From Thalassocella blandensis (GTDB lineage: Bacteria; Pseudomonadota; Gammaproteobacteria; Pseudomonadales; Cellvibrionaceae): a stretch of 64,000 bases of DNA. Positions within the stretch are counted from its first letter, which is position 1; each line of letters opens with the position of its first letter. Below the pieces are notes generated by a model, which worked only from the letters and a program-made list of their open reading frames with translations, was not told the origin of the DNA and did not search any database. The stretch is from assembly GCA_945882995.1 (NCBI GenBank), contig CAMCXE010000001.1:2084-66083 (forward strand), read 5' to 3'. Of the stretch, positions 1 to 64,000 are shown piece after piece. The position numbers were made by a program, and so were the translations under genes.

Positions 1-776
1 AACCGTTGGCGCAGCTCCATTGCCGAATTAGAATTCGGCAGCAGCCGAGCGGGAATCATATCCCAAGTCGCTCCATCCAATACCCTGCCGTTGGCCTTCT
101 TATTGCGCTTGGCACCATCTTCACCAAAAGCTCCCCACTGCTTAAAAAAGAAGTTCACACCCTTTTCAAGACATTGGTTTCGCACGTTAACTACCCACTC
201 CGCTTGCATGGGTCTGGCGCCTTGGCCGGACTCTCCACCTGCAATAACCCAGTGGATACCTTTCAGGCGGATCTGTCCTAAATCTTCAAGGAATGGCTCC
301 ACCGATAAAAATCGAGTTTTTGCCTTAATGGTTTGAAGAATGCCAATTCTGGGCTTTCCGTATTTGCGATCTTCTACTGAGACGCCAATCCAAGCATTTT
401 CTGGAACCACCCGGGTTTCGAAATACTCTCCCATTCTCAATGCACGCTTTGTTAACACCTGATAGGTGTGGTGAGGTGTCGCTCGGATTGTGTCAAAAAC
501 ACGATCAATGTAATCAAATGGCACCTCTTCGTGAAAGAGGTCGCTCATAGAATTCACAAAGTAAACAGTCGGCTTTTTGCGGCCCATAGGTTGCTCTAAA
601 CGATCCGGCATCAGCGAAACTTTAAAGCCGTTTTCATAGCCTGGGGCACCCATGGCCTGAAGGCGAACAGCCATCGTCTCTGCATAGCAGTGTTTACAAC
701 CCGGCGATACCTTGGTGCAGCCGGTAACCGGATTCCAGGTCTGCTCCGTCCATTCAATTTTGCTAGTCGTTGCCAT
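1..776 (-). CDS. Phage Gp37/Gp68 (DUF5131) family protein, 3' end cut by the window start
   Basis: Absent from the ORF track because it runs off the window. My translation from the ATG at 776-774 gives MATTSKIEWTEQTWNPVTGCTKVSPGCKHCYAETMAVRLQAMG...VNSMSDLFHE...VEPFLEDL...WVIAGGESG...FFFKQWG, which matches my memory of DUF5131 proteins. It is open to position 1. Confidence 0.6.
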   Translation of the reverse strand, partial: MATTSKIEWTEQTWNPVTGCTKVSPGCKHCYAETMAVRLQAMGAPGYENGFKVSLMPDRLEQPMGRKKPTVYFVNSMSDLFHEEVPFDYIDRVFDTIRATPHHTYQVLTKRALRMGEYFETRVVPENAWIGVSVEDRKYGKPRIGILQTIKAKTRFLSVEPFLEDLGQIRLKGIHWVIAGGESGQGARPMQAEWVVNVRNQCLEKGVNFFFKQWGAFGEDGAKRNKKANGRVLDGATWDMIPARLLPNSNSAMELRQR

Positions 777-821
777 AACGAATCCTCTCAAACGTCAAAA
801 CTATTTTCTACAACTGTGTAT

Positions 822-1802
822 TTATACAGATTCCTGAAACCGACCACCACAGGTATTGCAACCAATATCCAATCGAGGCCTACCCCATACCTGATTATCG
901 CAACCGCAGCGGTACTTCACCCTTGTTTGCGGTTTTTTGAGCATTGCCGGTAGTGGCGTTAACTGAACGCACTCCACCGGCAATGCCATTACAGCATCCG
1001 GCTCCCAAGGCGAGCCACCCTTAATCTCGCCGCTAACGCTTAGCGTAGGATCGCCCACAACCCCAGTGGCAGGCTCTGCCTCAGCGGCAGCTAACGGCAC
1101 TAGCGCTGAAGCTGGCTGAGGTGTTGAGCCAATAACATAGATTGCGGATGCGGCAGTCCTACAGCCAGCGCCATCAAAAACCTTTACTGCGCGGGGTGAG
1201 CGGAATGCGGGGATGGTATCAACCCAGCTCAATTTAAATCCCTGGTTAGATAGGGTTTTAATGGCCTCGTGAAGCGGGCCGGAGGCGAGGATGTAATCAT
1301 CCATTTTCTGTCCAACCCTGCCACCGCCCGGCAGGCCAGTGGTGGAGGGCATCAGTCCCAAGGCCTCCATTTTGTCTGCCCACTCTTTATTGTGGTACCC
1401 AGTCCGACTGGGTGTACCGAAATGGTACTGCCACACATGACACTGCTCATGAACAATGGTCTGGCACAGCTCCTCAAGCGGGCTGCCGTAAAAATATTCT
1501 GGGTTAATAGCCAGCTCATCCACATAGGTCTGATCCTGGTTAATCCAACGCTTGCGGGAGAAATACCCCATAACCCGTGGTTGACGCTGAAAAGTAAACA
1601 GGCAGGCTGGAAGCTGCCCAGAAAAAAGCTCCCGATTAAAAAAATCATATAGGAACTCAATCGCCGTATAGGCTTCGCGGGTAGGCAGTGCAGAAGCACT
1701 GGAAACGGAAAAAACCTGCGCAGGAGCGCCGGAAACTGAAAACTGAGCAACCATGGCAATGGATTCTGTATTGTACAAAACAAATATTAGGCTAAGAAGC
1801 AA
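822..1802 (-). CDS. SprT-like zinc metallopeptidase domain protein with C-terminal Cys-rich zinc ribbon
   Basis: HEQCH (HExxH) motif in the context IVHEQCHVWQYHFG...GYHNKEWADKME, plus C-terminal CGCDNQVWG...CNTCGG. The true start may be the internal Met at 1754. Confidence 0.6.
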   Translation of the reverse strand: MLLSLIFVLYNTESIAMVAQFSVSGAPAQVFSVSSASALPTREAYTAIEFLYDFFNRELFSGQLPACLFTFQRQPRVMGYFSRKRWINQDQTYVDELAINPEYFYGSPLEELCQTIVHEQCHVWQYHFGTPSRTGYHNKEWADKMEALGLMPSTTGLPGGGRVGQKMDDYILASGPLHEAIKTLSNQGFKLSWVDTIPAFRSPRAVKVFDGAGCRTAASAIYVIGSTPQPASALVPLAAAEAEPATGVVGDPTLSVSGEIKGGSPWEPDAVMALPVECVQLTPLPAMLKKPQTRVKYRCGCDNQVWGRPRLDIGCNTCGGRFQESV

Positions 1803-1986
1803 AGGCTATCCCTTTGAAGTGAGCATAGCGGGTGCCAAAGGCACTACAGGGGTGATACTGGCGGATCAGGTTAAGTCGTTGGATTGGGCGGCGCGACGCA
1901 TGAAAACGGTTGATAAGGTTTCGGATGGCTGCCTTGCCAGCGTTATTGGCATGATTGAACTCATACTCAATGCCGACGAACCCTAG
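1753..1986 (+). pseudogene. mazF: Truncated MazF/PemK-type toxin remnant (C-terminal half only)
   Basis: SKGYPFEVSIAGAKGTTGVILADQVKSLDWAARR closely resembles E. coli MazF residues around SKGYPFEVVLSGQERDGVALADQVKSIAWRAR. The N-terminal ~50 codons are missing and that position is occupied by the start of the oppositely oriented SprT-like gene. Confidence 0.55.
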
Positions 1987-2162
1987 CTGTTCAATTAGAT
2001 AGGCACATTTTGAATGCGCCACTGCAAAAAATGCCTAGGCAGGAGGGTGAGCTTGCTCTCGACCGCTCGCCGGTGATTGAGCCTGGGCGAATAAGTGTGG
2101 TGTGACTACTCAAATCTACAACTAAAGTGCTAAATTAAACACATGTCAATGGGAGAACAAAC

Positions 2163-2438
2163 ATGAACACCAAAACCGATACCACTGGCACCACCGCCAA
2201 CCCTTGGATGGAAGGCGTAACCTTTGTTGGTGGAAGCAACCAAGACAAAGCTGTGCGCATAGCGCTAGCCTTGGGGCGCGTAACCTGGACTCTTGCAAAA
2301 ATCCTATTCTCTGTCTTGGCGGTATGCACTATCGCCTTGCTTAGCGCGATGGCGGAAAATGACGAGAAGGAGGTGCCGCCTAACGACGTTAATAATCCTT
2401 TCCGTGACCCATACGACCCGTATCGGGACGTACAATAG
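2163..2438 (+). CDS. Small membrane protein, unknown function
   Basis: GGGAGAA SD 6 nt upstream of the ATG. One clear hydrophobic helix (ILFSVLAVCTIALLSAMA). No recognisable family. Confidence 0.4.
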   Translation: MNTKTDTTGTTANPWMEGVTFVGGSNQDKAVRIALALGRVTWTLAKILFSVLAVCTIALLSAMAENDEKEVPPNDVNNPFRDPYDPYRDVQ

Positions 2439-2444
2439 AACACC

Positions 2445-4076
2445 CTATTTTATCTTTTTCACCAGTGATGTAGCTGCACCCTGAGCGGCTTTAGCTGGCG
2501 CAGCAGCCGCGTCACCCAATCCATGCGTGGCCATATTGAAAGATTCGGTTATCCCTATCGCCAACCCACCACCCACAATCCCCATCATCGACGTAAACAG
2601 CACCGGCAGCGCGATGTATAAAAACATCGTGATATAACCGATGACAAGCTTAGTAGTACTGTCCTGCATATTGTCCATGGATAGCGTGGAGTGGTCAGTC
2701 ACGTTGAAAATGCCCGCCAACAAGAAATTATCCAACCAGGAGGCGAGCGCAAATAAAAATGACCAGAACACAATAGAAAAATGCACCAGCGTGAGCTGCA
2801 ATAATTTGCCGACGTTGTACAAGCTAAACATCATTAACAGCGGTAGCAACAGGGTGAGCATCATTAATACCAAAGCCTGCACAATCGGTGCTGCCGACCT
2901 TATGGCATTGGATTTTACCGAGCCGCCAATACTGCCCCACATTATTCCCAGATTCGCCGCTGTAGATTTTAGTGATTCGCCAGTTTGACTCAGGCTCACA
3001 GCAGATACGGCGGGCGTTAAATCACTGGAGACAGGCAAAGCCGCCCGCTTCTGCGCGCTCCCCAATACGGTTTTTAATAGCGCGTCTTGCTGCTCGACAC
3101 CTGGGGAATACCAGTTTTTCGTCACCTGCTCAAAATTGGTCCGCTGAGCAACTGTTAAGCCTTCGTCGTGCGGCAGAGATGCGCTATTGGTCATATCCCA
3201 CAAAACCCGTTTCCGCAAACCGTCATCGCCACCGCGCCCTTTCCACCATTGGTCGCAGGTGGGCCAGCCGGGGCCGGGGCCACCAAAGCCATTGCCTGTC
3301 AGGTCTGGGCCTTTCACGTTGTCGCCACAAAGTTCGCAATAGCCAATAGCGGAAACCGGCTTGACCATAGGCCTTAACTGGTCGTAATAGCCGGGTTGGG
3401 TGATAAAAAACTCCGACCCCATCCATGCTACATCTTGGCTGGGGTTCGGTATGGCGCTGGGAATCGTCGGATTCTCCCGCATAAACTTATTGGACGCGGG
3501 CAAATAACATTCGTTGTAAAACTGTGCGGTTTCGGCCTGCAACTGCGGATCAGTGACATTCAAGGTGCTTAAATCACTAAGCATCGCCCGTACATCCGGT
3601 TTGCAGGGCAGCTCATGCTTTAAGGCGTAGGTGACGGCCTGATTGAGTGGTGCCATAAAAAACCACCAAAACGGGGCACGCGCAACGCTGCTATCAATCA
3701 TGCCTTTAAAGACAGTGGCTTGCTGGTCAAAGGTTGTACCGGTAGCGCCAAAACCGGCGTTACCGTTCACATAGCTAAGGTCAGAGGGACTACATTCCAA
3801 GGTTTTATAGGTGGTTTTTTGTGTGTAGATATTCAGCACTGGCTGAACACCAAAAAACAGCACCGCCAGCATGAGATAGAAGCGCACCTCTAGCGTGCGC
3901 ACAACTTGCTTGGCGGTAATTCCCTCTTTTTCCTGAACCTCTAGCAGGGTTTTTAACACCATCACAATGAAGGGAATTAAGGCGATGCCCGTAGCCGACA
4001 GCAGCGACCAAATACCGTTGTACAGGTGCCACCCAAGCAGGGTGGTATAGAGATCGACAGCGGAACCCGTGAGCAT
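2445..4076 (-). CDS. Conjugal transfer protein, TraG N-terminal-domain-like polytopic membrane protein
   Basis: 543 aa with multiple TM segments at both ends and a large periplasmic middle. It is the last gene of the T4SS operon, as in PFGI-1-type ICEs. Confidence 0.6.
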   Translation of the reverse strand: MLTGSAVDLYTTLLGWHLYNGIWSLLSATGIALIPFIVMVLKTLLEVQEKEGITAKQVVRTLEVRFYLMLAVLFFGVQPVLNIYTQKTTYKTLECSPSDLSYVNGNAGFGATGTTFDQQATVFKGMIDSSVARAPFWWFFMAPLNQAVTYALKHELPCKPDVRAMLSDLSTLNVTDPQLQAETAQFYNECYLPASNKFMRENPTIPSAIPNPSQDVAWMGSEFFITQPGYYDQLRPMVKPVSAIGYCELCGDNVKGPDLTGNGFGGPGPGWPTCDQWWKGRGGDDGLRKRVLWDMTNSASLPHDEGLTVAQRTNFEQVTKNWYSPGVEQQDALLKTVLGSAQKRAALPVSSDLTPAVSAVSLSQTGESLKSTAANLGIMWGSIGGSVKSNAIRSAAPIVQALVLMMLTLLLPLLMMFSLYNVGKLLQLTLVHFSIVFWSFLFALASWLDNFLLAGIFNVTDHSTLSMDNMQDSTTKLVIGYITMFLYIALPVLFTSMMGIVGGGLAIGITESFNMATHGLGDAAAAPAKAAQGAATSLVKKIK

Positions 4077-4087
4077 GGTGTTACCCC

Positions 4088-4417
4088 TTATTTAAGCCAC
4101 TGAAAAACATTTAAACCAAACACCAGCTCGTAAGCCACGCACAGCTTAATCACAAATATGCGAAAACGCGGCACCAAGTCCGGCTGCACCGCCACACCAA
4201 ACCGACGCAGCCAATTTGGCCATTGCCAATACAGCAGCGCGTAAAACGCCAACCGTAAAACTAAAAAATTCAGGGAAAAATGCCGGGACAATTCGGAAAA
4301 AACCAGAATGCCACGGGAATTACTCAGCAGCGCATTACCCAGTGAAAGCGTAACCACCATGGCCAGAATGGCCCCGCCAGCAATCCACGCACCGCGTTTA
4401 GCGAGTTTTAATTTCAT
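4088..4417 (-). CDS. Small T4SS-operon membrane protein
   Basis: 109 aa with 3 predicted TM helices. Its stop/start overlaps the upstream gene (4414-4417). Confidence 0.5.
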   Translation of the reverse strand: MKLKLAKRGAWIAGGAILAMVVTLSLGNALLSNSRGILVFSELSRHFSLNFLVLRLAFYALLYWQWPNWLRRFGVAVQPDLVPRFRIFVIKLCVAYELVFGLNVFQWLK

Positions 4418-5808
4418 GGAGGGGCTACCCCACCGTCTTTGAATTTATCTTCGCGGGTGCGGGGTGTTTCGAGTGACTTGCCTTGAGACGATAAATCCCG
4501 CCCTTCCATGCGCTCCGATAGAAGGCGCGAGGAATTGGTGAGCACTCGGGATTTCACATCCTGCTCAAACAGCACATTGTCAATTTCCCGCTGTAGGCGC
4601 TGTTTGGCGTAGGTGATTTCTTCCTGAGCTTGCTGGTTGGCGGCAAGGTTAGGGTCTTGCTCACCCGCATTAAGCAGATCGCGGGCAATCAGCGCCTTTT
4701 CCATGGTGCGGGACATGGCCAGCTCTGAGGTAAATCGGTTGGCCAGAATGGCCTGCTCGGCTGGCGGCGCTTCACGCAAGCTGCGGATAACTTGGTCGGT
4801 AGCCATAATACCCATGCCGGGTGAGGATAATTTTGTCAGCATGGCATTGGTGATTTTGGATGCTGTCAGCGCGGTTAGTAGGTCTGCTTCGGCAATTTTT
4901 TTCTCATCGGAATGGGTCAGGCGTAAGCCTTGGCCCACTTTGGTTTTCAGTTTTGTACAGTTGGTGCAGGTGCTAATCATGCGCTCCCCCACCACACTTG
5001 TTGTCCATTTGGTAGCGGCGTCCGAATCTTTAAACACACGAGTGATACGTTCGTCACCGGTAACACCGTTGCCACCCTCTGCAGTACTAGCGCCAAGGGT
5101 CACATGGCTGTAGCCTGCCTCAACAGTGTCGGCCACGGTTAAAATCGGCGGCTGGAGGGTGCCATTGGCATTGCGGCCACCTTTCATAACGCCACCCGGC
5201 ATCATAACCCCGCGATCAGCCGCTTTCGTTTCCATATCGTCATCGGTAAATACCGGGTTATCCCCCACGCGGGCGGCGTCAGCCCAAGTGGAGTTTTTGC
5301 TGACACGCAACCAACCGTCCATAGGGTTTCGTCCATTACCCAGGTCATTTTGGAGGTCTCGACAACTCTTTACGGCACCCTGAAAGGAAAATTTGGCGTC
5401 CACTAAGCCTTTGGTCATGAAGTCATAAACACCGGGGTAATTCTCTTGCACCTTCGACAACCCCCAGGCTTGCAACATCCCGGGAGCTGCTGCCACCACA
5501 TCATTGGCTAGGCCGTACAAGGAATGTTGTGCATCTTTAAAGGTGTTTACGATATTAATGCGTGGATCGAACTGGCAATTACGAAACATATTCCATTCAA
5601 CCCCCACCTCTAAATCCACCGTGGTGCGGTTAGATTGGCGGTAATTCACATAAGGGTCAGCACCACCTACTGAGAAATACCAAGTGCCGTCCCCCGTGGG
5701 GCGCACCAATGGGATATCCGCATAGGATGGTGCGAATGCAAACAGCGCAGCAACCAACCCCAGGCTTGTAACGGCTGACTTCGCCATAGTGCTTAATGTG
5801 TGACGCAT
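4414..5808 (-). CDS. Integrating conjugative element protein (PFL_4711 / TIGR03755-like)
   Basis: Signal peptide, 464 aa. Its position between the TIGR03756-like gene and the TraG-like gene fits the family gene order. The family call is from memory and needs an HMM check. Confidence 0.55.
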   Translation of the reverse strand: MRHTLSTMAKSAVTSLGLVAALFAFAPSYADIPLVRPTGDGTWYFSVGGADPYVNYRQSNRTTVDLEVGVEWNMFRNCQFDPRINIVNTFKDAQHSLYGLANDVVAAAPGMLQAWGLSKVQENYPGVYDFMTKGLVDAKFSFQGAVKSCRDLQNDLGNGRNPMDGWLRVSKNSTWADAARVGDNPVFTDDDMETKAADRGVMMPGGVMKGGRNANGTLQPPILTVADTVEAGYSHVTLGASTAEGGNGVTGDERITRVFKDSDAATKWTTSVVGERMISTCTNCTKLKTKVGQGLRLTHSDEKKIAEADLLTALTASKITNAMLTKLSSPGMGIMATDQVIRSLREAPPAEQAILANRFTSELAMSRTMEKALIARDLLNAGEQDPNLAANQQAQEEITYAKQRLQREIDNVLFEQDVKSRVLTNSSRLLSERMEGRDLSSQGKSLETPRTREDKFKDGGVAPP

Positions 5809-5880
5809 AATTGTGACCCTGTTGTATTGCCTAATTTACGCAGCTCTTGCGCACTATCGGTATGCCGGAACAGCCCCGAA

Positions 5881-6843
5881 TTAGGGGTAGGTATCCCATT
5901 GAAATCTGCCAATGTAAAAATCGCCAGCCTTCCTGCAGCACTTGTATGGCCGCCAAAGCGCAAAGACGTAGCCCTCTTTGCTGTCCACATTCCTGCCATC
6001 TGCCCAGGTGGCACTACCTCCAAAGGCATAACCGGAGTGATCCTCCACGGGATAGAGCATTTGGAATTTATGGGTATCGGTATTGCCCGCCTCCACTTCC
6101 GGCGGTGCCCAGCAGCGGTTGCCGCAATCACTACTGGGCGGGACGTAGAGGTGAAACTGGCCGGTGCGGGTAACGATCTCGGCGGCGCGGTGGGCGGCTA
6201 CCGCCGCGTTAATTGCGTCATAAGGGTGGGTGCCCCAGCCGCAACGCGGATACACATTGGCCCACTTGGCCAAAGGCAGCTGCGCCTTGATATAGGGGTA
6301 TCCAATTAATGCCTGCGGAAATAAGCCTTCGATACTCAATGGGCTGTACCACAAAGGGTCGGCTGCCGAATCGAAATACAGCAGCCAAGGCACCTTTACT
6401 GTGGACTGACACATGAGGCCGACTTGGCCTAAGGCGGCATAGGTAGCAACAGCGGGATTGCCAAAAATTCGCACATGCTTGTAATCCACTTGCGTATCGC
6501 CGGGGCGATTTTGTTGCGACATCGTGGCCGGATTGTCATCCCCAATACCAAAACTCGATAGGTCATCAATGGGCATCTTTCCCGAATAGGAAGCGATAGC
6601 TAAGTCGGGAATGTAATGCCCAACCATAGGCGACACCTCGGGGTGGCACTCCAAAAACCCACACTTAACCCAATTGCACTCACCAATGAGCTTCCAGTGC
6701 ATACAGTCCGTGCAAGACAGACTTTTGAGTGCAATATCCCAAGAGGAAATGCCGGCACGGCTCACTGCACTGACACCACCCAGCACCGCCAAGAGTGCGG
6801 CGATTTTTACACTGCGCGAGATGCTCAATTTCGTAAAGTTCAT
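5881..6843 (-). CDS. Integrating conjugative element protein (PFL_4710 / TIGR03756-like)
   Basis: Signal peptide, Cys-rich N-terminus (CTDCMHWKLIGECNWVKCGFLEC), 320 aa. Position in the operon fits. Confidence 0.55.
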   Translation of the reverse strand: MNFTKLSISRSVKIAALLAVLGGVSAVSRAGISSWDIALKSLSCTDCMHWKLIGECNWVKCGFLECHPEVSPMVGHYIPDLAIASYSGKMPIDDLSSFGIGDDNPATMSQQNRPGDTQVDYKHVRIFGNPAVATYAALGQVGLMCQSTVKVPWLLYFDSAADPLWYSPLSIEGLFPQALIGYPYIKAQLPLAKWANVYPRCGWGTHPYDAINAAVAAHRAAEIVTRTGQFHLYVPPSSDCGNRCWAPPEVEAGNTDTHKFQMLYPVEDHSGYAFGGSATWADGRNVDSKEGYVFALWRPYKCCRKAGDFYIGRFQWDTYP

Positions 6844-6845
6844 AG

Positions 6846-7313
6846 CTACTCCGCCGCTCTGTGAGTTTCTCGGTATTGGTCATAATCCTGCACGGCGGCA
6901 GCTATATCCGTGGTGCCGTACACCACAAAACGGCAGTTATCGAAGGCGATAGCGGGAATGCGGGACACACCGCACTGGTACATCACCTCTAAACCCTTCT
7001 GCGCCTCGCGCATCTTGAGGAGAAACGCCTTGCCCTCGGCACTGGCCAGCCAGGCCTTAGCCTGCACTTGCGCCATTTCAGGATTCGGTGGATAACGCGG
7101 CGTTGTCGCATTTAACTCATCGGGTTTAGCGAGATTCCATAAGCGTATTTGGGTGCGTGGAATTTCGGGCGCGGTTATGGCGCCATCGGTAAATACGTCG
7201 ATTCGAGTATCGGCACAGGCCAGCTGAACACTGGTGCCCAGCCAAACCACCAATAGCGCGCCGCCAAAATTGCGAAAGCGCAAGGCATTTGGATTTAATG
7301 CTTCAGTATTCAT
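6846..7313 (-). CDS. Integrating conjugative element protein (PFL_4709 / TIGR03757-like)
   Basis: 155 aa secreted protein directly upstream of and nearly abutting the TIGR03756-like gene. Confidence 0.5.
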   Translation of the reverse strand: MNTEALNPNALRFRNFGGALLVVWLGTSVQLACADTRIDVFTDGAITAPEIPRTQIRLWNLAKPDELNATTPRYPPNPEMAQVQAKAWLASAEGKAFLLKMREAQKGLEVMYQCGVSRIPAIAFDNCRFVVYGTTDIAAAVQDYDQYRETHRAAE

Positions 7314-7536
7314 TTAACGCCTCTATTAACCCGCTCTACAAAACGCATTGCGGCCAAAACCACACATGATTGGGTGGCCCCACCCGACCGTAACTACTAG
7401 CGGCTTACGTGGCTAGTGGGAAGTGGAGCCTTTGTCGCCGATGCAATCATCGGTGGGCTAGTGTCATGGGGCCACCCAAACTCTTTACCGGCGGTGCGGT
7501 AACTGCACCGCACCGCCACCATCTTTAAAAACGCCG

Positions 7537-7746
7537 TTACTTCATTTCATCCGGTACCGGCTCGCAGGCAAATTCCCAGTGCGCTATACCTGCCGCATCA
7601 ACCACCTGCAACGGCGTACCCAGTGAGCGCCGCAAGTCTTGCGGGACGCCATTCACAATCAATCGGTACACATCGCCTTGGCGAATGTCCGACACTAAAA
7701 ATGGTTGCCAGCGGTCATCGCGTAAAATCATGGCAATAGTGGCCAT
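7537..7746 (-). CDS. Small hypothetical protein downstream of the T4SS ATPase
   Basis: 69 aa ORF starting 15 nt after the ATPase stop and followed by a strong hairpin (7490-7517). Confidence 0.45.
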   Translation of the reverse strand: MATIAMILRDDRWQPFLVSDIRQGDVYRLIVNGVPQDLRRSLGTPLQVVDAAGIAHWEFACEPVPDEMK

Positions 7747-7760
7747 AGGTGCCTCCTCAA

Positions 7761-10577
7761 TCAGTCTCGCGCTCGGTTAATACGGCCTTTGGCGAGCTGC
7801 TCACCGATCATTACAGCGGCTTCCATTTCGTCGATGCCGTGTTCATTCATGAGTTTTTTGCGCGCCCGTTTTTCGTCTTTTTCGGTCATACCCAAAGCCA
7901 AACACAATCCCGGTGGCACCATGCGAAATAGCCCTTGCACGTTGTCACTCATAATTACGCCCTCGGTGTATTTGCCCGAGGCCTTGCGGGTGGATAAGAG
8001 CATTTGCCGCTGGTCGTCACTCAGGGCTTTGAATTTTTCGATATTGGTTAATTCGCCCTGGTCGATGAACAAACACATCCACCACTCAAACATGGCCAGC
8101 ATTTTTTCGGAGTCGGCGGGGTAATCTTTCATGTTTTGGGTGGCCTGCCAGAGCCATAAACCCATACGACGACCCAACAATTTGGATACCACTACCAAGT
8201 AGGAGGCGAGCAATTTATTGGTGGTAATAACGTGGGCTTCGTCGGTTAAATTAATGGTGGGCCGCCCGTCACGCTGAGTGCGCTGAGCGCGGGCAATTAC
8301 CTGATTCACAATGGAGATATAGGCCACAGATAACTTGTCGCTGGAGTCGCCACCACTGGCCAAGGCGCCCATTTCAATGCGGATGTAGTCGGCGTCAGGC
8401 AGTTCTTCACCGGGGCGATTAAATAACTCGCCGGCAAAACCATCGGTAAACAACTCCATGGCGTCGGCCATTTCACTAATGCGTTTGGCGCTTTGCGGGC
8501 GATCAGCGGTTTGTGAACGCAAGGCTTTAATCACTTGCTCCGGCAATACATCCACCGAGCCACAGAGGCGGGATTCTTTGGCGGCTTCGATAATGGCTTT
8601 TTTCAATAGGCCTAAGTCGGAGCGGGTCATACGCCCCTCTTCTTTATGCTCCCCACCCGTCACCATCAGCCGCGCAATAATCAGCATTTCACCGAGAATA
8701 TCGCGGGAAACTTTTTCATCGTCGTTATCGCCCGTCTCGGCCTCTTCCAGCTCGGCATCGCCAGTTAACACATGCTCGATAATGCTGGATTCCTGCACCA
8801 CCCGACCCTCGGCATCCACCAAGTCCAGCGCGGGTTTAAATGGCGCAATGGAGGGGGATTCGCCAGGACGAAACACAATATCCACCGTGGATTTGCCGTG
8901 TTTTTTCAAAAACTGGCTAAGCAAACCAAAGGAGTTACCGGCCTCTACCACCACCCAGCGTGGGTTGTAGACGGCGGTAATGAGCATTTGCAAATACACC
9001 AAGGTGGCGGATTTACCGGCACCGGTTGGGCCAAATAAAAACAAGTGGGCATTTTTGGCGCGATCACCCTGCAAAAACGGATCAAAACTAAAACTCTCGC
9101 CGCCGCGATTAAACGACACTATGCCCGGATTGCCGGTACCCACACCGCGCCCATAAATCGGCAGGATATTGGCGAGGTGATGGGTGTAAATAATCCGCTG
9201 GCGAATATCCACTTGATCCAGCGACACATCGTAAGCGCAGGGCAAAAACCGCATGTAGCGATCCATGCGAAACACATCAAACTCGGGATCAATTAAACGC
9301 AATTGGTTTTTATTTAAGAGCGCATCCATTTCGCGCATACGGTCGTCCATGGTGTCGTCATCTTCGGCGCGCAGGGCGATGCCCATGGAATAGGGATACA
9401 GCTTATTGCCTCGCGCAATCTGCATACGCGCATTACCCACCTCTTCGCGTGTGGCGGCGGCTTCCGGGGTGTTGCCTCGGGAGTTTTTTTCAAGGCGCTC
9501 TAAATGCTTACGGATAATGTTTTGCGGCTGTGCCACATAGTTAATGATCAACACCGCACCTTCCGGCAGTTCATCCATAAAGCAGCGGGTACGGGCATTG
9601 GGGCCGGAGCGTTCTTCTTTGGATTCGTACCGCTCGGCTGAGGTTTGCCCCACCACAGGGGCGCGCATCATGCGCTCGATGCTTAACAGAGTGTGTGGCA
9701 GCCCATCAAAATACCAGTTTTTGGTTTTGGCATCGCTGCGCACATCCCGGGTCATTACATCGGAGGATAAATCGAATTCCGCTGTTTTATCGTCGTCGTG
9801 AACATAGGGATTTTGTTTGAGCCAAGCGTCTGCATCGCCTTTGGCGAGCTTAGGCTTAGGATTAAACCAGCGGAATAACCAGTTGCGGATCGGCTCGCCG
9901 GTAAGGCGTTTAAACGTCACTCCCGTGGCTTTGAGCATTTGTTCTACGCGCTTGCACTGAGTATCCAGCTCCATGCTGGGCGTCATGCCCTTGCGGCGCT
10001 CAGCCCCTATGGCTTGGCGACGGTAAAACACCATATAGACTTTGCGTTTGGTGCCGCCCCAGGGCAAACCATTAAGCGGGTCAACAAACAAGCCGCCCGA
10101 GGTGGCCATGTCGCGCACATGCTCGCGCCACACGGTGTCGATAAAATAATGGGTATAGGGGGTTAATTCAGCGTCGCGCTGACCGTGTACGCGTTTGGCA
10201 TGAGCCATTAGCGAATCGGTAATGGCGCAGAATTCGGATTTATCACTCCAGCTATAAACGCTGATTACCCAGGGTGACTGCGCCAACTCTTCAAACGTCC
10301 CGGTGATAAACGAGTTAATGCCATCGCGGATTTGATCCAAGTGGGCATCGGAGCGAGCTTCGGTAGCCACGGGGGTAAGGTCGTAAACTGCCGCAACGGA
10401 TTTAGCGTCCGCCAATAACAACTTGTTATCATCCAGAATATCCAACCAAGGCAACAAGCCGGTAATGGATTTGCGGCGTTTGTAAGCACCTTTTAAATCA
10501 TCATCGGTGATCACGGTTTCGCCGCTGAGCGGCGAACCCTTGACAAAAAAATCATTAAACAAAGCACCGAGATTCAT
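7761..10577 (-). CDS. Conjugative transfer ATPase, VirB4/TraC-like (PFL_4706 family)
   Basis: 938 aa. Walker A motif FGPTGAGKSAT, Walker B-like region LTDEAHV. Size and operon position are typical of the MPF-G ATPase. Confidence 0.9.
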   Translation of the reverse strand: MNLGALFNDFFVKGSPLSGETVITDDDLKGAYKRRKSITGLLPWLDILDDNKLLLADAKSVAAVYDLTPVATEARSDAHLDQIRDGINSFITGTFEELAQSPWVISVYSWSDKSEFCAITDSLMAHAKRVHGQRDAELTPYTHYFIDTVWREHVRDMATSGGLFVDPLNGLPWGGTKRKVYMVFYRRQAIGAERRKGMTPSMELDTQCKRVEQMLKATGVTFKRLTGEPIRNWLFRWFNPKPKLAKGDADAWLKQNPYVHDDDKTAEFDLSSDVMTRDVRSDAKTKNWYFDGLPHTLLSIERMMRAPVVGQTSAERYESKEERSGPNARTRCFMDELPEGAVLIINYVAQPQNIIRKHLERLEKNSRGNTPEAAATREEVGNARMQIARGNKLYPYSMGIALRAEDDDTMDDRMREMDALLNKNQLRLIDPEFDVFRMDRYMRFLPCAYDVSLDQVDIRQRIIYTHHLANILPIYGRGVGTGNPGIVSFNRGGESFSFDPFLQGDRAKNAHLFLFGPTGAGKSATLVYLQMLITAVYNPRWVVVEAGNSFGLLSQFLKKHGKSTVDIVFRPGESPSIAPFKPALDLVDAEGRVVQESSIIEHVLTGDAELEEAETGDNDDEKVSRDILGEMLIIARLMVTGGEHKEEGRMTRSDLGLLKKAIIEAAKESRLCGSVDVLPEQVIKALRSQTADRPQSAKRISEMADAMELFTDGFAGELFNRPGEELPDADYIRIEMGALASGGDSSDKLSVAYISIVNQVIARAQRTQRDGRPTINLTDEAHVITTNKLLASYLVVVSKLLGRRMGLWLWQATQNMKDYPADSEKMLAMFEWWMCLFIDQGELTNIEKFKALSDDQRQMLLSTRKASGKYTEGVIMSDNVQGLFRMVPPGLCLALGMTEKDEKRARKKLMNEHGIDEMEAAVMIGEQLAKGRINRARD

Positions 10578-10613
10578 TACTTACCCCTAGGGTTAATCTG
10601 CTGAGGTTGCGTG

Positions 10614-11150
10614 TTAATACTTGGAACCCGATGGTTTGCGGGCTTTTTTCCTTTTCTCTTCTTTCACTCGCACCTGCTCTTGCTGCACCTCAATGGCGTG
10701 CATCATGGGCCGGACGCTACCAAGGCTTTCACCCGGCATGGAGTATTGGGTGCGCTCATACATGGTAAATCGCGTGAAATACGCGGGTATGGCCGCACCT
10801 GAGTCCCCCACCACATGGGGCCGAACATACATAAACAACTCAGGATTCGGCAGCGCCGGATACAGGTGTTGTATTTGTTGAATATTCGGTGGCAATGGTG
10901 TGCTGTAATTTTCTGCCGCTATAGGCCGCGCCTGAATTTCTGCTTGGCGCAAGCGCATAGCGGCAGCGCCACCACTGGTGGCTTTTTCGTCATAGATTTG
11001 ATCCATGGTTTTTAAGTTTTGCGGTATGACTTTGTTAATGTGTGAGGTGCAGCCTAGGGCAAATAAACACACCCCAAAAGCCGAAAACCGCATCAGCCTT
11101 GTGCAAATTAACGCGGTAGCTGCAACACCATTAGTCGAAGGATTTGGCAT
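10614..11150 (-). CDS. Conjugal transfer region lipoprotein (TIGR03751-like)
   Basis: Internal Met at 11093 gives MRFSAFGVCLFALGC, a lipoprotein-like signal, and is the probable true start. Located immediately upstream of the ATPase. Confidence 0.55.
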   Translation of the reverse strand: MPNPSTNGVAATALICTRLMRFSAFGVCLFALGCTSHINKVIPQNLKTMDQIYDEKATSGGAAAMRLRQAEIQARPIAAENYSTPLPPNIQQIQHLYPALPNPELFMYVRPHVVGDSGAAIPAYFTRFTMYERTQYSMPGESLGSVRPMMHAIEVQQEQVRVKEEKRKKARKPSGSKY

Positions 11151-12612
11151 CTTTGCCTCCTTTGTGGGAATAAACGAGTTTGCGAGCCGCGCTGTTGTAG
11201 TCCACCAATAAATCGCGGGTGATGTGCAGTGCTACGGATTGACCGGGATTTACCAACACCACATCAAAGGAGTCGCGCACTCGGTCTTTGTAAAAATCCA
11301 TGATGGTTTGCACGGAATTCGCGGCGGTTTCATTGTTGGCAAATTTGACGGCATCACCCGTCACTACAGAACCACTCAACCCACTACTGAGCGCCTGAAT
11401 CTGTGTGGTTTCGGCTTGGGCTTTCGCATCAAAATAACTGCGCGCCGCACCCAGCACACCGATGGTGAAAAGCTGTTTCTCGGCATCAGTGATACGCTGC
11501 CCGCCAATACAGGGCACACCCTGTGAACTGGAGATATAGCCAATGGATTCGGCGGCGCGCCCGCCGCCGTCGCTGGCCAAGGGGTCTTGATCATCGGATT
11601 TAGCAGCCAGGCCTTCATCGGTGGTTTTTACAGCGTTTGGTAGGTGCTGAATGCGCCCATCGTGAAACGTAAAGGTGGCTCCCGTGAGGGCCACAGACAC
11701 ACAACTGAGGTTCCAGTTACCCGTAGCCACCCCTTCAAACACAATACCCTTCAAGCCGGGAATACGCAGGCCATTGGTGGCCAGGTTGTCGTCACCCAGA
11801 ATGAATTTCACAGGGAAGCGGTCGCCCACACGCCCGCCCACTGGCACACGGCCAATCATGGCGGTCATGGCGGTGGCATCCATCAAGGTGGCGCGGGCTG
11901 GAATGGTGTAATAGGGTGTGAGAATGCCTTTTTTCTTGTCGCCGGATCGTTTGCCGTCATCCTTTTTGGCTAAGCCGTTGTTAGTCTCGCCCGGGGTCCC
12001 GCCCATGGCGCCACTGCGACTATCCAGCCCATTCAACGCGGATTCACCCGGCGTTAAGGGCTTAACCGACACATAACCCGGCAACATGGTCGGCTCAAAG
12101 GCGGGTTGGTCTTTGTTGTAGCCGGATCGCTTGCGGCTGTCACCACCTTTTAAGCCCAAGTCTTCAGAGCTGAACTGATACCCATTGGTGGTGGTGTTTT
12201 CCATCTTTTGCGATTGCTGGGTCATCTGATCTTTCAGCAATTCGACGTTGTTTTGAAACCCCTCAAATTCGCTTTGAATTTTCTTAACGGTTTCATCACC
12301 CTCTTTACCGGCACCGGTTTTACTTTCAATGCGATTCAACCGCTCCGACTGAATTTTCAATTCTTTCTGGAGTTCGGCGTTTGCGTCTTGCTCCGCTTTA
12401 TAGCGCGCCTGCAACTGACTTAGGGATTCCGACACCGTATCGCCGGCCACCTCTTTTACCTGTGCGGTAGAGGTGCCACCCAAGCTGGGCTTGGCTCCAG
12501 CTTCCTGCTTTACGCCATTTTTGCCGGGGTCATTATTCGCGTTTATCGCTACCACGGTGGCGCCAACCGCTAACACACCAACACCCAGCCAGATAAGTTT
12601 ATTAGTACGCAT
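11131..12612 (-). CDS. Integrating conjugative element protein (PFL_4705 / TIGR03752-like), TM anchor plus coiled coil
   Basis: 493 aa with an N-terminal TM segment, a coiled-coil segment (LSQLQARYKAEQDANAELQKELKIQSERLNRIE) and a beta-rich C-terminal domain. Confidence 0.55.
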   Translation of the reverse strand: MRTNKLIWLGVGVLAVGATVVAINANNDPGKNGVKQEAGAKPSLGGTSTAQVKEVAGDTVSESLSQLQARYKAEQDANAELQKELKIQSERLNRIESKTGAGKEGDETVKKIQSEFEGFQNNVELLKDQMTQQSQKMENTTTNGYQFSSEDLGLKGGDSRKRSGYNKDQPAFEPTMLPGYVSVKPLTPGESALNGLDSRSGAMGGTPGETNNGLAKKDDGKRSGDKKKGILTPYYTIPARATLMDATAMTAMIGRVPVGGRVGDRFPVKFILGDDNLATNGLRIPGLKGIVFEGVATGNWNLSCVSVALTGATFTFHDGRIQHLPNAVKTTDEGLAAKSDDQDPLASDGGGRAAESIGYISSSQGVPCIGGQRITDAEKQLFTIGVLGAARSYFDAKAQAETTQIQALSSGLSGSVVTGDAVKFANNETAANSVQTIMDFYKDRVRDSFDVVLVNPGQSVALHITRDLLVDYNSAARKLVYSHKGGKDAKSFD

Positions 12613-13507
12613 AGCTATCCTCCATCAGCGCCTCAGCAAAGGGTTGCTCCGATACCAAATACACCGTGGTGCGATCTTCTAAGCTGCCCTTTGGTCCGAT
12701 ATTGATATGTTGTGCCGTAACGTGACTGAAGTTACCCCGCACTCGGGAAGGATCGAATTGCAGGCGAATGGGTGTGGCATTGGTTATCAACACTGCCGTG
12801 AGGTACCGATCAAAACCCGCCCATGCACCCACCACCTCCACCGTAAAGCGCTCACCCTGCGAGCTTTGCATCAGCGGAAAATCCCGTGCAATGGGTGTAA
12901 AACTCATTTGATTGATGCGTGAATCTTTCGGGATTAGCCGACTGGGGGCATAAAGTGATTGCGAGGCAAACCGAGTCAACATCACCTCGGGCGGGTCGCG
13001 TAGCGGCTCCTCGGCTTCTTCAAGAACCTGCCCATTAGCCGTCATTTCGGCGGGTGCTGCCTGCCCTTGTGAGTGCGCGGCCGTGGCCGCAGCGGCCTGC
13101 GCCTTGAGTAGCGACGGGTCTTCAATCACTAAATCTTCAGCTTCTGCGCGGGTAGCGGCGCCCACGTCCAACACATAGACCGTAGAGCCATTTTTAGCGG
13201 TGACAATAATGCGGGCTGGGTCAAAAGTGGTTTTGGCCGTCCAGTAAATCATTTGCTCATTCGGGGCCAGGGATGTCAGGTTTTGACTCACCCCTATGGG
13301 TACCTGCACCTGCACGTCTTGCGGGAAGGTCACGCGCACTTCTTTGCCTACGGGCAAAATCAGCGTTAAGGGCTTGTTATCCCACACGCGGCGCTGATCC
13401 GCCTGCGCTTGAGTCGCGCCCAGCAACAACCCGACACCCAAGGCAACACACAGGGGTGCGCGTAACGCACCGCGCTGTAGCGCAAAACTCTTATTACGGC
13501 TTGGCAT
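12602..13507 (-). CDS. Integrating conjugative element protein (PFL_4704 / TIGR03749-like)
   Basis: I placed the start at Met 13507 (MPSRNKSFALQRGALRAPLCVALGVGLLLGATQAQA signal peptide) rather than the track start at 13621, which would overlap the upstream gene heavily. Confidence 0.5.
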   Translation of the reverse strand: MPSRNKSFALQRGALRAPLCVALGVGLLLGATQAQADQRRVWDNKPLTLILPVGKEVRVTFPQDVQVQVPIGVSQNLTSLAPNEQMIYWTAKTTFDPARIIVTAKNGSTVYVLDVGAATRAEAEDLVIEDPSLLKAQAAAATAAHSQGQAAPAEMTANGQVLEEAEEPLRDPPEVMLTRFASQSLYAPSRLIPKDSRINQMSFTPIARDFPLMQSSQGERFTVEVVGAWAGFDRYLTAVLITNATPIRLQFDPSRVRGNFSHVTAQHINIGPKGSLEDRTTVYLVSEQPFAEALMEDSYAY

Positions 13508-14123
13508 TTTTCTTATCCTCTTCGGTTTCAATACGCGCAGGCTGATCATAAAAACCATCCAGTGCCATACCCATCTGGTTGCAGCTACGGTTGTCGGGCA
13601 CCACCCGTAAGGGGTACACAATGCCGGTATCTTTTACTTCTTGCCCCGACACCTGTTCGTACAGCCGAAACGCAATAGCCACGGCATAACCGTTATCACC
13701 CATGGGTTTCACCATCTCCAAGTTGAAGGGTTGTAAGGTGGCCAGGCTGCGGGTTCTGTCCAGCTCACCGGCCTTTTGTTTTTCTTCAAAATTGTGGGTT
13801 AACCAACGCCCAAAACTGGGTGTGACATAGCAGCTATAGGTTTTAATGGCGGCCGGATAATCGTTTTTGCCGGATACGCGCCACTCGTTAAGCTCCCGCC
13901 AAATATTGTGCGCAAAGGCGTAGGCATTGGGCGCCAATAACTCACCGGGCTTAAGCTGTGCGCCCCGGCTTAAATCCGGTGGCACATGCACCGTAAAGGC
14001 ATTTTGGCGGGCATACAGCAATGCTATTAGGCCTAGTGTTATCAAGGTAAGAACGACTAAACCAGCGCGCAGGGTCCAAATATGGCTGTCGCGGGCACTG
14101 ATGGCATGGCGTGGGTTTGACAT
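13494..14123 (-). CDS. Integrating conjugative element protein (PFL_4703 / TIGR03746-like)
   Basis: 209 aa with a single N-terminal TM anchor. Start overlaps the upstream gene stop. Confidence 0.5.
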   Translation of the reverse strand: MSNPRHAISARDSHIWTLRAGLVVLTLITLGLIALLYARQNAFTVHVPPDLSRGAQLKPGELLAPNAYAFAHNIWRELNEWRVSGKNDYPAAIKTYSCYVTPSFGRWLTHNFEEKQKAGELDRTRSLATLQPFNLEMVKPMGDNGYAVAIAFRLYEQVSGQEVKDTGIVYPLRVVPDNRSCNQMGMALDGFYDQPARIETEEDKKNAKP

Positions 14124-14470
14124 TAATTACGCGCTCCTCGGTCAAAACGGTCGGAGGTTTTCAGGAGAGATAACCCGAAAAATCCGCTGGCTTCTTTGGC
14201 CATGAAAAACTTTTCACTTAACCAGGTTTCATAATATTTTTGGCGAATGGATGCGATCCAATTCAGCGCCAAAAACAACAAACCCAAAAACAGCAGCAGA
14301 CCCAATATTATCCCGATCATCAACTTGCCAATGGCAATGCCGATGATCACACCGATAAATAAACCCACCGTCATGGACAAAATCGTAGCAACCACAATTT
14401 CATTGCCGGTGCAGTCCATGTACACCATGGGTTCGCTATTCACGGCATCGGCTAAACGGTCATCAAGCAT
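14123..14470 (-). CDS. Conjugative transfer region membrane protein (TIGR03750-like)
   Basis: 115 aa with two long hydrophobic helices (IVVATILSMTVGLFIGVIIGIAIG / IILGLLLFLGLLFLALNWI). Confidence 0.5.
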   Translation of the reverse strand: MLDDRLADAVNSEPMVYMDCTGNEIVVATILSMTVGLFIGVIIGIAIGKLMIGIILGLLLFLGLLFLALNWIASIRQKYYETWLSEKFFMAKEASGFFGLSLLKTSDRFDRGARN

Positions 14471-14496
14471 CTGGGTCTCCCGCTGTTTCGACTAAC

Positions 14497-14931
14497 TTAC
14501 GCAATCATGCCGCTAATCCAAGTGGCGAAGGCAATAATGGCAATCACCACAATCACGTTGCCCACCACTTCACCCACTACATCACCCCATTTGCCATCTT
14601 CTTCACGGCGCACTTTGTTGATGGATTTCGCGGTGTTTTTAACCAGAATTAAACCGCCGATAATTGCCGATAACCACAAGACGATTTTGATAATGAATTT
14701 AAAAATGGCCACAAAAATATCCACAGGGTCAGAAGTACCATCGACACCCGGCACATCCACCGAAGGCAAATCAAAATCGGCGGCAATGGCGCCATTGCAT
14801 AACAATCCGGCACCCACTAACAGGGCGCAGGTGCGCCAGCTAAGCAGCCCTCGGGCACGGGAAGCCGTGCGCACCAGCGCGCTTTTTGAGGTAGATAAAA
14901 ATTGTTGAGTGTTGGTGGTGTTGGTGTTCAT
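14497..14931 (-). CDS. ICE membrane protein (PFL_4702 / TIGR03745-like), candidate pilin-like subunit
   Basis: 144 aa with a long signal/leader followed by two TM helices. Position in the operon fits. Confidence 0.45.
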   Translation of the reverse strand: MNTNTTNTQQFLSTSKSALVRTASRARGLLSWRTCALLVGAGLLCNGAIAADFDLPSVDVPGVDGTSDPVDIFVAIFKFIIKIVLWLSAIIGGLILVKNTAKSINKVRREEDGKWGDVVGEVVGNVIVVIAIIAFATWISGMIA

Positions 14932-14941
14932 AGCTAATCCC

Positions 14942-15208
14942 CTAGGAGTGAGAGTGATAAAAAATTAAGGTCATAAAAAATAAAATCAAAATAACGCGCA
15001 GCGGTAAAGTAATAAGATCCAAAGGATCATGGTCTATGGAGCGGTGCTGGTAATCATGCCAGGCTGAAAAAATCACTTTCAGAAGGGCCATCGCCAGCAC
15101 AATAATCAGCATCCATGCAAATACCTTAAACATATAAGATGGTTCTTTGGATGTGCTCGCAGGCCCACTCAATGCCTGGGTAAAAGCCGCTCGCGTTCCC
15201 GGATTCAT
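14942..15208 (-). CDS. ICE membrane protein (PFL_4701 / TIGR03758-like)
   Basis: 88 aa with two TM helices. Position in the operon fits. Confidence 0.45.
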   Translation of the reverse strand: MNPGTRAAFTQALSGPASTSKEPSYMFKVFAWMLIIVLAMALLKVIFSAWHDYQHRSIDHDPLDLITLPLRVILILFFMTLIFYHSHS

Positions 15209-15222
15209 CGTGGCGCGATCCC

Positions 15223-15552
15223 TTAGTGCGAATATTCTGAATTTAAGGGTTCGATGCGTCGCGGTGAGCGCGAAGGTTTTTCGAGGTGATTAGCAATGGC
15301 TTGCTGCATCGCCGTTAAATCACTTTGCAAGGCTTGATAATCAAACTGCACCCGTGCGTCTTTTTCGCTCGCGGCTGCGGCTTGTGTGGCCAGCACTTGC
15401 AGATTGTTAATCTCTTTAATAATCGCCAGTAATTGGCGGCGCTCAGCTTCGGTAACACCATCACCGGCAAAGGCGGGGCAGATCAACGCACCCAGAGCCA
15501 AGGCCAGGGCGGATTTTTTCAGGGACGGAAACGGCAGGAATCGCATCTTCAT
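15223..15552 (-). CDS. RAQPRD-family integrative conjugative element protein
   Basis: 109 aa secreted protein. The C-terminal KPSRSPRRIEPLNSEY sits where the family RAQPRD motif lies, and the preceding helix LLAIIKEINNLQVL...DYQALQSDL fits my memory of the family. Confidence 0.6.
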   Translation of the reverse strand: MKMRFLPFPSLKKSALALALGALICPAFAGDGVTEAERRQLLAIIKEINNLQVLATQAAAASEKDARVQFDYQALQSDLTAMQQAIANHLEKPSRSPRRIEPLNSEYSH

Positions 15553-16085
15553 TGGTCGGCCTTTTTTGCAGTAATCAAAACGGGGTAATGGGGAATGTGT
15601 AAAATCTGTGCGATTTCATCCACGGTCATGGGAGCTAAAGGCAATGGCGCTAACTCGGCCTGCAAGCGTTTAAACGCGGCTTCAGTGGCTAAATTGGTGG
15701 CATAACCCTGGGCACCGCTGTGCAACAAATACTGTTTATTGTTTTGCGCCCAGCTCACTGAAAAATCATCGTCGCCCACAATGAAAAACGGCTGCACCAC
15801 GGGTAATGTATGAGCAATAGGCCCGTCTAATTCACCCGCCGTAATGGCTGAACGCACCGGATAGGGGTTAAAACGCACATTAGGCCGCTTGGTCTTTTGC
15901 TCGCGCACAAAGGCGTCTAAATCGGCTTTGCCCGGCACTCCCGATGCACGGGTACCGCCGTAATCTTTAATAACGATAGGTTCGGCATGGTTGGTGCCCG
16001 CCATCATGAGTAAAGCCAATACACCTACGCCCAACATTGCGGTATCCACGGATTTAGCCACGGCTGATCGCTCCATAATTCGCAC
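15549..16085 (-). CDS. ICE protein (PFL_4695 / TIGR03765-like)
   Basis: 178 aa secreted protein between the lytic transglycosylase and the RAQPRD gene. Confidence 0.4.
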   Translation of the reverse strand: MRIMERSAVAKSVDTAMLGVGVLALLMMAGTNHAEPIVIKDYGGTRASGVPGKADLDAFVREQKTKRPNVRFNPYPVRSAITAGELDGPIAHTLPVVQPFFIVGDDDFSVSWAQNNKQYLLHSGAQGYATNLATEAAFKRLQAELAPLPLAPMTVDEIAQILHIPHYPVLITAKKADQ

Positions 16086-16638
16086 AAGACGCGCTCATTT
16101 TTTTGCAGCGGGCATAGACTGCCTCACGATAAGGAATGGCTAAATCAGGGCGTGATGGCGTGTGATAACGCCCTACGGCCACCCACCAATTGGGCTTACC
16201 CTGATCCAGCGTCCACTGAAAGTTTTGCGCCAGTAATTTAGCGGCGTAGTGCAAATTGATCGCTGGGTCCAAAAGCACAGCAGGGTCTTTAAATAATTTG
16301 CCATGGGACGGTAAATAAATTTGCCCAGGGCCAACCGCAATACGCGCTTTTTGGTTGACTGCCAAAAATTGGCGCAGGGCCACCACGGCCTCTTGTTGCG
16401 TGTCAAAAAAATAGGGTTTTAATTCGACGTTCAACGTCCAAGGCCATGGCAAATAATTATTACCCTGCGGATGCTTCATGCCGCTTTCCGCCATCATCAC
16501 GCTGTAAAACACCTCCAGCGGAATACCGTAAGCATTGGCTACCACTTGGTAGGCTTTGGGCACCTCGGCTTGCGCCACACCCGACGCCAACACAACGGCA
16601 AAGCCCAACACTCGAAATACGTTCACCGGCAAACTCAT
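16054..16638 (-). CDS. Lytic transglycosylase (SLT domain)
   Basis: Signal peptide followed by VFYSVMMAESGMKHPQG, with the catalytic E-S motif typical of SLT-domain enzymes in T4SS operons. Confidence 0.65.
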   Translation of the reverse strand: MSLPVNVFRVLGFAVVLASGVAQAEVPKAYQVVANAYGIPLEVFYSVMMAESGMKHPQGNNYLPWPWTLNVELKPYFFDTQQEAVVALRQFLAVNQKARIAVGPGQIYLPSHGKLFKDPAVLLDPAINLHYAAKLLAQNFQWTLDQGKPNWWVAVGRYHTPSRPDLAIPYREAVYARCKKMSASCANYGAISRG

Positions 16639-17405
16639 AAAATCACCCGCACATAACCATCCGCCTTGTGCCAGTAGGCCGCAGGCAGATCCGCTAGCGC
16701 CGCTGGAATGGGGCTGATTTCATTAAAAATGCCGGCTTCGTAGTTGAGGGTGATTTGTTTGAGGTGTACGCGCTCAGGGGGAATACGCGAGGATTTTGCC
16801 CATGTAAATATTTCGGCTTCCGTGGTGGCGCCAATGACGTACACATCAATGTGTGCGGCGGATGCCATCAAGGGATTTAGCATGGCGATGCAGCGAGTAC
16901 TGCATTCGCCTTTACCCACAAAAAACAACACCCGGTCATTGGGTCCCATGTTTTTCAGTAGCGGTTGTTTTTTATCGAGTTCAATTTTGGTTCGCGCAAA
17001 CACAATTTCACGCTCGCGGTTATAGAGCGCCTGCCACTCCATCACCGCCGCCTCACGCCACTGGTCTAGCTCCGCTTCAATACGGGCGTAACGCTGTTTT
17101 TCCTCGGTGGAATTGGCGTAAAACGCCAGCATGGCCAAAGGCGTAGAATGATTTTCCCAAACCGCCCAAGGTGATTTGGCCTTAATCTCTAAGTAGTGTT
17201 TCCACTCAGTTTCACTGAGTTGCCAGTATTCCCAATCTTTCTCGGGCGTGGCGTTAAGGGCTTTACCACCCTTCACGGTTTTTAATGGCCCCTCTTCGTT
17301 ATACAGCCCGATCTTATTTTCAGCGCGCACCACCGACGCCAGCAAACACACCGGCAATATCAATGCGGCAATCAGCGAGGGAATGGGGTTATGGCGCAGG
17401 TACAT
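16635..17405 (-). CDS. ICE protein (PFL_4693 / TIGR03759-like), secreted, with CxxxC motif
   Basis: 256 aa, signal peptide, GKGECSTRC motif. The family call is tentative. Confidence 0.4.
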   Translation of the reverse strand: MYLRHNPIPSLIAALILPVCLLASVVRAENKIGLYNEEGPLKTVKGGKALNATPEKDWEYWQLSETEWKHYLEIKAKSPWAVWENHSTPLAMLAFYANSTEEKQRYARIEAELDQWREAAVMEWQALYNREREIVFARTKIELDKKQPLLKNMGPNDRVLFFVGKGECSTRCIAMLNPLMASAAHIDVYVIGATTEAEIFTWAKSSRIPPERVHLKQITLNYEAGIFNEISPIPAALADLPAAYWHKADGYVRVIL

Positions 17406-17410
17406 AGTGA

Positions 17411-18175
17411 TTACAGGCTCAGGGTTTGGGTGCGGCCAGAAGCCGACACCAAGGCTTGGCGACTGGAGGGGTCAGCATTGAGCAAGGTCCATCCGCGCCA
17501 GCTTTGACCTACCAGCACCATGGGCGAATATTCGCTGTTTTGACGCAGGGTAATGCCCACTTTGCCGCTGTAGCTGCGCACACTCACCAAGGCCACAGCA
17601 CTGGGCAGCGGCGCGGCTTCGGGTTTTTTCGGGGTTGCCGGTCTAGTGGCTAAACGCAGTCGTTTATCGAGCTTTTCCATGCGCGCTGATAGTCCGTTAA
17701 TGGAGCTGTCGTAGCTGCTGAGTTCAGTTTTAAGCGTGACTGTCTCAGCGCGCAGGTTTTCCAGTTGTGTAAATTGCTGATCCTGTTTGCTGTGTAGGCT
17801 TTTCAGGTCGGACTCAATGGCTCCTACGCGGCTTTCTAATTGCTCCAAAGCACTGGGCGCAGGGCGCGGCACGGCCAAACCACCAGCGGTGGTCTGTGCT
17901 GTCTCGGTGGAATCAGCTCCCGACTTACCACCACCACTCAAAGCGGCGGCAATTTTGTCGGCATCTAAAGCACCTGTGGTCTTACCCTTAAAACTGTCAA
18001 ACAAGGGCGAATAATTCCACAGTGCCGCACCAATCAGCCCGGCAGCGGCCAGCGGGACCATAAACCCAAAGGGTTTTTTCGGTTGGCGGCGTGGCGCTCG
18101 CGGTCTTTCATCGGGCGCGTCATCCAGTAGGTCGTGTGGCAATTCGTTATTTTCGTTATTCATGGTTGGCTCCAT
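17411..18175 (-). CDS. Hypothetical T4SS-operon protein with TM anchor and coiled coil
   Basis: Start moved to Met 18175 (MEPTMNNENNE...) so that it follows the upstream stop at 18204. Coiled coil LEQLESRVGAIESDLKSLHSKQDQQFTQLENLRAE. Confidence 0.45.
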   Translation of the reverse strand: MEPTMNNENNELPHDLLDDAPDERPRAPRRQPKKPFGFMVPLAAAGLIGAALWNYSPLFDSFKGKTTGALDADKIAAALSGGGKSGADSTETAQTTAGGLAVPRPAPSALEQLESRVGAIESDLKSLHSKQDQQFTQLENLRAETVTLKTELSSYDSSINGLSARMEKLDKRLRLATRPATPKKPEAAPLPSAVALVSVRSYSGKVGITLRQNSEYSPMVLVGQSWRGWTLLNADPSSRQALVSASGRTQTLSL

Positions 18176-18203
18176 AACAACCCCGCTTGAGGGGTAACAA
18201 TGT

Positions 18204-18908
18204 CTATAAAAACTTTTTAAAGGTGCTGGCCGTGACATAAATCGCAAAACCCATCACAGTCATAATTGGCAGAAACACCAGGGCCGGATGAATGGTGATG
18301 GGCAGCGTTAAATAAAAACCAAAACTGAGCGCAATACTGGGAAAAATCAGCCGTTTGGCGTGGTGGTAACGCATAGCTGACTCATTACCGCCACAGGCTT
18401 TGCGAATATCCCGCTCCGTTAAGCCATCCACCAATGCCACTATGGCCACCAGCACAAAACCCGTAATCGCGCTGACACACACCGCCAGCCGCACGGCAAA
18501 AATAAATACCGTATCAATGGCCGATTCCAAACCATAACCAATCAGGGAAAACACCCAAGAGCTAGAGCGGGTAAACCCTTCGGAAATCGCTTGTAAGCGG
18601 GTAACTTCCATCCAATGCTGGGTGTGGCCCATAAAAATGTCCGCAATTTCTCCGGGGTAAAGCCCCGTTAATAGATTGCGATTAAAGCTGCTGAGATATT
18701 TCAACTCTGCTTCCAGCATGATTTTTGAGTGGGTGTGATCCCACCAGAAATACATGCCGACCCACTCAATCAGAATGGAGATAAATACCGCGCTAATACT
18801 CCACCAGATAAACGTGAAAAAATTGCCCAGGGTAAGCCCCACAAAATGCTCCCACACCCCAGCCTTGCGGTGGCGCGGATGGCGCGTAGAGGTTTTAGCC
18901 GTGCTCAT
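18204..18908 (-). CDS. ICE membrane protein (PFL_4697 / TIGR03747-like)
   Basis: 234 aa, 4-5 TM helices. Start overlaps the traD stop (18905-18908). Confidence 0.5.
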   Translation of the reverse strand: MSTAKTSTRHPRHRKAGVWEHFVGLTLGNFFTFIWWSISAVFISILIEWVGMYFWWDHTHSKIMLEAELKYLSSFNRNLLTGLYPGEIADIFMGHTQHWMEVTRLQAISEGFTRSSSWVFSLIGYGLESAIDTVFIFAVRLAVCVSAITGFVLVAIVALVDGLTERDIRKACGGNESAMRYHHAKRLIFPSIALSFGFYLTLPITIHPALVFLPIMTVMGFAIYVTASTFKKFL

Positions 18909-21022
18909 AGCGTCACCTTCAGCTGCACATCGGGAATGCGGAACCAGTTTTCATTGGTGGATGCCGTGGAGTAGCGCTTTTTCATGTCTGTGTAGAGAAA
19001 ATCGAGATTGGCGGGCAATTCCGATTCATTGCTAAATAACGGCATACGGATTTTGAAGAGCTTGCCACCGAGATAGCCAAAGGCTTGACCTTTGGGCAGG
19101 CGGGTTAAATCGCCTGCGCTGATCATGGGCACCCGCTGCGTGGTGATTTGTTGCTGGGTACCCGAGGTAAAATCAGTGCTGGTGTCTGGATTTACATCGT
19201 CCTGCGCAGACGAACGTGACATCAGGTGATTAATTTCAACATCCGGCAAAAGATCAGTAAGCAGCTCGGCGGTCTTTTTTTCTTTAACGCGCAGCATGAT
19301 CAAATTGCCGAGGTTGCCAATTACCTGCCCGGCTTTAGCGGCACTACCAAACCGCGCTTCAATATCACTCAGGGTTTGGGTGTACACCGTAAGCTGAAAA
19401 CCGGCACCACCGGCTTTGTTGGCCATGGGCACAAATTCTTTGCCTACCAATTCGTTAAACTCATCGGCATGGACACAAATTTTGCGCTTGGTAGCTAGCG
19501 CGGCCAGTTCATCGGGCAAGCCGGAATTCACACCATGTTTATAAATTTCACCGGCGCGACTGGTTAAATCCGAAAACATTGAAGCTCCCACGGCCTGGGA
19601 AACTTCCGCATCGGATAAAGCATCAAGGCCTACATACACAATGCCACCGGTACGAATCACTGTGTCCCAATCAAAAATTGGGCGCTTGTCGGTGAGATCG
19701 AAGTAATCCGGCGAGAGCAATTCACCCGCAGGGCCGGAGGTGAGTTTTTCCAGCAAGGGAAACAAGCTGGCCACCAATTTGTCGTAAAAACTTTTTTCGT
19801 ATTCAAAAGTTTTAATCAGTGCGCCTGCGGTGGGGTCGGTGAGGTTGACCTGTTTGTATATTTGCACCAGTGCCAGCGCATATTTATCGCGGGAGGCTTG
19901 GGTTTTGTCGGGCTTAATGATTTCGCGCAATTGGTCGGCGGTTTGGCGCCAGTTGTGAATACCCGCCATCACTAAGGGTTTTTCACTAGCGGGCTGATCC
20001 AAAATAAACGCTAAATACTCGGATAACAGCGGGTCAATGTCACCGCCATAGCGCAGCAAGTTTTCATAAGTAATGGTTTTACCAATACTCATCAGCGCTT
20101 TGCTCATCACATTCACATAGCGCCAAGTAAATTCGCGGAAGGCCGCTGACGAACCCTCACCCGGCAATTGCGAGGCCACCCGTGACGCAGGCTCAGTAAT
20201 GCGCCCAAAGCTGCCTACCGGGTTATAGCGGGCTGATACAGCGGGATAACCCAGGTGAAAACAATAAAATTGGTGTAAACGTCCAGCCTTTTTGGCCTCA
20301 ACGTACATGCGCTTTAATAAATCGGCGTCACCCTTGGGATCAAACGTAATCACAATGTCCCCATTGTGAATGTCTTGGGTTATGGCCACTTCCGCCAAGC
20401 GTGTTTTACCTACGCGGGTAGTGCCCACCACAAAGGTATGCGCCACGCGCTCGGCTTGTTTAATTGTGGTGTTACTCTCCCCTTCCCATAAACCCACCGC
20501 ATGAATGGCGGCAACACCTTCGGTATAGGGAATAGGCGCAACCGGATTCCACCAGGCTTTTTGGCCAGTAACGCGGGTCATCCAGTGGAGACCAGCCTTG
20601 GTCATCAAGACTTCGGTTTGACGCGCTAGGCGATAACCTAATTGCCTGGGGCGGTCTTTGTGATAATCGAATTCTTGGCGATCAATATCCGCCCGGCGCT
20701 GCGTGTGACGCACCCGCCACTCGAATCCACGCCCTAAAAACAGATCGGTTTTGCTCACGGGAATATCATGCGAGCTGATTCTGTATTCAGGCAATACATG
20801 CAATTCGTATTGGTATTTCAATAGACGGCAGGCGTCATACAAACGCACCCCACCGCGCACCAACAATCCCGCCACCACACCATAGGTCAGCGAAGGTGTA
20901 CTTAATGCCCCCATGCTGATACTCGGGCTTAATCCCACCAACACTGCCGCACAGCCATAGCCGATTGCGCAAGGCATCTCGACGGGCGGTCGCAGCAATT
21001 GTTGTATCGGGTATTTGCTCAT
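18905..21022 (-). CDS. traD: Conjugative coupling protein TraD (type IV coupling protein, PFGI-1/TOL class)
   Basis: 705 aa, two N-terminal TM helices, Walker A motif VVGTTRVGKTR, Walker B-like CVHADEFNE. First gene of the minus-strand transfer operon. Confidence 0.85.
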   Translation of the reverse strand: MSKYPIQQLLRPPVEMPCAIGYGCAAVLVGLSPSISMGALSTPSLTYGVVAGLLVRGGVRLYDACRLLKYQYELHVLPEYRISSHDIPVSKTDLFLGRGFEWRVRHTQRRADIDRQEFDYHKDRPRQLGYRLARQTEVLMTKAGLHWMTRVTGQKAWWNPVAPIPYTEGVAAIHAVGLWEGESNTTIKQAERVAHTFVVGTTRVGKTRLAEVAITQDIHNGDIVITFDPKGDADLLKRMYVEAKKAGRLHQFYCFHLGYPAVSARYNPVGSFGRITEPASRVASQLPGEGSSAAFREFTWRYVNVMSKALMSIGKTITYENLLRYGGDIDPLLSEYLAFILDQPASEKPLVMAGIHNWRQTADQLREIIKPDKTQASRDKYALALVQIYKQVNLTDPTAGALIKTFEYEKSFYDKLVASLFPLLEKLTSGPAGELLSPDYFDLTDKRPIFDWDTVIRTGGIVYVGLDALSDAEVSQAVGASMFSDLTSRAGEIYKHGVNSGLPDELAALATKRKICVHADEFNELVGKEFVPMANKAGGAGFQLTVYTQTLSDIEARFGSAAKAGQVIGNLGNLIMLRVKEKKTAELLTDLLPDVEINHLMSRSSAQDDVNPDTSTDFTSGTQQQITTQRVPMISAGDLTRLPKGQAFGYLGGKLFKIRMPLFSNESELPANLDFLYTDMKKRYSTASTNENWFRIPDVQLKVTL

Positions 21023-21280
21023 CGGTCATAGCGCGCAGTGGACGGGTTAACCAGATACTAGAGCCATCACCGGCGGTATTCAGCAAACAAACCGCACTGG
21101 CCGTGTGCAATTTAATCGCTGCAAAAAAGGCCAAAAACAGCAACACTAAAAACACACCAACCAAACCACTGCAAAACCGAATGGTAAATGGGGCTTATCC
21201 ACCCCAAAAATTTTGCCCCCCATCTTTAAAGACGATGGAGGGCAAAATTCTAAAAAGGCTAAAAGTTAAAGGACTGATAA

Positions 21281-21336
21281 GGGGTAAAAATAACCAAGGG
21301 GGAAAGGGTATTAAGGGCATAAAGGGCGCAAAGGGT
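21281..21336 (+). repeat. Purine-rich block of AAGGG motifs, four of them at exact 9-nt spacing
   Basis: GGG runs at 21281, 21298, 21306, 21315, 21324 and 21333. The last four are exactly 9 nt apart (GAAAGGGTATTAAGGGCATAAAGGGCGCAAAGGGTG). Lies in the divergent intergenic region between the traD and relaxase operons. Confidence 0.8.
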
Positions 21337-21437
21337 GAAAACCCAAAAGGCAGTGCAAAAAGGTTAACATCACAACAAAACGGCGCCAGAGCTAAGCCAG
21401 AGCCAAACCGCCACCCCAACACACAAGAGGCCACCCT

Positions 21438-21878
21438 ATGACCGATACCGCTACCTACCCATCGCACACACTAAACACCAACCAATTCGACGCCAGCCTT
21501 CAGGCGGTGTTAATTACCCTGAACAAAACCGAATGGCTAGCGCCACTCACGCGCATTGCCCGCAATTTTGATGGGGTACCGCCACTGGGTGACATACCCA
21601 TTGATATAGAGATGATCAGCATGCTGTGGTCGCTGGTGGAATCCTATAAAACCGACCCAGATTTGCCCCACGAAACCCTGGCTGCCATCCGTTTTTGCAA
21701 ACTCCTCAATTTCACTGTGCGCGCCAGCCATCCCATCCCCGGCGGCCATAGTTTTTGGAATCCGCTGGAGCAAAGTTTTGCCAGCTTCAAAACGCCCGTC
21801 ACCCGCCTGAGCCAGTCCGGTGACGCCTATCCGCCGGAAGATATTATTAAGCGTTGGGCGCGGGATAATCTGCTGTAA
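21438..21878 (+). CDS. Hypothetical protein, first gene of the relaxase operon (possible relaxosome accessory protein)
   Basis: 146 aa ORF ending 8 nt before the relaxase ATG. No recognisable motif; the role is inferred from position only. Confidence 0.45.
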   Translation: MTDTATYPSHTLNTNQFDASLQAVLITLNKTEWLAPLTRIARNFDGVPPLGDIPIDIEMISMLWSLVESYKTDPDLPHETLAAIRFCKLLNFTVRASHPIPGGHSFWNPLEQSFASFKTPVTRLSQSGDAYPPEDIIKRWARDNLL

Positions 21879-21885
21879 TCTCGCC

Positions 21886-24252
21886 ATGAGTAAAAACACC
21901 CTCCTGCGCGATTTACGCGAACGCCTAGGCAAACTGACAGCCAATAGCGTCGCCACGACGAAAGCCAGCGATGAACCATCCTCGGTGATCCAGGATTTAC
22001 ACGCACTGCCCATTCTCCGCGCTAGCGCCTTACTTGAACGCTTCGGCATTGCCGCCACACTAGACGCATGGCGCACCTTGGCGGGCTTGGACGATAGCGT
22101 TTTCAATGCGCTCATCCAAGACCCTTTCTACCGCTATGCCGAAGCGGTACAGATGGCCCCCGCGTCCGAATCGCACCACCATGCGGGACCGGGCGGCTTA
22201 TTGCTGCACACCTATGATGTGATCACCCTAGCCCTGCAGAAACGGCGCGGCCTGCAATTGCCCATCGGCGGCACCCTGGAGCAAATTGGCAAGCAGCGCC
22301 ACCTGTGGACCTATGCGGTTTTTGCGGGTTGCCTGCTCCACGATATTGGCAAGCTCATGTCCAGTATCCGCATTACCGCCAAAACCAAAACCGGCGATGA
22401 GCGGCCCTGGTCACCCCAAGATGTTCCGCTGCCCGAACAAAAAGATGTGGTGTCTTACCGCATTGAGTTTGTGAAAACACCCTATTCCTACCACGCTCAG
22501 GTGGCCCTGTGTAATTTTGACCTACTACCTCAGAATGGCCGGGCTTGGCTGGCCCGCAACACCCTGATCATGATGCAGCTCTGCGCCCATTTACGCGGCG
22601 ACCGCTACGAAAGCGGCGCACTGGGTGAAATTGTGGAGTCTGCTGATATGACCTCCACCGCCATGAACCTGAAAAAACCCATCCCGCAACGCTTTAGCCA
22701 CGCACCCAGCGTCATCGAGCGGTTTATTCACATCATCCGCCACTGGATTGCAGAGGGCGATATTAAGCTCAACGTGAATGGCGGCATGGGCTGGGTAGGC
22801 AAAGACGGCTATGTGTATATCGTCTGCCGGACACTGGCCAATAAACTTATTGGCTACTGCGACGATATGGCCATTACCGACCTGCCACGCGATCCCGTAA
22901 GAATTTATGACATCCTCCAAGAACACGACTTGGCGCAGTCCACCCCGGATAACAAAGCTATCTGGAACATGAAAATTAGCAGCCTCGACCCCGAGTACAC
23001 CCATTACCTCACCTGCCTGAAATTTGAAATGCGGCGCTTGTGTGTACCCACCCGAATCCCGGCCGCATTTAAAGGTGAGATCGAAGTGGTGGAAGCGGGT
23101 ACCGCGACAAAGAAAGCAAGCCCACCAACCACTGGAAAACCCAGCGAGGACGCTGCAAACACCCCAACAGAAACACAGGAAACCGCATCCACACAGGATG
23201 CTGAATCAAATGGGGGGCAGGCAAAAACTCAGGAAGCTGCGCCGAAAGGCGCTGAAGAAAAAACACAAAAATCTGCACCGCTAGGTGCAGCAGAAAAAAC
23301 ACCGGAAGCAGAAGCCAACCCGGCGCTCGCCATACTCAAGGCCGCTGCGAACAAGCGCCGGGGTAAAAACACACAGGAATCTGCACCGAAAGGTGCGGAA
23401 GAAAAAACACTGGAACCTGCGCCGAAAGGCGCTGAAGAAAAAATACAAGCACCTGAAACCCACACGCAGGAAGCTGCGAAACAACAGGACGCTGCAAAAA
23501 AATCCCCCCCAGCACCCGCGCAGCGGGATAACAACACAGCGGATACTGAGGTATCCAGCGAGGACGCTGAAGAAACGACAATCGAGGAAACTGCACCGGT
23601 ATTTCGGGACGACATTGAGGAGCCCGCACCCTATCGGGCACCTGACGAAAAAACTCAGGAACCTGCGCCGAAAGGCGCTGAAGAAACACCGGAAGCTGCG
23701 CAGAAGGCGCAGGAGGATGAAAAAAATTCACTAGCCGCAAAAAACCAGACACATGAAGCTGGCGAGGATGTGGAAAAGCCCAAGGAAGCTGCGAAGAAAT
23801 ATTCCCGCTACACCGTATCCGGCGAGCCGCTACCGGAAAAACTCACCATGGAGAACAAGCAACTGGCTCACTTTTTTATACCCTGGTTACGCGCCAACAT
23901 GAAAAACAAAACCATGGCCATGAGCGCCCCTGGTGCTCAAATCCATTTTGTGGAGGCCGGCGTTTTTTTGGTGGCACCAGCGATTATGAAATCATTTTTA
24001 TCTGTACATGGGATGGACGGGGAGGTTCATCACGCCACCTTTAGCAAGCGGTTCGCTCGACTACATATACATATTAAATGCCCACCGCTAGGCATCAACG
24101 TACACCAATATTTCACTGTGAATAGCAAGGGCACGACGACAAAGCCATTAACTGGATGGATAGTGCCATACAGCCTCTTCTTTGATGCGGGCGAGACACT
24201 ACCAACCCCCAACCCACACCTAAAAAAGACGGTAACACTGGGTCAAAAATAA
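21886..24252 (+). CDS. traI: MOBH-family conjugative relaxase TraI (HD domain)
   Basis: SESHHHAGPGGLLLHTYDV and CLLHDIGK HD-domain signatures typical of PFGI-1/SXT-class relaxases. Start placed at ATG 21886 (MSKNTLLRDL). Contains an acidic Lys/Glu repeat linker at 23140-23700. Confidence 0.8.
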   Translation: MSKNTLLRDLRERLGKLTANSVATTKASDEPSSVIQDLHALPILRASALLERFGIAATLDAWRTLAGLDDSVFNALIQDPFYRYAEAVQMAPASESHHHAGPGGLLLHTYDVITLALQKRRGLQLPIGGTLEQIGKQRHLWTYAVFAGCLLHDIGKLMSSIRITAKTKTGDERPWSPQDVPLPEQKDVVSYRIEFVKTPYSYHAQVALCNFDLLPQNGRAWLARNTLIMMQLCAHLRGDRYESGALGEIVESADMTSTAMNLKKPIPQRFSHAPSVIERFIHIIRHWIAEGDIKLNVNGGMGWVGKDGYVYIVCRTLANKLIGYCDDMAITDLPRDPVRIYDILQEHDLAQSTPDNKAIWNMKISSLDPEYTHYLTCLKFEMRRLCVPTRIPAAFKGEIEVVEAGTATKKASPPTTGKPSEDAANTPTETQETASTQDAESNGGQAKTQEAAPKGAEEKTQKSAPLGAAEKTPEAEANPALAILKAAANKRRGKNTQESAPKGAEEKTLEPAPKGAEEKIQAPETHTQEAAKQQDAAKKSPPAPAQRDNNTADTEVSSEDAEETTIEETAPVFRDDIEEPAPYRAPDEKTQEPAPKGAEETPEAAQKAQEDEKNSLAAKNQTHEAGEDVEKPKEAAKKYSRYTVSGEPLPEKLTMENKQLAHFFIPWLRANMKNKTMAMSAPGAQIHFVEAGVFLVAPAIMKSFLSVHGMDGEVHHATFSKRFARLHIHIKCPPLGINVHQYFTVNSKGTTTKPLTGWIVPYSLFFDAGETLPTPNPHLKKTVTLGQK

Positions 24253-24273
24253 CTCATATTCGCCCCTAAAACC

Positions 24274-24302
24274 TTGACACCCGGCGTTGCGTAGCGTAAA
24301 AC
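24274..24302 (+). promoter_or_regulatory. Possible sigma70 promoter upstream of parA
   Basis: TTGACA (24274-24279), a 17-nt spacer, then TAAAAC (24297-24302). About 215 nt upstream of the parA ATG. Weak -10. Confidence 0.3.
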
Positions 24303-24519
24303 TTAGATGTGTTTTCGAATTATAAACGTTCGATAACCAGCGTGGCCTGAATTGTGATAGCGCAGGCGGGTTTAAAAAAGGACTTACTTATTGGCAGATT
24401 GCGCGGTGTTTAGCGCCTACAGACATGTAGGTAGAGCTTAAACCTGACCGCCAACCTCCATTAACCCACCGACATAGCACCAATTCCGGTCTCCAAAACA
24501 CCAACTGGGGGCTACAAAA

Positions 24520-25464
24520 ATGTCAAAAATAATCGGAGTCATTTGCACCAAAGGTGGGGTCGGTAAGACCACCACTACCGCTAACCTCGGCGCTATATTG
24601 GCCGATATGAAACAGCGCGTTTTGTTAATAGACGCAGATCCACAACAATCGCTATCGAGACTGTTTGAGATCCCCGCCCACACGAACGACGCTGATCCAC
24701 AACAAGCACTATCGCGGCCGTTCGAGATCGTAGCCCTCGCGAACTTTGGCTTGTCGCAACTCTACAAGTCCGCCAATCCCGCGCAGTGCATTTCCAAAAC
24801 CGGCATTTCAGGGCTGGATATTGTGCTCAATGACGATCCCAGCAGCGACGGCATCATCCCCGCATTTTTGCGGGAGTCATTTACGCACATTCAACACTTG
24901 AGGATTGCGCTCACTGCGCTTGAGGAACAGTACGACTACATACTGATTGACACCCAAGGCGCGAAGGGTATGGTCCAGGAATCGGTGATTTTTGCTGCCG
25001 ACACACTGATCTCACCCATTCAGCCCAAAATTTTAGACACCAGGGAGTTTATCTGCGGGACCGTGGAGCTGGTCAACAAATTCAAGCCTCGCCCCGGCTA
25101 TAACACCATCACTGGACGCCCACTGCCGCCAATCAAGGTGCTGGTGAATATGTGGGATCGCACACTAAACAGCCAAGAAATTCTGCGCGTATTGCGTAGC
25201 CAGTTTGATCGGGAAACCGATGGTGCCATTACCGTACTCAACACCGTGATACCCGACCTATCGGTATACAGCGCCAGTTCCGGCAAAGGCCAACCCGCGC
25301 ACCGCGCTGAAGTGGCTCGCCGTGGCCCTACCCTACCCGCTTGCGACCTGATGATGAATCTGGTTCACGAGCTAGAGCCAAAGCTGTCCGATATAAAGCC
25401 AGACTGGCCGGGCAAGACCCGCGCACCAGCGGCGCTTGAGAGTGTGACCGGAGGTGCGCAATGA
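24520..25464 (+). CDS. parA: ParA/Soj-family partition ATPase
   Basis: Deviant Walker A motif CTKGGVGKTTTTANLG and IDADPQQS motif. Contains an internal 57-nt imperfect duplication. Confidence 0.9.
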   Translation: MSKIIGVICTKGGVGKTTTTANLGAILADMKQRVLLIDADPQQSLSRLFEIPAHTNDADPQQALSRPFEIVALANFGLSQLYKSANPAQCISKTGISGLDIVLNDDPSSDGIIPAFLRESFTHIQHLRIALTALEEQYDYILIDTQGAKGMVQESVIFAADTLISPIQPKILDTREFICGTVELVNKFKPRPGYNTITGRPLPPIKVLVNMWDRTLNSQEILRVLRSQFDRETDGAITVLNTVIPDLSVYSASSGKGQPAHRAEVARRGPTLPACDLMMNLVHELEPKLSDIKPDWPGKTRAPAALESVTGGAQ

Positions 25465-27164
25465 GCACCAACGATATGTCTAACCTTTTAAACCGGCCGC
25501 ACATCAGTGCTATGGGTGGCGCAACCAACGCAATACCGCCAGACCCAGCCGTTAAGACCCGTATTCGCGTCACGCTGGATAATTTGGTGCCATTTCACGA
25601 CAACCCACGCCAAAGCCGCAACCCAAACTACGAAGAGATTAAAGAGTCGATTCGCAATGCGGGCTTGCTTAACGCCCCCAACGTCACCCGCAAAAGCCCG
25701 GACCAGCAGTACATGATTAGGGACGGCGGAAACACCCGCTTGGAGATTCTTAACGAGTTATGGAGTGAAACCGGAGATCGCCGGTATTTTGAGTTCGACT
25801 GCGATTTTTACCCCTATCAAGATGAATTAACCATGCTGCTTCAGCACTGCATTGAGAATGAAATGCGGGGCGGGATGATTTTGATCGAAAGGGGGATGGG
25901 GGCTTCTAAGGCTAAGCAGCAACTGGAGCTGACGGAAGGGCCTCTTTCCAATGTTGCATTAGCCAAAAAACTGAAAACGTTAGGATGGTCAATCAACGAC
26001 CGTAGTCTCGGTATCGCGCTGTATGCTGTAGAAAAACTACTACCAACAATTCCTATCGCATTATGGGAAGGATTGGGAATTGACTCTGTAAGTAAGCTCC
26101 GCAAAATTATCGACGATTGCGGAACCTATTGGGTATCACTGGCAACTCTCGCCGCCAAAGATGAGGCAGAAATTGAATTTGAGGATATTTGGCAATCCGT
26201 TTTTGCAGCACTGGATAGTGAGTATTTTGACGTAGAAACCGCCCGCGACAATCTTGAGGCCGAGATTGCCGAGCGTATCGAATGCCCGCTGATGTCAGTG
26301 CGCGGCGAGATTCAAATGATCAGTAAAGGCTTATCGCAAGGCGGTAATAAGCCTACCAGCCTATTAACCGGTAGGGTTGATTCAGGTTTACCGGCGGCGC
26401 CCGCCACCTCCGCACCACCTAGGCCATCCAGTGCTCCACTTCAGCCCGCCACTTCCATTTTGGGTAGCGGCGGAGCTAGAGCCAACGAATCCGCACCAGC
26501 ACCAATGGCCGCAAAATCGCACCTCGGGCGTGGCGAACAGCCAGCGTATGAAGCGCCTGAGTACAAGCAGGAATTTCCGGGTAACAACTATCACGACCAC
26601 GACGAGGAGGGTGCGCAGGATGTGGTTTCTCAAATCCAACAGCCGCAAGCACCAAGTCAACCGCTAGCGACTGGTAATCCTTATCAATACACACCCACAG
26701 CACAACTGCAAGGCCGCGCCTATGAATTAGCCAAGCAGCTGGCCGAACACTACTGGTTTTCTGACTTACTGATTGATCCGAATGCAATTGGTTACGATCA
26801 GTTCCATATGGGATTTTTAATCGACAGGCCCAGCACCGCCCAACACAATGCAGATATGGCCTTTGAAGCCGGTAAGTTATCCGGACTGTACCAACACCTC
26901 TATTTTCTATCGGCATTACCCGCCACTATCAAACCTAATCTCATGAATAAATGGATGCAAACCGACTGGTTTAACGACTGGAAGAGTCCTGAACGCTCCG
27001 ATGTGCGCACCCTGAAGTTTTGGGTTGACCGCCTATTGATAACGGCCAGACCCTTTTCTTCGACCGGCGAGAGTTCTGACGAGTCCATAGCAATCGAAGC
27101 AATAACTTTAAGGTTATTGCGGGAGCTGGAGCCGATCATCGGCGAATTATCCCAGCGTTGCTAG
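25461..27164 (+). CDS. parB: ParB-like nuclease-domain protein (ICE PFGI-1-class ParB family)
   Basis: N-terminal ParB box region LVPFHDNPRQSRNPNYEEIKESIRNAGLLNAPNVTR...IRDGGNTRLEIL. Start overlaps the parA stop (ATGA). Confidence 0.7.
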   Translation: MSTNDMSNLLNRPHISAMGGATNAIPPDPAVKTRIRVTLDNLVPFHDNPRQSRNPNYEEIKESIRNAGLLNAPNVTRKSPDQQYMIRDGGNTRLEILNELWSETGDRRYFEFDCDFYPYQDELTMLLQHCIENEMRGGMILIERGMGASKAKQQLELTEGPLSNVALAKKLKTLGWSINDRSLGIALYAVEKLLPTIPIALWEGLGIDSVSKLRKIIDDCGTYWVSLATLAAKDEAEIEFEDIWQSVFAALDSEYFDVETARDNLEAEIAERIECPLMSVRGEIQMISKGLSQGGNKPTSLLTGRVDSGLPAAPATSAPPRPSSAPLQPATSILGSGGARANESAPAPMAAKSHLGRGEQPAYEAPEYKQEFPGNNYHDHDEEGAQDVVSQIQQPQAPSQPLATGNPYQYTPTAQLQGRAYELAKQLAEHYWFSDLLIDPNAIGYDQFHMGFLIDRPSTAQHNADMAFEAGKLSGLYQHLYFLSALPATIKPNLMNKWMQTDWFNDWKSPERSDVRTLKFWVDRLLITARPFSSTGESSDESIAIEAITLRLLRELEPIIGELSQRC

Positions 27165-27201
27165 GCCCAAAACCATTCATTTATGCAGGAGATAGGATTT
27201 T

Positions 27202-27747
27202 ATGCGTACAAACATGATCAATGGGCTGAATCGTGAAGCCCTGCTACTCTCGGTATCGGCATTAAAAAATGACGACACTCACTTAATCAACGAACTAGGC
27301 TTGCAACACCTTAGCGAAGGGGTAAGGCTCAAGATTGCCAAGCTGAGCTTACACCAAGTGTTGGTGGCCGCCGATTTTAGGGGGGCTCTTGCAGAGGTCA
27401 AAATCGTCCCGCGCCAGATGGAGTATTTTATCAACATGGCCACCAGTAAGTCAGAGGAAGACGCCATGATTGACGAGGCGATTGCCAGCGGTATGCGCCA
27501 GCCAGTACTTCAAGAGCTTAAAGGCACCACCCGCCGCGAGTACACCGCACGTCGCACCAAACTCAAGCTGCCAGAAAACCCTCGGGGTCGTATCGAAAAT
27601 CTCAGTGAAGATGATGAGCTGATAGTGCTCCGTAGTTGGCGCAAACACGCCGACATTAGTGACCCATTAGCGCGCTACCTGGCCGTGCATCATGAAACCG
27701 GCATCGGGTTGGATAGAGCCTACTTGGCCATCAACCAAACAAACTAG
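27202..27747 (+). CDS. Hypothetical ICE-conserved protein (DUF2857-like by position and size)
   Basis: 181 aa following parB, as in SPI-7/PAPI-1-type islands. The family assignment is from memory only. Confidence 0.4.
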   Translation: MRTNMINGLNREALLLSVSALKNDDTHLINELGLQHLSEGVRLKIAKLSLHQVLVAADFRGALAEVKIVPRQMEYFINMATSKSEEDAMIDEAIASGMRQPVLQELKGTTRREYTARRTKLKLPENPRGRIENLSEDDELIVLRSWRKHADISDPLARYLAVHHETGIGLDRAYLAINQTN

Positions 27748-27763
27748 CGGGGAATAATCAGTT

Positions 27764-29467
27764 ATGAGCACCTCCTCGTCAAGTCCGTTTGAGGCCATAA
27801 AACGCCAGATCGACCGTGCCGCCACCAATCTCATTGAGCAGCGCACAGGAGGTGGTGCCGGTGAAGAGGATGAAATTGCCGTCCTCTTCACCGGCAACTG
27901 GCACGACTCCATACCACGTCGCTTGATTGTTGATGATGTGTTGTCGCCGGTTGAAAAAATTACTTGGCAGGTTATCCGGCTCTCCGTGGTCAACCCATCG
28001 CAGCCGGGGTCGGCTCCGCGCCGTGCCGACCTTGCCAGACATATCAATTGCTCAGCCCCTACCGTCACCAACTCACGCAACATGCTGCGCATTCAACGCT
28101 GGATGACCTTCTGTAAGGCCGTGCGCAAGCAAGGGCGGTTTGTGGGTGAAATCTACCTATTACATGATGAACCGTTTTCACTGGCCACCACCCTTGAGGT
28201 CGATCCGTCTTACATTGAGTTTCTGGAGAAGACTGCTAGCAATGGCAACAAAAATAGCTCACTGCGCAAAGCCGCTGCTACCGAGCTAAAAGCCATTGAT
28301 GCCTTGCGTGGCGACATCAAGCCAGTCAACGAAGTTGAACAAATCGTCAATCGCATTAGTTGGGTGACCGCTAGAGAAATTGGTTACGGCGCGGGGCCGG
28401 GTAATGAGGACACTCCTGAGTCTCACCATGGAAAGATTCTTTCTATGGTGAGCAACCCTGCCAGCACCACGCCATTGGTTAATAAAAAACCTGATCAGGC
28501 TGCAACCAAGGAAACACCGCACCATGGAAAGATTCTTTCCATGGTTGAAGTTGATCAAAAAACGCTCCAGAGCAAAATTCTTTCTCCGGTGAACACCCCG
28601 GAAAATCACCAGAGAAAGAATCTTTCCATGGTGGAAAATGACCAGAGCAAGATTCTTTCCATGGTGGAAAAGTCAGTTAGTCAGTTGGTTTGTAGTAGTA
28701 GTTTATATATAAATAAAAATATTAATGCGCAGGCGGGCGCACACATGCAGGCGCACACAGGCACGCAGGCGCTCGTGCGCGTAGATGAGGCAATTGAAAT
28801 TCAGTCACCGCAGGTCGATCAGCTTGAGCAATTCGATCAAGTCGAGTTATGCGATCTGGACGAGTTTGAGGCCGACATGCTGGCGGCAGAGCGGGGTTTT
28901 GCTGAACTGGAATCACCAGCGGACACGGGTGGCCATCCAGCCAGCGCAGCCCGCAAAACCGGGGAGGAGGGATTTGACGCGGAAACCTTCGAGGATTTGA
29001 TGGATTACCGCCCGCAACACGCCCACTACGAAGACTTGGAATTGCTCGTAAAAACCTACTTGCCCGATATTGCCAGCCCTCGGATCAGTGAGTATGTGCG
29101 GTATTTGCTGGTGACACGTAAGGCTCAGATTCCGCGCATAGCGAGAATGGTTAAGCCTTTGCCGCCGCTGTACCGTAGGCACGTATTGTTTCAGCTGGTG
29201 AGCAAAGCAGCAGCGGATCGCAATGGTTGGTCGAAGGTCGAGCTGGGAAATTTAGCTAGCTACTGCGGCGCCCTCGTTGCAAGCCTGAAGCGCGGCGATT
29301 TTTACATGGACGAATTTGCCACCACATTGCTCGAAGCCGTTGTGGCAGACCGCGAGCCGTACATTCCGACCACAGCTGAAAAACGCGAGCAGTGGCAGTA
29401 CATGAACCTGCCGGACGGGCCGGATTATTACAAGGGGAAGCATTATGAGATTCCTGAGCAAGAGTAA
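27764..29467 (+). CDS. Putative island replication protein (STY4528-like), with embedded iteron / AT-rich module
   Basis: 567 aa. Position after parB and the DUF2857-like gene matches the SPI-7-family replication-protein slot. The middle of the gene carries five dyad-symmetric repeats and a 26-nt pure A/T tract. Confidence 0.45.
   Translation: MSTSSSSPFEAIKRQIDRAATNLIEQRTGGGAGEEDEIAVLFTGNWHDSIPRRLIVDDVLSPVEKITWQVIRLSVVNPSQPGSAPRRADLARHINCSAPTVTNSRNMLRIQRWMTFCKAVRKQGRFVGEIYLLHDEPFSLATTLEVDPSYIEFLEKTASNGNKNSSLRKAAATELKAIDALRGDIKPVNEVEQIVNRISWVTAREIGYGAGPGNEDTPESHHGKILSMVSNPASTTPLVNKKPDQAATKETPHHGKILSMVEVDQKTLQSKILSPVNTPENHQRKNLSMVENDQSKILSMVEKSVSQLVCSSSLYINKNINAQAGAHMQAHTGTQALVRVDEAIEIQSPQVDQLEQFDQVELCDLDEFEADMLAAERGFAELESPADTGGHPASAARKTGEEGFDAETFEDLMDYRPQHAHYEDLELLVKTYLPDIASPRISEYVRYLLVTRKAQIPRIARMVKPLPPLYRRHVLFQLVSKAAADRNGWSKVELGNLASYCGALVASLKRGDFYMDEFATTLLEAVVADREPYIPTTAEKREQWQYMNLPDGPDYYKGKHYEIPEQE
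28424..28667. repeat. Five copies of a dyad-symmetric ~23-27 bp repeat (consensus CACCATGGAAAGATTCTTTCCATGGTG); iteron candidates
   Basis: Copies at 28424-28450, 28520-28546, 28571-28591 (degenerate), 28613-28634 and 28646-28667. CCATGGAAAGA-T-TCTTTCCATGG is a perfect palindrome in copy 2. Confidence 0.85.
28689..28727. other. AT-rich tract (26 consecutive A/T at 28702-28727) inside a coding region; candidate DNA-unwinding element
   Basis: TTTATATATAAATAAAAATATTAAT in an otherwise balanced-GC gene, immediately 3' of the iteron-like repeats and followed by a GC-rich block with 3x GCAGGCG (28728-28790). Confidence 0.6.
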
Positions 29468-29494
29468 AAAAATAACCAGTCTGGTTGGTGACCG

Positions 29495-29566
29495 GTGTGC
29501 AAAAAATAACCAGCTCGATAGCCTATCGAGGTGTGCAAAAAATAACCAGCTCGATAGCCTATCGAG
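29495..29566. repeat. Perfect 36-bp tandem direct repeat (2 copies plus partial flanking copies), each containing the 17-bp palindrome CTCGATAGCCTATCGAG
   Basis: GTGTGCAAAAAATAACCAGCTCGATAGCCTATCGAG at 29495-29530 and 29531-29566. A partial third copy (GTGTGCAA) lies at 29567 and a partial earlier copy (AAAAAATAACCAG) at 29467-29479. Confidence 0.9.
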
Positions 29567-29575
29567 GTGTGCAAT

Positions 29576-29731
29576 ATGACATCCGATGACAGTAAGGCGG
29601 CGGCGATATTTGAGATAGCTTTCTCGGAATTTCGTGACCCGCGCAGCTTGGAGGTGCCGCAAGGGTGTGCTGGATGCGATGAAAGGCACCGATTGATTAA
29701 TGAGTACGCGGGCAAGAATCTTAGTGAATAA
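29576..29731 (+). CDS. Small unannotated ORF (51 aa), below the ORF-track cutoff
   Basis: MTSDDSKAAAIFEIAFSEFRDPRSLEVPQGCAGCDERHRLINEYAGKNLSE. GAGG lies 10 nt upstream of the ATG. Ends 17 nt before the next gene. Confidence 0.3.
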   Translation: MTSDDSKAAAIFEIAFSEFRDPRSLEVPQGCAGCDERHRLINEYAGKNLSE

Positions 29732-29748
29732 CTTTTTGAGGAATTTCT

Positions 29749-30720
29749 ATGAGTGACGATTGGAACCAGCCGGGACAAAGCGACCCTATTTCTGGACCTG
29801 GCACTGTGAATATGACTCCAGGCAAGCTCAGCATGAAGGCTGAGGTAAAGTTTCATAGCCGTTTAGCGATCAACCTGTTTCGGGGTCGCAAGGCTGATCC
29901 GGCCAAGGGTATTCGACCCATCATTGGTTTGGCTCGGTTTGCTCAGCAGTCAGCGCAGGTGTGGTCATCAGCTAGTCGTGATGACCCTATGGCGGATATG
30001 ATTTTGATACGAATTGAGGAGGCGCACGATGCGGCTGAGTTGTTGCTGAAAAACTGTCTTGCGGTGGCGGAGGGGATGCTGGAGTCGCTCAATGGTTTTT
30101 CCATTGATGTTGAGGAGAGTATTCGGCCCGTAAGTTTGGAGCTGAAGTTCTATTCGCCTTGGGCATGGAAAGGCGCATTGCTTCTAAAAAAATACGATGA
30201 ATTGGTTCGCGCTAGTCTCACCGCCCGACACATGGGTTTATTGACTTCCGAAGACTGGACAAAAACCATTAACTCTACCGGTACTGCCATACGTCATATG
30301 TTTGTGCAGGCTGATGCGTTTGTCATGACCCCTCTCAAGCGGAGCAACTTCACGCGCACCAAGAAAGCGGTGGAGAAAAAATATGCCGAGCGGAAACGTG
30401 CGTTTTTGTATGTGCCGCGTGAAGTATTGATTGGCGAACTTCGTGCGAAGCTCTCACCGCCTATTAAAAAATATGAACAGATTGAGCGTGAGGAGCGGGC
30501 TTTGGAGCGACAGGAGGATGATCGTCGCCGCGCCATTGCTAGGGCGGAGAGTGGGGTTGTGGTAGCAAGGCCCAGCTGGATAAGTGCCAGAGATACCATA
30601 ACAACGGACGCTAGGGTTACTGAGGTCACGGGTAGTACAGCCGACAATGTGGCGGGTAGTATTGTCAGTGACAACATTGAAAATATGATTAACGCGACCT
30701 CCAATACAGGAGCACCATGA
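29749..30720 (+). CDS. Hypothetical ICE protein (PFL_4669 / TIGR03761-like by position)
   Basis: 323 aa with a GAGGA SD. The family call is tentative and based on remembered gene order (PFL_4669-like, DUF3158, ssb, topoisomerase). Confidence 0.4.
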   Translation: MSDDWNQPGQSDPISGPGTVNMTPGKLSMKAEVKFHSRLAINLFRGRKADPAKGIRPIIGLARFAQQSAQVWSSASRDDPMADMILIRIEEAHDAAELLLKNCLAVAEGMLESLNGFSIDVEESIRPVSLELKFYSPWAWKGALLLKKYDELVRASLTARHMGLLTSEDWTKTINSTGTAIRHMFVQADAFVMTPLKRSNFTRTKKAVEKKYAERKRAFLYVPREVLIGELRAKLSPPIKKYEQIEREERALERQEDDRRRAIARAESGVVVARPSWISARDTITTDARVTEVTGSTADNVAGSIVSDNIENMINATSNTGAP

Positions 30721-30721
30721 T

Positions 30722-31414
30722 ATGAATTACGCGAACACTCACAAGACTGATGTCAATTACAGAAACACTATGGTTAGTGACGCGGCGCATCCTTTAAAGG
30801 GCTTTTTAATGGATAAGGGGGAGCGCACCTCTTTACGCTTAATGTGCGAGCTTGAGCGGCGAACCAAGCTCATTGGTCGCGCCATGCAAGCGCTCAGTGA
30901 TGAGCATGCGCGCATAGCGAATGAATTTGGATGTGACTACTTGCGACTGTATTGTCTGCGTCAAGATCGTTACTGTACGGGCGTTGGACGCGGCAATAAC
31001 CGGTTAGATCCACGCATTGTGGATTTTGGATTAAAAGACAGCCTTGCACTGGTGTGGCTGGCCAATCCGGTGTTATGCAGGCGTAGTGGTAATAAGCTTA
31101 AAAGTTCGCGCCGACTGTCTCCGTTCTCACCGGATCAGAAAGATTTTGAGGTGGTCAGCCAAATATTGCGCGAGGATGCACCGGATTACTATCTCACTAT
31201 TGCGGCAGTGGAGACGATTAGGATCTCGCTGAACAGTAGCTTCAAAGCCCTCCGTAATTTAACCGTGGATGCCATGAAGGTGAATTACGAAGCTGGGCTG
31301 AAAGAGATGCCGGAATTTTCATCGGCAACAATGAAGGCTAGTGAAAAATTGTTTCAGGTGCTGGATCCAACCGGCGAGACGGCAATGACCATGCGCGGTT
31401 TATTTTCCTGCTAA
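30722..31414 (+). CDS. Hypothetical ICE protein (DUF3158-like by position)
   Basis: 230 aa. Start is 1 nt after the upstream stop. Confidence 0.4.
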   Translation: MNYANTHKTDVNYRNTMVSDAAHPLKGFLMDKGERTSLRLMCELERRTKLIGRAMQALSDEHARIANEFGCDYLRLYCLRQDRYCTGVGRGNNRLDPRIVDFGLKDSLALVWLANPVLCRRSGNKLKSSRRLSPFSPDQKDFEVVSQILREDAPDYYLTIAAVETIRISLNSSFKALRNLTVDAMKVNYEAGLKEMPEFSSATMKASEKLFQVLDPTGETAMTMRGLFSC

Positions 31415-31561
31415 GACGCTCATTGGAGAATAGTGGTTGGATTGGTGTAATCGCACTGGTTGAGGTCGAATTGTTGGTTGTGAATCGAATTCAACGCTAT
31501 AGACTTAACACTGTAGAACCGAGTGACTCCGTGTTTTACAGTCCTAGAGTTAAGTTGACTT

Positions 31562-31584
31562 GGGGTGCTTAGCACCCCTTTTTT
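31562..31584 (+). terminator. Rho-independent terminator
   Basis: GGGGTGC-TTA-GCACCCC followed by TTTTTT. Confidence 0.75.
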
Positions 31585-31595
31585 ATGGTTGGTGC

Positions 31596-31820
31596 ATGAT
31601 GAATAGTGATGCTGAATTTACTGAGTTGCGCGAATCGCGCTTGGCTGATGAGTGGAACCAGAAGTATCGGGTTGGCGCTCATGTGGAGTTTGTGAAGGAT
31701 TCGGGTGAGGTAGTCAAAACCCGCACCTCTTCAGAGGCGCATGTTTTATGTGGGCAAGCGGTGATTTTGTTGTCCGGGTTTAAGGGGTGTTGCTCATTGT
31801 CGGCGGTAAAAAAACGCTAA
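31596..31820 (+). CDS. Small hypothetical protein
   Basis: Start moved to ATG 31596 because the track start (31560) lies inside the terminator hairpin. 74 aa, beta-rich (VGAHVEFVKDSGEVVKTRT...). Confidence 0.4.
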   Translation: MMNSDAEFTELRESRLADEWNQKYRVGAHVEFVKDSGEVVKTRTSSEAHVLCGQAVILLSGFKGCCSLSAVKKR

Positions 31821-31923
31821 GTTTTAACCAAATATTGAGTGTCACAAAAAGCAATTTGATGATACTTAATCCGCCTTAAAACAATTATTTTATAACCTCA
31901 ATCCAGTCAATATTGAGGTTTGT

Positions 31924-32487
31924 ATGAGCACCCTAGGTAACCTGCAGCGCTTTAATGAACTACTGAGCAGCCACGACTCGGCCCCACTTTATACCTTCTT
32001 GTACTCCCTAACGATTGAAGACCTGATCGTGCTGTTTCAGGAGGTGGGCATCGAGGTTACGAATTCAGCTGAGCTAAAAAAGGTCTTGGTGTCGGTAGCG
32101 TCTGATGACTTGGTGGAGCTTCGACTATCCATGAGGCAGCCACAACCAAAGCTATCCATTCCGTTATTGCAGGCGCAGCCAGTAAGTCGGGCGTCACCCT
32201 CGCGACCCAAAACCGCGTCACCTGAAGCCTATAACACCTATGTAGACAAAATTAACATGGCAGCCACCAGGGCGGTGAAAATGCCTAATCGCCAGGAGGG
32301 GGTAAAGCTCTGTAAAACACTGTTAGCCCGGCTAGATCATCTGAAGCTGGTAAAACGCGAACCGGGCGGTGAATACCGCCGGACTGAGTATGTGACTGCC
32401 ATCGAGTTACGGCTGCGCCGATTCTTGCGTGACAACGAGTTTGAGAGTGTGGCCATCATTGACGAAGAGTTGGCGGCACTGGCCTAG
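31924..32487 (+). CDS. Hypothetical protein
   Basis: 187 aa. The SD (GAGG) is embedded in a 9-bp hairpin, 31894-31902 / 31912-31920. Confidence 0.5.
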   Translation: MSTLGNLQRFNELLSSHDSAPLYTFLYSLTIEDLIVLFQEVGIEVTNSAELKKVLVSVASDDLVELRLSMRQPQPKLSIPLLQAQPVSRASPSRPKTASPEAYNTYVDKINMAATRAVKMPNRQEGVKLCKTLLARLDHLKLVKREPGGEYRRTEYVTAIELRLRRFLRDNEFESVAIIDEELAALA

Positions 32488-32643
32488 TGTGGCCTAGTGC
32501 AGTGTAAATGCCTCGCTATATTGCTCAGGCGGAAAACATTTTGTTGCTGGTTTACGCGCCAGCAAGTCTCTAGTGTTAAGTGGTAGGCACTGCCATTCAT
32601 TGGTATGTGCCGCCACAACAAACTAACGGGTGAGGGTGCGGCA

Positions 32644-33117
32644 ATGGCGCGTGGTGTCAATAAATTTACAGTGTTAGGACGGGTGGGTTCAGACCCAGTT
32701 TTAAAAGTGTTGCCAGCGGGCGGCAATGTGGTAAACCTGAGTATTGCCACCTCCTCAATATGGAAAGATAAGAAGACTGGCGAAAAGAAGGAAAGAACCG
32801 AGTGGCACCAGGTAGTACTGTTTAACCGCTTGGCTGACATAGCTTTCGAGTATGCCAAAAAAGGCCGCGAGGTTTATGTAGAGGGGCCACAACGAACCCG
32901 CTCTTGGAAGGACAAGCAGGGTGAAACTCGCTACCAGACAGAAACCGTTGCTTCGGATTTTCAATTGCTGGGCAGTAATCCCAATGCTTCTGAGCAAACG
33001 CAAAATAGCGCAGCGAGTGAATCCCCTCCTGGCTATGGTGTTGATCCTGATTTTGCCAATGATTTTGCCAATGACACACAGCTGGAATATTTTCCGGATG
33101 ATGAGATCCCGTTTTAG
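32644..33117 (+). CDS. ssb: Single-stranded DNA-binding protein
   Basis: MARGVNKFTVLGRVGSDPVLK...TEWHQVVLFNRLADIA OB-fold signature and the acidic C-terminal tip DDEIPF. Confidence 0.9.
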   Translation: MARGVNKFTVLGRVGSDPVLKVLPAGGNVVNLSIATSSIWKDKKTGEKKERTEWHQVVLFNRLADIAFEYAKKGREVYVEGPQRTRSWKDKQGETRYQTETVASDFQLLGSNPNASEQTQNSAASESPPGYGVDPDFANDFANDTQLEYFPDDEIPF

Positions 33118-33119
33118 AG

Positions 33120-33620
33120 ATGGTGGGACTCAAGTTGGTCATGGTGGATAGGTATCACAAGGGTCGCGTTCGGCCTTACGCTGAAGCAGCGGCCCTCAAC
33201 GTCATTGATAAACGTGTGGCAAAACTGGTTGAGATTCTCAATTGCGAGGGTGTCATCTACACCCGAGGCAGTTGCCAGGGGCATGGTTTTCCTTTTGTAA
33301 GAGTGCCTCCCTATGTGTCATTCAAAACCAGTGCGGCTATCGCACTGGCCTTCGACACTAGGCTCCAACAACTGTACGCGTCCTCAGTGGAGAAGCTGCA
33401 TTATTGTTGGAGGATAAAAATCAGTATCGACGACGATGGTAGCCTCACTTATGTGTTAGGAATCCCAGATTTATCATCGGGTAAATTGTGGTATGCCTTG
33501 CGGTATTGTATTGACCGGGATTTTCAATTGATTGGCTCTGCCGCTCAAACACTCCTTCAGCTTTTAAATTACCAGAACTCCGAAGTGGTGAGCCAAGTAA
33601 GTCAGTGCAATCATACCTAA
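33120..33620 (+). CDS. Hypothetical protein
   Basis: 166 aa ORF starting 3 nt after ssb. Confidence 0.45.
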   Translation: MVGLKLVMVDRYHKGRVRPYAEAAALNVIDKRVAKLVEILNCEGVIYTRGSCQGHGFPFVRVPPYVSFKTSAAIALAFDTRLQQLYASSVEKLHYCWRIKISIDDDGSLTYVLGIPDLSSGKLWYALRYCIDRDFQLIGSAAQTLLQLLNYQNSEVVSQVSQCNHT

Positions 33621-33758
33621 CAACAGGAGAACTAAAGTTATCTGTGCTTTTTGTTCACCGCGTCTTACACCAAACGGATCTTTTGAATTGCAATTATTAC
33701 AGTCTGTTGCGGTTGGGCTAAGCCCTTTGCCGCAGTCTACACATTGAGTAAGTGCCAT
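33564..33758 (-). CDS. Small zinc-ribbon plus TM protein (tentative)
   Basis: CVDCG...CNNC zinc-ribbon pattern followed by a hydrophobic helix. Convergent, with a 57-nt overlap onto 33120-33620. Confidence 0.3.
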   Translation of the reverse strand: MALTQCVDCGKGLSPTATDCNNCNSKDPFGVRRGEQKAQITLVLLLLGMIALTYLAHHFGVLVI

Positions 33759-33985
33759 AAATATTTTCCTGCTGTTGACCGCTGAATATTGAGTTGAACC
33801 CAGGTGTACAACCCTAACGCTCGGTTACAGCTGCTTACCGCAGCAACCTTACAGAGTTGGTTGTAAATTGCGCACAGCAATAACCGATTAACGCTGGATG
33901 GCGTGATCCTTACCGCATAGTGTTGGGTATCGCGCATTTTATTGGAATCGACTCATGGGTAACAGTACAGGCAGAGGGTGTAGTC

Positions 33986-35887
33986 ATGAGTAAGACGTTA
34001 TTTGTGGTGGAGTCACCTAACAAGGCCAAGTCCATTAAAAAATATTTCCCTGAATTTACCGTGGTGGCCACGGTTGGGCATTTTCGGGATTTGCCGGTTG
34101 ACCGGCTGGGTGTGGATGAAATCACCCATAAGCCAGAATACGTCACCATGCACGACAAGACCGAAGTGGAAATAAAACTGCGAGCCGCCGCCAAGGATGC
34201 TGACACCATCATCTTGGCCACTGACCCGGATCGTGAAGGGGAGGCCATTGCCGCCCATGTGGCTAATTGTTTAGGGGATAAATACAAAACCCGAACCTCT
34301 CGGATCACTTACGTTGAAGTGAGCCAAAAAGCCATTACCGAAGCCTTGACCAAAAAACGCAATATTGATTGGTCATTAGTGCGCGCCCAAGAAGCGCGCC
34401 GGGTGATTGATCGGTATGTGGGTTATTTGGTATCGCCCGTCTTGTCGGATAAATTACGCAAAGTTAAAGCGGGCATTCCCTACCTATCTGCCGGTCGTGT
34501 GCAGACCGTCGCGGTTAAATTAGTCGTTGAGCGCAGCACAGAAATTCGCAATTTTAAGCCAGTAGAGCATTACGCTGTGGTGGCAAAACTGCGCCATGGC
34601 GCCGTAGGATTTTTGGCTTTCTGGCAACCACCGGGGGACACTGGAAGATCGGCATTGGTGACGGTAAAGGCGCAGGCGGAGGATGTAAAAAACCGCACCT
34701 CGGTACTCTGGGCAGTCTCTGTAGTGAAGCGCGCAGTGAGCGAAGCGCCACCCAAACCCCTCACCACCAGTAGCTATTTAAAAATGGTATCCGGGCGTTT
34801 TAAGTTGACCACTAAAAATGCCATGAGTGTGGCCCAGAAATTATTCGAGCAGGGTTTAATTACCTATCACCGTACCGACAGCCCCATGATGGCGCCGGAT
34901 TTTGTGGCAAAAATTCGCGCTTTTGCGGCGGGGCATCAATTGCCCTTGCCAGCCAAAGCCCGCGAGTACAAAGCCAAGGATAACGCCCAGGAAGGCCACG
35001 AATGTTTACGGGTCACTGATATTGGGATGACGCAGATTTATGCGGGAGATCCACTGACGGAAGCGGTGTACCACGCCATTTGGCAGATCACCTTGGAATC
35101 ACAACTGGCGGATGCCGAGGATGAGCAAACGATCATTACTTGGAAAAACCCCCATCAAGACGCCTTTGTATCCAAAGGCAAGGTGCAAAAAAAAGCAGGC
35201 TGGCGTAGTGCCCGCAATCTTGTGACACTGAACAAAAACACTCACGGGGGAAAGCACAGCGAGGACGCTGAACAAGACAACAGCGAGGACGCTGAAAAAA
35301 CCGGGGGGGAAAACACACAGGAGAATCAACAACTACCCATCATTCAGGAGTCGTTGCAATTGCAGCCGGAGACTGTGGAATTACTCACCAAACAAACCAA
35401 ACCGCCAGCGTTTTACAATGAAAAAACCCTGGTGGAAATGCTGGAAAAATTAGGCATCGGCAGGCCAAGCACCTACGCTTCCATTATCGAAACCATCGTC
35501 AACAAAGCCTATGTCACCCGCGATGCTAAATCGCTAAGATTGGAGCCTACCAGTGCTGGTAGCGCGATAGTATGCGTATTGGACGGCGGTTTTTCATTTA
35601 CAGAATATGCCTACACTTCAGCGCTTGAAGAACTATTTGATCAGATCGCCAATCGCAAAATAGATTACCTCACCGTGGTGAATACCGCGCACAAATCCAT
35701 TACGGAGGAGATTGAAGATTTTGCCAAGGCGACGCTTTCGCCTGAGGCGCAAGCATTAACTCAAGCCATTACCCTGAACAGCCAAGCCCAGTCTTCGTCT
35801 ACACAGGCAAAGAGTGGATCTAAAAGTAAAACCAAAACAAAAGCCACTAGCACCGCGAAAGCCAAATCTGGCAAGGGGAAAGCGTAA
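33986..35887 (+). CDS. Type IA DNA topoisomerase (TopA-like core, no C-terminal zinc fingers)
   Basis: Toprim start LFVVESPNKAKSIKKYF, DPDREGEAIA, and the active-site region ITYHRTDS. Lys-rich C-terminal tail. Start placed at ATG 33986. Confidence 0.85.
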   Translation: MSKTLFVVESPNKAKSIKKYFPEFTVVATVGHFRDLPVDRLGVDEITHKPEYVTMHDKTEVEIKLRAAAKDADTIILATDPDREGEAIAAHVANCLGDKYKTRTSRITYVEVSQKAITEALTKKRNIDWSLVRAQEARRVIDRYVGYLVSPVLSDKLRKVKAGIPYLSAGRVQTVAVKLVVERSTEIRNFKPVEHYAVVAKLRHGAVGFLAFWQPPGDTGRSALVTVKAQAEDVKNRTSVLWAVSVVKRAVSEAPPKPLTTSSYLKMVSGRFKLTTKNAMSVAQKLFEQGLITYHRTDSPMMAPDFVAKIRAFAAGHQLPLPAKAREYKAKDNAQEGHECLRVTDIGMTQIYAGDPLTEAVYHAIWQITLESQLADAEDEQTIITWKNPHQDAFVSKGKVQKKAGWRSARNLVTLNKNTHGGKHSEDAEQDNSEDAEKTGGENTQENQQLPIIQESLQLQPETVELLTKQTKPPAFYNEKTLVEMLEKLGIGRPSTYASIIETIVNKAYVTRDAKSLRLEPTSAGSAIVCVLDGGFSFTEYAYTSALEELFDQIANRKIDYLTVVNTAHKSITEEIEDFAKATLSPEAQALTQAITLNSQAQSSSTQAKSGSKSKTKTKATSTAKAKSGKGKA

Positions 35888-36105
35888 TGACCACTGAGAG
35901 CACTGATGAATCCATCAAGCAAGACATTGAAGGCTTGGTTACTTATCGGTTAGTGGGTCATGCGGATATGCCTGCAGACCAATGCCCGCGTTGCGGTACC
36001 GGCAAAATACATACGCAAATTCTTGAGACGGGTGTGAATGCGGGAAAGCTATTTATGGGTTGCAAGCGGTTTCCAAACTGCCGCTATTTTAATTGGGTGC
36101 ATTAA
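35887..36105 (+). CDS. Stand-alone topoisomerase-type C4 zinc-finger protein
   Basis: CPRCGTGKIH...GKLFMGCKRFPNCRYFNW resembles the zf-C4 topoisomerase motif. Its ATG overlaps the topoisomerase TAA by 1 nt (TAATG). Confidence 0.6.
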   Translation: MTTESTDESIKQDIEGLVTYRLVGHADMPADQCPRCGTGKIHTQILETGVNAGKLFMGCKRFPNCRYFNWVH

Positions 36106-36138
36106 GCAAACGGGCTTTAAATGCCTGCAAATTTTTAA

Positions 36139-36648
36139 ATGAGACGTGGAGACGCAACTGTGAAGATTAACCAAACCTTGCTGGGCCTTATGCTGTCCAG
36201 CGCCATACCTTCCGCCATGGCGGTAGATGTGACCACTGACAGTGGAACGCATTTTGTGAGCACTGATCGCTACACCAAGCAGGCCATCGAGGCGAGAGGC
36301 GATCAGGTATCACCCCTTGAATCCATCATATCCGCGGCATTCGGTGATGAAGTGAAAACCGTAGGTCAGGCAGTGAAAGAGCTACTCGAAGGCAGTGGAT
36401 ACAGCTGGGCGGCACCCACGGGCAATGACGATGCCATGCTCAATGACTTGCCATTGCCGGTGGTTAATCGTGATATTGGGCCAATTCGTTTGCGTGATGC
36501 ACTCACTACCGTGACGGGCAAAGCTTGGCGTTTACACATTGATGAATTACACCGCTCGGTGTGGTTTGAGGTGAATAGACCGGAACCGATTCAGGCGGCC
36601 CCCGCACCCAAGGTCGAGACACATAAGCGCAGCAATAGGGTGAAATAG
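36139..36648 (+). CDS. PilL/TcpQ-like conjugative transfer region protein (TIGR03748-like)
   Basis: Signal peptide (probable GTG start at 36160 after GGAGA). C-terminal LPLPVVNRDIGPIRLRDALTTVTGKAWRLHIDELHRSVWFEV resembles the TcpQ/PilL domain. Tentative. Confidence 0.45.
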   Translation: MRRGDATVKINQTLLGLMLSSAIPSAMAVDVTTDSGTHFVSTDRYTKQAIEARGDQVSPLESIISAAFGDEVKTVGQAVKELLEGSGYSWAAPTGNDDAMLNDLPLPVVNRDIGPIRLRDALTTVTGKAWRLHIDELHRSVWFEVNRPEPIQAAPAPKVETHKRSNRVK

Positions 36649-36651
36649 CTT

Positions 36652-36858
36652 ATGTTGATAATCTCTCGTCGCATCGGTGAGGTTCTGCGCATTAACGAAG
36701 ATGTACGAATCATGGTGCTGGATGTTGATAAGCACAGTGTTAAGTTGGGTATTCAGGCGCCCAGGCATGTTGTTGTTGATCGTGAAGAGATTTATGTGCA
36801 GCGATTGCAAGCGGGTGCCGGTTTGCCAGCCCCTGCCGCGCAGAGCAACCCGCAATAG
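36652..36858 (+). CDS. csrA: CsrA/RsmA-family post-transcriptional regulator (ICE-borne paralog)
   Basis: MLIISRRIGEVLRINEDVRIMVLDVDKHSVKLGIQAPRHVVVDREEIY aligns along its length with E. coli CsrA ([48 protein letters not shown]). Confidence 0.85.
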   Translation: MLIISRRIGEVLRINEDVRIMVLDVDKHSVKLGIQAPRHVVVDREEIYVQRLQAGAGLPAPAAQSNPQ

Positions 36859-36873
36859 AGCGAGGATTATCTT

Positions 36874-37371
36874 TTGAGCGGTTTTTTGAGTGAAAGTGAA
36901 AGTGACGCGCGCCTTAGAGTGAGTGCGATGGAGGAGATGAAGGAGGATATGGCGAGTATAGCGAGCGACCTACATAAGTTTTGCGATGGCACCGAATCCA
37001 TTAAGGTGGTGAAGGTGGCTAATTGCTGTGAGCGAATGCTTCAGCTTAATCAGTTGAGGTATATTTTTATGTCACGCCATGCTTATTTTTTAGCATGTTA
37101 TACAGGCGGTTATCCGGGTTTGGATAGGTGGGCAGAAGAATTGCGTTGCGTTGTGATCAGTATCTGTGACCAAGCCGCCAAAGATTTTGCCATCGTCCTC
37201 AGTTGGCTGCCGTCCGAACAATCCATTCTCGAGGTGATAGATCAGCCAGGCGATACGGAGGGGCCAGCGAAAGACTATTCCTCCAGAATGGAGGAAGAGA
37301 CCATATTAAGTAAGCGAAATATGTCACTGAAAATGCGATTGCTGCGGCTAATCAAGTCACGAAAAATATAA
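36874..37371 (+). CDS. Hypothetical protein
   Basis: 165 aa with a TTG start in the track. An alternative ATG (MEEMKEDM) lies about 54 nt downstream. Confidence 0.4.
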   Translation: MSGFLSESESDARLRVSAMEEMKEDMASIASDLHKFCDGTESIKVVKVANCCERMLQLNQLRYIFMSRHAYFLACYTGGYPGLDRWAEELRCVVISICDQAAKDFAIVLSWLPSEQSILEVIDQPGDTEGPAKDYSSRMEEETILSKRNMSLKMRLLRLIKSRKI

Positions 37372-37402
37372 GGGTATTGAGTCGGCAAATGCGCGCCAGT
37401 CC

Positions 37403-37623
37403 TTGCTATGATAAAAGAGCAAATAAAGTGCAGCGGCTTTTTCCTCGCTGAACCTTAGTTCCACCCGTTCCATCTAGATCATTCAATAACGCAAACCTTC
37501 GGGTTTGATGATCGGTCGCAAGACTGCGTTAATTCTGAGTGTTATCGCTCACCCATCGGGGAATTCAAAATCCTGATGGGGTGATGAATTCCCCATTTTT
37601 TTATCAAAATTGAGGATCGTCAC
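37403..37623 (+). promoter_or_regulatory. Type A structured leader, copy 1 (extended -10, conserved hairpins, intrinsic terminator/attenuator)
   Basis: TGCTATGAT extended -10, CAGCG/CGCTG hairpin followed by GAACCTT, CAAACC-UUCG-GGUUUG hairpin, GUC-GCAA-GAC hairpin, and the terminator GGGGAATTC(19 nt)GAATTCCCC-A-T7 at 37558-37602. About 90 percent identical to 38133-38259. Confidence 0.7.
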
Positions 37624-38076
37624 ATGAGCACAACATCTACCACTCCATCCAAGTCCGTTAATGCTGTCACCGCCAAACTGGTCCAAACGCGCCGTCGCAT
37701 GTTAATGCTGCCGACGTATTTCCCTGGTACGTTTATGGTTGCCGAAGGCACCATCTATTCGTTTTTGGATCGGCTGAGTCAGGATTATCAAGGCGGTTTT
37801 TGGGATTTCTTTGAATTGTCCAACGGCGGTTTTTATATGGCGCCCAAGGCCAGTGCAACGGCTCTCAAAACGCATTTCACTATTAGCGTGCCGTTTGGTA
37901 ATGGCTATGAAGGTGAATTGACCTGTGATGCGGCAGGGATAGTGGCTTGTATTTTTGCCTATACCTATTTGGCAGAAACAACTGGCAAAGACTATTACCT
38001 TGACCTGTATGACAACCTGCGAAATTTCGCCTATGGCCACCCAGAAGCAGCTCAAATTCTGAGAGCCATCGACTAA
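37624..38076 (+). CDS. Antirestriction protein (ArdB/KlcA / Pfam Antirestrict family, YfjX-like)
   Basis: FELSNGGFYMAP, CDAAGIVACIFAY and the C-terminal HPEAAQILRAID closely parallel E. coli YfjX (YTLSNGGAFMAP, AEAAGIAVCL, HPESSAIMRIID). Confidence 0.85.
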   Translation: MSTTSTTPSKSVNAVTAKLVQTRRRMLMLPTYFPGTFMVAEGTIYSFLDRLSQDYQGGFWDFFELSNGGFYMAPKASATALKTHFTISVPFGNGYEGELTCDAAGIVACIFAYTYLAETTGKDYYLDLYDNLRNFAYGHPEAAQILRAID

Positions 38077-38094
38077 TTGCAGAGTATTTAGATT

Positions 38095-38122
38095 AAGACC
38101 ATCCTCGGGTGGTCTTTTTTTT
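38095..38122 (+). terminator. Rho-independent terminator
   Basis: AAGACCA-TCCTCGGG-TGGTCTT followed by a T-run. Confidence 0.75.
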
Positions 38123-38132
38123 GCGCTAATTT

Positions 38133-38352
38133 TTGCTATGATGAAAGAGCAAAAAAGTGCAGCGGCTTTTTCCTCGCTGAACCTTTGTAGCATCCAGATC
38201 ATTCAATAACGCAAACCTTCGGGTTTGATGATCGGTCGCAAGACTGCGTTAACCTTACTCAATGAGCATTTCGCTCGCCACCCACTGGGGCAAACACTTG
38301 CCCATTGGGGGTTTGTGTTTCTCCGGTATTTTCTTACTTTTGGAGAAACACT
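38133..38352 (+). promoter_or_regulatory. Type A structured leader, copy 2 (ends in an SD-sequestering hairpin)
   Basis: Same 5' 127 nt as copy 1. The 3' part has the perfect 10-bp stem GTGTTTCTCC (38315-38324) / GGAGAAACAC (38342-38351), which covers the SD 2 nt before the ATG. Confidence 0.7.
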
Positions 38353-39207
38353 ATGAACGCTCAAGCAAACACCACCACTCGCAACGCATCCGTTTCAACC
38401 GCTCGTTCATCTCGCCCTGCGCAAGCCGTGCGAGGTCAATCAGCTAAGCAAGCCGACAGTCACTACTTTAATGCACACTTGGAAGGTATGGGGTATCTCA
38501 ACAATATCCGTGAGATCCAAGGTAAAAGCGGCACGTTTGTGTCGGTGCAATTTTGTATGCTGGAAGGCAAGCCAGACAGTGTGGAGAAAATTTATATCTC
38601 TCTCACGGTACCGGCGGATGATGTAAAAGATTTGCTTACCCAGCATTGGGACGCAATCAATAGCGGTGATGAAGACTCCAAAGTGTATGCCGGATTGCGC
38701 TTGTCGCATTTTCGCGCAGAACCTTTTATGTACGGTGCGAATAGTGCAAAGTCCGGGCAGCTGGGCGTTAACTATTCAGCCCGTGCCATAAAGGTCATGC
38801 ACTTGAAGGTGGGTAGCCAGACAATCGTGTTAAGCTCTCGCGATAGCGAGGCGAAAACCGATTATGGTGTGCCCGCCAAACGAACCGTTGCACCCAAAGC
38901 GGTACCTGCGGCCAGTAATGACACCGGTTTATTTGATAAACCTTTATCGGTGGAATTACGCAAAGATGATCCTAACTTTCAAACGATCGCTGATCGTTTG
39001 CGAGGTGATGGTTATCGCTGGCACAGTGATCGGTTTGCCTGGGTAATGCCTCATGTAACACTTGAGGCCAGCAACCCAAGCTTTACCGAGAAACAGCAGG
39101 CACTCGTGGCGGAAGGATATCGTTCTGATGATGGCTTGGTGTACCACATGACCTTTGGTCGTGGTGCCAGACCACAACAGGCTCGATATTCCGGTAACCG
39201 TCATTAA
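38353..39207 (+). CDS. Hypothetical ICE protein (DUF3577 / STY4534-like, tentative)
   Basis: Start placed at ATG 38353 after the GGAGAA SD. HYFNAHLEGMGYLNNIREIQGKSGTFVSVQFCMLEG resembles my memory of DUF3577 island proteins. Confidence 0.45.
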   Translation: MNAQANTTTRNASVSTARSSRPAQAVRGQSAKQADSHYFNAHLEGMGYLNNIREIQGKSGTFVSVQFCMLEGKPDSVEKIYISLTVPADDVKDLLTQHWDAINSGDEDSKVYAGLRLSHFRAEPFMYGANSAKSGQLGVNYSARAIKVMHLKVGSQTIVLSSRDSEAKTDYGVPAKRTVAPKAVPAASNDTGLFDKPLSVELRKDDPNFQTIADRLRGDGYRWHSDRFAWVMPHVTLEASNPSFTEKQQALVAEGYRSDDGLVYHMTFGRGARPQQARYSGNRH

Positions 39208-39784
39208 GTTCGGATGGTTCGCAAAATGCTTCAGGATAGGGTTTTCCCTATGCCTGGAGCGTTTTTCAAAGTGGTTTGATGACAGACTTTTTTGAAAAAC
39301 TCCCGCCCACGTCGGTAACGTGGAACCTTGCCCTTTATTGGGCGATCTCGGCACGTCGAATGCAACCGAGACAAACGAAACGCAGTTTCTCCCCAGTTGT
39401 TGCAAAGTAGTTTTCGACATATTTAGATGTAAGTAACCAGAGCGGGTGTACTGTGGGTGACTCCGAACAGTACAAAACCATGCCGGTTAGTAAAATTACA
39501 TCACAGACAGCTTGTATCCAGTGAGACGGGTTAAATGCAGGCGGTGATCTCCCCAAAAAAGCGGCTCAGCAATGGGCCGTTTTACTCAGGATTTTTAGCT
39601 GAGTGTTTTGAGTAAAACCAGTATAGAGTTGGCACTGTTTTTACTCAAGGCACTTGGTGCCAGACTCCCCCAAATAGCGACCACACGCAGAACAATATGT
39701 GGACCCTTTGTGCGGACTTGACCGTGCTCGGTAGTTGCCTATGACAATGACCTGCCAGATTATTTTCATAGCAAATCTGCAAGA

Positions 39785-39820
39785 CAAAAAAGTCACCCTC
39801 CGTGCAGTAAGGCGGAGGGT
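39785..39820 (-). terminator. Probable Rho-independent terminator on the minus strand
   Basis: 8-bp stem ACCCTCCG / CGGAGGGT (39795-39802 / 39813-39820), followed on the minus strand by GAC and T6. Confidence 0.5.
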
Positions 39821-40030
39821 TAAATCTCCCGCCACCTCTCCCCACCCCCTAGATCTGCCTTTACCCTTCTAATCACCCAATCCCAGACCGCCCAATCAAA
39901 TCGACACACCCAGTTCCAATTGAATCTGGATGCTGCCGTGTTCGTGGCGTAATCTTGATACCAACGGAACGCGTGAACTATCATCCCCGGTTTGCGTTCC
40001 TGCGCCACGATTAACCCACGAGGATTCTCT

Positions 40031-40348
40031 ATGCGATATGCCCGATTGATCCATGCCGTATTACTTGCCTCAGGCCTGTCCAGTGCCGTCCAGGCTTCGC
40101 CACCCGCCTCGCAAAAATCGCTCAATGACGCTCAAGCCAAGCTCAACGCGGAAGTCTTAGCGCAGCCATTTTCATTTGAGCAAGAGCAAGCCGTGGAAAC
40201 CTACATTGAGGAGCGTTTGCGCTTACGCGAAGAACCGCTGCGCACGGCGCCAGCCGCTTGGCGCAACCACTACGATTGCCATAAGTTGCACAACTACGAC
40301 GACTACCGTGATTGTCGGTATTACCAGCGTTATTACCAAGCGCGTTAA
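40031..40348 (+). CDS. Small secreted protein, unknown function
   Basis: MRYARLIHAVLLASGLSSAVQA signal peptide. The C-terminus is rich in Y/R/C (CHKLHNYDDYRDCRYYQRYYQAR). Confidence 0.5.
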   Translation: MRYARLIHAVLLASGLSSAVQASPPASQKSLNDAQAKLNAEVLAQPFSFEQEQAVETYIEERLRLREEPLRTAPAAWRNHYDCHKLHNYDDYRDCRYYQRYYQAR

Positions 40349-40420
40349 TGTTAATGCCGGCAATCGCCGCCCCGAGTTCCACCGCTGTACCCACAATAAC
40401 AAGCAATACTCACTTACTCG

Positions 40421-41197
40421 ATGAAGGAAATGATTATGAAAAACGCCGTAAAAGCTGTAGCAATTCTGGGTTTTAGTGCGTGGTTGGCCGGTTGCGCTGC
40501 CACACAAACTGCCATCAGCAAGAAAGACTTGGATGTGCAAACCAAAACCAGCACCAGCATTTTTGTGGATGCGGTACCTATGCCTAAGCGCACCATATTT
40601 TTAGATATTCGCAGTGGGGTGCAGGAATTTGACCGCAATGCGTTTAAGCAATTTGTTTCTCAGCAGTTTGCAAGTAATGCCAATGCCTACCGCTTGGTGG
40701 ATGACCCGGAGGCCGCTCAGTTCTCCATGGTGGCTTATGTAGTCAACCTAGAAAAAGCCAGCCCCACCGCTGCGCAGGCGGCTTTAGGTCAGGGTTTTGT
40801 GGGGGGTAACAGCACCACCAATGCTGTGTTGGCGGGCGCTGCATTGGGTAGCATGGGCTCCAATAGCGGCTACAAAGGTGCCATTGGCGGCGGCTTAGCC
40901 TTAGGCGCTGCGGATTTTGTGGCGGGCAATATGGTGAAAGATGTGACCTATTTGCTGGTAGTGGATGTACAAATTAAAGAGCGCGCTGCCAATGGCGCCA
41001 TTGTGCGTAAAGACACGGCGATCAACACTAAGGTGTCCGATGACGGCAAATCCCGCCAAACGGTGTCTGAGGTTTCCAATCAAAAAGAATACCGCACCCG
41101 CATTGTGACCACGGCCAATAAAGTGAACTTGAAGCTGGAGGAGGCTCAACCGCTGATGTTCTCCAAAACCGCTTACGCACTATCGGGATTCTTCTGA
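40421..41197 (+). CDS. traT: TraT surface-exclusion / complement-resistance outer-membrane lipoprotein
   Basis: Lipobox LAGC. Alignable to F TraT over its whole length (AISKKDLDVQTKTS..., VKDVTYLLVVDVQIKER..., YRTRIVTTANKVNLKLEEA versus F NVEDVNYTMITDVQIAER, YQTRVVSNANKVNLKFEEA). Confidence 0.85.
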   Translation: MKEMIMKNAVKAVAILGFSAWLAGCAATQTAISKKDLDVQTKTSTSIFVDAVPMPKRTIFLDIRSGVQEFDRNAFKQFVSQQFASNANAYRLVDDPEAAQFSMVAYVVNLEKASPTAAQAALGQGFVGGNSTTNAVLAGAALGSMGSNSGYKGAIGGGLALGAADFVAGNMVKDVTYLLVVDVQIKERAANGAIVRKDTAINTKVSDDGKSRQTVSEVSNQKEYRTRIVTTANKVNLKLEEAQPLMFSKTAYALSGFF

Positions 41198-41348
41198 TTT
41201 AACCAACTTGCAATTCAATGGCGCTCCATAGGGGCGCTTTTTTTTGCCCCAAAATAACTCGGTCGAGGCAAATACAATTTGATGGCCTTCAAAAAATTCT
41301 GGCGCGGATAAGCTTGTATTACTGCCCGTTCATATTTTGGAGAAAGCC

Positions 41349-44300
41349 GTGTCGCATCCGTTTTCATTTGCACTTAAGCCGTTGGCTGCCGTTATCGCCT
41401 TGCTGGCCATTACTGCGACTCCCGCTAGTGCTGGCACCCCCGCGCAAATCAGCTTCCAAAACATCATGGATAACCGCGATGTCACCACTGGCGAAGTGGA
41501 TGCGGTATTGCAAGACAGTCAGGGCTTTTTGTGGATCGGCGGGGCCAGTGGCCTCTATCGGTTTGACGCCTACGACTTAAAACCCATGGATACGCGGCTG
41601 GATGATGGCAAGACCACTAAGGCTATTAAATTCACCAAGGCGATTTTTGAGGATTCCCACCACAAGCTGTGGGTTTCAACCCGGAACGGACTGTATCGGT
41701 ACGATCCGATATTGGATCGTATTGAGGCGCTCCAGGACGATCCCGCGCAAACACTAAAAATTAGCAGCGCCAACTTTTTAAAAACCGTTGAATTACCCAC
41801 TGGTGAAATACTGGGGTGCTCGCTGGCCGGTCTGTTTGTCATCGACCCGCAAACACTCAAATACACGGTGATTACACCCAACAACAAAAAAATTGATTGG
41901 CTACAAGGCAAGGGCGTGAACACCGCGCTAGTTGCAGCGAACGGCGATGTTTGGCTGGGTACGGATCAGGGCCTGGAGTACGTTGAATGGAAAACCAAAA
42001 CCTTCATCTTGCGAAAACCGCTTCCAGAGCAGCCGCAGTTGGTAGCCGAGAATTTTGTGACCAGCATCGCCACGGCTGGCGATGACCAGCTTTGGCTGGG
42101 CACCTCACGAGGGTTGGTGTTGTACGATACAAAATCGCTACACTCCAAGCAGTTCCTTAATAATCCAGCTGATCCTAGCAGTTTAGGCGGCAATGACATT
42201 TGGGATTTGCTGGTGGATTCCAAGGGTGCCTTATGGATCGCCACCGATGGCGGCGGGCTGGATGTATTCGATCCCGAGACTCAAACCTTCACCAATCACA
42301 AATTTGAGCCGGGTCGGGCCACTTCCCTAAATTCCGACAAGCCACGCACGGTATACGAAGATAAAAACGGCGATATTTGGGCGGGAAATTTCCCGAATGG
42401 CCTGAATTTTTACGACCGCTCCAGCGCCGCCATACAAACCTATGCCCGTGATCTCACCAACCCCAACAGCCTGAGTCACAGCGCCATTATTTCCGTCGCT
42501 GAGGCGGATAAGGGCAATTTGTGGGTGGGCACCGATGGTGGCGGATTAAATTATTTTAATCGCGCCACTGGCGAGTTTACCGCGTATAAAAATGACCCCA
42601 ATACGGCCAATTCTTTGGGTGGAAATTCTGTGCCGTCGCTCTTTGTGGATACGGCAGGCGCGGTGTGGCTGGGCACCTTCGGTGCAGGGCTAAACCGTTT
42701 TAATCCGCAGGATAAAACCACCACCCGCTATCCGTTTGAAAACCGAACGCCCACAGAGGCGGTGAGTGTTGCAAAAGCCCTGAACGGGGCCGCTGTGTGG
42801 TCCATTAAGCCGGACAAAGACAACCCTACGCTGTTGTGGCTAACCTCGCGCACCGGCGGAATTAGCCGATTGGATACGCGTACAGGGGAGTTTACGAATT
42901 ATTTTCATGTGGATGGGGACCCGAGTTCCATTGCGAATAATTCCACCTGGACAACCCTTGAGGACTCCACGGGCAATTTTTGGGTAGGTACGGCGGGCGG
43001 TTTAGACCGGCTAGACAAGGCTACGGGCAAATTCGAGCATTATTCTGGCCTGAGCAATTCATCCGCTATTAGTTTGTTGGAGGACAGCAAACAGCGTTTA
43101 TGGGTGGGCACGGACGCAGGTTTAAATTTATTGGACCCGGCCACCAAAACCTTCCAGTCGTTCACCAAGGCAGATGGGTTTGTTGACGACACTATCCGTC
43201 GCATAGTAGAGGATCACAATGGTCTGATCTGGGTAAGTACGTTTAATGGGTTTGCGTCATTGAATCCAGAAACACACAAAATCAAGACCTATAACCGCAT
43301 CGCAGGCCGATTGACCGGGGGCTTTTCTCGCTCGGGTATGTTAACCAGTCGCGGCGAAATAGTATTTGGTGGTGTAAACGGCTTGCGTATTTTTAAGCCG
43401 GATCAGCTTGAAGAAAACGCCGAGTGGCCGCAGGTGGCGCTCACTGATTTCAAGATATTCAGTGATAGCGTAGCTATAGGTGGTGACGACAAGTTGCTGA
43501 CCAGCGCCATTAATGCTACCAATCTAATCACGCTGGACCATACAAAATCCATGTTCACGCTGGAATTTACCGCGCTCAATTTCCGTGATTCTGCAAAAAA
43601 CGAATTCGCCTATAAGCTCGAAGGATTCGATAAAGATTGGATTAATGCCGGTACGGCGCGCACGGCAAAATACACCAATCTGAGTGCAGGCACCTATGTG
43701 TTCAGGGTGAGCGGCAGCAATAACGATGGGGTTTGGAATGAAGCCGGTAAAAGCCTCACCATTGTTCAATTGCCCCCACCCTGGAAAACCTGGTGGGCCT
43801 ATACGCTTTATGGGTTGATGTTTGCGGGGCTGGTGGCGGCATTTATTCGCCAGCAAATTCGTAAGCGCCAGATTATTTTGGAGCAGAACAAAATTCTGGA
43901 GATAAAGGTTGCCGAACGCACGGCGGAAGTGGTGGAGAAGGGCAAAGATATTCAAGCCATGCTGGTGAATATTCGCCAGGGACTATTCACTATTACGTCA
44001 GCGGGATTGGTTCATAACCAGTATTCGGCTTATCTTGAGACTATTTTTGAGTCACAGGATATAGCGGGGAAAGGTGTGGATGAGCTGCTGCTTTCGCGCT
44101 CTGAACTAGGGTCTGACGCTCTGGATTCTACGCAGGCCGCGCTCTTCGCAATCCTAGGTGAGAGCGAATTCAATTTCGAGTGCAACGGCTATTTGTTGCC
44201 GACCGAATTAGTTGTTCGTGTCAGCGGGCACGATAAAATCCTAGCCCTAGAGTGGAACCCCATCATTGAAAATGATGTTGTGAGCAAACTCATGGTGTCG

Positions 44301-45437
44301 GTCAGGGATGTAACGCTCTTGAAAAAAATGGAGGCCGAGGCTAGCGAACAAAAACGACAATTGGAGATTGTGGGCCAGTTACTCGGTATGAGCGCCGAGA
44401 AATTCTTAAACTTTGAGGCGGCTGCCGAAGCCTACATAGCCGCCAATCAAAACGCCCTTGAAAGTGCTCCACCTGAAAAAGACGAGACAACCATTGGCCT
44501 ACTTTTCCGCAATATGCACACCATCAAAGGCAACAGCCGCACCTTTGGCTTGAGCTATTTAAGCAATGTGGTGCATGAGGTGGAGTCAACGTATACCGAA
44601 CTAAAATCGTCCACGGAAAAACCGTGGGAGCCGTCTGCATTATTGCGTGACCTCACCAAAGCGAAAACCGCTTTGGCGGAATACAGCCATATTTATCGGA
44701 ATGTATTGGGTAGATCGCAAAACGAGCAGGAGCGCCAAGCGGGTTTTTGGATGCCCAACACCATGATGCAAAAAATACTGCATTTTGTGGACGGTGGCCT
44801 GCTGATGGATTTGAAAGTGTATGTAAGCAGAATTAATGCTAAACCCCTCGATGAATGCCTGAGCGACGTTACCGCGTCGCTAATTTCCATTGCCGCGCAG
44901 CTCGACAAAAAAGCGCCTAGCGTGATTATCCCCGCCAGCAATATCCGCATTAAACAAAACGCGCAGCAATTATTGCGTGACGTGTTTTCGCATATTTTGC
45001 GTAACTCACTCGATCACGGCCTTGAGCCACCCCTTGAGCGTGTTGCCAATGGCAAGCCCGAGGAGGGCACCATCATCATCACGCCTAGCGTGGTCGATGA
45101 TGCGCTCCATATTTTCGTCAGTGACGATGGACGCGGCCTAAACCTGCGCGCCTTGCATGGCAAAGGCATAAAACTAGGCTGGTGGGCGGAGGATGAAACA
45201 CCCTCGGTAGAGCACATGGCGCAGCTTATATTCGAGTCCGGCGTGTCCACAAAATCCACGATTTCCGATGTGTCGGGCCGTGGTGTAGGTATGGATGCGG
45301 TGCGCCAGTTTCTCATGGAGCGAGGCGGCTCAGTCGGCATAGAGTTAGACCTAGACGCATTGCCAGATACAGGTTTTGTAGCGTTTGCACTGGCCATCGT
45401 TTTACCAGCGAATACGTTTTTTGAAACGGAGGCATAA
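41349..45437 (+). CDS. Sensor histidine kinase: periplasmic two-component-regulator propeller repeats plus Y_Y_Y domain, TM, HPt domain and HATPase domain (CheA-like core)
   Basis: Many GLxxFD/LWIGT-type beta-propeller repeats. YAYKLEGFDKDW...YVFRV (Y_Y_Y), a TM segment, the HPt signature NMHTIKGNSRTFG, N-box LRNSLDHGLE, G1 DDGRGL, G2 GRGVGMD. Probable GTG start at 41349 after GGAGAA. Confidence 0.75.
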   Translation: MSHPFSFALKPLAAVIALLAITATPASAGTPAQISFQNIMDNRDVTTGEVDAVLQDSQGFLWIGGASGLYRFDAYDLKPMDTRLDDGKTTKAIKFTKAIFEDSHHKLWVSTRNGLYRYDPILDRIEALQDDPAQTLKISSANFLKTVELPTGEILGCSLAGLFVIDPQTLKYTVITPNNKKIDWLQGKGVNTALVAANGDVWLGTDQGLEYVEWKTKTFILRKPLPEQPQLVAENFVTSIATAGDDQLWLGTSRGLVLYDTKSLHSKQFLNNPADPSSLGGNDIWDLLVDSKGALWIATDGGGLDVFDPETQTFTNHKFEPGRATSLNSDKPRTVYEDKNGDIWAGNFPNGLNFYDRSSAAIQTYARDLTNPNSLSHSAIISVAEADKGNLWVGTDGGGLNYFNRATGEFTAYKNDPNTANSLGGNSVPSLFVDTAGAVWLGTFGAGLNRFNPQDKTTTRYPFENRTPTEAVSVAKALNGAAVWSIKPDKDNPTLLWLTSRTGGISRLDTRTGEFTNYFHVDGDPSSIANNSTWTTLEDSTGNFWVGTAGGLDRLDKATGKFEHYSGLSNSSAISLLEDSKQRLWVGTDAGLNLLDPATKTFQSFTKADGFVDDTIRRIVEDHNGLIWVSTFNGFASLNPETHKIKTYNRIAGRLTGGFSRSGMLTSRGEIVFGGVNGLRIFKPDQLEENAEWPQVALTDFKIFSDSVAIGGDDKLLTSAINATNLITLDHTKSMFTLEFTALNFRDSAKNEFAYKLEGFDKDWINAGTARTAKYTNLSAGTYVFRVSGSNNDGVWNEAGKSLTIVQLPPPWKTWWAYTLYGLMFAGLVAAFIRQQIRKRQIILEQNKILEIKVAERTAEVVEKGKDIQAMLVNIRQGLFTITSAGLVHNQYSAYLETIFESQDIAGKGVDELLLSRSELGSDALDSTQAALFAILGESEFNFECNGYLLPTELVVRVSGHDKILALEWNPIIENDVVSKLMVSVRDVTLLKKMEAEASEQKRQLEIVGQLLGMSAEKFLNFEAAAEAYIAANQNALESAPPEKDETTIGLLFRNMHTIKGNSRTFGLSYLSNVVHEVESTYTELKSSTEKPWEPSALLRDLTKAKTALAEYSHIYRNVLGRSQNEQERQAGFWMPNTMMQKILHFVDGGLLMDLKVYVSRINAKPLDECLSDVTASLISIAAQLDKKAPSVIIPASNIRIKQNAQQLLRDVFSHILRNSLDHGLEPPLERVANGKPEEGTIIITPSVVDDALHIFVSDDGRGLNLRALHGKGIKLGWWAEDETPSVEHMAQLIFESGVSTKSTISDVSGRGVGMDAVRQFLMERGGSVGIELDLDALPDTGFVAFALAIVLPANTFFETEA

Positions 45438-45442
45438 CAGCC

Positions 45443-45634
45443 ATGGGCGCACTAGAAACTATTACAGGTCAGCATTCAGTGCTCGCTTTGATCGCGGTGT
45501 TTCACTGGACGCTTGGCGCGGCCGCGCTGCTGATTTGTCCCCAGTGGGAGTGGCGAATGACAGGGGTGTCGTGTGTATTCGCGGGCACCATGGCGGCTGT
45601 ACTGCCGGTACTGGCCGCCATGGGTTATGCCTAG
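45443..45634 (+). CDS. Small membrane protein (tentative)
   Basis: 63 aa with two hydrophobic helices, starting 6 nt after the kinase stop. Confidence 0.35.
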   Translation: MGALETITGQHSVLALIAVFHWTLGAAALLICPQWEWRMTGVSCVFAGTMAAVLPVLAAMGYA

Positions 45635-45821
45635 CCGTGGTGGGCGGCGTTTGACGCTTGGCAAATTGGGTGCAGTCTCTCCTGCGGTCAAACCACTGGG
45701 CAGGTTTCGCTGGCGCCAGACACAGTAGTCGGCCTCCTTGGTGCTATTCCTATCCTAGGATATTCCGCTCGCACCTTCAGGCGGCTACGGCTGCAAACGC
45801 TGTGCGTTATTAGCTATTAGT

Positions 45822-45905
45822 TTGACAGTCACGAAAATTTTTGCCAACAATAGTGTGACAGTCACTAAAAATAAAAATTGCCGTTTTCGTGACGGTCACT
45901 ATAAT
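45822..45905 (+). promoter_or_regulatory. Promoter with three palindromic operator-like boxes GTGAC-N-GTCAC
   Basis: Boxes at 45822-45832 (TTGACAGTCAC), 45855-45865 (GTGACAGTCAC) and 45889-45899 (GTGACGGTCAC), spaced 33-34 bp apart. TATAAT at 45900-45905 abuts box 3. TTGCCG lies 16 nt upstream. Confidence 0.6.
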
Positions 45906-45941
45906 TAAGTTACCCGCCACTTCTCGCTATGGGTATATTTT

Positions 45942-46238
45942 ATGATTGACGCTAATGACAACTTCACGATGGACGCTTTCACTGAGGCGCCCCGCCGCAA
46001 AGGCCGCCCGCCCACTGGCAAAGCCATGACGCCATCCGCGCGTAAGGCGGCTCAGCGCAGGCGTGATTTTATGGCGCTGTGTACCGACTTGGGCGCTATT
46101 GATTTTCACGGGGCCTCTATAACCTCGTTGCTGGAATATTTGCCGAAAGCGATTGCTGCGGGCCGCGTCTTGGCGGTTGAGGCAATTGCCGCCGAGCTGA
46201 TTTTGCGGGCAACACACAATAGCGATAATCACGCGTAA
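45942..46238 (+). CDS. Small basic protein, possible DNA-binding regulator
   Basis: 98 aa. Basic N-terminus APRRKGRPPTGKAMTPSARKAAQRRR. Sits behind the three-box promoter. Confidence 0.45.
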   Translation: MIDANDNFTMDAFTEAPRRKGRPPTGKAMTPSARKAAQRRRDFMALCTDLGAIDFHGASITSLLEYLPKAIAAGRVLAVEAIAAELILRATHNSDNHA

Positions 46239-46267
46239 ATCAGCACCAACAATCGAGCGGGGTCTCT

Positions 46268-46528
46268 GTGATGGGAATTTTTGAGGTGGTTGGTTCGGGT
46301 ACCGGCATTGCCGGGGCCATACTCTTGGCGCTAAAAATCCGCTATTCGCCATGGGCCTGGCCACTTTGGGTGCTGTCTTGTTTTGCATGGATTTTGTTTG
46401 GCTTGTCCACTCAAGCCTATCCCTTGGTTGTGCAAAATGCTGTGTTTATCGGTATCAATATCATTGGCACATGGACTTGGCTGGTTAAGCCGTGGCTTCT
46501 GCGCCCCGCGCAGGAAAACAAAATATAA
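46268..46528 (+). CDS. Small 3-TM membrane protein (PnuC/SemiSWEET-like, tentative)
   Basis: 86 aa, Trp-rich TM helices (YSPWAWPLWVLSCFAWILFGL, FIGINIIGTWTW) reminiscent of PnuC-type repeats. Confidence 0.4.
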   Translation: MMGIFEVVGSGTGIAGAILLALKIRYSPWAWPLWVLSCFAWILFGLSTQAYPLVVQNAVFIGINIIGTWTWLVKPWLLRPAQENKI

Positions 46529-46557
46529 CCTCTGAATTATGTAGCAGCCGCACAAAG

Positions 46558-49500
46558 CTATTCGATGGGTAAATGACTCGGTACGGACACCTCCACACAA
46601 TTGCGCCCCGATTGTTTGGCCGTGTAAAGCGCCACATCCGCCAGCTTTAACATTTTATCAAAGGTGTCATCCGGCTTAATGCAGGCAGACACACCCATGC
46701 TAATGGTGACGCTCAACGGGTTGTCACCCTGCTCAAAGGTGTGTGCCGCTACAGCCACGCGGATTTTCTCGGCAAGGCGCACCGCGCTGTCCAGTGTGGT
46801 ACTGGGGCACATCAACACAAACTCCTCGCCGCCCCAGCGGGCCAAGTGGTCGCCCGACCGAATATTCTGCAAAACCACGTCTACCAAACCCTTAATCACC
46901 CTGTCTCCAGCATCATGGCCACGGTTGTCGTTAATGCGCTTGAAGTGGTCAATATCAAAAATCATTAAGCACACGCCCTTTTTCATTTCGTCGTTGATAA
47001 ACAGACCGGCAATGATTTGATTAAGACCGTGGCGGTTATAAATCCCGGTCATGGCGTCGGTAGCGGATAGGGTTTTGTATTTGTCGGTTTGGTTATGCAG
47101 GTGAACCCAGTAACGGCGCCCAATCTCAGCGGCCAGCAACAACAATCCGTAAAGCCCGTAAGCCCAGCTCGTGCGCCAAAAAGGCGGGGTAATTTCAATG
47201 GCAAGACTGGTTTCGCTGGTCATGCCGGGAGTTGCATGGTTGGCGGCGCGCACCCGGAAGCGGTACTGACCTGGAGCCAGGTTGGTATAGGTGGCGGAGC
47301 CTGCGGGTGTGCCCATGCGCCACTGGGTGTCGAAACCTTCCAGCCTGTAGCTGTAGTCATAGCTTGCTGAAGAGACAAAATTTAGGCCCACATAATCAAT
47401 GGAAAACATTGGGTCGCTCCAAGCTAGTTGAAGTTTTTCGGTATGACCTAAGTCTTGGCTCAAAAGTGATCCGGCACTGCCGGGGATTTGTGGTGTGCTG
47501 CCAAGGCGCAGCTCAGTAAGCACTACGCGGTGTAGGTTGGCGGGACTGTCCATCCCGGCACCCTTGGCGGTGACTTTGACCGGATCAAACTCGGTGACCC
47601 CTTCAGTACTGCCGATCCACAAGTGCTGCTGGCGATCTAGCAGCGCCGCGTTGCGCGTCACGCTAGACCCGGCTAGGCCGTGGCGTTTGCGGTAGGTTTG
47701 AACATGGCGACTAACGGGGTCAATATGGGCCAAGCCGTTGATGGTGCCTAGCCACACGCCGCCCTGAGCGTCTTCGATGATGGTGCTGATGGAATTAGAT
47801 GGCAGCCCATTATGGGTGGTGAGCCTACTGAACTGCTCTTTAGTGGGGTCTAGGATGCTCACCCCATCACTCTTGGTGCCCACCCAAATATTGCCCTTGG
47901 AATCCTCCATAAGCGCCAGTATGTGATCCGCTGCAAGGCTGTTAGGGTCGCTGGCACTATGGGTGTAATGGGTGAACCTGCGCGTGGCGATATTGAATTT
48001 ATCCAACCCCTTGAGCGTGCCCAGCCACAAGTTACCTCGGCTGTCCGGCAGCAAGGCTTTAACAAAATCATACGCCAGGGAATTGGGATTGGAGGGGTTG
48101 TGGCTGAAGTTTTCAAAACTGTCGGTGTCGGGACGGTACAGACCAAAGCCCCCTCGCTCCAAATAACACACCCAAAGGTTGCCGGTTTTATCGCGGGCAA
48201 TTTGTGAAATGTAGGGGCTGGCCACCGCGCCGGGGTTATTGGCGTCTGGGTAGTAATTCTTGAAAGTCGCCGTCTGGCGATTAAACCGATGCAGGCCACC
48301 CGACCAAGTGCCCACCCAAAGATTACCACTGGTGTCTTCGCCCAAACTGGTCACCGCATTAAAGCGTAGGCTGTTCGGGTTTTTGGGGTTGGCGGTGTAG
48401 CGAGTGCTAGCGCCAGTCACAGGGCTGATGGAGACTAATCCCGTTTCGCTGCCCACCCAAATAAGGCCTTGGGAATCCTGAAACACACTGGTGATTTGAT
48501 CGAGTGGCTGAGTATTGTCTATGGCGCCTGCGATCTTGTGCGGAATAAAGGTGGCCTTGTGTTCATCGTACAGGTTGACGCCATCCGGGAAGGTGCCAAC
48601 CCATACGTTGCCATCACGGTCTTCAAAAATATCCCGCACTTGATTTGACCGCAAAGAGCCGGGATCAAGGGCATCATGTCGCACGCGGGTAAATTCATCG
48701 GTGCTAGCATCGTAAACCGCAAGCCCGCCATGGTCGGTGGCCACCCACAGGGTTTGGTGGTATTCCCGAATATCCCGTATGGCATCGCTCCCCAGTGACC
48801 GCTCATTATCGGGGTTAGACCGGTAAATTCTGAAGGTTCGCCGGTCGGCGTTCATGCGGCTCAGCCCGCCCGAATAGGAGCCCACCCAGATTTGCCCAAG
48901 GTGGTCTTCATAGATACGCTCAATATCACCCTCTTGGAGCGATGCGGGATCATTGGCGTCGTGGCGCCACCGCTCAAATTTACCGGTCAGCGGGTCAAAT
49001 ACATTCAAGCCTTTGCTTGTAGTTCCAATCCAGACTTTTTGGTGAGAGTCGATAAACAGCGAGCGCGCATTATCGCCGCTCAAGCTGTTCGGGTTGGCGG
49101 CATCGGCCATGTGCTTGCGAAAGCCGGTGCGGTCGGCACTCAGCACATTGAGGCCTGCGGAGGTGCCGATATACAGTTGGTTCTGGGCGTCTACCGCTAG
49201 GGCCATGATCAGGCTACTGCTTAAATCCTTAGCGCCGGAACCTTCCTGGTACCGGGTAAAATCGTCGGTTTGCGCGTTGTAGCGGTTTAAGCCATTAAAA
49301 GTGCCCAGCCAAAGCACACCGGATTTATCCACGGCAAGTGCGGCTATGTAGTTGGACGATAGGGAGCGAGGGTTGAATGGGTCGTAAAAATAGAATTTGA
49401 AGTGCTGCGAATCGTAGCGCGCCAAGCCGTATTCACCGGCAAACCACATAAACCCGTGGCGGTCTTGAATGATGTCTTTAATGGCGCCGATGGATTGTTG

Positions 49501-49617
49501 TTCAGCGCCATCCGCTGTTAACAGGCGCTGAAAACGTAAATTCAGCTGCGCGTTCGGTGCGGCCGCTACAACAGCTCCGCTCCACAATACAATTAGTACC
49601 ACCACCCAACGAAACAC
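46558..49617 (-). CDS. Sensor diguanylate cyclase: propeller repeats plus Y_Y_Y domain, TM, GGDEF domain
   Basis: Same repeat architecture as the kinase. YSYRLEGFDTQW...YRFRV, a TM segment, then a GGDEF domain with RWGGEEF and DIDHFKRINDNRGHDAGD. Confidence 0.85.
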   Translation of the reverse strand: MFRWVVVLIVLWSGAVVAAAPNAQLNLRFQRLLTADGAEQQSIGAIKDIIQDRHGFMWFAGEYGLARYDSQHFKFYFYDPFNPRSLSSNYIAALAVDKSGVLWLGTFNGLNRYNAQTDDFTRYQEGSGAKDLSSSLIMALAVDAQNQLYIGTSAGLNVLSADRTGFRKHMADAANPNSLSGDNARSLFIDSHQKVWIGTTSKGLNVFDPLTGKFERWRHDANDPASLQEGDIERIYEDHLGQIWVGSYSGGLSRMNADRRTFRIYRSNPDNERSLGSDAIRDIREYHQTLWVATDHGGLAVYDASTDEFTRVRHDALDPGSLRSNQVRDIFEDRDGNVWVGTFPDGVNLYDEHKATFIPHKIAGAIDNTQPLDQITSVFQDSQGLIWVGSETGLVSISPVTGASTRYTANPKNPNSLRFNAVTSLGEDTSGNLWVGTWSGGLHRFNRQTATFKNYYPDANNPGAVASPYISQIARDKTGNLWVCYLERGGFGLYRPDTDSFENFSHNPSNPNSLAYDFVKALLPDSRGNLWLGTLKGLDKFNIATRRFTHYTHSASDPNSLAADHILALMEDSKGNIWVGTKSDGVSILDPTKEQFSRLTTHNGLPSNSISTIIEDAQGGVWLGTINGLAHIDPVSRHVQTYRKRHGLAGSSVTRNAALLDRQQHLWIGSTEGVTEFDPVKVTAKGAGMDSPANLHRVVLTELRLGSTPQIPGSAGSLLSQDLGHTEKLQLAWSDPMFSIDYVGLNFVSSASYDYSYRLEGFDTQWRMGTPAGSATYTNLAPGQYRFRVRAANHATPGMTSETSLAIEITPPFWRTSWAYGLYGLLLLAAEIGRRYWVHLHNQTDKYKTLSATDAMTGIYNRHGLNQIIAGLFINDEMKKGVCLMIFDIDHFKRINDNRGHDAGDRVIKGLVDVVLQNIRSGDHLARWGGEEFVLMCPSTTLDSAVRLAEKIRVAVAAHTFEQGDNPLSVTISMGVSACIKPDDTFDKMLKLADVALYTAKQSGRNCVEVSVPSHLPIE

Positions 49618-49756
49618 GCATTACCCCGCTTAAACCAATAGTTGGCATTTCTTTTAGTTAAGCAGGTGGCATGGCGAGTGCTGGCTAACCGATCCAATCA
49701 AATTGTATTGGGTTTGCGCGAATATAGATTGCGGTGATCTAAGCGCCAGAATCGAA

Positions 49757-49945
49757 TTGCGCAACAGTCCATTCAGTGCAATGATTAAAGCGCAAAACGT
49801 CTCAACGAACGTACCGTTGACCCTTAAGAGCTGCGCACTGAATCTGTAATCGCAGTATGGCTTTACGGCCTGATTCTATTTTTTAAAACCCGCGCGGGAG
49901 AAATCCCGACCGGGGTGCTCTCGCATTTTTTTTGGAGAGTACCCT
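49757..49945 (+). promoter_or_regulatory. Type B promoter plus structured leader, copy 1 (upstream of radC)
   Basis: TTGCGC, 17 nt, TGcAATGAT. Hairpin TCAACG(7 nt)CGTTGA followed by CCCTT. CGGGA-GAAA-UCCCG hairpin. SD-sequestering stem 49914-49922 / 49935-49943. Confidence 0.7.
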
Positions 49946-50401
49946 ATGCAATACGCACTGAAATCTGACGATGAAGTGATTCAAACCGCCCTCAGTATTA
50001 TGGAGGCGCGGGCACACAAAGGTGGCGCCGGATTATCCAGCCCTAAATTGGCCAGCAATTTATTTATGTTGCGCTTAGGTAATTTAGAGCATGAGGTTTT
50101 TTGTGTGGCGTTCCTGGATAACCAAAACCGCTTAATCGCGGCAGAGGATATGTTCAGGGGCACCATTGACGGCGCCAGTGTCTACCCTCGGGAAGTGGTT
50201 AAACGCGCCCTGCAGCTTAATGCGGCGGCGGTGATGTTTGCCCACAATCACCCCAGCGGACTGACAACGCCTAGTACTGCGGATAAGCAAATAACCAAGC
50301 GATTAAATGAGGCGCTCGCGCTGATTGATATTCGGGTGCTGGATCACTTTGTGGTGTCAGCAGTGGAATACACCTCCTTTGCTGAGCAGGGGTGGTTATG
50401 A
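49946..50401 (+). CDS. radC: RadC-like JAB/MPN domain protein
   Basis: [27 protein letters not shown]-like motif and overall RadC length (151 aa). Confidence 0.85.
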
Positions 50402-50592
50402 GCTTGATTAACGCCGTGCCGCAACAACAAATACTCTGGCGCTACAGCCTTGTTACGGGGAATTGGCACCCGGTTAGAATCTGCGATCCTAAAAATGCCG
50501 CCGCATGGCTGCAAATATTTCAGGATGATGAGCCAGGTGTTGATTTCAGACTCGAAAAAACGCGGCCCGGGAGAAAACCCCTAGGTCGGTGA
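50398..50592 (+). CDS. Small hypothetical protein translationally coupled to radC
   Basis: Its ATG overlaps the radC stop (ATGA). 64 aa. Confidence 0.4.
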
Positions 50593-50631
50593 TTTGCGAT
50601 TTTAGAATTTTACCTATGGTGAAAGCACGAA

Positions 50632-50792
50632 AATAAAAAGCTCCCTCAAAATGCTGAAACGGGAGCGCCCAATCTTCGGATTGGGTGGCATTAAACCTAA
50701 CAGGCGAAAGCCTTCACTCAACCCACTGGGGCAATTTTCCCAGTGGGGAAAGTTGTGTCTCCAGTGGGTTAATTTAATTTGGAGATACAACC
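50632..50792 (+). promoter_or_regulatory. Type C structured leader / intercistronic element, copy 1
   Basis: Nearly identical to 51904-52064. Hairpins GCUCCC...GGGAGC, CCCAAUC-UUCG-GAUUGGG, AGGC-GAAA-GCCU and CCCACUGGGG / CCCAGUGGGG / CCAGUGGG (alternative pairings), plus the SD stem 50755-50762 / 50781-50788. Confidence 0.7.
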
Positions 50793-51905
50793 ATGAATGT
50801 TACTACCAACTTCAACAAAATTACTGGATGTCACGTCTACAACGCGAAGCTTTATTTTTCAGCCATAGTGGCTTTTGAGCATTCCGCTTTGTTTAGGGTT
50901 GATGGCTCTATCGGGACACCAGAAACGGTGTCTGCAATGGTGGATTTTCTCCATGCTCTCGACACTGCACTAGGAGTCACCAATTCTGGATTTGTCGCAG
51001 TGTATGTGGTTCGGGGTATAGAGGCTTCCACCGACGTTTTTTACAGCCTGGAAAAGCAGAGACCCCGGGAAATCGGTGCTGGATTTGTAAGCCAGCTAGA
51101 GGATAGTGATCTTACTTGCGGAGTGTTTGTTAGCCCTGCAAGCGAATCCATTGGGTCTACTGATTACGATGAGCTTGTAATCTTCAACCCTGCCGGTCCT
51201 GTAACCATCAAACTCACCGATCAGGCGAGTGTGGTGGCCAAACTTGCAGAGCTGAGTGATTACGTCATTTTATCGACCACAGGCATGGCAAAAGATTTTG
51301 ACCGTGATGATGTGTTTGACGTGGTTGGGTATTTTGCGGCGAAAACTGGGCAACCGGTTGCAGTCGAAAGGCCCGCTGTTGTTGCTGAGGCTCCCTCACC
51401 AAAGGATATTGTCATCGAGTCAATAATCCCTAATGGAGAGCGTGTTTTTGCAATGGCGGTTTTTCCCAACGGTTATGCTCATGAGTCAGAGTTTGCCAGT
51501 GAGAGCGAGGCTCGCGGTTATGTGGCAACACTGAACACCATGGGTCAAGCGTCCAGAACTTGTGCCAATGATGCAGTTTCGGCGATGGATACAGCCAAGG
51601 TTGCGGTAAATCAGGCTCAGCCTAGGTTTATCCCGTGCTCCAATTCCGAGGTCGTAATTGATTGCGGAGGGCAGTGGTCTTTGGAGGTGTTGAAGTCTGT
51701 TTGTGCCAATGGTGCAATTTCCGAGGAGGATGCAGCCAAGCTCGCGGCAAAGTGTGCGCAAGCGGCAAAGCTGTTAACCGAGGTGGCTCAGGCAGTGACT
51801 TATGAAAATCTCAGTGAAATTTTAGGGTGGACTTCATCCTGGGTGATCGAGATGATCGAAGGTTTAACGGCCAGTGAGTTTACGAAGTTTCAGGCAGTGA
51901 AATAA
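50793..51905 (+). CDS. Hypothetical protein
   Basis: 370 aa with a GGAG SD 8 nt upstream. No recognisable motif. Confidence 0.55.
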   Translation: MNVTTNFNKITGCHVYNAKLYFSAIVAFEHSALFRVDGSIGTPETVSAMVDFLHALDTALGVTNSGFVAVYVVRGIEASTDVFYSLEKQRPREIGAGFVSQLEDSDLTCGVFVSPASESIGSTDYDELVIFNPAGPVTIKLTDQASVVAKLAELSDYVILSTTGMAKDFDRDDVFDVVGYFAAKTGQPVAVERPAVVAEAPSPKDIVIESIIPNGERVFAMAVFPNGYAHESEFASESEARGYVATLNTMGQASRTCANDAVSAMDTAKVAVNQAQPRFIPCSNSEVVIDCGGQWSLEVLKSVCANGAISEEDAAKLAAKCAQAAKLLTEVAQAVTYENLSEILGWTSSWVIEMIEGLTASEFTKFQAVK

Positions 51906-52064
51906 TAAAAAGCTCCCTCTAAATGCTGAAACGGGAGCGCCCAATCTTCGGATTGGGCGGCATTAAACCTAACAGGCGAAAGCCTTGACTCAACCCACTG
52001 GGGCAATTTTCCCAGTGGGGAAAGTTGTGTCTCCAGTGGGTTATTTTATTTTGGAGATATGACT
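51904..52064 (+). promoter_or_regulatory. Type C structured leader / intercistronic element, copy 2
   Basis: Starts at the stop codon of the upstream gene. Only a few mismatches relative to copy 1. Confidence 0.7.
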
Positions 52065-52550
52065 ATGGGTGTAGGTGTTTATTGGCAAGAAAATGCGTTT
52101 ACCGTGTTTGTTGATGATGAGGAGTTGTATGCTGAATACAGCATCGAAAAACAGCAGCACGAAAACATTGAGCATGACGACGACTACCAATCGTTGCACG
52201 AGGATTTTGTGCAAGAAGTCTTGGAGCTGTTGCCGGAATCGTATGAGGTATTAACCGATACTTGGGAGGGTGGTTACAGCTTCGGAGATGTATCGCGTCA
52301 AATACTGGCTGAAAACGGCTTCTATCGCGTTTCACTGGTAGATTGGCATGGTATGCAGGCGATCAATGTAGAGTTGCGTCAAGCACACTACAGCGATTCT
52401 TGGGAGTTTAATCCTTTGGCTGTGCATCATCATGGCCGAGCGGCCACGAAGATTTTTGATGCGTTAGCTGAGCGGTTTGCGTTGCGCGGCAGGACAAGTG
52501 GCTGGACTACCGGCTGTTATGTGAAATCAACCGAAAAACTTGCCGCCTAG
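52065..52550 (+). CDS. Hypothetical acidic protein
   Basis: Start placed at the second ATG (52065) to keep the 8-nt SD spacing seen in copy 1. The track start is 52059. Confidence 0.5.
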   Translation: MGVGVYWQENAFTVFVDDEELYAEYSIEKQQHENIEHDDDYQSLHEDFVQEVLELLPESYEVLTDTWEGGYSFGDVSRQILAENGFYRVSLVDWHGMQAINVELRQAHYSDSWEFNPLAVHHHGRAATKIFDALAERFALRGRTSGWTTGCYVKSTEKLAA

Positions 52551-52652
52551 CGGTACCTGAAGTGTTTTAGCGCAAGCTAAAGCACTTTTTTTGTGCCTGC
52601 CGTTTGGTGGCGGACCCATTGGCCACCAGCAGAGGCCACGCTCAATCAGCCC

Positions 52653-52895
52653 TTGAAAATTTCGTATTTCGGTGCAATCATTAAGGCGTATAACGTCTCA
52701 GCGAACGCACCGCTGAACCTTTGTTACAACGTCTTGGCGAACGTACCGCCGAACCTTTATAGCTGCGCACCAGGTTTGCAATCGCAGCAAGACGCAAGTC
52801 TGACCTGACACTACACCACCCATCGGGGAGTCTAATCCTCCCCTCCGGGACGGTGATGCTCCCCAGTTTAATTCCTAAACTTCGGAGCAGGCACC
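52653..52895 (+). promoter_or_regulatory. Type B promoter plus structured leader, copy 3 (hairpin module duplicated)
   Basis: TTGAAA, 17 nt, TGcAATCAT. Two tandem hairpin modules, TCAGCG(7)CGCTGA-ACCTTT and TTGGCG(7)CGCCGA-ACCTTT. SD stem 52857-52862 / 52884-52889. Confidence 0.7.
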
Positions 52896-53102
52896 ATGCA
52901 AGCATCTTTCAAAGCAACTGAATTTCACACTGTTGAAGCCACATTCGGCGGTCTTGTCAGCACTAAGCTGACAGACTCTCGGGTACCTGGCGAGACGTTT
53001 GAAAAACAACTCTCGTTGGAGTCTTACAATAACCTTGTGAGATTCATTCAAGAGAACGATCATCGCTATGCCATTACTATGGCAAAGCGTATGTTTCACT
53101 AG
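52896..53102 (+). CDS. Small hypothetical protein, paralog 1
   Basis: 68 aa. C-terminal SLESYNNLVRFIQENDHRYAITMAKRMF parallels the neighbouring gene. Confidence 0.45.
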   Translation: MQASFKATEFHTVEATFGGLVSTKLTDSRVPGETFEKQLSLESYNNLVRFIQENDHRYAITMAKRMFH

Positions 53103-53129
53103 AGCGTTACCCCTAGTTGGCTTCAAGCG

Positions 53130-53184
53130 ATTAGGGAGCCTCCTAAAAACACTTATTTCAGGTGGTTTTAGGAGGTTCCCTAAT
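53130..53184 (+). other. Long near-perfect 19-bp stem hairpin between the two small paralogs
   Basis: ATTAGGGAGCCTCCTAAAA (53130-53148) pairs with TTTTAGGAGGTTCCCTAAT (53166-53184), 18 of 19 positions, with a 17-nt loop. Confidence 0.8.
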
Positions 53185-53206
53185 CATCAACACTTGGAGT
53201 TACATC

Positions 53207-53419
53207 ATGGCTACACAATCTTTTGCAGCAAACGGTCGTCACATTGTTAAAGTTGTTTTGAATGTTGGCACGGGTTTATGTGATGTTTTGGTGAGTGATT
53301 CAGTCACCAGCAAAACCTTCACAAAATCCATGGTGCTATCGCAGTACAATCGTTTGGTAGATTGGCTGAAAGAAAATGATCACAGTTTTGCAATGAACTC
53401 CATTCATTCTTACTTTTGA
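53207..53419 (+). CDS. Small hypothetical protein, paralog 2
   Basis: 70 aa from ATG 53207 (GGAG 7 nt upstream). VLSQYNRLVDWLKENDHSFAMNSIHSYF matches paralog 1. Confidence 0.45.
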   Translation: MATQSFAANGRHIVKVVLNVGTGLCDVLVSDSVTSKTFTKSMVLSQYNRLVDWLKENDHSFAMNSIHSYF

Positions 53420-53449
53420 TCACGAGGTTTATATGCCAAACGCCTGAAA

Positions 53450-53478
53450 GGCCCGCAAGTAAATTGCGGGCCTTTTTT
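53450..53478 (+). terminator. Rho-independent terminator between convergent genes
   Basis: GGCCCGCAA-GTAAA-TTGCGGGCC followed by TTTTTT. Confidence 0.8.
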
Positions 53479-53508
53479 GTTGCTCGAAGGTCCAGCAAGC
53501 AAATTGCA

Positions 53509-54264
53509 TCAAGCGCCGGATTGGCTGGCGGTGTTTTGATTGAGCTGCTCCCATGCCGCCACATCCGCCTCGGTGGCCGAGCCAGAGGCCAGTGCGCGTT
53601 CACGCAAATACTCCTTAATTTGCTCAAGATTCCAGTCCGCAGGCAATCCGTGAGTGCGCAGGTAATCATCCCTCACCTCTTGCCGCGTTAAAAACGCTTC
53701 GCGCTCCATAGCCGTGGAGTAAGAAAACCCGGAAGGGTCGCCAAAAAATATTTCATAGCGACTAATAACGCCTTGGCGTGTGCCGGGGTATTTCGCATGA
53801 AAGGCGTTTACTGCCGATTCAATATGGTCAATGTCATTGGTGTCGGTGACAAAGCCCCATTCAATATAATCATTCAATACCTGGCGGCGGTAGCGAGCGG
53901 AGTTGTAAAACAGTACGCGCAGGCGACGCTCTTTGGTGTCTAGGCGGGATTCATCGCCAAAAAACCACTCGCTAATGGTGAGCGGCTTTTTGGTGGTTTC
54001 ACTGTTTTGCGTGGCCAATTCGTCCAGTTTATCGAATAGGGCTTGGCCGGTTAATCCTATAAACGGGGTTTGATCAAAAGGCTTGGTTTCCAGCCGGGAT
54101 TTTTCGCTGGTTTGGTAGGCTTCAAATTCGGGAATGTCGTCACGCATGGCCATACCCTTGTAGATCATAAAAAAACTGGCCGCTGCGCCTTCATCAAAAC
54201 CGCGCTCCTGCATTAGGGTGCGACTCACAATGACGTGTTCGTTATGGGATAAGGGTCTGTACAC
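53509..54264 (-). CDS. Hypothetical protein, third gene of the vapBC operon
   Basis: 251 aa. GTG start with a GGAGG SD. Only 15 nt downstream of the vapC stop. No recognisable motif. Confidence 0.55.
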   Translation of the reverse strand: MYRPLSHNEHVIVSRTLMQERGFDEGAAASFFMIYKGMAMRDDIPEFEAYQTSEKSRLETKPFDQTPFIGLTGQALFDKLDELATQNSETTKKPLTISEWFFGDESRLDTKERRLRVLFYNSARYRRQVLNDYIEWGFVTDTNDIDHIESAVNAFHAKYPGTRQGVISRYEIFFGDPSGFSYSTAMEREAFLTRQEVRDDYLRTHGLPADWNLEQIKEYLRERALASGSATEADVAAWEQLNQNTASQSGA

Positions 54265-54279
54265 ACTGGCCTCCGGGAT

Positions 54280-54696
54280 TTACAGCCAAGGATTAAGAAG
54301 TTTTACACCCGTCAATTCAAAATCGAGTGTATTGCGAGTCACTACTGTCATGCTATGAATAATTCCCGTTGCGGCAATAAACGCATCCCGCTCGGAGCGA
54401 GGGTCGGGAATGTGCAGCCCAGCGCAGCACTGCGCCACGGCCACGTCTATGGGTAAAATGCGCCCTGCAAAGGCGGGTATCACTTGCTCGTCGAGCCAGC
54501 GTCGTAGCATATCGCTTTGCACCGGGTCTTTCTGTGCGACGCGACGAATACCCAGTTCAAGTTCCATGATGGTTATCACTGATAAATGCAGTGAATCCGT
54601 GGCCACCGCCTGCGCCCAAGTCACCACACCCTTATGGGCGCGCCCTGCCCGCCCTTTGCGCAGCTCGGACACCACATGGGTATCGAGTAAATACAT
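54280..54696 (-). CDS. vapC: Type II toxin VapC (PIN domain ribonuclease)
   Basis: MYLLDTHVVSELRK...ITIMELELG...AFIAATGIIHSMTVVTRNTLDF, a typical PIN/VapC-FitB pattern with conserved acidic residues. Confidence 0.85.
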   Translation of the reverse strand: MYLLDTHVVSELRKGRAGRAHKGVVTWAQAVATDSLHLSVITIMELELGIRRVAQKDPVQSDMLRRWLDEQVIPAFAGRILPIDVAVAQCCAGLHIPDPRSERDAFIAATGIIHSMTVVTRNTLDFELTGVKLLNPWL

Positions 54697-54962
54697 CAGG
54701 ATAAATCCGGTATTTGCGCCGCAACGGCAATTTTTTGAGGCTCGAATTCAATTGTGTCATCAGCGGGCATGGACAGTAATTCGGTAATGTTTGGCTGCTT
54801 ACCCGTCATGCGACGAAATTCATCGAAGGTCATGAGCACATAGGAAGGCTTGCCGCGATCGGTGATAAATACCGGCCCCTGCAAGGCGGCCCGCTTGGCG
54901 CCGCCGGTGTCTTGATTGAATTCGCGGCTGGAAACGGATGTTGTCGGCATGGTAAACCCCAA
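54696..54962 (-). CDS. Type II antitoxin (Phd/YefM-type) partner of VapC
   Basis: SSREFNQDTGGAKRAALQGPVFITDRGKPSYVLMTFDEF is a typical Phd/YefM N-terminus. Its stop overlaps the vapC start. The likely true start is Met 54950. Confidence 0.75.
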   Translation of the reverse strand: MGFTMPTTSVSSREFNQDTGGAKRAALQGPVFITDRGKPSYVLMTFDEFRRMTGKQPNITELLSMPADDTIEFEPQKIAVAAQIPDLS

Positions 54963-55053
54963 TTAAGTAGCAATGTATAAACAATAGCGCTTAGCTGGCT
55001 TGGCTGCAAGTTTATTTATTTTGCGAATTTGTGAGTGGCACAAAAAACTACGG

Positions 55054-55246
55054 TTGCGATTTCGGGGTTTGGGTGCAATGATTAAAGGGCAAAACGTCTC
55101 AGCGAACGTACCGCTGAACCTTAGAGTTGCGCATCGAATCTGCAATCGCAGCATGGCTTAATCGCCTGATTCTATTTTTTTCTAACCCGCGTGGGAGTCA
55201 TCCCGCATGGGGTGCTCTTCGCATTTTATTTTTGGAGAGCATCACC
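55054..55246 (+). promoter_or_regulatory. Type B promoter plus structured leader, copy 2
   Basis: TTGCGA, 17 nt, TGcAATGAT. Hairpin TCAGCG(7)CGCTGA-ACCTTAG. SD stem 55211-55218 / 55236-55243. Alignable to copy 1 all the way to the ATG. Confidence 0.7.
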
Positions 55247-55792
55247 ATGATTTCAGTACCCGGCACCATCAAAATCCGCAGTGTAGAAGGCCGTTTTGGC
55301 TCCTTCAATGTGGCCACACTCGATTGCTCCATCGGTTCGTTTACGGTCAAAGACGCCTCTATTGAGGAGTTTGACCAGGGCGTTTATACCGGTGATTTTG
55401 TGATTGAAAAAATTAAACCACAAAGTTACATCTCAAACGGCCGCATGGTGGTTGAGGTTCGAGCCATACTCAGCGCCATTATGCTGAGTCGGGATTCGGT
55501 ACATCAGCCCTGTGATGAATTTGAGTCGCTAGAGCAAGACCCGATGGAAGCCGAAGCGGGTGTTGATGAAGGCCCAGAGCCTGAATTGACCCCGGCACCG
55601 GATGAGGTGGAGGTTGAAGTGGTTGATGATGAGCTGGACGAAGCTGCCCGTTTATTCGGAATACTTTGGCCGCTCGGTAACGTCATTAAACTCGACCCAA
55701 CCATTAACCGTGCGTTGTTCCGTCAGCAAAAAGATTACCTGAAAAATGCAGGTTTTCGCTTTGTTGCCGCCGATCAACACTGGTTACGGTAA
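55247..55792 (+). CDS. Hypothetical ICE protein (DUF3275-like, tentative) with acidic linker
   Basis: Start at ATG 55247 (MISVPGTIKIRSVEGRFGSFNVATL...). OB-like N-terminal region and an acidic stretch EAEAGVDEGPEPELTPAPDEVEVEVVDDELDE. Confidence 0.45.
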   Translation: MISVPGTIKIRSVEGRFGSFNVATLDCSIGSFTVKDASIEEFDQGVYTGDFVIEKIKPQSYISNGRMVVEVRAILSAIMLSRDSVHQPCDEFESLEQDPMEAEAGVDEGPEPELTPAPDEVEVEVVDDELDEAARLFGILWPLGNVIKLDPTINRALFRQQKDYLKNAGFRFVAADQHWLR

Positions 55793-55804
55793 GGGGGTTG
55801 TGTC

Positions 55805-56926
55805 ATGGCACTTATCTTTCAACGCTTAGCGCGTAACTTTATCAAAAATGGCTACTTCCCCACGGATGAAGCCACCATTTCTCGCGTATTGGCCATGCTT
55901 GAAGCCCCGGTAGGACAGGTCAGAATTTGTGACCCCTGTTGTGGCGAAGGTATTGCCTTGGCGGAATGTGCGCATTACTTGAAAGATGCCGGTTCCTCGG
56001 TGTTTAGTGCAGGCATTGAATTTAATGCCGAGCGCGCCAGCAATGCTAAGCAGTTACTCGATCATGTTGTGCATTCCGATATTCAGGACTGTGTAATGAG
56101 TAACGGCCAGTTCAACTTACTGTGGTTAAACCCGCCGTATGGTGATCGCATTACCGACCAAACGCTAAGCACTAACGCCTCGGAAAAACAGGGGCGCGAC
56201 CGCTTGGAGAAGTATTTTTTATCCCGCGCAATGCCCACTTTAGCGTTTGGTGGCTTGCTCATTTTTATCATTCCGCACTATGTGCTGGATCGACACCTCG
56301 CCAAACAGCTTGCTCGTAGTCTGAGTGAATTGTCGGTGTATCGCTTGCCTGAAGATCAATTCAAGCAGGTGGTAATTATGGGGTATCGACGCCGAGGGGA
56401 AGTTGCCGCCGGTGATGCTGAGATCGTGAATCGCCTCGTGAATATTTCGGGTGATCGTGACTTGGCTCCAGAACTGCCCGAAGTCCCTGAGCGGTTTTAT
56501 CAGGTTTCCACGGTAACGCCCGATGTACAAAGGCGCTGCTTGGAATTTCGCTCAGTAAGGCCTACGGCGGAACAGGCTTGGGAAGTTTCACAGCTACACC
56601 CCTGCTTGTGGGATGAATTTTCATTGCACTTTGGTCGGAGTGACGCGGTAAAACGCCCACCCGCTCGGGCGCTTTCGGATTGGCACTTATCCCTCATGTT
56701 GGCTGCTGGCCAAGTATCGGGTGTAGTGACTTCCAAAAGTGGTCGGCAATTGTTAGTAAAAGGCAGTACCCATAAGGAAAAGGAGCTAACCACGACCTTT
56801 AGCGAGGACGCGGATGGCAATCTGGAAGAAACCAGAATCCTGACCGATAGGTTTGTGCCTGTGATTAAAGCCATTGATGTAACGCCTGGCGCTGCAACCT
56901 TTGGTGATGTTTTGACGATACGTTAA
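55805..56926 (+). CDS. N6-adenine DNA methyltransferase-like protein (DUF6094-type)
   Basis: SAM-binding motif I ICDPCCGEGIAL and catalytic motif IV LWLNPPYG (NPPY). Confidence 0.7.
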   Translation: MALIFQRLARNFIKNGYFPTDEATISRVLAMLEAPVGQVRICDPCCGEGIALAECAHYLKDAGSSVFSAGIEFNAERASNAKQLLDHVVHSDIQDCVMSNGQFNLLWLNPPYGDRITDQTLSTNASEKQGRDRLEKYFLSRAMPTLAFGGLLIFIIPHYVLDRHLAKQLARSLSELSVYRLPEDQFKQVVIMGYRRRGEVAAGDAEIVNRLVNISGDRDLAPELPEVPERFYQVSTVTPDVQRRCLEFRSVRPTAEQAWEVSQLHPCLWDEFSLHFGRSDAVKRPPARALSDWHLSLMLAAGQVSGVVTSKSGRQLLVKGSTHKEKELTTTFSEDADGNLEETRILTDRFVPVIKAIDVTPGAATFGDVLTIR

Positions 56927-56945
56927 ACCGGCATTTATGCCATTT

Positions 56946-56979
56946 CCCGATTGGGCCTTCCAATCGGGAGGCCTTTTTT
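56946..56979 (+). terminator. Probable Rho-independent terminator
   Basis: CCCGATTGG-GCCTT-CCAATCGGG, then AGGCC and TTTTTT. An alternative stem is GGCCT/AGGCC directly before the T-run. Confidence 0.6.
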
Positions 56980-57008
56980 ATTTTTTCTTTAATTTAAAAG
57001 GTGAGCAT

Positions 57009-57731
57009 ATGTTGGATGATTTTTACAGTATCAAAGAGGCGTCAATGCCAATGTTTGTGGATTCGTATTTGGTGGACGAAGGCCGGTTGTTGTTTTGTTC
57101 TTTGTGGGGTGGTGAGACGGCGATGCAGGAGTTTTTAGCGCGCTTAACACTGCCGGAAGCCGAATTCGGATTGCGAGAATTTACCCTCCTAGACCCCGAT
57201 GACGGAAGGATGTACGACGAAATTTCGGTGGGTAATGCTGCCGAACTTTCCAAGCTCACCGCCAGAACACCCTCCACAACGGTGCTCGGGTCGCTCTGCC
57301 ATGTTTGGCTGTACGACCCGGTATTGCAAAAACACAGCGCGGCTCGCCGCGAGCGGTATTTGTTAATGCGCCAGGGGTTTACATCTGATCCAGATGGTGT
57401 CCTCAGTGATATTTGGTCAGCCATTAAGGAGCTTTGTCACATACCCTTGATGGATGTGTGGGAAAGACCCATTACGGCTTACATGACTACACAAACGTGG
57501 CTGTACGACATAGAAGGTGTAGGTGGTGTTGATGGTTTAAAAATCACCATACCGGAACAGGAGTTTACGGAGGCAGTGCAGGCGATGTTGCGCGACGGGA
57601 CATTAAGTCTTGACCCGGCACCGCCAACACCTAATCCATTAACACCGGATGATCCTGAAGTTGTACAACCTGAAAAACAGCGCGGCCCGGTTATGCAGTC
57701 TGAGCTGTTTGGCACGGTTTCACTGTTTTGA
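57009..57731 (+). CDS. Hypothetical protein between the methylase and the helicase
   Basis: 240 aa from ATG 57009 (GGTGAG upstream). No recognisable motif. Confidence 0.5.
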   Translation: MLDDFYSIKEASMPMFVDSYLVDEGRLLFCSLWGGETAMQEFLARLTLPEAEFGLREFTLLDPDDGRMYDEISVGNAAELSKLTARTPSTTVLGSLCHVWLYDPVLQKHSAARRERYLLMRQGFTSDPDGVLSDIWSAIKELCHIPLMDVWERPITAYMTTQTWLYDIEGVGGVDGLKITIPEQEFTEAVQAMLRDGTLSLDPAPPTPNPLTPDDPEVVQPEKQRGPVMQSELFGTVSLF

Positions 57732-57910
57732 GGAGAGTAAAAATCGTGACTTTCACGAACCCGTAAGCGAAGTCAGGGCGCAAGCCTGGGGTTCATTGTA
57801 ATTTGTAAACACTCACTGTTTTCATTTGAAAACAACACCTTGACCCTGCGGGCACAAACTCCCGTAGGGGCTTGTGTTGGCGGGGTTTTCTTATTTTTGA
57901 GGAAACCTTT

Positions 57911-60274
57911 ATGAGCGCAGTAACCACTTTAAACACCACTGAAATTGCTGATGTAAACAATGTTGATACCAGCGTTTCGCTGTCTGCCGGGGAGTTGATC
58001 GAAGCGGCAGACACTATGAATTTGCGGGATTTTATCAGTGAATTTGGCGCCGATTTATTAGCGGCAGTCGAACGCGATAATCCACCCGTGTACACCGCTG
58101 GTTGCCCAGTCTTGTCGCGCAGTCATGTACTGCAAAACTTGCTGCGTAAACCGTTTGAAGCCCAAGCAGAAGCCGTGCAAGCCTTGGCTGCACTGTTATT
58201 CGACAAGGGTGAAAAAGCGGCCATTTTGAATGCGGAAATGGGCACCGGCAAAACCATGATGGCAATTTCGCTAGCGGCAGTAGCGCAGCGTGAAGGCTTC
58301 CGAAATACCTTAATCATTAGTCCACCGCACTTGGTGTACAAATGGCGACGGGAAATTCAGGAGACTATACGCGGTGCAAAAGTTTGGGTGCTAAACGGCC
58401 CAGATACCCTGGCTAAATTGCTGAAGTTGCGTGAAGCCCTGCGGGTTGCACCGTCTGATATGCCCGAGTTCTTCATCATCGGGCGGGTCAGAATGCGGCT
58501 TGGGTATCACTGGCGTCATGCGTTTACGCTGCGTCGCTTTCGTCGTTTGGTCTGTGAGGATCAAACCGGCGGTGGTGAAGGTGTACGGCGGATTGCACTG
58601 GCAACAGAGCATCCCGCCTGCGGACACTGCGGTGAATGGGTAAAGAATGAGGATGGCGATTTGCAAAGCGCACTCGACATTCAAATTCAAACCAAACAAC
58701 TGCGCTGCAAAAAATGCAATTCAGCCTTGTGGACGCTGATGCGGCCCAAAGCGGCACCGGTGGGACAAGGTGAGGTGGTGAAAAAGGCCTTGTGCCAATT
58801 GCCCACCATTGGCCCCAAAACAGCGGATCGTTTGATCGGCATGTTCGGAGCCAAAATGCTTGAAGGTATGCTAGCCGACAACATTTATGAGTTTGTGAAC
58901 CTCATGGATGAAGACGGCGAGCTGGTGTTTTCGGATCGTCAAGCCACTCGCATGGAGCGGGCGCTTGCCACTACCGAGTTCAGTTTTGGCCAAGGCGGCT
59001 ATCAGGCTACAGAATTCCTCAAGCGTTATATGCCGAAGGGTTTTGTGGATCTACTGGTAGTGGACGAAGGGCACGAATATAAGAACGAAGGCAGTGCGCA
59101 AGGGCAAGCCATGGGTGTATTGGCGGCGCTCTCCAAAAAGGTATTGCTGTTAACGGGTACTTTAATGGGGGGTTATGCCAGTGACCTGTTCTTTTTGTTG
59201 TGGCGCTCTATGCCCCACCGCATGATAGAACTGGGTTTTAAATGCAGTGGTCGCGGCTCTATGGCGGCAGCTTCCATGGCGTTTATGCGGGAGCATGGCG
59301 TACTGAAAGACATTTACAAAACCAAGGAAGGCGGTAATCACCGCACCGCCCGTGGCAATCGCACGGTGGTGAGCACGGTAAAAGGCCCAGGCTTTGGCCC
59401 ATTAGGCATAGCCCAATGCGTTTTGCCGTTCACGGTGTTTTTGAAACTTAAAGACATTGGGCAAAAAGTATTACCGCCTTACCAGGAGTATTACGTTGAG
59501 ATCGACATGGAAAGCGAACAGCGTTATCAATATTTAAAAATGGAGAAAAAATTGACCCAAGAACTCAAGGAGGCTTTGCGTAAAGGGGATAAGAGCTTAA
59601 TGGGTGTTGTACTCAACACACTGTTAGCTTGGCCGGACACCTGTTTTATGCCAGAGGTTGTTAAGCACCCCAGAACCCGTGAAGTATTGGCGATAGCTCC
59701 AGCGTTATTTAAAGATGACGGTATGGAAACGCCAAAAGAGACTTGGTTAAAGCAATATTGCTTGGATCAGCAACAAGATGGACGCCGCGTACTGGTTTAT
59801 ACCAGCTACACCGGCAAGCGTGATACCTGTAATCGCTTAAAGCACATGCTAAGCGAAGCAGGGTTAAAAGTCGCCGTGCTGCGCTCCACCGTCGCCACAG
59901 AAAAGCGTGAAGACTGGGTAGCGGATCAAGTGGATAAAGGCATTGAGGTAATTATCTGCAACCCCGAACTGGTGAAAACCGGGCTGGATTTGCTGGAATT
60001 TCCTTCAATCGTCTTTATGCAAACCGGCTACAACGTGTACACCTTGATGCAAGCGGCCAGACGCTCATGGCGTATTGGCCAAACCAACGATGTTGACGTG
60101 GTATTTTTAGGCTACGCCCAATCCGCACAAAGTCGCTGCCTTTCACTAATGGCAGAGAAAATAGCGGTAAGCCAGTCCACCTCGGGGGACATTCCCGACT
60201 CAGGACTCGACTCGCTGAATCAGCGTGGCGATAGTGTTGAGGTGGCTATGGCAAGGGATTTGTTAGCTGCGTAA
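57911..60274 (+). CDS. SNF2-family helicase with inserted zinc ribbon
   Basis: Motif I NAEMGTGKTMMA, motif II VVDEGHEYKN, motif III LLTGTLMGG, motif VI QAARRSWRIGQ. Insertion CGHCGEWV...CKKCNSALW between motifs I and II. Start at ATG 57911. Confidence 0.8.
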   Translation: MSAVTTLNTTEIADVNNVDTSVSLSAGELIEAADTMNLRDFISEFGADLLAAVERDNPPVYTAGCPVLSRSHVLQNLLRKPFEAQAEAVQALAALLFDKGEKAAILNAEMGTGKTMMAISLAAVAQREGFRNTLIISPPHLVYKWRREIQETIRGAKVWVLNGPDTLAKLLKLREALRVAPSDMPEFFIIGRVRMRLGYHWRHAFTLRRFRRLVCEDQTGGGEGVRRIALATEHPACGHCGEWVKNEDGDLQSALDIQIQTKQLRCKKCNSALWTLMRPKAAPVGQGEVVKKALCQLPTIGPKTADRLIGMFGAKMLEGMLADNIYEFVNLMDEDGELVFSDRQATRMERALATTEFSFGQGGYQATEFLKRYMPKGFVDLLVVDEGHEYKNEGSAQGQAMGVLAALSKKVLLLTGTLMGGYASDLFFLLWRSMPHRMIELGFKCSGRGSMAAASMAFMREHGVLKDIYKTKEGGNHRTARGNRTVVSTVKGPGFGPLGIAQCVLPFTVFLKLKDIGQKVLPPYQEYYVEIDMESEQRYQYLKMEKKLTQELKEALRKGDKSLMGVVLNTLLAWPDTCFMPEVVKHPRTREVLAIAPALFKDDGMETPKETWLKQYCLDQQQDGRRVLVYTSYTGKRDTCNRLKHMLSEAGLKVAVLRSTVATEKREDWVADQVDKGIEVIICNPELVKTGLDLLEFPSIVFMQTGYNVYTLMQAARRSWRIGQTNDVDVVFLGYAQSAQSRCLSLMAEKIAVSQSTSGDIPDSGLDSLNQRGDSVEVAMARDLLAA

Positions 60275-60281
60275 AACCTTT

Positions 60282-60302
60282 AACCCTCTTCGGAGGGTTT
60301 TT
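60282..60302 (+). terminator. Rho-independent terminator (UUCG loop) after the helicase
   Basis: AACCCTC-TTCG-GAGGGTT followed by TTTTT. Confidence 0.8.
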
Positions 60303-60391
60303 GTTTATGCTCCCCGCGCTATCCACTTCGCCGTAAAGGTGCTTGTAGTGATAGTGAGGGCAACTACCTGATTTTAATGCTATATTATCTC

Positions 60392-60598
60392 GTAAGTTGT
60401 AGTTTCCCGCCGCTAAGGCGGTTTAAAGTATGAAATTCAGCGACTTTATGTTGATTTCGCGTTTCCCGCCGCTAAGGCGGTTTAAAGGATCAAATAGAAA
60501 CCAAGCCCGTTTAGCAAACCGTTTCCCGCCGCTAAGGCGGTTTAAAGACGCATAGCATTACCGTCATCCTGAATGCCATTGCTTCCCGCCGCTAAGGC
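60392..60598 (+). CRISPR. Orphan CRISPR mini-array, type I-F-like 28-nt repeat geometry: 3 intact repeats, 1 degenerate terminal repeat, 3 spacers
   Basis: GTTTCCCGCCGCTAAGGCGGTTTAAAG is identical at 60392, 60451 and 60511 (periods 59 and 60). Unique 31-33 nt spacers. Degenerate repeat GCTTCCCGCCGCTAAGGCTT... at 60571. AT-rich leader with TGcTATATT at 60368-60376. No cas genes in the window. Confidence 0.7.
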
Positions 60599-60606
60599 TT
60601 TTGTAG

Positions 60607-60630
60607 GTTTAGAGGCGTTTACCCGCCGAT
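60607..60630 (+). repeat. Spacer-less repeat-like hairpin (solitary CRISPR-repeat-like unit)
   Basis: GTTTACCCGCCGATTAGGCGGATC keeps the CCGCC/GGCGG stem and the 5-nt loop size of the array repeat, but lies only 9 nt after the degenerate repeat. Confidence 0.5.
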
Positions 60631-60637
60631 TAGGCGG

Positions 60638-60660
60638 ATCGTTCGTTAAACCCTCTTTGG
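60638..60660 (+). terminator. Rho-independent terminator, near-duplicate of 60282-60302
   Basis: AAACCCTC-TTTG-GAGGGTTT followed by a T-run. Confidence 0.8.
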
Positions 60661-60689
60661 AGGGTTTTTTAATATCTGGCGGTTAAATT

Positions 60690-61529
60690 ATGGATTTCGA
60701 TACCAAGCTGCCGTTTGCAGTTAGCCTGGCCTCAGGTCTGTTAATTGAGGTGGATGACGCGGAGCCCGGCAGGAGTTGTAATTGTGTCTGCCCAAGCTGT
60801 AGGCAAGGAGTTGTTGCAAGACAGGGTCAAAAGAATCGCTGGTGTTTTGCTCACGATAAAGACTCGGAGCACAAACCGACCAAGATTTGTGAAGTATCAT
60901 TTTATAGCTGCTGCCGACTATTTATTATTGAGTCGGTACTGGGGAAAAAGCCCGAATTCATTGCTTTGCCTGATTATCTAATCGGAGAGTATAGAAAAGA
61001 TTTTTCCATGGTACCCCTCACCGACACCCTATCAGGCGGAACATTTCCCGTATTAGAGGTGCGCGGCAGCGAAGCGCATGACTCGCACGATTTCACACTC
61101 ATGCTTGAGGGGCGTACCGTAGACGTGTTCTTAAGCTATCCCGGCAGGAAGAAACCCGGCCCCCCATTTTCGGCGGCAGCCATCAAAATTGACTTATCAA
61201 TCTTGCAGAAGCGGTACGCGGAAACTGAGACGGGGCGCTACCTGTTCCGTGGGCTTGTGAATGAAATATTTGAAGAGCGATATTCTGCTGAATGTATAAA
61301 GTGGTTGTACACCCCGGAGGAGCAGGCTATACGAGATGGATTGCGTGAGCGCCTAAAGAATGAAGTTCAATTTGAGCAAGACTACGATGAATGGCGCAGC
61401 CAACTACCAACAAAACTACAACCAAAAAACAAAGCTGAAACACTCAAATGCGAAGACTGTGGTAGCGAGTATTACCCCGGCCAACCCTGCGTTAAATGCC
61501 GCAGAAAGAAAGAGTTGCACATCATATAA
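60690..61529 (+). CDS. Zinc-finger protein with CoiA-like N-terminus and C-terminal zinc ribbon, unknown function
   Basis: GLLIEVDDAEPGRSCNCVCPSCRQGVVARQGQKNRWCFAH resembles the CoiA-type N-terminal finger. VDVFLSY...AAIKIDLS resembles the CoiA nuclease-core layout. C-terminal CEDCGSEYYPGQPCVKC. Tentative. Confidence 0.4.
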   Translation: MDFDTKLPFAVSLASGLLIEVDDAEPGRSCNCVCPSCRQGVVARQGQKNRWCFAHDKDSEHKPTKICEVSFYSCCRLFIIESVLGKKPEFIALPDYLIGEYRKDFSMVPLTDTLSGGTFPVLEVRGSEAHDSHDFTLMLEGRTVDVFLSYPGRKKPGPPFSAAAIKIDLSILQKRYAETETGRYLFRGLVNEIFEERYSAECIKWLYTPEEQAIRDGLRERLKNEVQFEQDYDEWRSQLPTKLQPKNKAETLKCEDCGSEYYPGQPCVKCRRKKELHII

Positions 61530-61607
61530 ACGACATGGCCGATTTTAGATTTTTGGTGTGGCCAACCAAAGCGGCTAAATTCACCACCTAATTTGAAGGA
61601 TGATGTT

Positions 61608-62039
61608 ATGGGAAATCATTTGCGCGTGGCGGCATCGAACGGCGAGATTATTGAAAAGTCCCTGTTGGCGCAGGAACAAGACAGCGTAACGACTAGACCA
61701 TATCGTCGATGGATTGTGTCGACCCTGCTGCTTGTCCCTAAATTGTCTTTAAAGTTGGCTATTTTTGCCCTACTCGGTATTCGCTATGCGCTGTTTTTTG
61801 TTCTCTATTGGCTGCGAATACTGATTTACCCCGTTATGAGCCTGGTTTGCGGGCTGACTCTTCTCGCGGCTCTGCTTATGCTTTTAAACACGAGCTATGA
61901 GCCTCGCCTTTTTGTGGCGGCAAGATTGGGGGGGTTCTCATTCGGGTGTTTTCTCTTCGTCTGGTTTTACGATGGGCTACTGTTGGTGTTGAGCCCAAGG
62001 TCGATCATCATTGATGATGGGCGAGACAACGATCACTAG
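61608..62039 (+). CDS. Membrane protein, unknown function
   Basis: Start at ATG 61608 (GGATGA upstream). 4 predicted TM helices. Confidence 0.45.
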   Translation: MGNHLRVAASNGEIIEKSLLAQEQDSVTTRPYRRWIVSTLLLVPKLSLKLAIFALLGIRYALFFVLYWLRILIYPVMSLVCGLTLLAALLMLLNTSYEPRLFVAARLGGFSFGCFLFVWFYDGLLLVLSPRSIIIDDGRDNDH

Positions 62040-62088
62040 CAATAACGCCCGCTGCAAATTCTTTTTGGGGCGCTTTACTGCGCAAGAT

Positions 62089-62112
62089 ACTTATAGTCCG
62101 TGGACCTATCAT
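62089..62112 (+). promoter_or_regulatory. C-box-like operator upstream of the controller gene
   Basis: ACTTATAGTC-CGTG-GACCTATCAT resembles the GACTnnnAGTC-n4-GACTnnnAGTC C-box layout of C-protein-controlled R-M systems. About 25 nt upstream of the C-gene ATG. Confidence 0.5.
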
Positions 62113-62134
62113 CATCATGTTGCTCTAATTGCGT

Positions 62135-62368
62135 ATGCCCAAACATCATGATGACTTCCTCGCATGGTTCGGTGGTCGAGTTAGAGCGCTCAGGCACCAG
62201 AAGAACCTTTCCCAAGAAGAATTGGCCGAACAGGCCGGGATAGATCGCACCTATGTGGGTGGGGTTGAGCGCGGGGAGCGTAATGTAAGTCTATTAAATG
62301 TTAAAAGACTTGCAGATGCTCTGGGTATCGACCCCAAGGATCTATTCAGCGATGATTTCAAATTTTGA
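62135..62368 (+). CDS. Restriction-modification controller (C) protein, XRE-family HTH
   Basis: LSQEELAEQAGIDRTYVGGVERGERNVSLLNVKRLADALGI is a typical C-protein HTH. Its 3' end overlaps the downstream endonuclease gene. Confidence 0.75.
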   Translation: MPKHHDDFLAWFGGRVRALRHQKNLSQEELAEQAGIDRTYVGGVERGERNVSLLNVKRLADALGIDPKDLFSDDFKF

Positions 62369-63530
62369 ACACCTTTCCCTCATACCTTATCGATTAAAGC
62401 AATTTCGTGAACAGTCGGGATTTACTGCTGCACAGGTTGAGGAGTGTTTAATTCTCGGCCCGGGGTGGGTTCACGCAATCGAGTCGGGATTAATTATCCC
62501 GAGTCTCGATCTGGTTGCATCACTACTATCGGTCTACAGCAAGAGTCTCGCTGATCTCGCAGAAGGCGCTACGGGCGCCGTGCCCAGTATTCATCGGTCA
62601 ATAGTAGCTGCTGCCAATGGTCAGAACATAGACGTCAATTTTGAATATTCAAAACATGATGCAACATATAAACTTCTTAATGCGACCATTGAGCAATTTA
62701 ATGAGGTTGTGTTAACGCTACGCAATGGCTTGGCTCGGCTTAGCAGCTTGAATAATGACGACAGTGACCTAGCTAAATCCATTAAAACAGAAAGCGTAGC
62801 GAGCGCCTTTCTAAAGGCGGTAATGCTTTGGCCTTCCGCAAATCCTTCAGATATTTGGTGGTTTGTCGTTTATCGCGCTTATTGCGATCAATACAATCAT
62901 CCATCTGAGCATTCTAGGCTTGATTACACGCAAAGCTGGAAGCGGACTGGCGGATGGGCTTTAGAAAAAATTTTAGAAAAACATTATTCCCCTATACTTG
63001 CGCAGCATGGTATTAATTTAGTAATTGCAGACGGTGCACGGAAGTCGCGGCTCATTCAACGCATCAGTATAGGGCATCGCCTTGAGGCCGATAAAATTGA
63101 TATCCTCCTCACAGTGGGTGAAGGGGTGTCGGAAAAATTAATTGGTGTTGTTCATGTTAAGGCAAGTTTTGCTGAACGCAGAACAGACGATGTACCAATG
63201 AGTCAAGCCCTGGTGAAGGCTGGCTACATTTCTCCGCTCTGGACTATGGATTGTAAAAGTAGTCCATCCACAAACCCGATAAACCGTGGCGAGCTGGGTG
63301 AGGTTTTCATCGGGCAAGGAGTGGATTATAGGAGCGCAAAACGCAAAGATATTGAAGATGACAGGTATTTCTCCGCCTGCTTCTCATATAACAAAAACAC
63401 CAAACCAACACCAGATGAATATAACGCAAGAGCGCGGGTTGTGGTTTGTGATTTTTCCACCCCAAACGATTTATTTGTGCGATTCATTGTGACCGAACGG
63501 GACCGAGTTAGATTAATGCTTGGGATTTAA
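62352..63530 (+). CDS. Putative type II restriction endonuclease with N-terminal HTH-like region
   Basis: Assigned by context: it follows the C gene with a 17-nt overlap and is convergent with a DNA methyltransferase. Possible PD-(D/E)xK elements (RLEADKIDILL, VHVKASF). Specificity unknown. Confidence 0.5.
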   Translation: MISNFEHLSLIPYRLKQFREQSGFTAAQVEECLILGPGWVHAIESGLIIPSLDLVASLLSVYSKSLADLAEGATGAVPSIHRSIVAAANGQNIDVNFEYSKHDATYKLLNATIEQFNEVVLTLRNGLARLSSLNNDDSDLAKSIKTESVASAFLKAVMLWPSANPSDIWWFVVYRAYCDQYNHPSEHSRLDYTQSWKRTGGWALEKILEKHYSPILAQHGINLVIADGARKSRLIQRISIGHRLEADKIDILLTVGEGVSEKLIGVVHVKASFAERRTDDVPMSQALVKAGYISPLWTMDCKSSPSTNPINRGELGEVFIGQGVDYRSAKRKDIEDDRYFSACFSYNKNTKPTPDEYNARARVVVCDFSTPNDLFVRFIVTERDRVRLMLGI

Positions 63531-64000
63531 CTGCTGCCACATCACAAAGCCTTTCGTTTGATGCACCTACTTGTTCGCGGTCAATTTCAAAACCAATATA
63601 CGTGCAGCCCAGCCTTAGCGCAGCCATTCCTGTGGTGCCAGAACCCGAAAATGGATCAAGCACCACAACGTCTTCTCCAGATTTGCCATATGCATCAATG
63701 CAGCGGTACGGCAGCTCTTCTGGGAATCGTGAGAAATGTTTAACCCCGTCTATTTTTTCATTTGCAAACTCCCACACGCTTCGCACGGGTGGTGTCACGC
63801 GGAAGCTATGCTGCTCATTTTTTGCCAGCAAATAAATTGGCTCATGACAGCGGTGAGGTCTGCGGCACTTTCCCTCCGGCATTGGATTTTTTTTTCGCCA
63901 TATCACTTCGCCTCGGTAAACATATCCTGAATCAGAAAGGTTCAATATCAATCGGTAAGGCAGGGCCAGCAAGTTGCCGTACTGTAACCAGCCGGTATCT
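63508..64000 (-). CDS. DNA methyltransferase (N4/N6, beta-class), 5' end outside the window
   Basis: SAM-binding motif VVLDPFSGSGTTGMAA near the C-terminus. The frame stays open upstream of the track start (…DTGWLQYGNLLALPYRL), so the catalytic DPPY-type motif should lie beyond 64000. Confidence 0.75.
   Translation of the reverse strand, partial: DTGWLQYGNLLALPYRLILNLSDSGYVYRGEVIWRKKNPMPEGKCRRPHRCHEPIYLLAKNEQHSFRVTPPVRSVWEFANEKIDGVKHFSRFPEELPYRCIDAYGKSGEDVVVLDPFSGSGTTGMAALRLGCTYIGFEIDREQVGASNERLCDVAAVKSQALI

Follow-up and report, generated by a model that had tools for sequence, protein, structure and literature searches.

A covarying family of probable mRNA leaders in front of conjugative-element genes for anti-restriction, RadC and DNA handling in Thalassocella blandensis

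Eight copies of a leader family (A1, A2, B1, B2, B3, C1, C2 and D; Table 1) were identified by covariance model in the window analysed here, a stretch of 64,000 nucleotides of Thalassocella blandensis DNA, and a covariance-model search of positions 1-36000 returned none. The three B leaders that the initial annotation had described (49757-49945, 52653-52895 and 55054-55246), with a shared block and a 6-bp hairpin, are indeed seen in the sequence, and so is the proposed relationship to the type A leaders, which share TGCTATGAT and CAGCG-loop-CGCTGAACCTT. The membership of C1 and C2, which represent a third leader type, and of D, associated with SNF2, did not figure in that annotation.

Table 1. 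Leader elements and associated features of the window.
Feature	Positions	Strand	Description
CsrA-family gene, 68 aa	36652..36858	+	Just 5' of the leader-bearing block; tblastn
A1 leader	37404..37623	+	5' of Antirestrict (PF03230) gene; E = 0.015; P1 37431-37450; P2 GATCAT/ATGATC with inserted UUCG hairpin; P3 with GCAA loop; pseudoknot AACGCA/TGCGTT; P4; SD
A2 leader	38134..38352	+	5' of DUF3577 / STY4534-family gene; built like A1; E = 3e-4
B1 putative promoter	49757..49785	+	TTGCGC, 17 nt including TGc, AATGAT; TGCAATGAT at 49777-49785
B1 P1	49802..49820	+	TCAACG / AACGTAC / CGTTGA
B1 P2	49830..49856	+	GCTGCG/CGCAGT; 15-nt loop with pseudoknot 5' strand GAATC, 49840-49844
B1 P3 and pseudoknot 3' strand	49859..49876	+	GGC-TTTACG-GCC; GATTC at 49872-49876
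B1 P4	49889..49915	+	Segment 1 CCCGCGCGGGAG x segment 2 TCCCGACCGGGG
B1 segment 3 to radC start	49915..49948	+	Segment 3 GTGCTCTC; T8 49926-49933; SD GGAGAG 49934-49939; radC start codon
C1 leader	50640..50792	+	5' of 370-aa ORF; E = 1e-3; no P1; P2 GCTCCC/GGGAGC; P3 with UUCG loop; pseudoknot AATGC/GCATT; P4; segment 3/SD
C2 leader	51912..52058	+	5' of 163-aa ORF; 94% identical to C1
B2 putative promoter	52653..52681	+	TTGAAA, 17 nt, AATCAT; TG before second hexamer; TGCAATCAT at 52673-52681
B2 duplicated P1 modules	52698..52752	+	TCAGCG-AACGCAC-CGCTGA (52698-52716); TTGGCG-AACGTAC-CGCCGA (52734-52752)
B2 P2, P3 and pseudoknot	52762..52807	+	GCTGCG/CGCAGC; AGAC-GCAA-GTCT; CAGGT (52771-52775) x ACCTG (52803-52807)
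B2 3' module	52819..52898	+	P4; segment 3 GGTGATGCTCC (52852-52862); SD GGAGC; ATG of 68-aa ORF
B3 putative promoter	55054..55082	+	TTGCGA, 17 nt, AATGAT; TGc before second hexamer; TGCAATGAT at 55074-55082
B3 P1	55099..55117	+	TCAGCG / AACGTAC / CGCTGA
B3 P2, P3 and pseudoknot	55126..55172	+	GTTGCG/CGCAGC (one G.U); GGC-TTAATC-GCC; GAATC (55136-55140) x GATTC (55168-55172)
B3 3' module	55186..55249	+	P4; segment 3 GGTGCTCTTC (55211-55220); T-rich tract; SD GGAGAG; ATG of DUF3275 gene (Pfam)
D leader	57747..57910	+	5' of SNF2-type helicase (probable ATG 57911); P2 TGACTT/AAGTCA; P3 GGC-GCAA-GCC; pseudoknot GAACCC/GGGTTC; P4 57844-57870

The block TTG-N17-TGCAATSAT is common to B1, B2 and B3; it is a putative promoter, a consensus match from which the leaders may be transcribed. 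In a generic promoter scan, B2 was the sole B block recognised as sigma-70-like (9/12, with TG), those of B1 and B3 being just under the cut-off, and terminators were found by scan 5' of leaders A2 and B2 (the latter at 52559-52588). An extra covarying inverted repeat, P0, is present in 13 related leaders, where it overlaps the supposed -10 and has G.U pairs on the + strand; it suggests that transcripts may start further upstream, or that there is a DNA-level structure at this position.

Within the window and related loci (27 sources, 317 kb), a covariance model (R2) retrieved 46 + strand leaders in 17 of the 27 sources, an earlier model (R1) having retrieved 32 copies at E <= 1e-3; since many copies are related by descent, these counts are not counts of independent events. 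All 46 leaders are oriented as the gene that follows, and each of the 10 minus-strand R2 matches overlaps the palindromic 5' end of a plus-strand match. The 3' ends of the leaders typically lie 60-115 nt 5' of start codons, and the genes behind them, in the window and in the related loci, encode antirestriction, DUF3577, RadC, DUF3275 and SNF2 proteins or are small genes; the position of D is also occupied in loci L004 (12270) and L011 (14018). This co-oriented, gene-proximal ICE set, in which a methylase accompanies DUF3275, agrees with the regulon-like signal put forward in the initial annotation. The family matches no entry of Rfam release 15, radC and STAXI included.

From 5' to 3', the leaders present P1, P2, P3, a pseudoknot that links the P2 loop to the nucleotides directly 3' of P3, P4 and an alternative-pairing strand; P2, P3, the pseudoknot, P4 and the terminator-like alternative were absent from the initial annotation. 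In the B leaders, P1 begins 16 nt after the promoter-like block and is followed by (A/C)CCTT. Four copies of its 21-nt module are present in the window, where shuffles predict 0.01, and it is B2, not the third copy as first described, that carries it in duplicate. The stem changes inside the window (two fully compensatory, one G.U-compatible) are by themselves weak evidence of covariation. Among 32 homologous leaders, double changes are observed at 5/5 P1 pairs and 96.6% of cells are paired, in line with the earlier proposal of a selected nucleic-acid structure. In the model's alignment of the 46 leaders, the P1 stem takes 24 variant forms. P1 may lie at or near the 5' end of the transcript and stabilise it.

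Every helix covaries, the pseudoknot included. In the leader alignments, which for P1-P3 were fitted by the covariance model, 95% of cells are paired and 19/19 pairs change on both sides, values for pairing and covariation that were reached by 0/500 shuffles. The pseudoknot was not part of the model; it is 87% paired, and sliding its partner columns lowers this to 26-42%. There are 30 different P2 stems and 12 P3 stems among the 46 leaders, and complementarity of the pseudoknot strands is kept between B2 (CAGGT/ACCTG) and B1 and B3 (GAATC/GATTC).

Downstream, the copies that remain alignable to the ATG are the first and the third, and not the first and the second as initially reported; they include the CGGGA-GAAA-TCCCG hairpin (49889-49915 and 55186-55212). 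In B1, segment 3 pairs either with the SD or with GCGGGAG of P4, and a scan located a terminator-like site at 49911-49923. P4 occurs in 43 distinct versions, whose variable centres are complementary. A stem of its own sequestering the SD, as had been claimed for each copy, is predicted in all, the cognate segment 3:SD pairing reaching -13.2 kcal/mol versus -10.1 kcal/mol for non-cognate pairings (p = 1.6e-4); the cognate segment 1:segment 3 value is -13.8 versus -9.1 (p = 2e-4). The minimum free energy (MFE) fold of the nascent RNA has segment 3 paired to upstream sequence in 33/42 distinct leaders, and at least five T occur in the 9 nt after segment 3 in 34/42. In ten examples, segment 3 is paired with the 5' arm of P4 in a long hairpin that stops at the T run, and the nascent RNA of C1 folds into a 22-bp hairpin (-39.4 kcal/mol). 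P4 is favoured over the terminator-like fold in the nascent RNA of three window leaders (B1, B3 and relatives). The SD region is paired to an upstream strand in the MFE fold of 36/42 full-length leaders, and the SD pairing probability is no higher than in composition-matched shuffles.

A DNA operator bound by an ICE master regulator, as contemplated in the initial annotation, is unlikely, given that a single ICE (L004) contains many different P1 stems and loops. The analogy drawn there with Frpo/ssi single-strand promoters is not supported: the structure is on the sense strand (14 G.U versus 5 A.C in leader pairs; GNRA loop in P3 of 35/46 leaders), the -35/-10 block lies outside any long stem, a DNA fold of the B1 template strand is unexceptional (z = -1.36) whereas the sense RNA of B1 gives z = -3.5, and blastn found similarity in none of 72,556 plasmids. 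Hairpins of the d(GCGAAAGC) type are very stable in DNA too, and therefore GNRA loops alone do not exclude a DNA structure of the sense strand. The leaders stand on the gene strand close to start codons, and an interpretation as REP/MITE elements is not supported.

We favour, with moderate confidence, a reading in which the repeats form the 5' portion of structured, cis-acting mRNA leaders of one family, which attenuate transcription and gate translation in an ICE establishment regulon. The analysis shows where the copies lie and how they are oriented, that their helices exist and covary, and that some of the pairings exclude one another. A full leader comprises a promoter-proximal module (P1 and, behind it, a conserved tract of the CUUAA type), a compact module (P2, a small, mostly GNRA-capped P3, and a pseudoknot of five or six P2-loop bases) and a four-segment expression platform located 60-115 nt ahead of the start codon. 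In the platform, segment 1 (CCC..GGGA) pairs with segment 2 to give P4 or, alternatively, with segment 3, in a hairpin that resembles an intrinsic terminator because it ends directly at the T-rich run; segment 3 can otherwise pair with the Shine-Dalgarno region, which is segment 4. The unaided RNA would therefore be either stopped at the T run or full-length with a closed ribosome-binding site, and thus the antirestriction, DUF3577, RadC, DUF3275-methylase, SNF2 and small ICE genes would be jointly off until a factor acts. Several points count against this reading: both predicted ground states are 'off', just one of the three B promoters passes the generic scan, P0 overlaps the supposed -10, B1, B3 and their relatives prefer P4, and the SD is paired no more than in the shuffles.

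The pseudoknot domain may be the docking site of an activating factor or of RNA polymerase, and the linkers between it and the platform are variable, some with extra hairpins, which argues that it would work at a distance and not by direct refolding. One candidate trans-acting factor may be the CsrA homologue, which scores 71 bits against NCBIfam PRK01712 (cut-off 73) and has similarly placed counterparts in L004, L015, L018 and L020. The folded leaders of this family probably silence the conjugative-element genes behind them, for anti-restriction, RadC and DNA handling, as long as no factor has acted on the RNA.

Eight leaders were identified in the window with the covariance model R2 and by inspection of their helices, where the initial annotation had expected at least five or six copies, and the three type B leaders lie at the positions at which it had placed them. 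With the filters off, the R2 search of the window scored B2, B1 and B3 at 47-55 bits, gave E-values, which are rough for these models, of 3e-4 for A2, 1e-3 for C1, 0.015 for A1 and 0.019 for C2, and returned a partial match at 57748-57786. By inspection all eight leaders carry the helix set, with the exception of P1 in C1 and C2 (and in D, which is also listed without P1). Neither the R2 search nor inspection disclosed a copy in window positions 1-36000, the transfer-gene half, or in the cargo. C1 and C2, which start immediately after, or at most about 45 nt from, the preceding stop codon, are 94% identical, and A1 and A2 are up to 98% identical over repeated blocks.

Each of the type B leaders contains TTG, 17 nt and TGCAAT(G/C)AT, and, 16 nt past this block, a hairpin of 6 bp whose loop has 7 nt and which precedes (A/C)CCTT, as had been described; four occurrences of the 21-nt hairpin module were counted in the window, where 0.01 would be expected. 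Two assignments had to be exchanged: the duplicated module belongs to B2 (52698-52716 and 52734-52752) and not to B3, and it is B1 and B3, rather than B1 and B2, that can be aligned down to the ATG (repeat families D11 and D12). As had been noted, the type A leaders, A1 and A2, have TGCTATGAT and CAGCG-loop-CGCTGAACCTT in common with them.

Window positions of the leaders and of other features mentioned in the text
Feature	Positions	Strand	Remark
TraI_2 relaxase gene	21820-24252
Coding tandem repeats	23187-23800		inside the TraI_2 relaxase gene
655-aa ORF	33920-35887		occupies the place of the topoisomerase in related loci
CsrA-family gene	36652-36858		68 aa; NCBIfam 71 bits, cut-off 73
Leader A1	37404-37623	+	precedes antirestriction gene (PF03230)
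Leader A2	38134-38352	+	precedes DUF3577 / STY4534-family gene
Cargo	41337-49617		between A2 and B1
Leader B1	49757-49945	+	precedes radC (PF04002)
Leader C1	50640-50792	+	without P1
Leader C2	51912-52058	+	without P1
Leader B2	52653-52895	+	precedes 68-aa ORF
20-bp hairpin	53129-53185
70-aa ORF	53207-53419
251-aa ORF	53509-54264
Toxin-antitoxin pair	54280-54962	-
Leader B3	55054-55246	+	precedes DUF3275 gene
P4-like hairpin	56946-57010
Leader D	57747-57910	+	precedes SNF2 gene, as in L004 and L011
Terminator	60283-60305
CRISPR-like mini-array	60402-60615
Terminator	60650-60672

The covariation noticed at first in a single hairpin extends to all the helices of the 5' domain. In an alignment of 32 sequences, 95% of the cells hold standard pairs (P1 96.6%, P2 97.8%, P3 100% and pseudoknot 87.3% paired) and 19 of 19 pairs have changed on both sides, a count that overstates the independent events, because many copies are paralogous or come from near-identical elements. 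None of 500 shuffles attained the observed pairing values, and sliding the pairing partners lowers pairing to 26-42%. The pseudoknot is formed by five bases of the P2 loop and five bases 1-2 nt past P3, and its support is not an artefact of a model-fitted alignment, since it was left out of the covariance model. There is one pseudoknot in each of the eight window leaders, its strands being GAATC/GATTC in B1 and B3, CAGGT/ACCTG in B2, AACGCA/TGCGTT in A1 and A2, AATGC/GCATT in C1 and C2 and GAACCC/GGGTTC in D, with AAGCAC/GTGCTT, TGAACAC/GTGTTCA and ATAGAG/CTCTAT among the relatives. The 46 copies considered below comprise 30 distinct stems for P2, 12 for P3 and 24 variants for P1 (as aligned by the model); the P3 loop is of the GNRA type in 35 of them, and only about six positions, scattered along the leader, are at least 90% conserved.

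The 3' part of the leader, which we refer to as the platform, begins in all leaders with P4, of the form CCC-nnn-GGGA / loop / TCCC-n'n'n'-GGG, for which 43 distinct sequences with complementary variable centres were found (A2, C1 and C2 have GGGG-C and not GGA). P4 is followed by the pyrimidine-rich segment 3, a T-rich run and the Shine-Dalgarno (SD) sequence, and the minimum free energy (MFE) fold of the full-length leader combines P4 with a second helix, in which segment 3 pairs with the SD region. The proposal that each copy closes its SD with a stem built from its own sequence was borne out, segment 3 pairing with its cognate SD region at -13.2 kcal/mol and with non-cognate ones at -10.1 kcal/mol (p = 1.6e-4, 31 clusters); segment 3 also prefers the 5' arm of its own P4 (segment 1), at -13.8 versus -9.1 kcal/mol for non-cognate arms (p = 2e-4). 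These duplex energies, which are predictions from a folding tool that leaves pseudoknots out, were used in place of the SD pairing probability, which is about 0.8 in leaders and composition-matched shuffles alike. When the RNA is cut just past the T run, segment 3 pairs with upstream sequence in the MFE structure of 33 of the 42 distinct leaders, and 34 of the 42 have at least five T in the 9 nt after segment 3. In ten example leaders segment 3 folds into a long hairpin that stops at the T run and has the shape of an intrinsic terminator; such a nascent fold is seen, for instance, in A1, A2, C1, D and the related locus L008, and B1 and B3 favour P4 in the nascent RNA.

Since the pairing of segment 3 with segment 1 and with the SD are both cognate-specific, the platform has two selected and mutually exclusive states. 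According to the folding models, one of these would be terminator-like with the SD free and the other would contain P4 with the SD closed, termination itself being predicted. The predicted structures comprise the elements expected of an attenuator (a G+C-rich hairpin, a U run and a competing fold), and an upstream strand complementary to, and co-varying with, the SD and its flanks, as in SD-sequestering leaders, is present. By eye, no consistent pairing of the 3' strand of the pseudoknot or of the linker with the platform was observed, and the only ORF that could encode a leader peptide, of nine codons in B1, is not conserved in the sequence of B3.

Two further hairpins of the window lie close to start codons. 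Just 3' of the DUF6094 methylase gene and ahead of the likely start of a 264-aa ORF, CCCGATTGG..CCAATCGGG form a P4-like hairpin, which a GGCC..GGCC pairing overlaps as an alternative and which is accompanied by a T run; this may be a copy that consists of the platform alone and lacks the pseudoknot domain. The other hairpin, of 20 bp and near-perfect (one G.U), is found immediately 5' of the SD of the 70-aa ORF, which comes after the 68-aa ORF of similar size.

We extended the analysis to related elements through the DUF3275 protein, which has 35 relatives at E ≤ 1e-10. The comparison set consisted of the contigs of these relatives, 16 metagenome loci and three genome loci; the latter came from a scan of genome contigs with one protein query, and most of the comparative data are from the contigs of the relatives and the metagenome scan. 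Upstream of the DUF3275 homologues the layout of the leader is shared and the helix sequences differ, and the two Vibrio loci from the genome scan (37% identity) lack such a leader. The covariance model R1 was built from seven DUF3275-upstream leaders, with the helices P1, P2 and P3 only, and R2 from 32 R1 matches at E ≤ 1e-3. The search of related integrative conjugative elements (ICEs) with a covariance model, which the initial annotation had called for, yielded 46 plus-strand matches with R2 in 317 kb, and this distribution refers to the DNA searched, ICE-linked sequence with very little host chromosome. Because the loci were oriented by the DUF3275 gene, all independent copies (46/46) are on the gene strand; ten weak minus-strand matches each overlap the palindromic 5' end of a plus-strand match. 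The 3' ends of the leaders are typically 60-115 nt 5' of the predicted start codons, and the genes downstream, according to the gene tables, are those of the Antirestrict, DUF3577, RadC, DUF3275 and SNF2 families and ORFs of 66-70 aa; the DUF3275-DUF6094 methylase is also among the leader-preceded genes. The locus L004 alone has seven copies.

In a subgroup of five loci (L017, L025, L026, L027 and L033), DUF3275 directly follows radC and is preceded only by the P4 hairpin and the anti-SD/SD stem. A full leader is present ahead of radC in L017, L027 and L033, and no leader copy was detected in L025 and L026 by the R2 search. This layout with P4 and anti-SD strand only indicates, therefore, that leader modules can occur separately. 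No relative was retrieved from the IMG/VR viral contigs with the DUF3275 profile, and thus the family does not look phage-borne.

A common gene order is observed in the loci with enough flank: (SSB, topoisomerase, CsrA, TraT), antirestriction, DUF3577, small ORFs, RadC, DUF3275, DUF6094 methylase and SNF2 helicase. The order in the window matches it, and, since the window also carries TraI_2, ParA, DUF2857, an AcaB-type regulator and SSB, it is an integrative conjugative element or a close relative. Its CsrA-family gene translationally abuts the preceding ORF and lies just 5' of the first leader, and CsrA genes take the same position in L004, L015, L018 and L020.

Several other features of these elements were recorded. 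The relaxase gene contains the tandem repeats with a period of 36 nt. The cargo is made up of two large Reg_prop/Y_Y_Y sensor proteins encoded in opposite orientations, one with histidine-kinase domains and the other with a GGDEF domain. Between B2 and B3, on the opposite strand, a PIN-domain toxin and Phd/YefM antitoxin pair is accompanied by the 251-aa ORF, of no known family. In L008, two tRNA genes (15169-15320 of that locus) are located in an ICE-like region 3' of the SNF2 gene. The CRISPR-like mini-array of the window is composed of four repeats of GTTTCCCGCCGCTAAGGCGGTTTAAAG with a period of 59-60 nt, the last one degenerate, and is flanked by two near-identical terminators; no cas gene is present within 3 kb, and its repeats match no Rfam CRISPR repeat family.

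By its match to the consensus, the TTG-17-TGCAAT(G/C)AT block is a putative promoter, with a -35 hexamer, a 17-bp spacer ending in TGn and AAT(G/C)AT as the -10 element; among B1-B3 only B2 passes a generic promoter scan. Terminators are present ahead of A2 and B2, consistent with transcription as separate units. The stretch from the upstream terminator to P1 contains, in 13 related leaders (e.g. L015 9777-9838), a further inverted repeat, P0. It has about 13 bp, is 90% paired, shows compensatory changes in six pairs and G.U on the + strand, and overlaps the block aligning with the -10 of the window, where weak equivalents exist in B1 (49751-49786) and A2 (38131-38156) and none in B2 and B3. 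P0 may point to a transcript start upstream of it or to an action at the DNA level. For the rest of the leader, the evidence favours RNA. G.U pairs in the helices number 14 versus five A.C mismatches, and the sense RNA of B1 folds with z = -3.5, whereas its template strand folded as DNA gives -33.7 kcal/mol (z = -1.36), with the TGCAATGAT/TTGCGC block largely unpaired. This asymmetry, the GNRA loops of P3, the reach of the structure to the SD and the sense-versus-template z values place the structure on the sense strand and tie it to translation.

The leader has three modules, of which the last would either end transcription or hide the ribosome-binding site, and the leader-bearing genes would probably stay off until a factor intervenes. 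The linkers between the pseudoknot domain and the platform are variable in length, some with extra hairpins, and, because of these linkers and the lack of a shared strand, the pseudoknot domain more likely recruits a protein or RNA polymerase than refolds the platform. Candidate mechanisms for opening are nut/rrn-like antitermination, the CsrA homologue encoded upstream or, by analogy with T4 gene 32, a single-strand-binding protein; a passive role, a riboswitch, a DNA operator, a single-stranded DNA signal and a generic repeat are rivals that we rank lower. Tentatively, we suggest that the leaders could act, via nut/put-like antitermination, as an AND gate at the RNA level that controls the establishment and anti-defence genes of the ICE as one regulon, although in this specific form we regard it as rather improbable. 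The pseudoknot domain, P1 and the boxA-like tract would together be the cis signal that makes RNA polymerase ignore the segment 1:3 terminator, and full-length and translatable transcripts would come only from the modified polymerase, because the segment 1:3 hairpin ties up the anti-SD strand. If true, the leaders would constitute a new antitermination RNA class and show a novel means by which conjugative elements time gene expression once they have entered a cell.

The leaders could instead be passive, with structures that stabilize the mRNA (by the 5' hairpin), insulate the cassettes and fix a low level of translation, with no signal or trans factor involved. Such a role agrees with the low conservation of nucleotides beyond the helices, with two predicted states that both resemble 'off' and show no visible coupling of a sensor to the platform, and with the terminators between cassettes. 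Nevertheless, it is unlikely, since the two exclusive pairings, each kept by cognate-specific complementarity, and a pseudoknot kept across 46 copies exceed what stability or insulation needs.

We give a similarly low probability to a nut/rrn-like site taken by itself, in which P1 and the CUUAA tract (boxB/boxA-like), with the pseudoknot domain, would load host Nus factors or an ICE protein on the polymerase; the latter would pass the segment 1:3 terminator, and the hairpin, once formed, would leave the SD free. A hairpin does precede a boxA-like tract, GATCTTAAAAA after P1 in relatives is identical in 10 of 11 positions to GCTCTTAAAAA of lambda nutL (boxA and spacer), the P1-P2 linker matches boxA with a mean of 6.6 of 10 versus 5.0 of 10 in shuffles, most leaders have a terminator-like hairpin 3', and the variable linkers suit an action at distance. 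However, the gammaproteobacterial boxA consensus, GYTCTTTAANA (PMC5725501), is not attained (8/10 at best, in 20% of the leaders, and 5-7/10 in the window copies), no N-, Q- or NusG-like gene was found among the annotated + strand genes, and the C-type copies lack P1.

Binding of the CsrA homologue of the ICE, or of host CsrA/Rsm, to the GGA of P4 (GGGA) and of the SD could also repress or remodel the leader. The window and four related loci have a CsrA-family gene directly 5' of their leader block, most leaders contain GGA in P4 and in the SD, and ICE- and plasmid-associated paralogues of CsrA have been described (PMC7366521, PMC9928087). Leaders bound by CsrA are expected to have at least two GGA, typically in loops and one at the SD, but here the motifs are in stems and not in hairpin loops, the P4 of A2, C1 and C2 is without GGA, L008 and L011 show no CsrA gene in the 10 kb of upstream sequence covered, and the binding leaves the pseudoknot domain unexplained. 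We consider this mechanism distinctly unlikely.

The order of a 5' domain with a pseudoknot and a terminator/anti-SD platform would also suit a riboswitch, in which P2, P3 and the pseudoknot would be a small-molecule aptamer and the four-segment module its expression platform. This is very unlikely given the few and scattered conserved positions, the lack of a strand common to the aptamer-like domain and the platform, separated by variable linkers with extra hairpins, and the lack of a common metabolic theme in the regulated genes. An operator function of the P1 palindrome, as a DNA site for an ICE repressor or master activator just 3' of the promoter, is just as improbable, despite a 6-bp inverted repeat with a 7-nt spacer adjoining the promoter-like block, the conservation in L017, L027 and L033 of the loop AACGTAC and flank AACGTC of the window's subfamily, and the lack of P1 in C1 and D, neither of which has an obvious promoter to itself (C2 has a promoter-like match inside the end of the upstream ORF). 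A site for a master regulator, which the initial annotation had entertained, is disfavoured because P1 stems and loops vary widely within a single ICE: L004 alone has TTGGCG/CGCCAA, CAGCA/TGCTG, CACCAA/TTGGTG and GCTCAAC/GTTGAGC, and the window has three stems. Moreover, P1 includes G.U pairs, all five of its pairs covary, and its loops vary from about 3 to 10 nt.

GCGAAAGC-type mini-hairpins are stable also as DNA, and the P0 of the relatives overlaps the -10-like block, as could be expected of a single-stranded DNA signal of the transferred strand, either a promoter similar to Frpo or an ssi priming site for complementary-strand synthesis. The gene set, in addition, resembles that of plasmid leading regions, where Frpo, in which a DNA hairpin of the transferred (template) strand restores -35 and -10 in duplex form, is common (PMC11541004). 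The analogy, drawn in the initial annotation, did not hold for B1, in which the long template-strand hairpin enclosing -35 and -10 is absent: the promoter block is largely unpaired and the template strand folds no better than shuffles (z = -1.36). With the G.U asymmetry placing the helices on the sense strand, the link of the structure to start codons via SD pairing, and no similarity to plasmids for window positions 55040-55800 (B3 and its gene; blastn, word size 11) among 72,556 PLSDB records, a collection assumed to include F-like and I-type plasmids, such a signal is highly improbable. A generic REP/MITE-like repeat of intergenic regions, or a linker for recombination between cassettes, might be suggested by an intergenic multi-copy element at cassette boundaries with similar copies (94% identity for C1/C2, up to 98% for A1/A2 over repeated blocks), but is hardly credible, since the 46 independent copies in ICE-linked sequence are all on the gene strand, a fixed distance upstream of start codons, unlike a REP/MITE without orientation bias, which the initial annotation had named as the refuting case, none is found in the 36-kb transfer-gene half of the window or the cargo, and structure is kept where sequence has diverged.

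Searches with cmscan at the Rfam gathering threshold gave nothing in the window and only two tRNAs in eight related loci. With Rfam 15 at E ≤ 10, only chance-level matches, and none to radC or STAXI, were obtained for window positions 49000-56000 and 37350-38360 and for L004 4000-12500, which includes its seven leaders; by model, therefore, the leader is not a member of radC or STAXI. A literature search for RNA motifs of DUF3577/DUF3275 or pseudoknots of ICE leaders retrieved nothing relevant.

These two motifs are, nonetheless, the closest in context. The radC motif is found in 5' UTRs of radC, antirestriction, methyltransferase and integrase genes of mobile elements, a location also observed for the leaders, which share its gene neighbourhood and presumed role. 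The terminator/anti-SD platform and the multi-copy, regulon-like layout are features of the leader family that, to our knowledge, are not known for the radC motif. The latter (RF01754) was described as a candidate cis-regulatory structured RNA of Proteobacteria, and STAXI (RF01728) as a pseudoknot with stable tetraloops near Ssb, topoisomerase, antirestriction and integrase genes, for which the question of RNA versus single-stranded DNA was raised (PMC2864571). In STAXI one pseudoknot is repeated in tandem, in two or three copies, without a link to start codons, whereas each gene leader here has a single pseudoknot, joined to an SD-gating platform.

With attenuators and riboswitch platforms the leaders share exclusive helices that compete for a strand, one of them ending at a U run, and an SD sequestered in the other fold, but in the leaders both unaided outcomes would be 'off', and they showed no sign of a leader peptide, of a ligand pocket or of a sensor strand that overlaps the platform. 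As in lambda nut and rrn boxB-boxA-boxC, a promoter-proximal hairpin and a (C/U)CUU(U)AA tract are located upstream of terminators; the pseudoknot domain, in contrast, has no counterpart there, the boxA consensus is not reached and no N-like protein was identified. Like Frpo/ssi, the leaders occur in several copies in one orientation before anti-defence, ssb and methylase genes of a conjugative element, but their structure is on the sense strand, 3' of the promoter-like block, and reaches the SD. In the T4 gene 32 leader, a 5' pseudoknot nucleates the binding of the single-strand-binding protein in autoregulation; a pseudoknot tens of nt 5' of the start of a DNA-handling gene, followed by a U-rich tract, is common to both. 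The region from pseudoknot to start, unstructured in the T4 leader, is highly structured in our leaders, and the likeness is one of layout. By this analogy, such a pseudoknot could couple expression to the amount of single-stranded DNA.

We know of no function assigned to the radC and STAXI motifs since their description, at which time their functions were undetermined (PMC2864571). Beside them, near mobile-element genes for DNA handling, stands now a well-supported pseudoknotted RNA that is absent from Rfam 15. In the light of the predicted structures, we take it to be a structured, probably cis-regulatory leader of such genes, set apart by its pseudoknot domain, its dual terminator/anti-SD platform and its regulon-like repetition. 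Conjugative elements must time their anti-restriction, single-strand-DNA and methylase functions and silence them otherwise, and the devices known in plasmids are single-strand promoters and transcriptional repressors. Eight leaders in a single element, and 46 natural variants overall, offer a mutable handle on the timing of establishment genes. One ICE family appears to put the same folded RNA ahead of each gene of the anti-restriction, single-strand-DNA and methylase type, which implies joint post-transcriptional control through termination and ribosome access.

Follow-up and report, generated by a model that had tools for sequence, protein, structure and literature searches.

Paired near-identical units in an integrative conjugative element carry a covarying leader module with two predicted competing folds

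RESULTS

Two near-identical units lie in the variable slot of the radC operon

The window analyzed here, a 64-kb stretch of DNA, represents a PFGI-1/pKLC102-type integrative conjugative element (ICE). We found two repeated units, named Type C, within its radC operon (Table 1). They occupy the variable slot ahead of DUF3275, in which relatives have anti-restriction genes. The far border of the slot is formed by the DUF3275 leader element. In relatives, the stretch from radC to DUF3275 holds ArdB and an uncharacterised gene of about 400 aa, and DUF3275 adjoins a defence/anti-defence hotspot in PAPI-1 islands (PMC12629846).

Unit 2 had been described in the initial annotation as beginning at the stop codon of the upstream gene, and its start indeed lies within the TAA (51903-51905) of the 370-aa ORF. 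The units are closed by the ATGs at 50793 (unit 1) and 52065 (unit 2). The ATG equivalent to that of unit 1 is the one at 52065; the start given by the ORF tool, 52059, does not correspond to it.

Both downstream genes are orphans. Searches with orf370 returned itself only, among 5.8e9 clusters as well as, by exhaustive phmmer, among 1.84e9 representatives, and an exact-sequence look-up returned nothing. We also compared orf370 with the ~400-aa gene that relatives have in this slot and saw no relation. The AF2 model of orf161 (pLDDT 38) was too poor for a structure search. As the downstream orphan proteins have no homologues in the collections searched, related ICE loci were gathered via radC.

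The Type C repeat as a whole (50632-50800 and 51904-52072) shows 94% identity. Within the 161 nt of the units themselves, we counted eight differences (95% identical), at 50648, 50686, 50715, 50772, 50777, 50788, 50789, and 50792, which agrees with the few differences reported previously. Three of them are in loops, one in a linker, one immediately beyond the last stem, and three in stems, and these three stem changes (G-U to G-C, G-C to G-U, and U-A to U-G) keep the pairing on the + strand only. In the 64-kb window, two unit-defining strings matched the two units only, with chance expectations of 0.06 and 0.00. The best identity of the units to any other member of the family described below is about 62%. 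Compared with this value, their mutual identity of 95% makes a recent duplication or gene conversion, as was suggested earlier, a plausible origin of the pair.

A promoter-like box, CGCTGAACCTT (exact or with 1-2 mismatches), occurs at six + strand sites upstream of leader modules and is absent from both units. No sigma-70 match is common to the two units, the sole sigma-70-like match being at the edge of unit 2, and no pair of -35/-10 hexamers was found within the units or their stems. Furthermore, the units are flanked by the radC leader upstream and by a strong terminator downstream. These observations agree with the initial annotation that the unit is an intercistronic element rather than a promoter. 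From the sequence, we infer that both units are co-transcribed from the radC leader.

Table 1. Positions of the Type C units, their hairpins, and the surrounding features in the 64-kb window
Feature	Position	Strand	Remarks
STY4534-family gene, S1/H2 module	38275..38355	+	Further copy at 37546-37626; E = 5e-8 and 5e-6
Promoter-like box CGCTGAACCTT	37446, 38175, 49815, 52711, 52747, 55112	+	Absent from both units
radC promoter-like and leader element	49771..49948	+	Last 66 nt (49883-49948) form an S1/H2 module
Type C unit 1	50632..50792	+	Entire leader from the 64-aa ORF (end 50592) to the 370-aa orphan gene
Hairpin 1	50640..50666 (unit 2: 51912-51938)	+	GCUCCC-15 nt loop-GGGAGC
Hairpin 2	50667..50686 (unit 2: 51939-51958)	+	8-bp stem, GCCCAAUC-UUCG-GAUUGGGU, abuts hairpin 1
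Hairpin 3	50702..50713 (unit 2: 51974-51985)	+	AGGC-GAAA-GCCU
Hairpin 4, family stem S1	50722..50747 (unit 2: 51994-52019)	+	Arm A CCCACUGGGG, loop L CAAUUU, arm B UCCCAGUGGG
Switch segment	50749..50770 (unit 2: 52021-52042)	+	L', anti-SD, and box C
Hairpin 5, family stem H2	50752..50791 (unit 2: 52024-52063)	+	13 bp, U/A-rich loop
370-aa orphan gene (orf370)	50793..51905	+	Downstream of unit 1; no Pfam family
Type C unit 2	51904..52064	+	From the stop codon of the 370-aa gene to the ATG (52065) of the 161-aa orphan gene
161-aa orphan gene (orf161)	52065..52550	+	Downstream of unit 2; homologues not found in protein collections
Strong intrinsic terminator	52559..52588	+	Closes the operon; 13-bp stem and T-run; terminator-type Rfam near-hit
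Small gene at 52896, divergent S1/H2 module	52813..52898	+	E = 0.28
DUF3275 promoter-like and leader element	55068..55249	+	Paralogous to that of radC; S1/H2 module at 55180-55249
SNF2 helicase, S1/H2 module	57838..57913	+	Alternative fold: 17/19-bp hairpin, then UUUUCUUAUUUUU

Each unit folds into five hairpins, the last of which masks the start region

The minimum free energy of the RNA is -68.4 kcal/mol for unit 1 and -71.4 kcal/mol for unit 2, compared with shuffle means of -44 and -47 kcal/mol (z = -6.37 and -5.88; 0 of 200 shuffles folded equally well). All five stems listed in the initial annotation were found in both units. Its statement that the last stem buries the Shine-Dalgarno (SD) sequence also holds, the GGAG at 50781-50784 being enclosed in H2, but this stem measures 13 bp instead of the 8 bp given there. 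The probability that the SD is unpaired at 37 C is 0.013 in unit 1 and 0.004 in unit 2, and it stays at 0.04 or below throughout 20 to 50 C. Since the SD helix remains closed over this range, we dropped the idea of an RNA thermometer.

Hairpins 1 and 2 are very stable, abut each other, and have no U-tail; the closing pair of hairpin 2 is G-U in unit 1 and G-C in unit 2. The AAUGCU in the loop of hairpin 1 is complementary to GGCAUU (50687-50692), possibly forming a pseudoknot (-6.2 kcal/mol, shuffle p = 0.023, two near-identical copies only). Neither hairpin was seen in the other members of the S1/H2 family described below. With two near-identical copies, covariation is not assessable here, and the 5' 60 nt (hairpins 1 and 2 and the possible pseudoknot) are thus an upstream domain whose structure is predicted by energy alone. 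At the place of hairpin 3, a small GGC...GCC hairpin is present in several leaders of the family, such as GAGGCGAAAGCCU in the related locus L054 and AGGCUUAGCCUU in L060.

Two other candidates were set aside. A leader peptide starting from the ATG in the hairpin 1 loop would comprise 75 codons in unit 1 and 21 in unit 2, with no SD. As for CsrA control, relatives have a homologue, none was seen among the ORFs at 39200-40430, and the S1 of Type C has no GGGA top.

The 3' module belongs to a widespread leader family

We defined the S1/H2 module as an S1 hairpin of the form CCC-N3-4-GGG(A)...(U)CCC-N3-4-GGG with, 3' of it, a second hairpin (H2) in which the SD-to-AUG region is paired; the whole ends at a start codon and lies on the sense strand. 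The 3' ~80 nt of each Type C unit has this form. A model built from the two units only (R1) matched related leaders at E = 5e-10 to 1e-2, and a regular-expression search placed S1-type hairpins ahead of 32 + strand starts. With model R2, we obtained about 40 copies from the 64-kb window, eight related metagenomic ICE loci, and Pseudomonas and Shewanella plasmids; every copy lies on the + (sense) strand and has a start codon at its end. The weaker R2 matches on the - strand are mirror images of the palindromic stem. The units themselves score 77.7 and 79.7 bits with R2, which was trained partly on them. Overall, the architecture of S1 plus H2 is kept at about 60% sequence identity before dozens of genes in related ICEs, and the module forms a widespread leader family outside Rfam.

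Known motifs and close copies were not found in the units

Rfam at gathering thresholds gave nothing in the window; in E-value mode it gave terminator-like noise and one near-hit to the ssNA-helicase motif. The S1 stem before the L054 helicase scored 25.3 bits against RF03070 (threshold 41.5 bits) on the opposite strand, and this match is not in the Type C units. The radC RNA motif (RF01754, gathering threshold 40 bits) had no match in the units, in the window (at gathering, and at E <= 10 over 36000-60000), or in seven related loci (E <= 10). This negative result is meaningful, because the same model scores 75-97 bits at four places in P. aeruginosa pY89. STAXI (RF01728) had no match anywhere searched.

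The unit had no blastn match among plasmids or E. coli genomes. Exact-pattern scans with stem sequences yielded nothing but unrelated hairpins in viral contigs, and nothing but chance hairpins in 185,579 species genomes (19-mer) and in JGI metagenomes (20 bases). As the stem sequences covary (see below), such pattern scans are able to find near-identical copies only.

The switch segment can pair in two mutually exclusive ways

The switch segment consists of three parts. L' (AAAGUUG) can bind either loop L or the spacer ahead of the AUG; for the anti-SD (CUCC), the possible partners are the SD and the GGGG of arm A; and box C (AGUGGGUU), which repeats the end of arm B, pairs with AACCCACU. In this way, AACCCACUGGGG pairs with CUCCAGUGGGUU over 12 bp, including the anti-SD CUCC, and the S1 loop CAAUUUU pairs with the AAAGUUG directly 3' of it. 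Combined, these pairings give an extended hairpin of about 19 bp in the Type C units. The mutually exclusive pairings proposed initially are real, and the competition is larger than was described. The pairing of the S1 loop with L' could not be treated as a classical H-type pseudoknot, as there is no linker to span the 10-bp stem, and was treated as an alternative fold.

We modeled the two arrangements as State I and State II. In State I, arm A would pair with arm B as S1, and L' and the anti-SD would pair with the SD-to-AUG region as H2. In State II, the partner of L' would be the S1 loop; the anti-SD would bind the G-rich top of arm A, and box C the base of that arm, leaving arm B looped out of a single long hairpin and the ribosome-binding site (RBS) free. 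In the full leader, State I is favored over State II by about 10 kcal/mol. When the RNA is cut after box C, S1 and the long hairpin differ little in stability (mean ddG -0.9 +/- 3.3, n = 19); in the nascent RNA of Type C, the long hairpin (12 bp plus 7 bp) is ahead by 8.3 kcal/mol, at -26.8 versus -18.5 kcal/mol for S1.

The pairing of arm A with box C (A:C) reaches past the base of S1, by AA/UU in Type C and by GC/GC at L054 9927, and box C is therefore more than a copy of arm B. Helicase-type leaders have 17-18 of 19-20 bp paired in the long hairpin, and RNAfold selects the long-hairpin fold outright for L054 9927-10003. About a third of the family members are without a clear box C, so the alternative fold is not universal.

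The alternative fold also has the form of an intrinsic terminator, that is, a hairpin followed by a U-rich tail. The 9 nt after box C contain 6.6 U on average in the family, and a U-run comes directly after a GC-rich stem base in 19 of the 30 members (e.g., CGGGCUUUUUUU, CUGGGGUUUUUCUUUUUUU, and CGGGGUUUUCUUUUUU). The Type C tail has 6 U in 9 nt and is U/A-mixed, interrupted by A (UUAAUUUAAUUU).

All four helices covary, and the sense strand folds better

In the alignment of S1 plus H2 (30 sequences, many of them orthologues from closely related ICEs and hence not independent events), 91.6% of the cells are paired versus 79.1% in shuffles, and 14 of 21 pairs change on both sides, counts that are inflated because the R2 alignment was fitted to the structure. 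The covariation score was 0.412, compared with 0.200 after shuffling (none of 500 shuffles reached the observed score) and 0.07-0.10 when the partners were slid.

We further performed permutation tests in which the partner of each member was compared with those of other members, each giving p = 5e-5. At variable stem positions of S1, 69 of 84 pairs were canonical versus 39 expected. The energies with own and foreign partners were -15.8 and -10.5 kcal/mol for H2, -7.35 and -5.07 kcal/mol for L:L', and -7.7 and -5.8 kcal/mol for A:C. These results indicate that all four helices (S1, H2, L:L', and A:C) covary, those of the ground state and those of the alternative fold alike.

Of 34 leaders, 31 fold better as the + strand (mean -6.4 kcal/mol, Wilcoxon p = 3e-6), and G-U pairs make up 129 of 886 pairs on the + strand versus 31 of 774 on the - strand. 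This use of G-U wobbles says that S1/H2 is a sense-strand RNA, which argues against a single-stranded-DNA promoter. From composition alone, a G+U-rich sense strand is expected to have some folding advantage over its complement.

The initial annotation regarded the units as a functional regulatory RNA in which alternative pairings lie next to an SD trap, a view that the conservation and covariation of S1 and H2 in related ICEs support at the sequence level. It had named an Rfam search and a homolog collection as ways to check this; the former gave no match and the latter gave covariation. Conservation is thus present outside this element, the lack of which it had named, together with neutral reporter assays, as the case against itself.

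DISCUSSION

Proposed mode of action

Building on the anatomy, conservation, four-helix covariation, and sense-strand bias observed above, we consider it probable that each Type C unit is a cis-acting, sense-strand mRNA leader within a polycistronic transcript, and that its 3' module gates the next gene via two folds. The transcript would run in the order radC, 64-aa ORF, unit 1, orf370, unit 2, orf161, and terminator. In State I, the RBS would almost never be free, leaving the downstream cistron silent by default. Gating would then depend on the balance or timing between State I and State II. Before the SD is synthesized, the long hairpin in the nascent RNA would be at least as stable as S1, and with its U-rich tail, which makes it resemble an intrinsic terminator, it might terminate transcription or else give ribosomes a brief opportunity to load. 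After synthesis of the SD region, the RNA would settle into the masked State I. We infer that the module acts on translation or termination and responds to a trigger: as State I forms first and is the thermodynamic ground state, a module with neither a trigger nor a kinetic argument would simply be "off".

A bolder version, which we put forward tentatively and hold to be rather doubtful, is that S1/H2 serves as an undescribed, self-contained RNA timer across the ICE family. The nascent long hairpin with an open start site (or aborted transcription) would be followed by relaxation to the masked fold, giving one short pulse of translation per transcript for establishment or anti-defence genes, unless a factor of the ICE or host keeps the RNA in the open state. 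Recruitment of new orphan anti-defence genes would occur by placing them behind a copy of the leader, and the two units here would be two instances.

Alternative explanations

A considerably less likely possibility, compatible with the proposed gating leader, is a transcription attenuator, with the long hairpin and its U-rich tail as terminator and S1, lying within its loop, as antiterminator. The GC-rich stem base with a U-run in 19 of 30 members, an A:C pairing longer than the S1 base, the nearly complete hairpins of helicase-type leaders, and the fold chosen by RNAfold at L054 9927-10003 all fit this reading, and known intrinsic-terminator attenuators likewise have two exclusive folds, one of them a GC-based hairpin with a U-rich tail. 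However, the A-interrupted Type C tail (UUAAUUUAAUUU) implies a weak terminator, and, since S1 is the first to form during synthesis, strand displacement would have to be fast for termination to occur. No call was made at the unit sites by the terminator scan, whose limits the loops exceed. Most importantly, the strongly covarying, AUG-containing H2 has no role in a pure attenuator. The units also differ from known attenuators in that the loop of the terminator-like hairpin contains the competing arm B, a further helix covers the start site, and no sensor is evident (leader peptide, T-box, or ligand-pocket-like junction).

Another reading has a parallel in the early mRNA of phage T7, with its intercistronic RNase III sites, namely that the hairpins, chiefly hairpins 1-3 with their UUCG and GAAA loops, are candidate RNase III/RNase E sites or 3'-end protectors, and that the polycistronic RNA would be cut into parts of different lifetimes. 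That unit 2 begins at a stop codon, that the abutting hairpins 1 and 2 are very stable without a U-tail, and that the long alternative hairpin (about 19-20 bp) is near the size of an RNase III substrate would suit such a role. We nevertheless judge it improbable: hairpins 1 and 2, unlike S1/H2, are not seen in other family members, and the conserved SD-AUG pairing suggests control of initiation over decay.

Repeats acting at the DNA level are very improbable. The near-palindromic CCCASTGGG boxes might be operators for a DNA-binding protein, or the unit might be a mobile or recombination repeat (MITE/REP or integron attC-like), given three boxes, CCCACTGGG, CCCAGTGGG, and CCAGTGGG, spaced 17 and 22 bp apart, and repeated palindromes yield "alternative pairings" automatically. 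In addition, near-identical units before consecutive orphan genes recall the attC-type repeats of cassette arrays (cf. the discussion of DUF1874 in PMC5737381). Against this, the box sequences vary across the family with the pairing kept, which is covariation and not a conserved site, and the G-U wobbles are strand-specific. The 64 kb contain two copies only, the searches of genomes, metagenomes, plasmids, and E. coli turned up no others, and there is neither a GTTRRRY core site nor a single long imperfect hairpin of the attC type, but five separate hairpins.

Some structured elements of mobile DNA share the setting of the units. The ssNA-helicase motif (RF03070) is found near helicase, ssb, topoisomerase, or anti-restriction genes and is suspected to act as single-stranded DNA. 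The STAXI motif is likewise structured and located near such genes, and its repeats have UUCG loops, which its authors used as an argument for RNA. Frpo/ssi single-stranded-DNA promoters lie before early or anti-defence genes and are often repeated ahead of successive genes, like the units (PMC11541004). An Frpo/ssi-like promoter or priming signal, formed on the transferred strand upon ICE entry into the recipient, would suit the surrounding radC, ArdB (in relatives), methylase, and helicase genes, typical early/anti-defence genes in one orientation upstream of which Frpo elements occur (PMC11541004), the folding of the units as DNA (z = -5.2 on the + strand and -4.4 on the - strand), and the sub-threshold ssNA-helicase match of an S1 before a helicase. 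We regard it as the most remote of these readings, since such a promoter must fold on the template (-) strand, with -35 and -10 hexamers and an UP element rebuilt in its stem, and the family is optimized for the coding (+) strand, the stems hold no -35/-10 pair (the lone sigma-70-like match falls on the border of unit 2), the pairing of SD and AUG by the 3' helix has no meaning in DNA, and stems of 10-20 bp are unlike the long Frpo hairpin.

Comparison with known leaders

For the preferred reading as gating mRNA leaders, the closest parallels are SD-sequestering leaders with delayed or alternative folding, such as those of the phage MS2 maturation gene, hok mRNA, and IncI/IncB repZ with its loop-to-RBS pseudoknot. 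In these leaders and in the units, the RBS is paired in the stable fold and an upstream loop is complementary to the masking strand; expression is set by the RNA fold or its lifetime in the former, as is predicted for the latter. The units have no sequence relation to them and differ in having no evident leader peptide or antisense RNA, in a masking-strand decoy that is a built-in mimic of SD plus spacer, and in an alternative fold that is followed by a U-run.

The ICE family, including PAPI-1 and pKLC102 of P. aeruginosa, spreads virulence, resistance, and defence genes, and since 2010 these elements have had in the radC motif a candidate regulator that is still unexplained. If the S1/H2 module proved neutral, the finding would reduce to an ordinary pair of duplicated structured leaders. 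As a covarying, two-state module that masks the start region and lies beside the radC motif, it may offer a concrete target for mutation. It may also help to mark, independently of sequence, orphan genes that probably belong to an establishment or anti-defence program, such as the 370-aa and 161-aa genes.

The radC RNA motif (RF01754; PMC2864571) is found in leaders of radC, anti-restriction, methyltransferase, and integrase genes in proteobacterial ICE-type islands, a setting to which the region and the ICE type of the units would fit. The 5' half of the unit may share the layout of its core: a large-loop hairpin of 6 bp is abutted by a UUCG hairpin, after which comes a segment complementary to the large loop. 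The units differ in that they are without its first stem and its conserved GAUC...GAUC pseudoknot sequence, and in lying between genes rather than behind a promoter, with orphans as both downstream genes. The S1/H2 module falls outside the Rfam radC model, and in pY89, where RF01754 has four matches, three of them are followed by the module at a distance of 7-26 nt. The 5' 60 nt of the unit occupies the place that the radC RNA motif holds in promoter-proximal leaders of related elements.

Position of the units in the ICE

The window is an ICE of the PFGI-1/ICEclc/pKLC102 type. It carries genes for TraD (TIGR03754), TraC (PFL_4706 family), ICE_PFGI_1 ParB, PFL_4669, STY4528, STY4534 and PilL2, and also for a topoisomerase, TraT, RadC, DUF3275, a DUF6094 methyltransferase and an SNF2 helicase. 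A CGCTGAACCTT box recurs upstream of several gene blocks in the window. It was found in neither unit of the Type C element, the structured leaders before orf370 (unit 1) and orf161 (unit 2), and the units have no sigma-70-like site in common. We therefore read the units, located between radC and a strong terminator, as internal to the radC operon, which agrees with the initial annotation of intercistronic elements rather than promoters.

Between radC and DUF3275, contigs of related ICEs have a slot that is empty (L035) or holds the anti-restriction gene ArdB and an unknown gene of ~400 aa. L034, the closest relative, matches 49001-50607 at 91% identity, and the similarity ends ~25 nt 5' of unit 1. 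In PAPI-1 islands, DUF3275 borders a defence/anti-defence hotspot (PMC12629846).

Positions of features in the window and in related loci
Feature	Position	Strand	Remark
radC	49946-50401		followed by a 64-aa ORF, then the units
Unit 1	50632-50792		ATG at 50793
Unit 2	51904-52064		ATG at 52065
orf370	50793-51905		orphan, 370 aa
orf161	52065-52550		orphan, 161 aa
Strong terminator	52559-52588		3' of both units
CGCTGAACCTT box, exact	37446, 38175, 52711, 55112
CGCTGAACCTT box, variants	49815, 52747
R2 matches	37546, 38275, 49887, 50716, 51988, 52813, 55180, 57838	+
R2 match, weak	56940	+
Repeat pair	37422-37532, 38151-38252		89-98% identical, each with an exact CGCTGAACCTT box
S1/H2 modules 3' of repeat pair	37546-37626, 38275-38355		before genes (37624; STY4534-family gene)
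Large-loop hairpin stretches	49771-49884, 52667-52790, 55068-55180
Perfect-hairpin leader	53128-53180		5' of small gene at 53208
PIN-domain gene and 251-aa gene	53509-54696	-	PIN-domain gene 54280-54696
57-nt tandem duplication	24631-24744		within ParA-family ORF 24520-25464
36-nt-period repeats	23187-23748		within 810-aa ORF 21820-24252
L054, leader pair	7600-7830, 8140-8370		before consecutive genes
L054, S1 stem	15003-15029		5' of SNF2 helicase; compare window 57844-57870
L060, radC to next gene	3206-3306
pY89 (L063), S1/H2 modules	3596-8529		P. aeruginosa
pSBAL11702 (L062), S1/H2 modules	9592-13784		Shewanella

Sequence and fold of the two units

A repeat search aligned 50632-50800 with 51904-52072 at 94% identity, and 8 of the 161 positions of the units as first delimited differ. 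As annotated, unit 2 starts at the upstream stop codon, inside the TAA of the 370-aa ORF. The suggested recent duplication is plausible from the sequences, the units being 95% identical to each other against at most ~62% to any other copy.

RNAfold gave all five hairpins named in the initial annotation in both units, at −68.4 kcal/mol (z = −6.4) for unit 1 and −71.4 kcal/mol (z = −5.9) for unit 2; 0/200 shuffles matched the fold energy of either. The competing pairings were also recovered, to a greater extent than first described. AACCCACUGGGG is complementary to CUCCAGUGGGUU over 12 bp, including the anti-SD CUCC, and the CAAUUUU loop of hairpin 4 can pair with AAAGUUG (L') just 3' of this hairpin; together these pairings form a single extended hairpin of ~19 bp. 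None of the 8 differences between the units breaks a pair, and the three in stems (G-U to G-C, G-C to G-U, U-A to U-G) keep pairing on the + strand only.

The 5' 60 nt consist of a hairpin (6 bp, 15-nt loop), an adjoining UUCG hairpin and then GGCAUU, which is complementary to AAUGCU in the loop of hairpin 1 (−6.2 kcal/mol, shuffle p = 0.023, from two near-identical copies only). No counterpart of hairpins 1 and 2 was found in other members of the family described below.

The 3' part of the unit is kept as a family

No near-identical copy of the unit was found in the collections scanned (plasmids, E. coli genomes, viral contigs, species genomes and JGI metagenomes), and the closest outside sequences are only ~60% identical. 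The 3' ~80 nt, comprising hairpin 4 (S1) and the hairpin that pairs the SD-to-AUG region (H2), are conserved outside this element, as a family in related ICEs. In the related locus L054, each gene from radC through DUF3275 is preceded by such an arrangement: a hairpin CCC-xxx-GGGA...UCCC-xxx-GGG (S1), followed by U-rich sequence and by the SD and ATG. A regular expression located 32 S1-type sites, every one upstream of a + strand gene, and R1, a covariance model trained on the two units only, recovered these sites at E = 5e-10 to 1e-2. R2, the model of the S1/H2 part, gave ~40 matches on the + strand, each ending at an ATG; none was convincing in the transfer-gene half of the window. L060 also has the small hairpin and UCUCC-ACGGG-U-run arrangement of the unit.

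Leaders are duplicated before consecutive genes elsewhere too. A further repeat pair in the window lies upstream of two S1/H2 modules. The L054 pair is ~94% identical (216/230 positions), with identity extending into the first codons, and DUF3577 is the second of the two genes. Duplicated leaders are thus a recurrent feature of the family. The modules on pY89 and pSBAL11702 are in named, cultivated hosts and offer tractable experimental systems.

The pairings of both folds covary and are maintained

On 30 R2 matches, in an alignment fitted to the model and so favouring the result, 91.6% of S1 and H2 cells were paired versus 79.1% in shuffles, 14/21 pairs had changes on both sides, and the covariation score was 0.412 versus 0.200 in shuffles (0/500 reached this value) and 0.07-0.10 when partners were slid. 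As an alignment-independent check, partner strands within each of 30 non-redundant leaders were compared with partner strands taken from other members. At variable positions of S1, 69/84 own pairs were canonical against 39 expected from other members. Own partners were likewise better in H2 (−15.8 versus −10.5 kcal/mol), loop L with L' (−7.35 versus −5.07) and the base of S1 arm A with box C, a repeat of the end of arm B (−7.7 versus −5.8), with p = 5e-5 in all four cases. Thus, the helices of both the ground state and the alternative fold are maintained. Since its pairing with arm A reaches past the base of S1 (AA/UU in Type C), box C is more than a degenerate copy of arm B.

The sense strand gave the better fold in 31/34 leaders (mean 6.4 kcal/mol, p = 3e-6), with G-U pairs at 129/886 versus 31/774 on the complement. 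For the unit itself, the + strand has a small advantage in folding, whether as RNA or as DNA. H2 pairs the SD and often also the AUG, which only makes sense in mRNA. We conclude that the Type C element is real, is an RNA-level element and is kept as a family.

Relation to known RNA families

Searches of the units, the whole window and seven related loci against Rfam 15 returned no match, and we found no description of the S1/H2 module in the literature searched. The element is an SD-masking leader, a known kind, in an uncatalogued form. Tests of the unit for membership of the radC motif (by Rfam score), ssNA-helicase, STAXI, Frpo, attC/REP and thermometers were negative. A Frpo-type single-stranded promoter of these genes would need to fold on the template strand, with −35/−10 hexamers in the stem (PMC11541004); neither is the case for the units.

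The radC motif (RF01754) shares the gene associations of the S1/H2 module, and its core, as given in the published alignment and in Rfam, resembles hairpins 1-2 plus GGCAUU in layout, a likeness drawn from two near-identical copies only. On pY89, RF01754 has 4 matches (75-97 bits), and R2 matches start 7-26 nt downstream of three of them; 2 further R2 matches are intergenic with no radC motif, and 4/5 R2 matches end at an annotated start codon. By these positions, the S1/H2 module is distinct from the radC motif and adjacent to it, and the Rfam model does not cover it. The module is located in an important ICE family and adjoins an unexplained motif.

Three other stretches, presumably the other repeat types of the initial annotation, contain an inverted repeat CAGCG-N7-CGCTG, AACCTT and a large-loop hairpin. 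Further 3' are a small hairpin (GGC...GCC) and a segment that can pair with the large loop, and this last pairing shows covariation (GAAUC/GAUUC in two of the copies and CAGGUU/GACCUG in the other). Their topology is that of the radC motif core, yet RF01754 has no match there; the 5' part may be a promoter/operator or RNA. The L054 S1 stem before the SNF2 helicase scored 25.3 bits with ssNA-helicase on the opposite strand (threshold 41.5); that Rfam motif may partially describe a helicase-type family member.

A putative two-state mechanism

In the full leader, S1 plus H2 (State I) is more stable than the long alternative hairpin (State II) by ~10 kcal/mol, and the SD is predicted to be unpaired with a probability of 0.013 (unit 1) or 0.004 (unit 2) at 37 °C. 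This value is still at most 0.04 at 50 °C, which rules out an RNA thermometer. In State II, the strand masking the start site would pair backwards onto a built-in mimic of that site, formed by the G-rich top of arm A and loop L, while box C would close the hairpin base and arm B would be looped out.

When the RNA ends just past box C and so lacks the SD, the family as a whole shows little difference in stability between S1 and the long hairpin (mean ddG −0.9 ± 3.3, n = 19), and in Type C the long hairpin is favoured by 8.3 kcal/mol. The 9 nt after box C contain 6.6 U on average; box C is absent in about one third of members. Because the long hairpin rivals S1 at this stage and is followed by U-rich sequence, the growing transcript can transiently adopt a terminator-like hairpin. 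If polymerase continued past it, the start site would emerge unmasked, and later relaxation to State I would close it. We favour a sense-strand leader that gates its downstream cistron through two folds, probably with translation as the primary output and attenuation as the main alternative or a companion. The regulatory RNA with an SD trap proposed at the outset gains support from the masked SD and the maintained helices of both folds, its effect being predicted.

Orphan genes and other repeats

Homologue searches with orf370 and orf161 returned only the query itself among 5.8e9 clusters, as did an exhaustive search with orf370 (1.84e9 representatives). Both occupy the slot that holds ArdB in relatives, so their products may serve novel functions in anti-defence or establishment. 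A different leader type, with a perfect hairpin of ~19 bp (AUUAGGGAGCCUCCUAAAA...UUUUAGGAGGUUCCCUAAU), precedes the small gene at 53208, which looks paralogous to that at 52896, the motif ENDH-x-[YF]-A occurring in both. The PIN-domain and 251-aa genes share this variable slot.

Elsewhere in the window, the tandem duplication (79% identity) repeats a 19-aa stretch resembling the DxDPQ segment of ParA, and the 36-nt-period repeats encode a 12-aa repeat with a high content of E, K, A and P.

Follow-up and report, generated by a model that had tools for sequence, protein, structure and literature searches.

The window, by which we mean the whole 64,000-nt stretch of DNA that was analysed, contains an intergenic region of 415 nt that runs from the stop codon of a helicase gene to a gene of the CoiA_N family, and this region houses the whole cassette described below. 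All features lie on the forward strand. The upstream gene (57872-60274) encodes an 800-aa SNF2/DEAD-box helicase with the Pfam domains SNF2-rel_dom, ResIII and Helicase_C, and is a backbone gene of the carrier element. The downstream gene (60690-61529) encodes a zinc-ribbon protein of 279 aa, with the Pfam domain CoiA_N; it is the first gene of a variable defence cargo, and a pair of HTH/BsaWI-like restriction-modification genes lies downstream of it.

A repeat-spacer array between two terminators

The core of the cassette is a set of three identical direct repeats. Repeat 1 (60402-60429) consists of GTTTCCCGCCGCTAAGGCGGTTTAAAG and a variable 28th base, and the same 27 nt recur in repeat 2 (60461-60488) and repeat 3 (60521-60548). 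The inserts that follow them are spacer 1 (60430-60460; 31 nt, ATGAAATTCAGCGACTTTATGTTGATTTCGC), spacer 2 (60489-60520; 32 nt, ATCAAATAGAAACCAAGCCCGTTTAGCAAACC) and spacer 3 (60549-60580; 32 nt, CGCATAGCATTACCGTCATCCTGAATGCCATT), each unique in sequence, the third with a damaged repeat downstream. Successive repeats start at 60402, 60461, 60521 and 60581, at spacings of 59, 60 and 60 nt. Could such an arrangement arise by chance? The 16-nt core of the repeat is present in three exact copies and two copies with two mismatches inside 240 nt, and nowhere else in the 64-kb window; at three or fewer mismatches 0.73 matches per 64-kb window would be expected, and the observed count was seen in none of 100 shuffles. 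The original prediction of three identical repeats with a period of 59-60 nt and unique spacers thus withstood both the repeat search and the shuffle control. As a general rule a CRISPR array has direct repeats of 23-47 nt, three or more in number and nearly identical, with unique spacers of about equal length between them; here we count three identical repeats of 27/28 nt, a further two that are degenerate, a period of 59-60 nt, and spacers that measure 31, 32 and 32 nt.

At its distal end the array is in decay. Repeat 4 (60581-60615) is split by a 7-nt insertion, TTTTGTA (60599-60605), within the 3' stem arm; in a gapped alignment 24 of the 25 positions outside the insertion match the consensus, with GGTTTAGAG following the insertion. 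Only three of the five stem pairs remain contiguous, and the hairpin is gone in the predicted fold. The fourth repeat is therefore degenerate, as had been predicted, but by interruption of an otherwise well-matching repeat and not by simple loss of the 3' stem arm. One nucleotide further on, with no spacer between, begins the terminal degenerate unit, repeat 5 (60617-60645; GTTTACCCGCCGATTAGGCGGATCGTTCG), which retains a Cas6f-type hairpin and has lost the 3' handle. This spacer-less hairpin had also been foreseen, at 60607-60630, a position that needs correction.

The array is bracketed by two terminator hairpins. The first, the terminator of the helicase gene, occupies 60279-60302, with its stem at 60282-60299, a UUCG loop and a T-run behind it. 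The second occupies 60646-60673, with the hairpin at 60646-60669, the stem at 60648-60667 and the T-run extending to 60673. The two copies are identical at 22 of 24 positions. While this agrees with the near-identical bracketing hairpins of the original prediction, the second copy begins at 60646, not 60636, so that the cassette ends near 60673 rather than at 60662; and the bracketed unit, put earlier at roughly 335 bp, measures 343 nt between the terminator copies and 367 nt from start to start. Between the first terminator and repeat 1 there is a leader-like region of 99 nt (60303-60401; 43% GC), which does contain an extended -10 element, TGCTATATT, though at 60378-60386, 10 nt away from the 60368-60376 first given for it. 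A consensus promoter scan called no -35/-10 pair in this region.

Type I-F ancestry and the 3' handle of the repeat

The repeat folds as 5 nt, a 5-bp stem with a 5-nt loop, and 8 nt (5/5/5/5 plus 8), at -10 kcal/mol, and its dot-bracket string equals that of the type I-F repeat of P. aeruginosa PA14. The geometry that defines the I-F repeat class, a 28-nt repeat, a 32-nt spacer and a 5/5/5/5 Cas6f hairpin followed by an 8-nt 3' handle, is therefore present, just as had been proposed from inspection. Geometry is one matter and descent another. Does the repeat have relatives that stand beside cas genes? When 185,579 species-representative genomes were scanned with a degenerate pattern, a closely related repeat, GTTCCCCGCCGCA(C/T)AGGCGGCTTAGAAA, came up in Suttonella ornithocola and in two MAGs, one of the Pseudomonadales and one of the Deltaproteobacteria, each time with a 60-nt period; the array of the Pseudomonadales MAG has 80 repeats within the stretch retrieved. 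A scan of JGI metagenome contigs, restricted to handles of the form TTTA(R)A(R), returned two contigs, L018 and L019. In L019 the array starts about 100 nt past a Cas1f gene (277 bits with the model TIGR03637, where 150 is the cutoff), and its repeat, GTTTCCCGCCGCGTAGGCGGTTTAGAAG, is identical to the window repeat at 23-24 of 28 positions. Homologues of this Cas1f, 77-81% identical, belong to complete I-F operons in Ca. Competibacter (GCA_016710995.1; L029) and in a metagenome contig of the ENA (L030); in these, cas2-3 is divergent from csy1-csy2-csy3-cas6f-cas1f, and arrays of GTTTTCCGCCGTGTAGGCGGTTTAGAAG come next, whose identity with the window repeat is 21-22/28. This identity with Cas-linked repeats, 21-24/28 beside Cas1f or full I-F operons, places the window repeat in a bona fide I-F repeat lineage, and so supports the predicted class.

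Likeness to these Competibacter-type loci (L029, L030 and L019) extends over the 28-nt GTTT(T/C)CCGCCG...GGCGGTTTA.A. backbone, the hairpin and the 60-nt period, and the first handle base, U, is common to both. The differences are equally plain. The Competibacter-type loci own cas2-3, csy1-3, cas6f and cas1f, long arrays and a conserved leader, whereas the window has no cas genes; the window loop is CTAA as against (C/T)GTA, that is CGTA or TGTA, in the nearest Cas-linked relatives; and the 3' handle differs, TTTAAAGN in the window against TTTAGAAG in the Cas-linked repeats, at two or three of its 8 positions. The leaders differ as well: when the window leader was locally aligned with those that precede Cas-linked arrays in the closest repeat family, its scores equalled the mean of shuffled sequences, while, as a control, the leaders of L019, L029 and L030 do align with one another. 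With no likeness to Cas-linked leaders, adaptation competence of the array is unsupported.

The handle deserves closer attention, as it is the future 5' handle of the crRNA. The canonical form is CU(U/A)AGAAA, and the window has TTTAAAG plus a variable base. Written as UUUAAAGN, it agrees with the canonical CUUAGAAA or CTTAGAAA at 4 of 8 positions and with the nearest Cas-linked handle, UUUAGAAG, at 5 of 8. This handle was seen beside no cas operon in the collections searched; the exact repeat with TTTAAAG is absent, by pattern scan, from the 185,579 species-representative genomes and the JGI metagenome contigs, and the locus is a single copy in the data searched.

Is the structure a CRISPR array at all? 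A GC-rich hairpin in an intergenic location might instead be a hairpin repeat of the REP/BIME or some other intergenic kind, or else a structured small RNA, and a permissive Rfam scan did give a weak, sub-threshold match to rsmX (20.9 bits, where the gathering score is 56), all matches in that scan being noise below threshold. No Rfam family reached its gathering threshold, however, the hairpin core is confined to this locus within the window, the 59-60 nt spacing is regular with unique inserts, and the repeat is homologous to repeats that flank I-F cas operons. The REP-like origin that the original prediction itself had named as its refutation is effectively refuted by the confinement of the core and by this homology, and we regard any non-CRISPR reading as extremely improbable.

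A second alternative takes the altered handle as its starting point. In it the array would be an RNA decoy of the Racr kind, in which Cas6f hairpins with a non-canonical handle would bind Cas6f and Cas7f and would not recruit Cas5f-Cas8f. Racrs that mimic I-F repeats are known from phages and plasmids; Cas6f processes them, and aberrant Cas6f-Cas7f subcomplexes result (PMC10651486). The window cassette resembles them in its repeat-mimicking hairpins, its divergent flanks and its residence on a mobile element; its hairpin is intact yet its handle is atypical in all units, and unit 5 is a spacer-less hairpin placed right before the terminator. But the Racrs described so far consist of single repeat units and do not alternate repeats with spacers of the canonical 32 nt (PMC10651486, PMC11656645), and in the window units 1-3 form a regular repeat-spacer array outside any anti-CRISPR gene context, unit 5 being the only spacer-less one. 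Family scans identified no acr or aca genes beside the array. Moreover, the first U and the last G of the handle are shared by UUUAGAAG, a bona fide family linked to Cas, so that just two handle positions are really unusual. We therefore think a decoy improbable, and the effect that would go with it, titration of a recipient's I-F system to the protection of the incoming element, no less doubtful.

Cas genes, spacer targets and the carrier element

Which proteins could serve the array? The prediction that no ORF in the 64 kb looks like a Cas protein holds, and can be extended to the whole 66.5-kb circle described below. Scans with Pfam, NCBIfam and PADLOC, covering the top 25 families listed and, protein by protein, the remaining ORFs, found no Cas family on the element. 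In tblastn comparisons of seven proteins of the L029 locus, six of them Cas (Cas2-3, Csy1-3, Cas6f and Cas1f) and the seventh an adjacent zinc-finger protein, with the window and its 2.5-kb remainder, the best E-value was 0.075. None of the genes of a complete I-F system (cas1, cas2-3, csy1-3, cas6f) is thus found in cis.

Two other candidates were tried and set aside. We asked whether the 279-aa protein beside the array could be an unrecognized Cas or CRISPR-associated protein. It is a member of the CoiA_N family, with more than 1000 remote relatives; its AlphaFold2 model (pLDDT 88) gave no significant match among PDB folds, only weak nuclease-like ones, and shows no RAMP or Cas fold; and the contig of one CoiA_N homologue has no array. 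An array of the type IV-A or CAST kind was likewise rejected: DinG, Csf, TniQ and Tns were absent from the scans, and the adjacent helicase is the backbone SNF2 gene.

What might the spacers recognize? Matches of the array to PLSDB and INPHARED (blastn, E up to 10) were at chance level, in databases that cover this environment poorly, and six exact-pattern scans of IMG/VR, with the 5' and 3' parts of spacers 1-3, gave no match, again with poor coverage of the environment. Against eight loci of related elements the best spacer match was 23/32, which is chance level; in the reverse comparison, of 100 spacers from related I-F arrays with the element and its relatives, the best was 22/32. The search for plasmid, phage or related-element targets that had been suggested along with the original prediction thus found no protospacer in PLSDB, INPHARED, IMG/VR or the eight loci. 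A candidate nearer home was the carrier's own helicase gene, to which spacer 1 has an inverted match of 32 nt, 78% complementary and 23/32 within the spacer. We reject it as chance: shuffled versions of spacer 1 reached 22 in 9 of 200 trials, and an unrelated site in the related element L020 equals the score of 23/32. The match puts two stop codons into the helicase frame.

These results bear on the comparison with the mini-arrays by which viruses and plasmids compete with one another (PMC11656645). Like those, the window array is very short, cas-less, built of host-type repeats and carried on a mobile element. In the described mini-arrays the repeats are identical to the host's and the spacers match the carrier's relatives (PMC11656645), while the exact window repeat was absent from the genome and metagenome collections scanned, the window spacers reach 23/32 or less against related elements, the level of chance, and the searches of plasmid, phage and virus databases gave them no credible target.

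What kind of element carries the cassette? In an ENA record (ERZ27280279:k141_653682; 66,693 nt) an internal stretch links the end of the window to its start via 2,515 nt, and as end and start are joined in one contiguous record, the element is a circle of about 66.5 kb. Its backbone families include, among those listed, traC_PFL_4706, TraD, a MobH relaxase, ICE_PFGI_1_parB and several of the TIGR0374x-5x series, and it also encodes TraI_2, SSB and ParA. The helicase is 77-80% identical to homologues in Cellvibrio and related genomes and 59% identical to the helicase of pKLC102, and the block DUF3275-DUF6094-helicase has the same order as in pKLC102. With a MOBH relaxase, an MPF_G system (TIGR037xx), a PFGI-1 ParB and this block, the element carries the marks of the pKLC102/ICEclc (PFGI-1) group, and its gene content supports placing it in the pKLC102/ICEclc (MOBH, MPF_G) family. 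No tyrosine integrase (Phage_integrase) was found in any ORF scanned, and the sole recombinase is a resolvase of 192 aa. As the assembly is circular and no tyrosine integrase could be detected, the carrier may be plasmid-like or an excised form, rather than an integrated ICE; members of the pKLC102 family are found as plasmids and also as islands (PMC7913775).

A survey of the same site in related elements had been recommended, and was run on seven that have a helicase 77-80% identical to that of the window. None of the seven has an array there. Each has a single terminator hairpin of the same type right after the helicase stop codon, and then variable cargo: type I restriction-modification in L026, type II restriction-modification in L027, SNF2, DUF4391 and a methyltransferase in L020, and an SMC/AAA-type protein in L028. 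Since the relatives have one terminator and no array, the array is an insertion specific to the element in the window, as had been anticipated from the duplicated hairpins. The comparison supports the view that it entered where a defence-cargo hotspot begins, with duplication of the helicase terminator alongside.

The insertion invites a third alternative, namely that a fragment of an I-F array, chromosomal or element-borne, was caught by recombination at the helicase terminator, and now hitch-hikes, decaying and without function, in the cargo hotspot. Much of the above would agree with such a remnant: repeat 4 is interrupted by the 7 inserted nucleotides, repeat 5 has degenerated and lost its spacer, the handle is unlike that of every Cas-linked relative found, the leader is without homology to Cas-linked leaders, no targets were found in the databases searched, and the locus was seen only once. 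Orphan arrays of plasmids have indeed been proposed to be remnants (PMC9071438). On the other hand, three repeats have stayed identical over 27 nt with spacers of canonical length, a plausible promoter and a clean terminator belong to the unit, and degeneracy of the distal repeats is normal in working arrays too. We consider a remnant fairly plausible, if less likely than use in trans.

Possible use of the array in trans

How might an array of I-F ancestry, inserted between duplicated terminators on an element without cas genes, be put to use? We lean, with some caution, toward the view that this genuine cas-less mini-array of the type I-F class works through a host I-F system in trans. Transcription would start from the array's own extended -10 element, the feature from which we infer a promoter, and would end at the second terminator. 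In a host with a compatible I-F system, perhaps one of the GGCGGTTTAGAAG repeat family or with arrays of GGCGGTTTAAAG repeats, Cas6f would cut at the 3' base of the hairpin, and spacers 1 and 2, each with a perfect repeat on either side, would enter the host Csy/Cascade complex as 60-nt crRNAs. Spacer 3 would probably not be matured in the normal way, since the hairpin of repeat 4 is lost; judged by the state of the repeats, the array could yield two normally built crRNAs at most. The loaded complex would direct Cas2-3 onto matching DNA, perhaps that of phages or rival mobile elements still unsequenced, and such interference would profit element and host alike. Against a current function stand the non-canonical handle, the unrelated leader, the damage to repeats 4 and 5, and the failure to find a cognate system or protospacer.

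Precedents for use in trans are at hand. Isolated I-F arrays far from cas genes are active in interference and priming when Cas proteins are provided in trans (PMC13142298); conjugative plasmids often carry orphan arrays, which are short (PMC9071438); and arrays borne by ICEs aim at prophages and other ICEs (PMC9841420). With these orphan or isolated arrays, CRISPR3 of P. aeruginosa among them (PMC13142298; PMC9071438; PMC9841420), the window array shares its shortness, the lack of cas genes, an I-F repeat, a link to conjugative elements and a presumed reliance on Cas proteins from other loci of the cell. It differs from them in its non-canonical handle and in having no spacer targets found, and, while the isolated arrays of P. 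aeruginosa retain CR2-like leaders, the window leader is unrelated to Cas-linked leaders.

Nor is CRISPR cargo new to the carrier's family. Complete type I-C systems have already been described on pKLC102 islands (PMC7913775). In P. aeruginosa the pKLC102/PAPI-1 islands (PMC7913775, PMC4669384) are of the same element family and likewise carry CRISPR as cargo; their systems are complete, of type I-C, with cas genes and actively growing arrays, while the window has a cas-less mini-array of the I-F type. CRISPR on the pKLC102/ICEclc family thus has precedent, and the window array is an ordinary orphan array of a documented kind of cargo.

If the array is functional, an element of the pKLC102/ICEclc type would bear just the RNA part of an I-F system and would depend on an I-F system in the host that it enters, which would be a cheap route by which a new cell could gain immune memory or a means of interfering with rivals. 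The locus adds one environmental example, whose community of origin was probably Cellvibrio-like or Competibacter-like, to the pattern documented for plasmids, ICEs and the isolated arrays of P. aeruginosa. The atypical handle and the terminator duplication that flanks the insert make it mildly unusual, and neither changes current understanding. Both features do permit a bolder reading, to which we give little credence: the altered 5' handle might mark a decoy of several units that disables the I-F Cascade of the recipient at conjugative entry, or guides for an undescribed I-F variant, and promoter, array and terminator might together form a mobile cassette that inserts by duplication of intrinsic terminators.

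A separate observation concerns the other contig returned by the JGI scan, L018, which is also present in IMG/VR as UViG L023. It is a phage contig of 15.5 kb with an I-F array whose nine repeats belong to the same lineage as the window repeat; the array adjoins a lambda-type portal gene, and the source metagenome is the same as that of the Cas1f-linked L019.

Cargo at the helicase-adjacent site

In the pKLC102/ICEclc-type element family, variable defence cargo sits at a hotspot immediately downstream of the backbone SNF2 helicase, as seen in the window and in four related elements (L020:8340-14340, L026:6319-10319, L027:6319-10319 and L028:6319-10319). The cargo types in these relatives are type I restriction-modification, type II restriction-modification, a combination of SNF2, DUF4391 and methyltransferase, and an SMC/AAA-type protein. 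In the window, the hotspot cargo (60690-63972) consists of a CoiA_N protein, an HTH/BsaWI-like endonuclease and a methyltransferase.

What might the CoiA_N protein do? This 279-aa zinc-ribbon protein (window 60690-61529) is one of a family that numbers over 1000; cysteines, an H-x-H-like motif and a W..HP motif are among the conserved features. Its AlphaFold2 model is confident (pLDDT 88), and comparison of the model with PDB folds gave no significant match; the weak PDB matches lean to PD-(D/E)XK nucleases (RecU, Bax1). The protein is possibly an uncharacterised defence nuclease.

The distal array end and related arrays

An rsmX-like Rfam match, weak and sub-threshold (20.9 bits, E = 0.09; gathering score 56), lies at window 60587-60670 and spans repeats 4 and 5 together with the terminator. 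The match is most likely spurious, with the terminator hairpin as its driver.

A nine-repeat I-F array (GTTCCCCGCCGTGTAGGCGGTTTAGAAG) lies at L018:587-1091, on a viral contig of 15.5 kb (L018, the same as L023, is IMGVR_UViG_3300031229_000030). Immediately next to it is a portal gene of the lambda type (TIGR01539, E = 1e-93). This array is phage-borne and of the same repeat lineage as the window mini-array, and it shares its metagenome of origin with the Cas1f-linked array of contig L019.

We note that the Competibacter-type I-F loci (L029:3171-13195, from Ca. Competibacter; L030:2401-11450, from a metagenome contig) have an unusual gene order, with cas2-3 divergent from csy1-csy2-csy3-cas6f-cas1f and the array following cas1f. 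In place of the canonical I-F handle CTTAGAAA, their repeats carry TTTAGAAG.

The carrier element

The element is a circle of about 66.5 kb, in which the window end is joined to the window start through 2,515 nt (L001:13312-15826, an internal stretch of an ENA contig). Among the element ORFs scanned, no tyrosine integrase was detected, and the sole recombinase is a 192-aa resolvase encoded outside the window. Within the pKLC102/ICEclc family, the carrier "ICE" may represent a plasmid-like or an excised form.

Two beta-propeller sensor proteins of the Reg_prop/Y_Y_Y type, both very large, are among the other cargo (window 41337-45437 and 46558-49617): one is a hybrid histidine kinase of 1366 aa and the other a GGDEF diguanylate cyclase of 1019 aa. 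Conjugative elements do not usually carry signalling cargo of this kind. The element also encodes a PIN/PhdYeFM toxin-antitoxin pair (window 54280-54962) and a TraT-like surface-exclusion lipoprotein (window 40421-41197).
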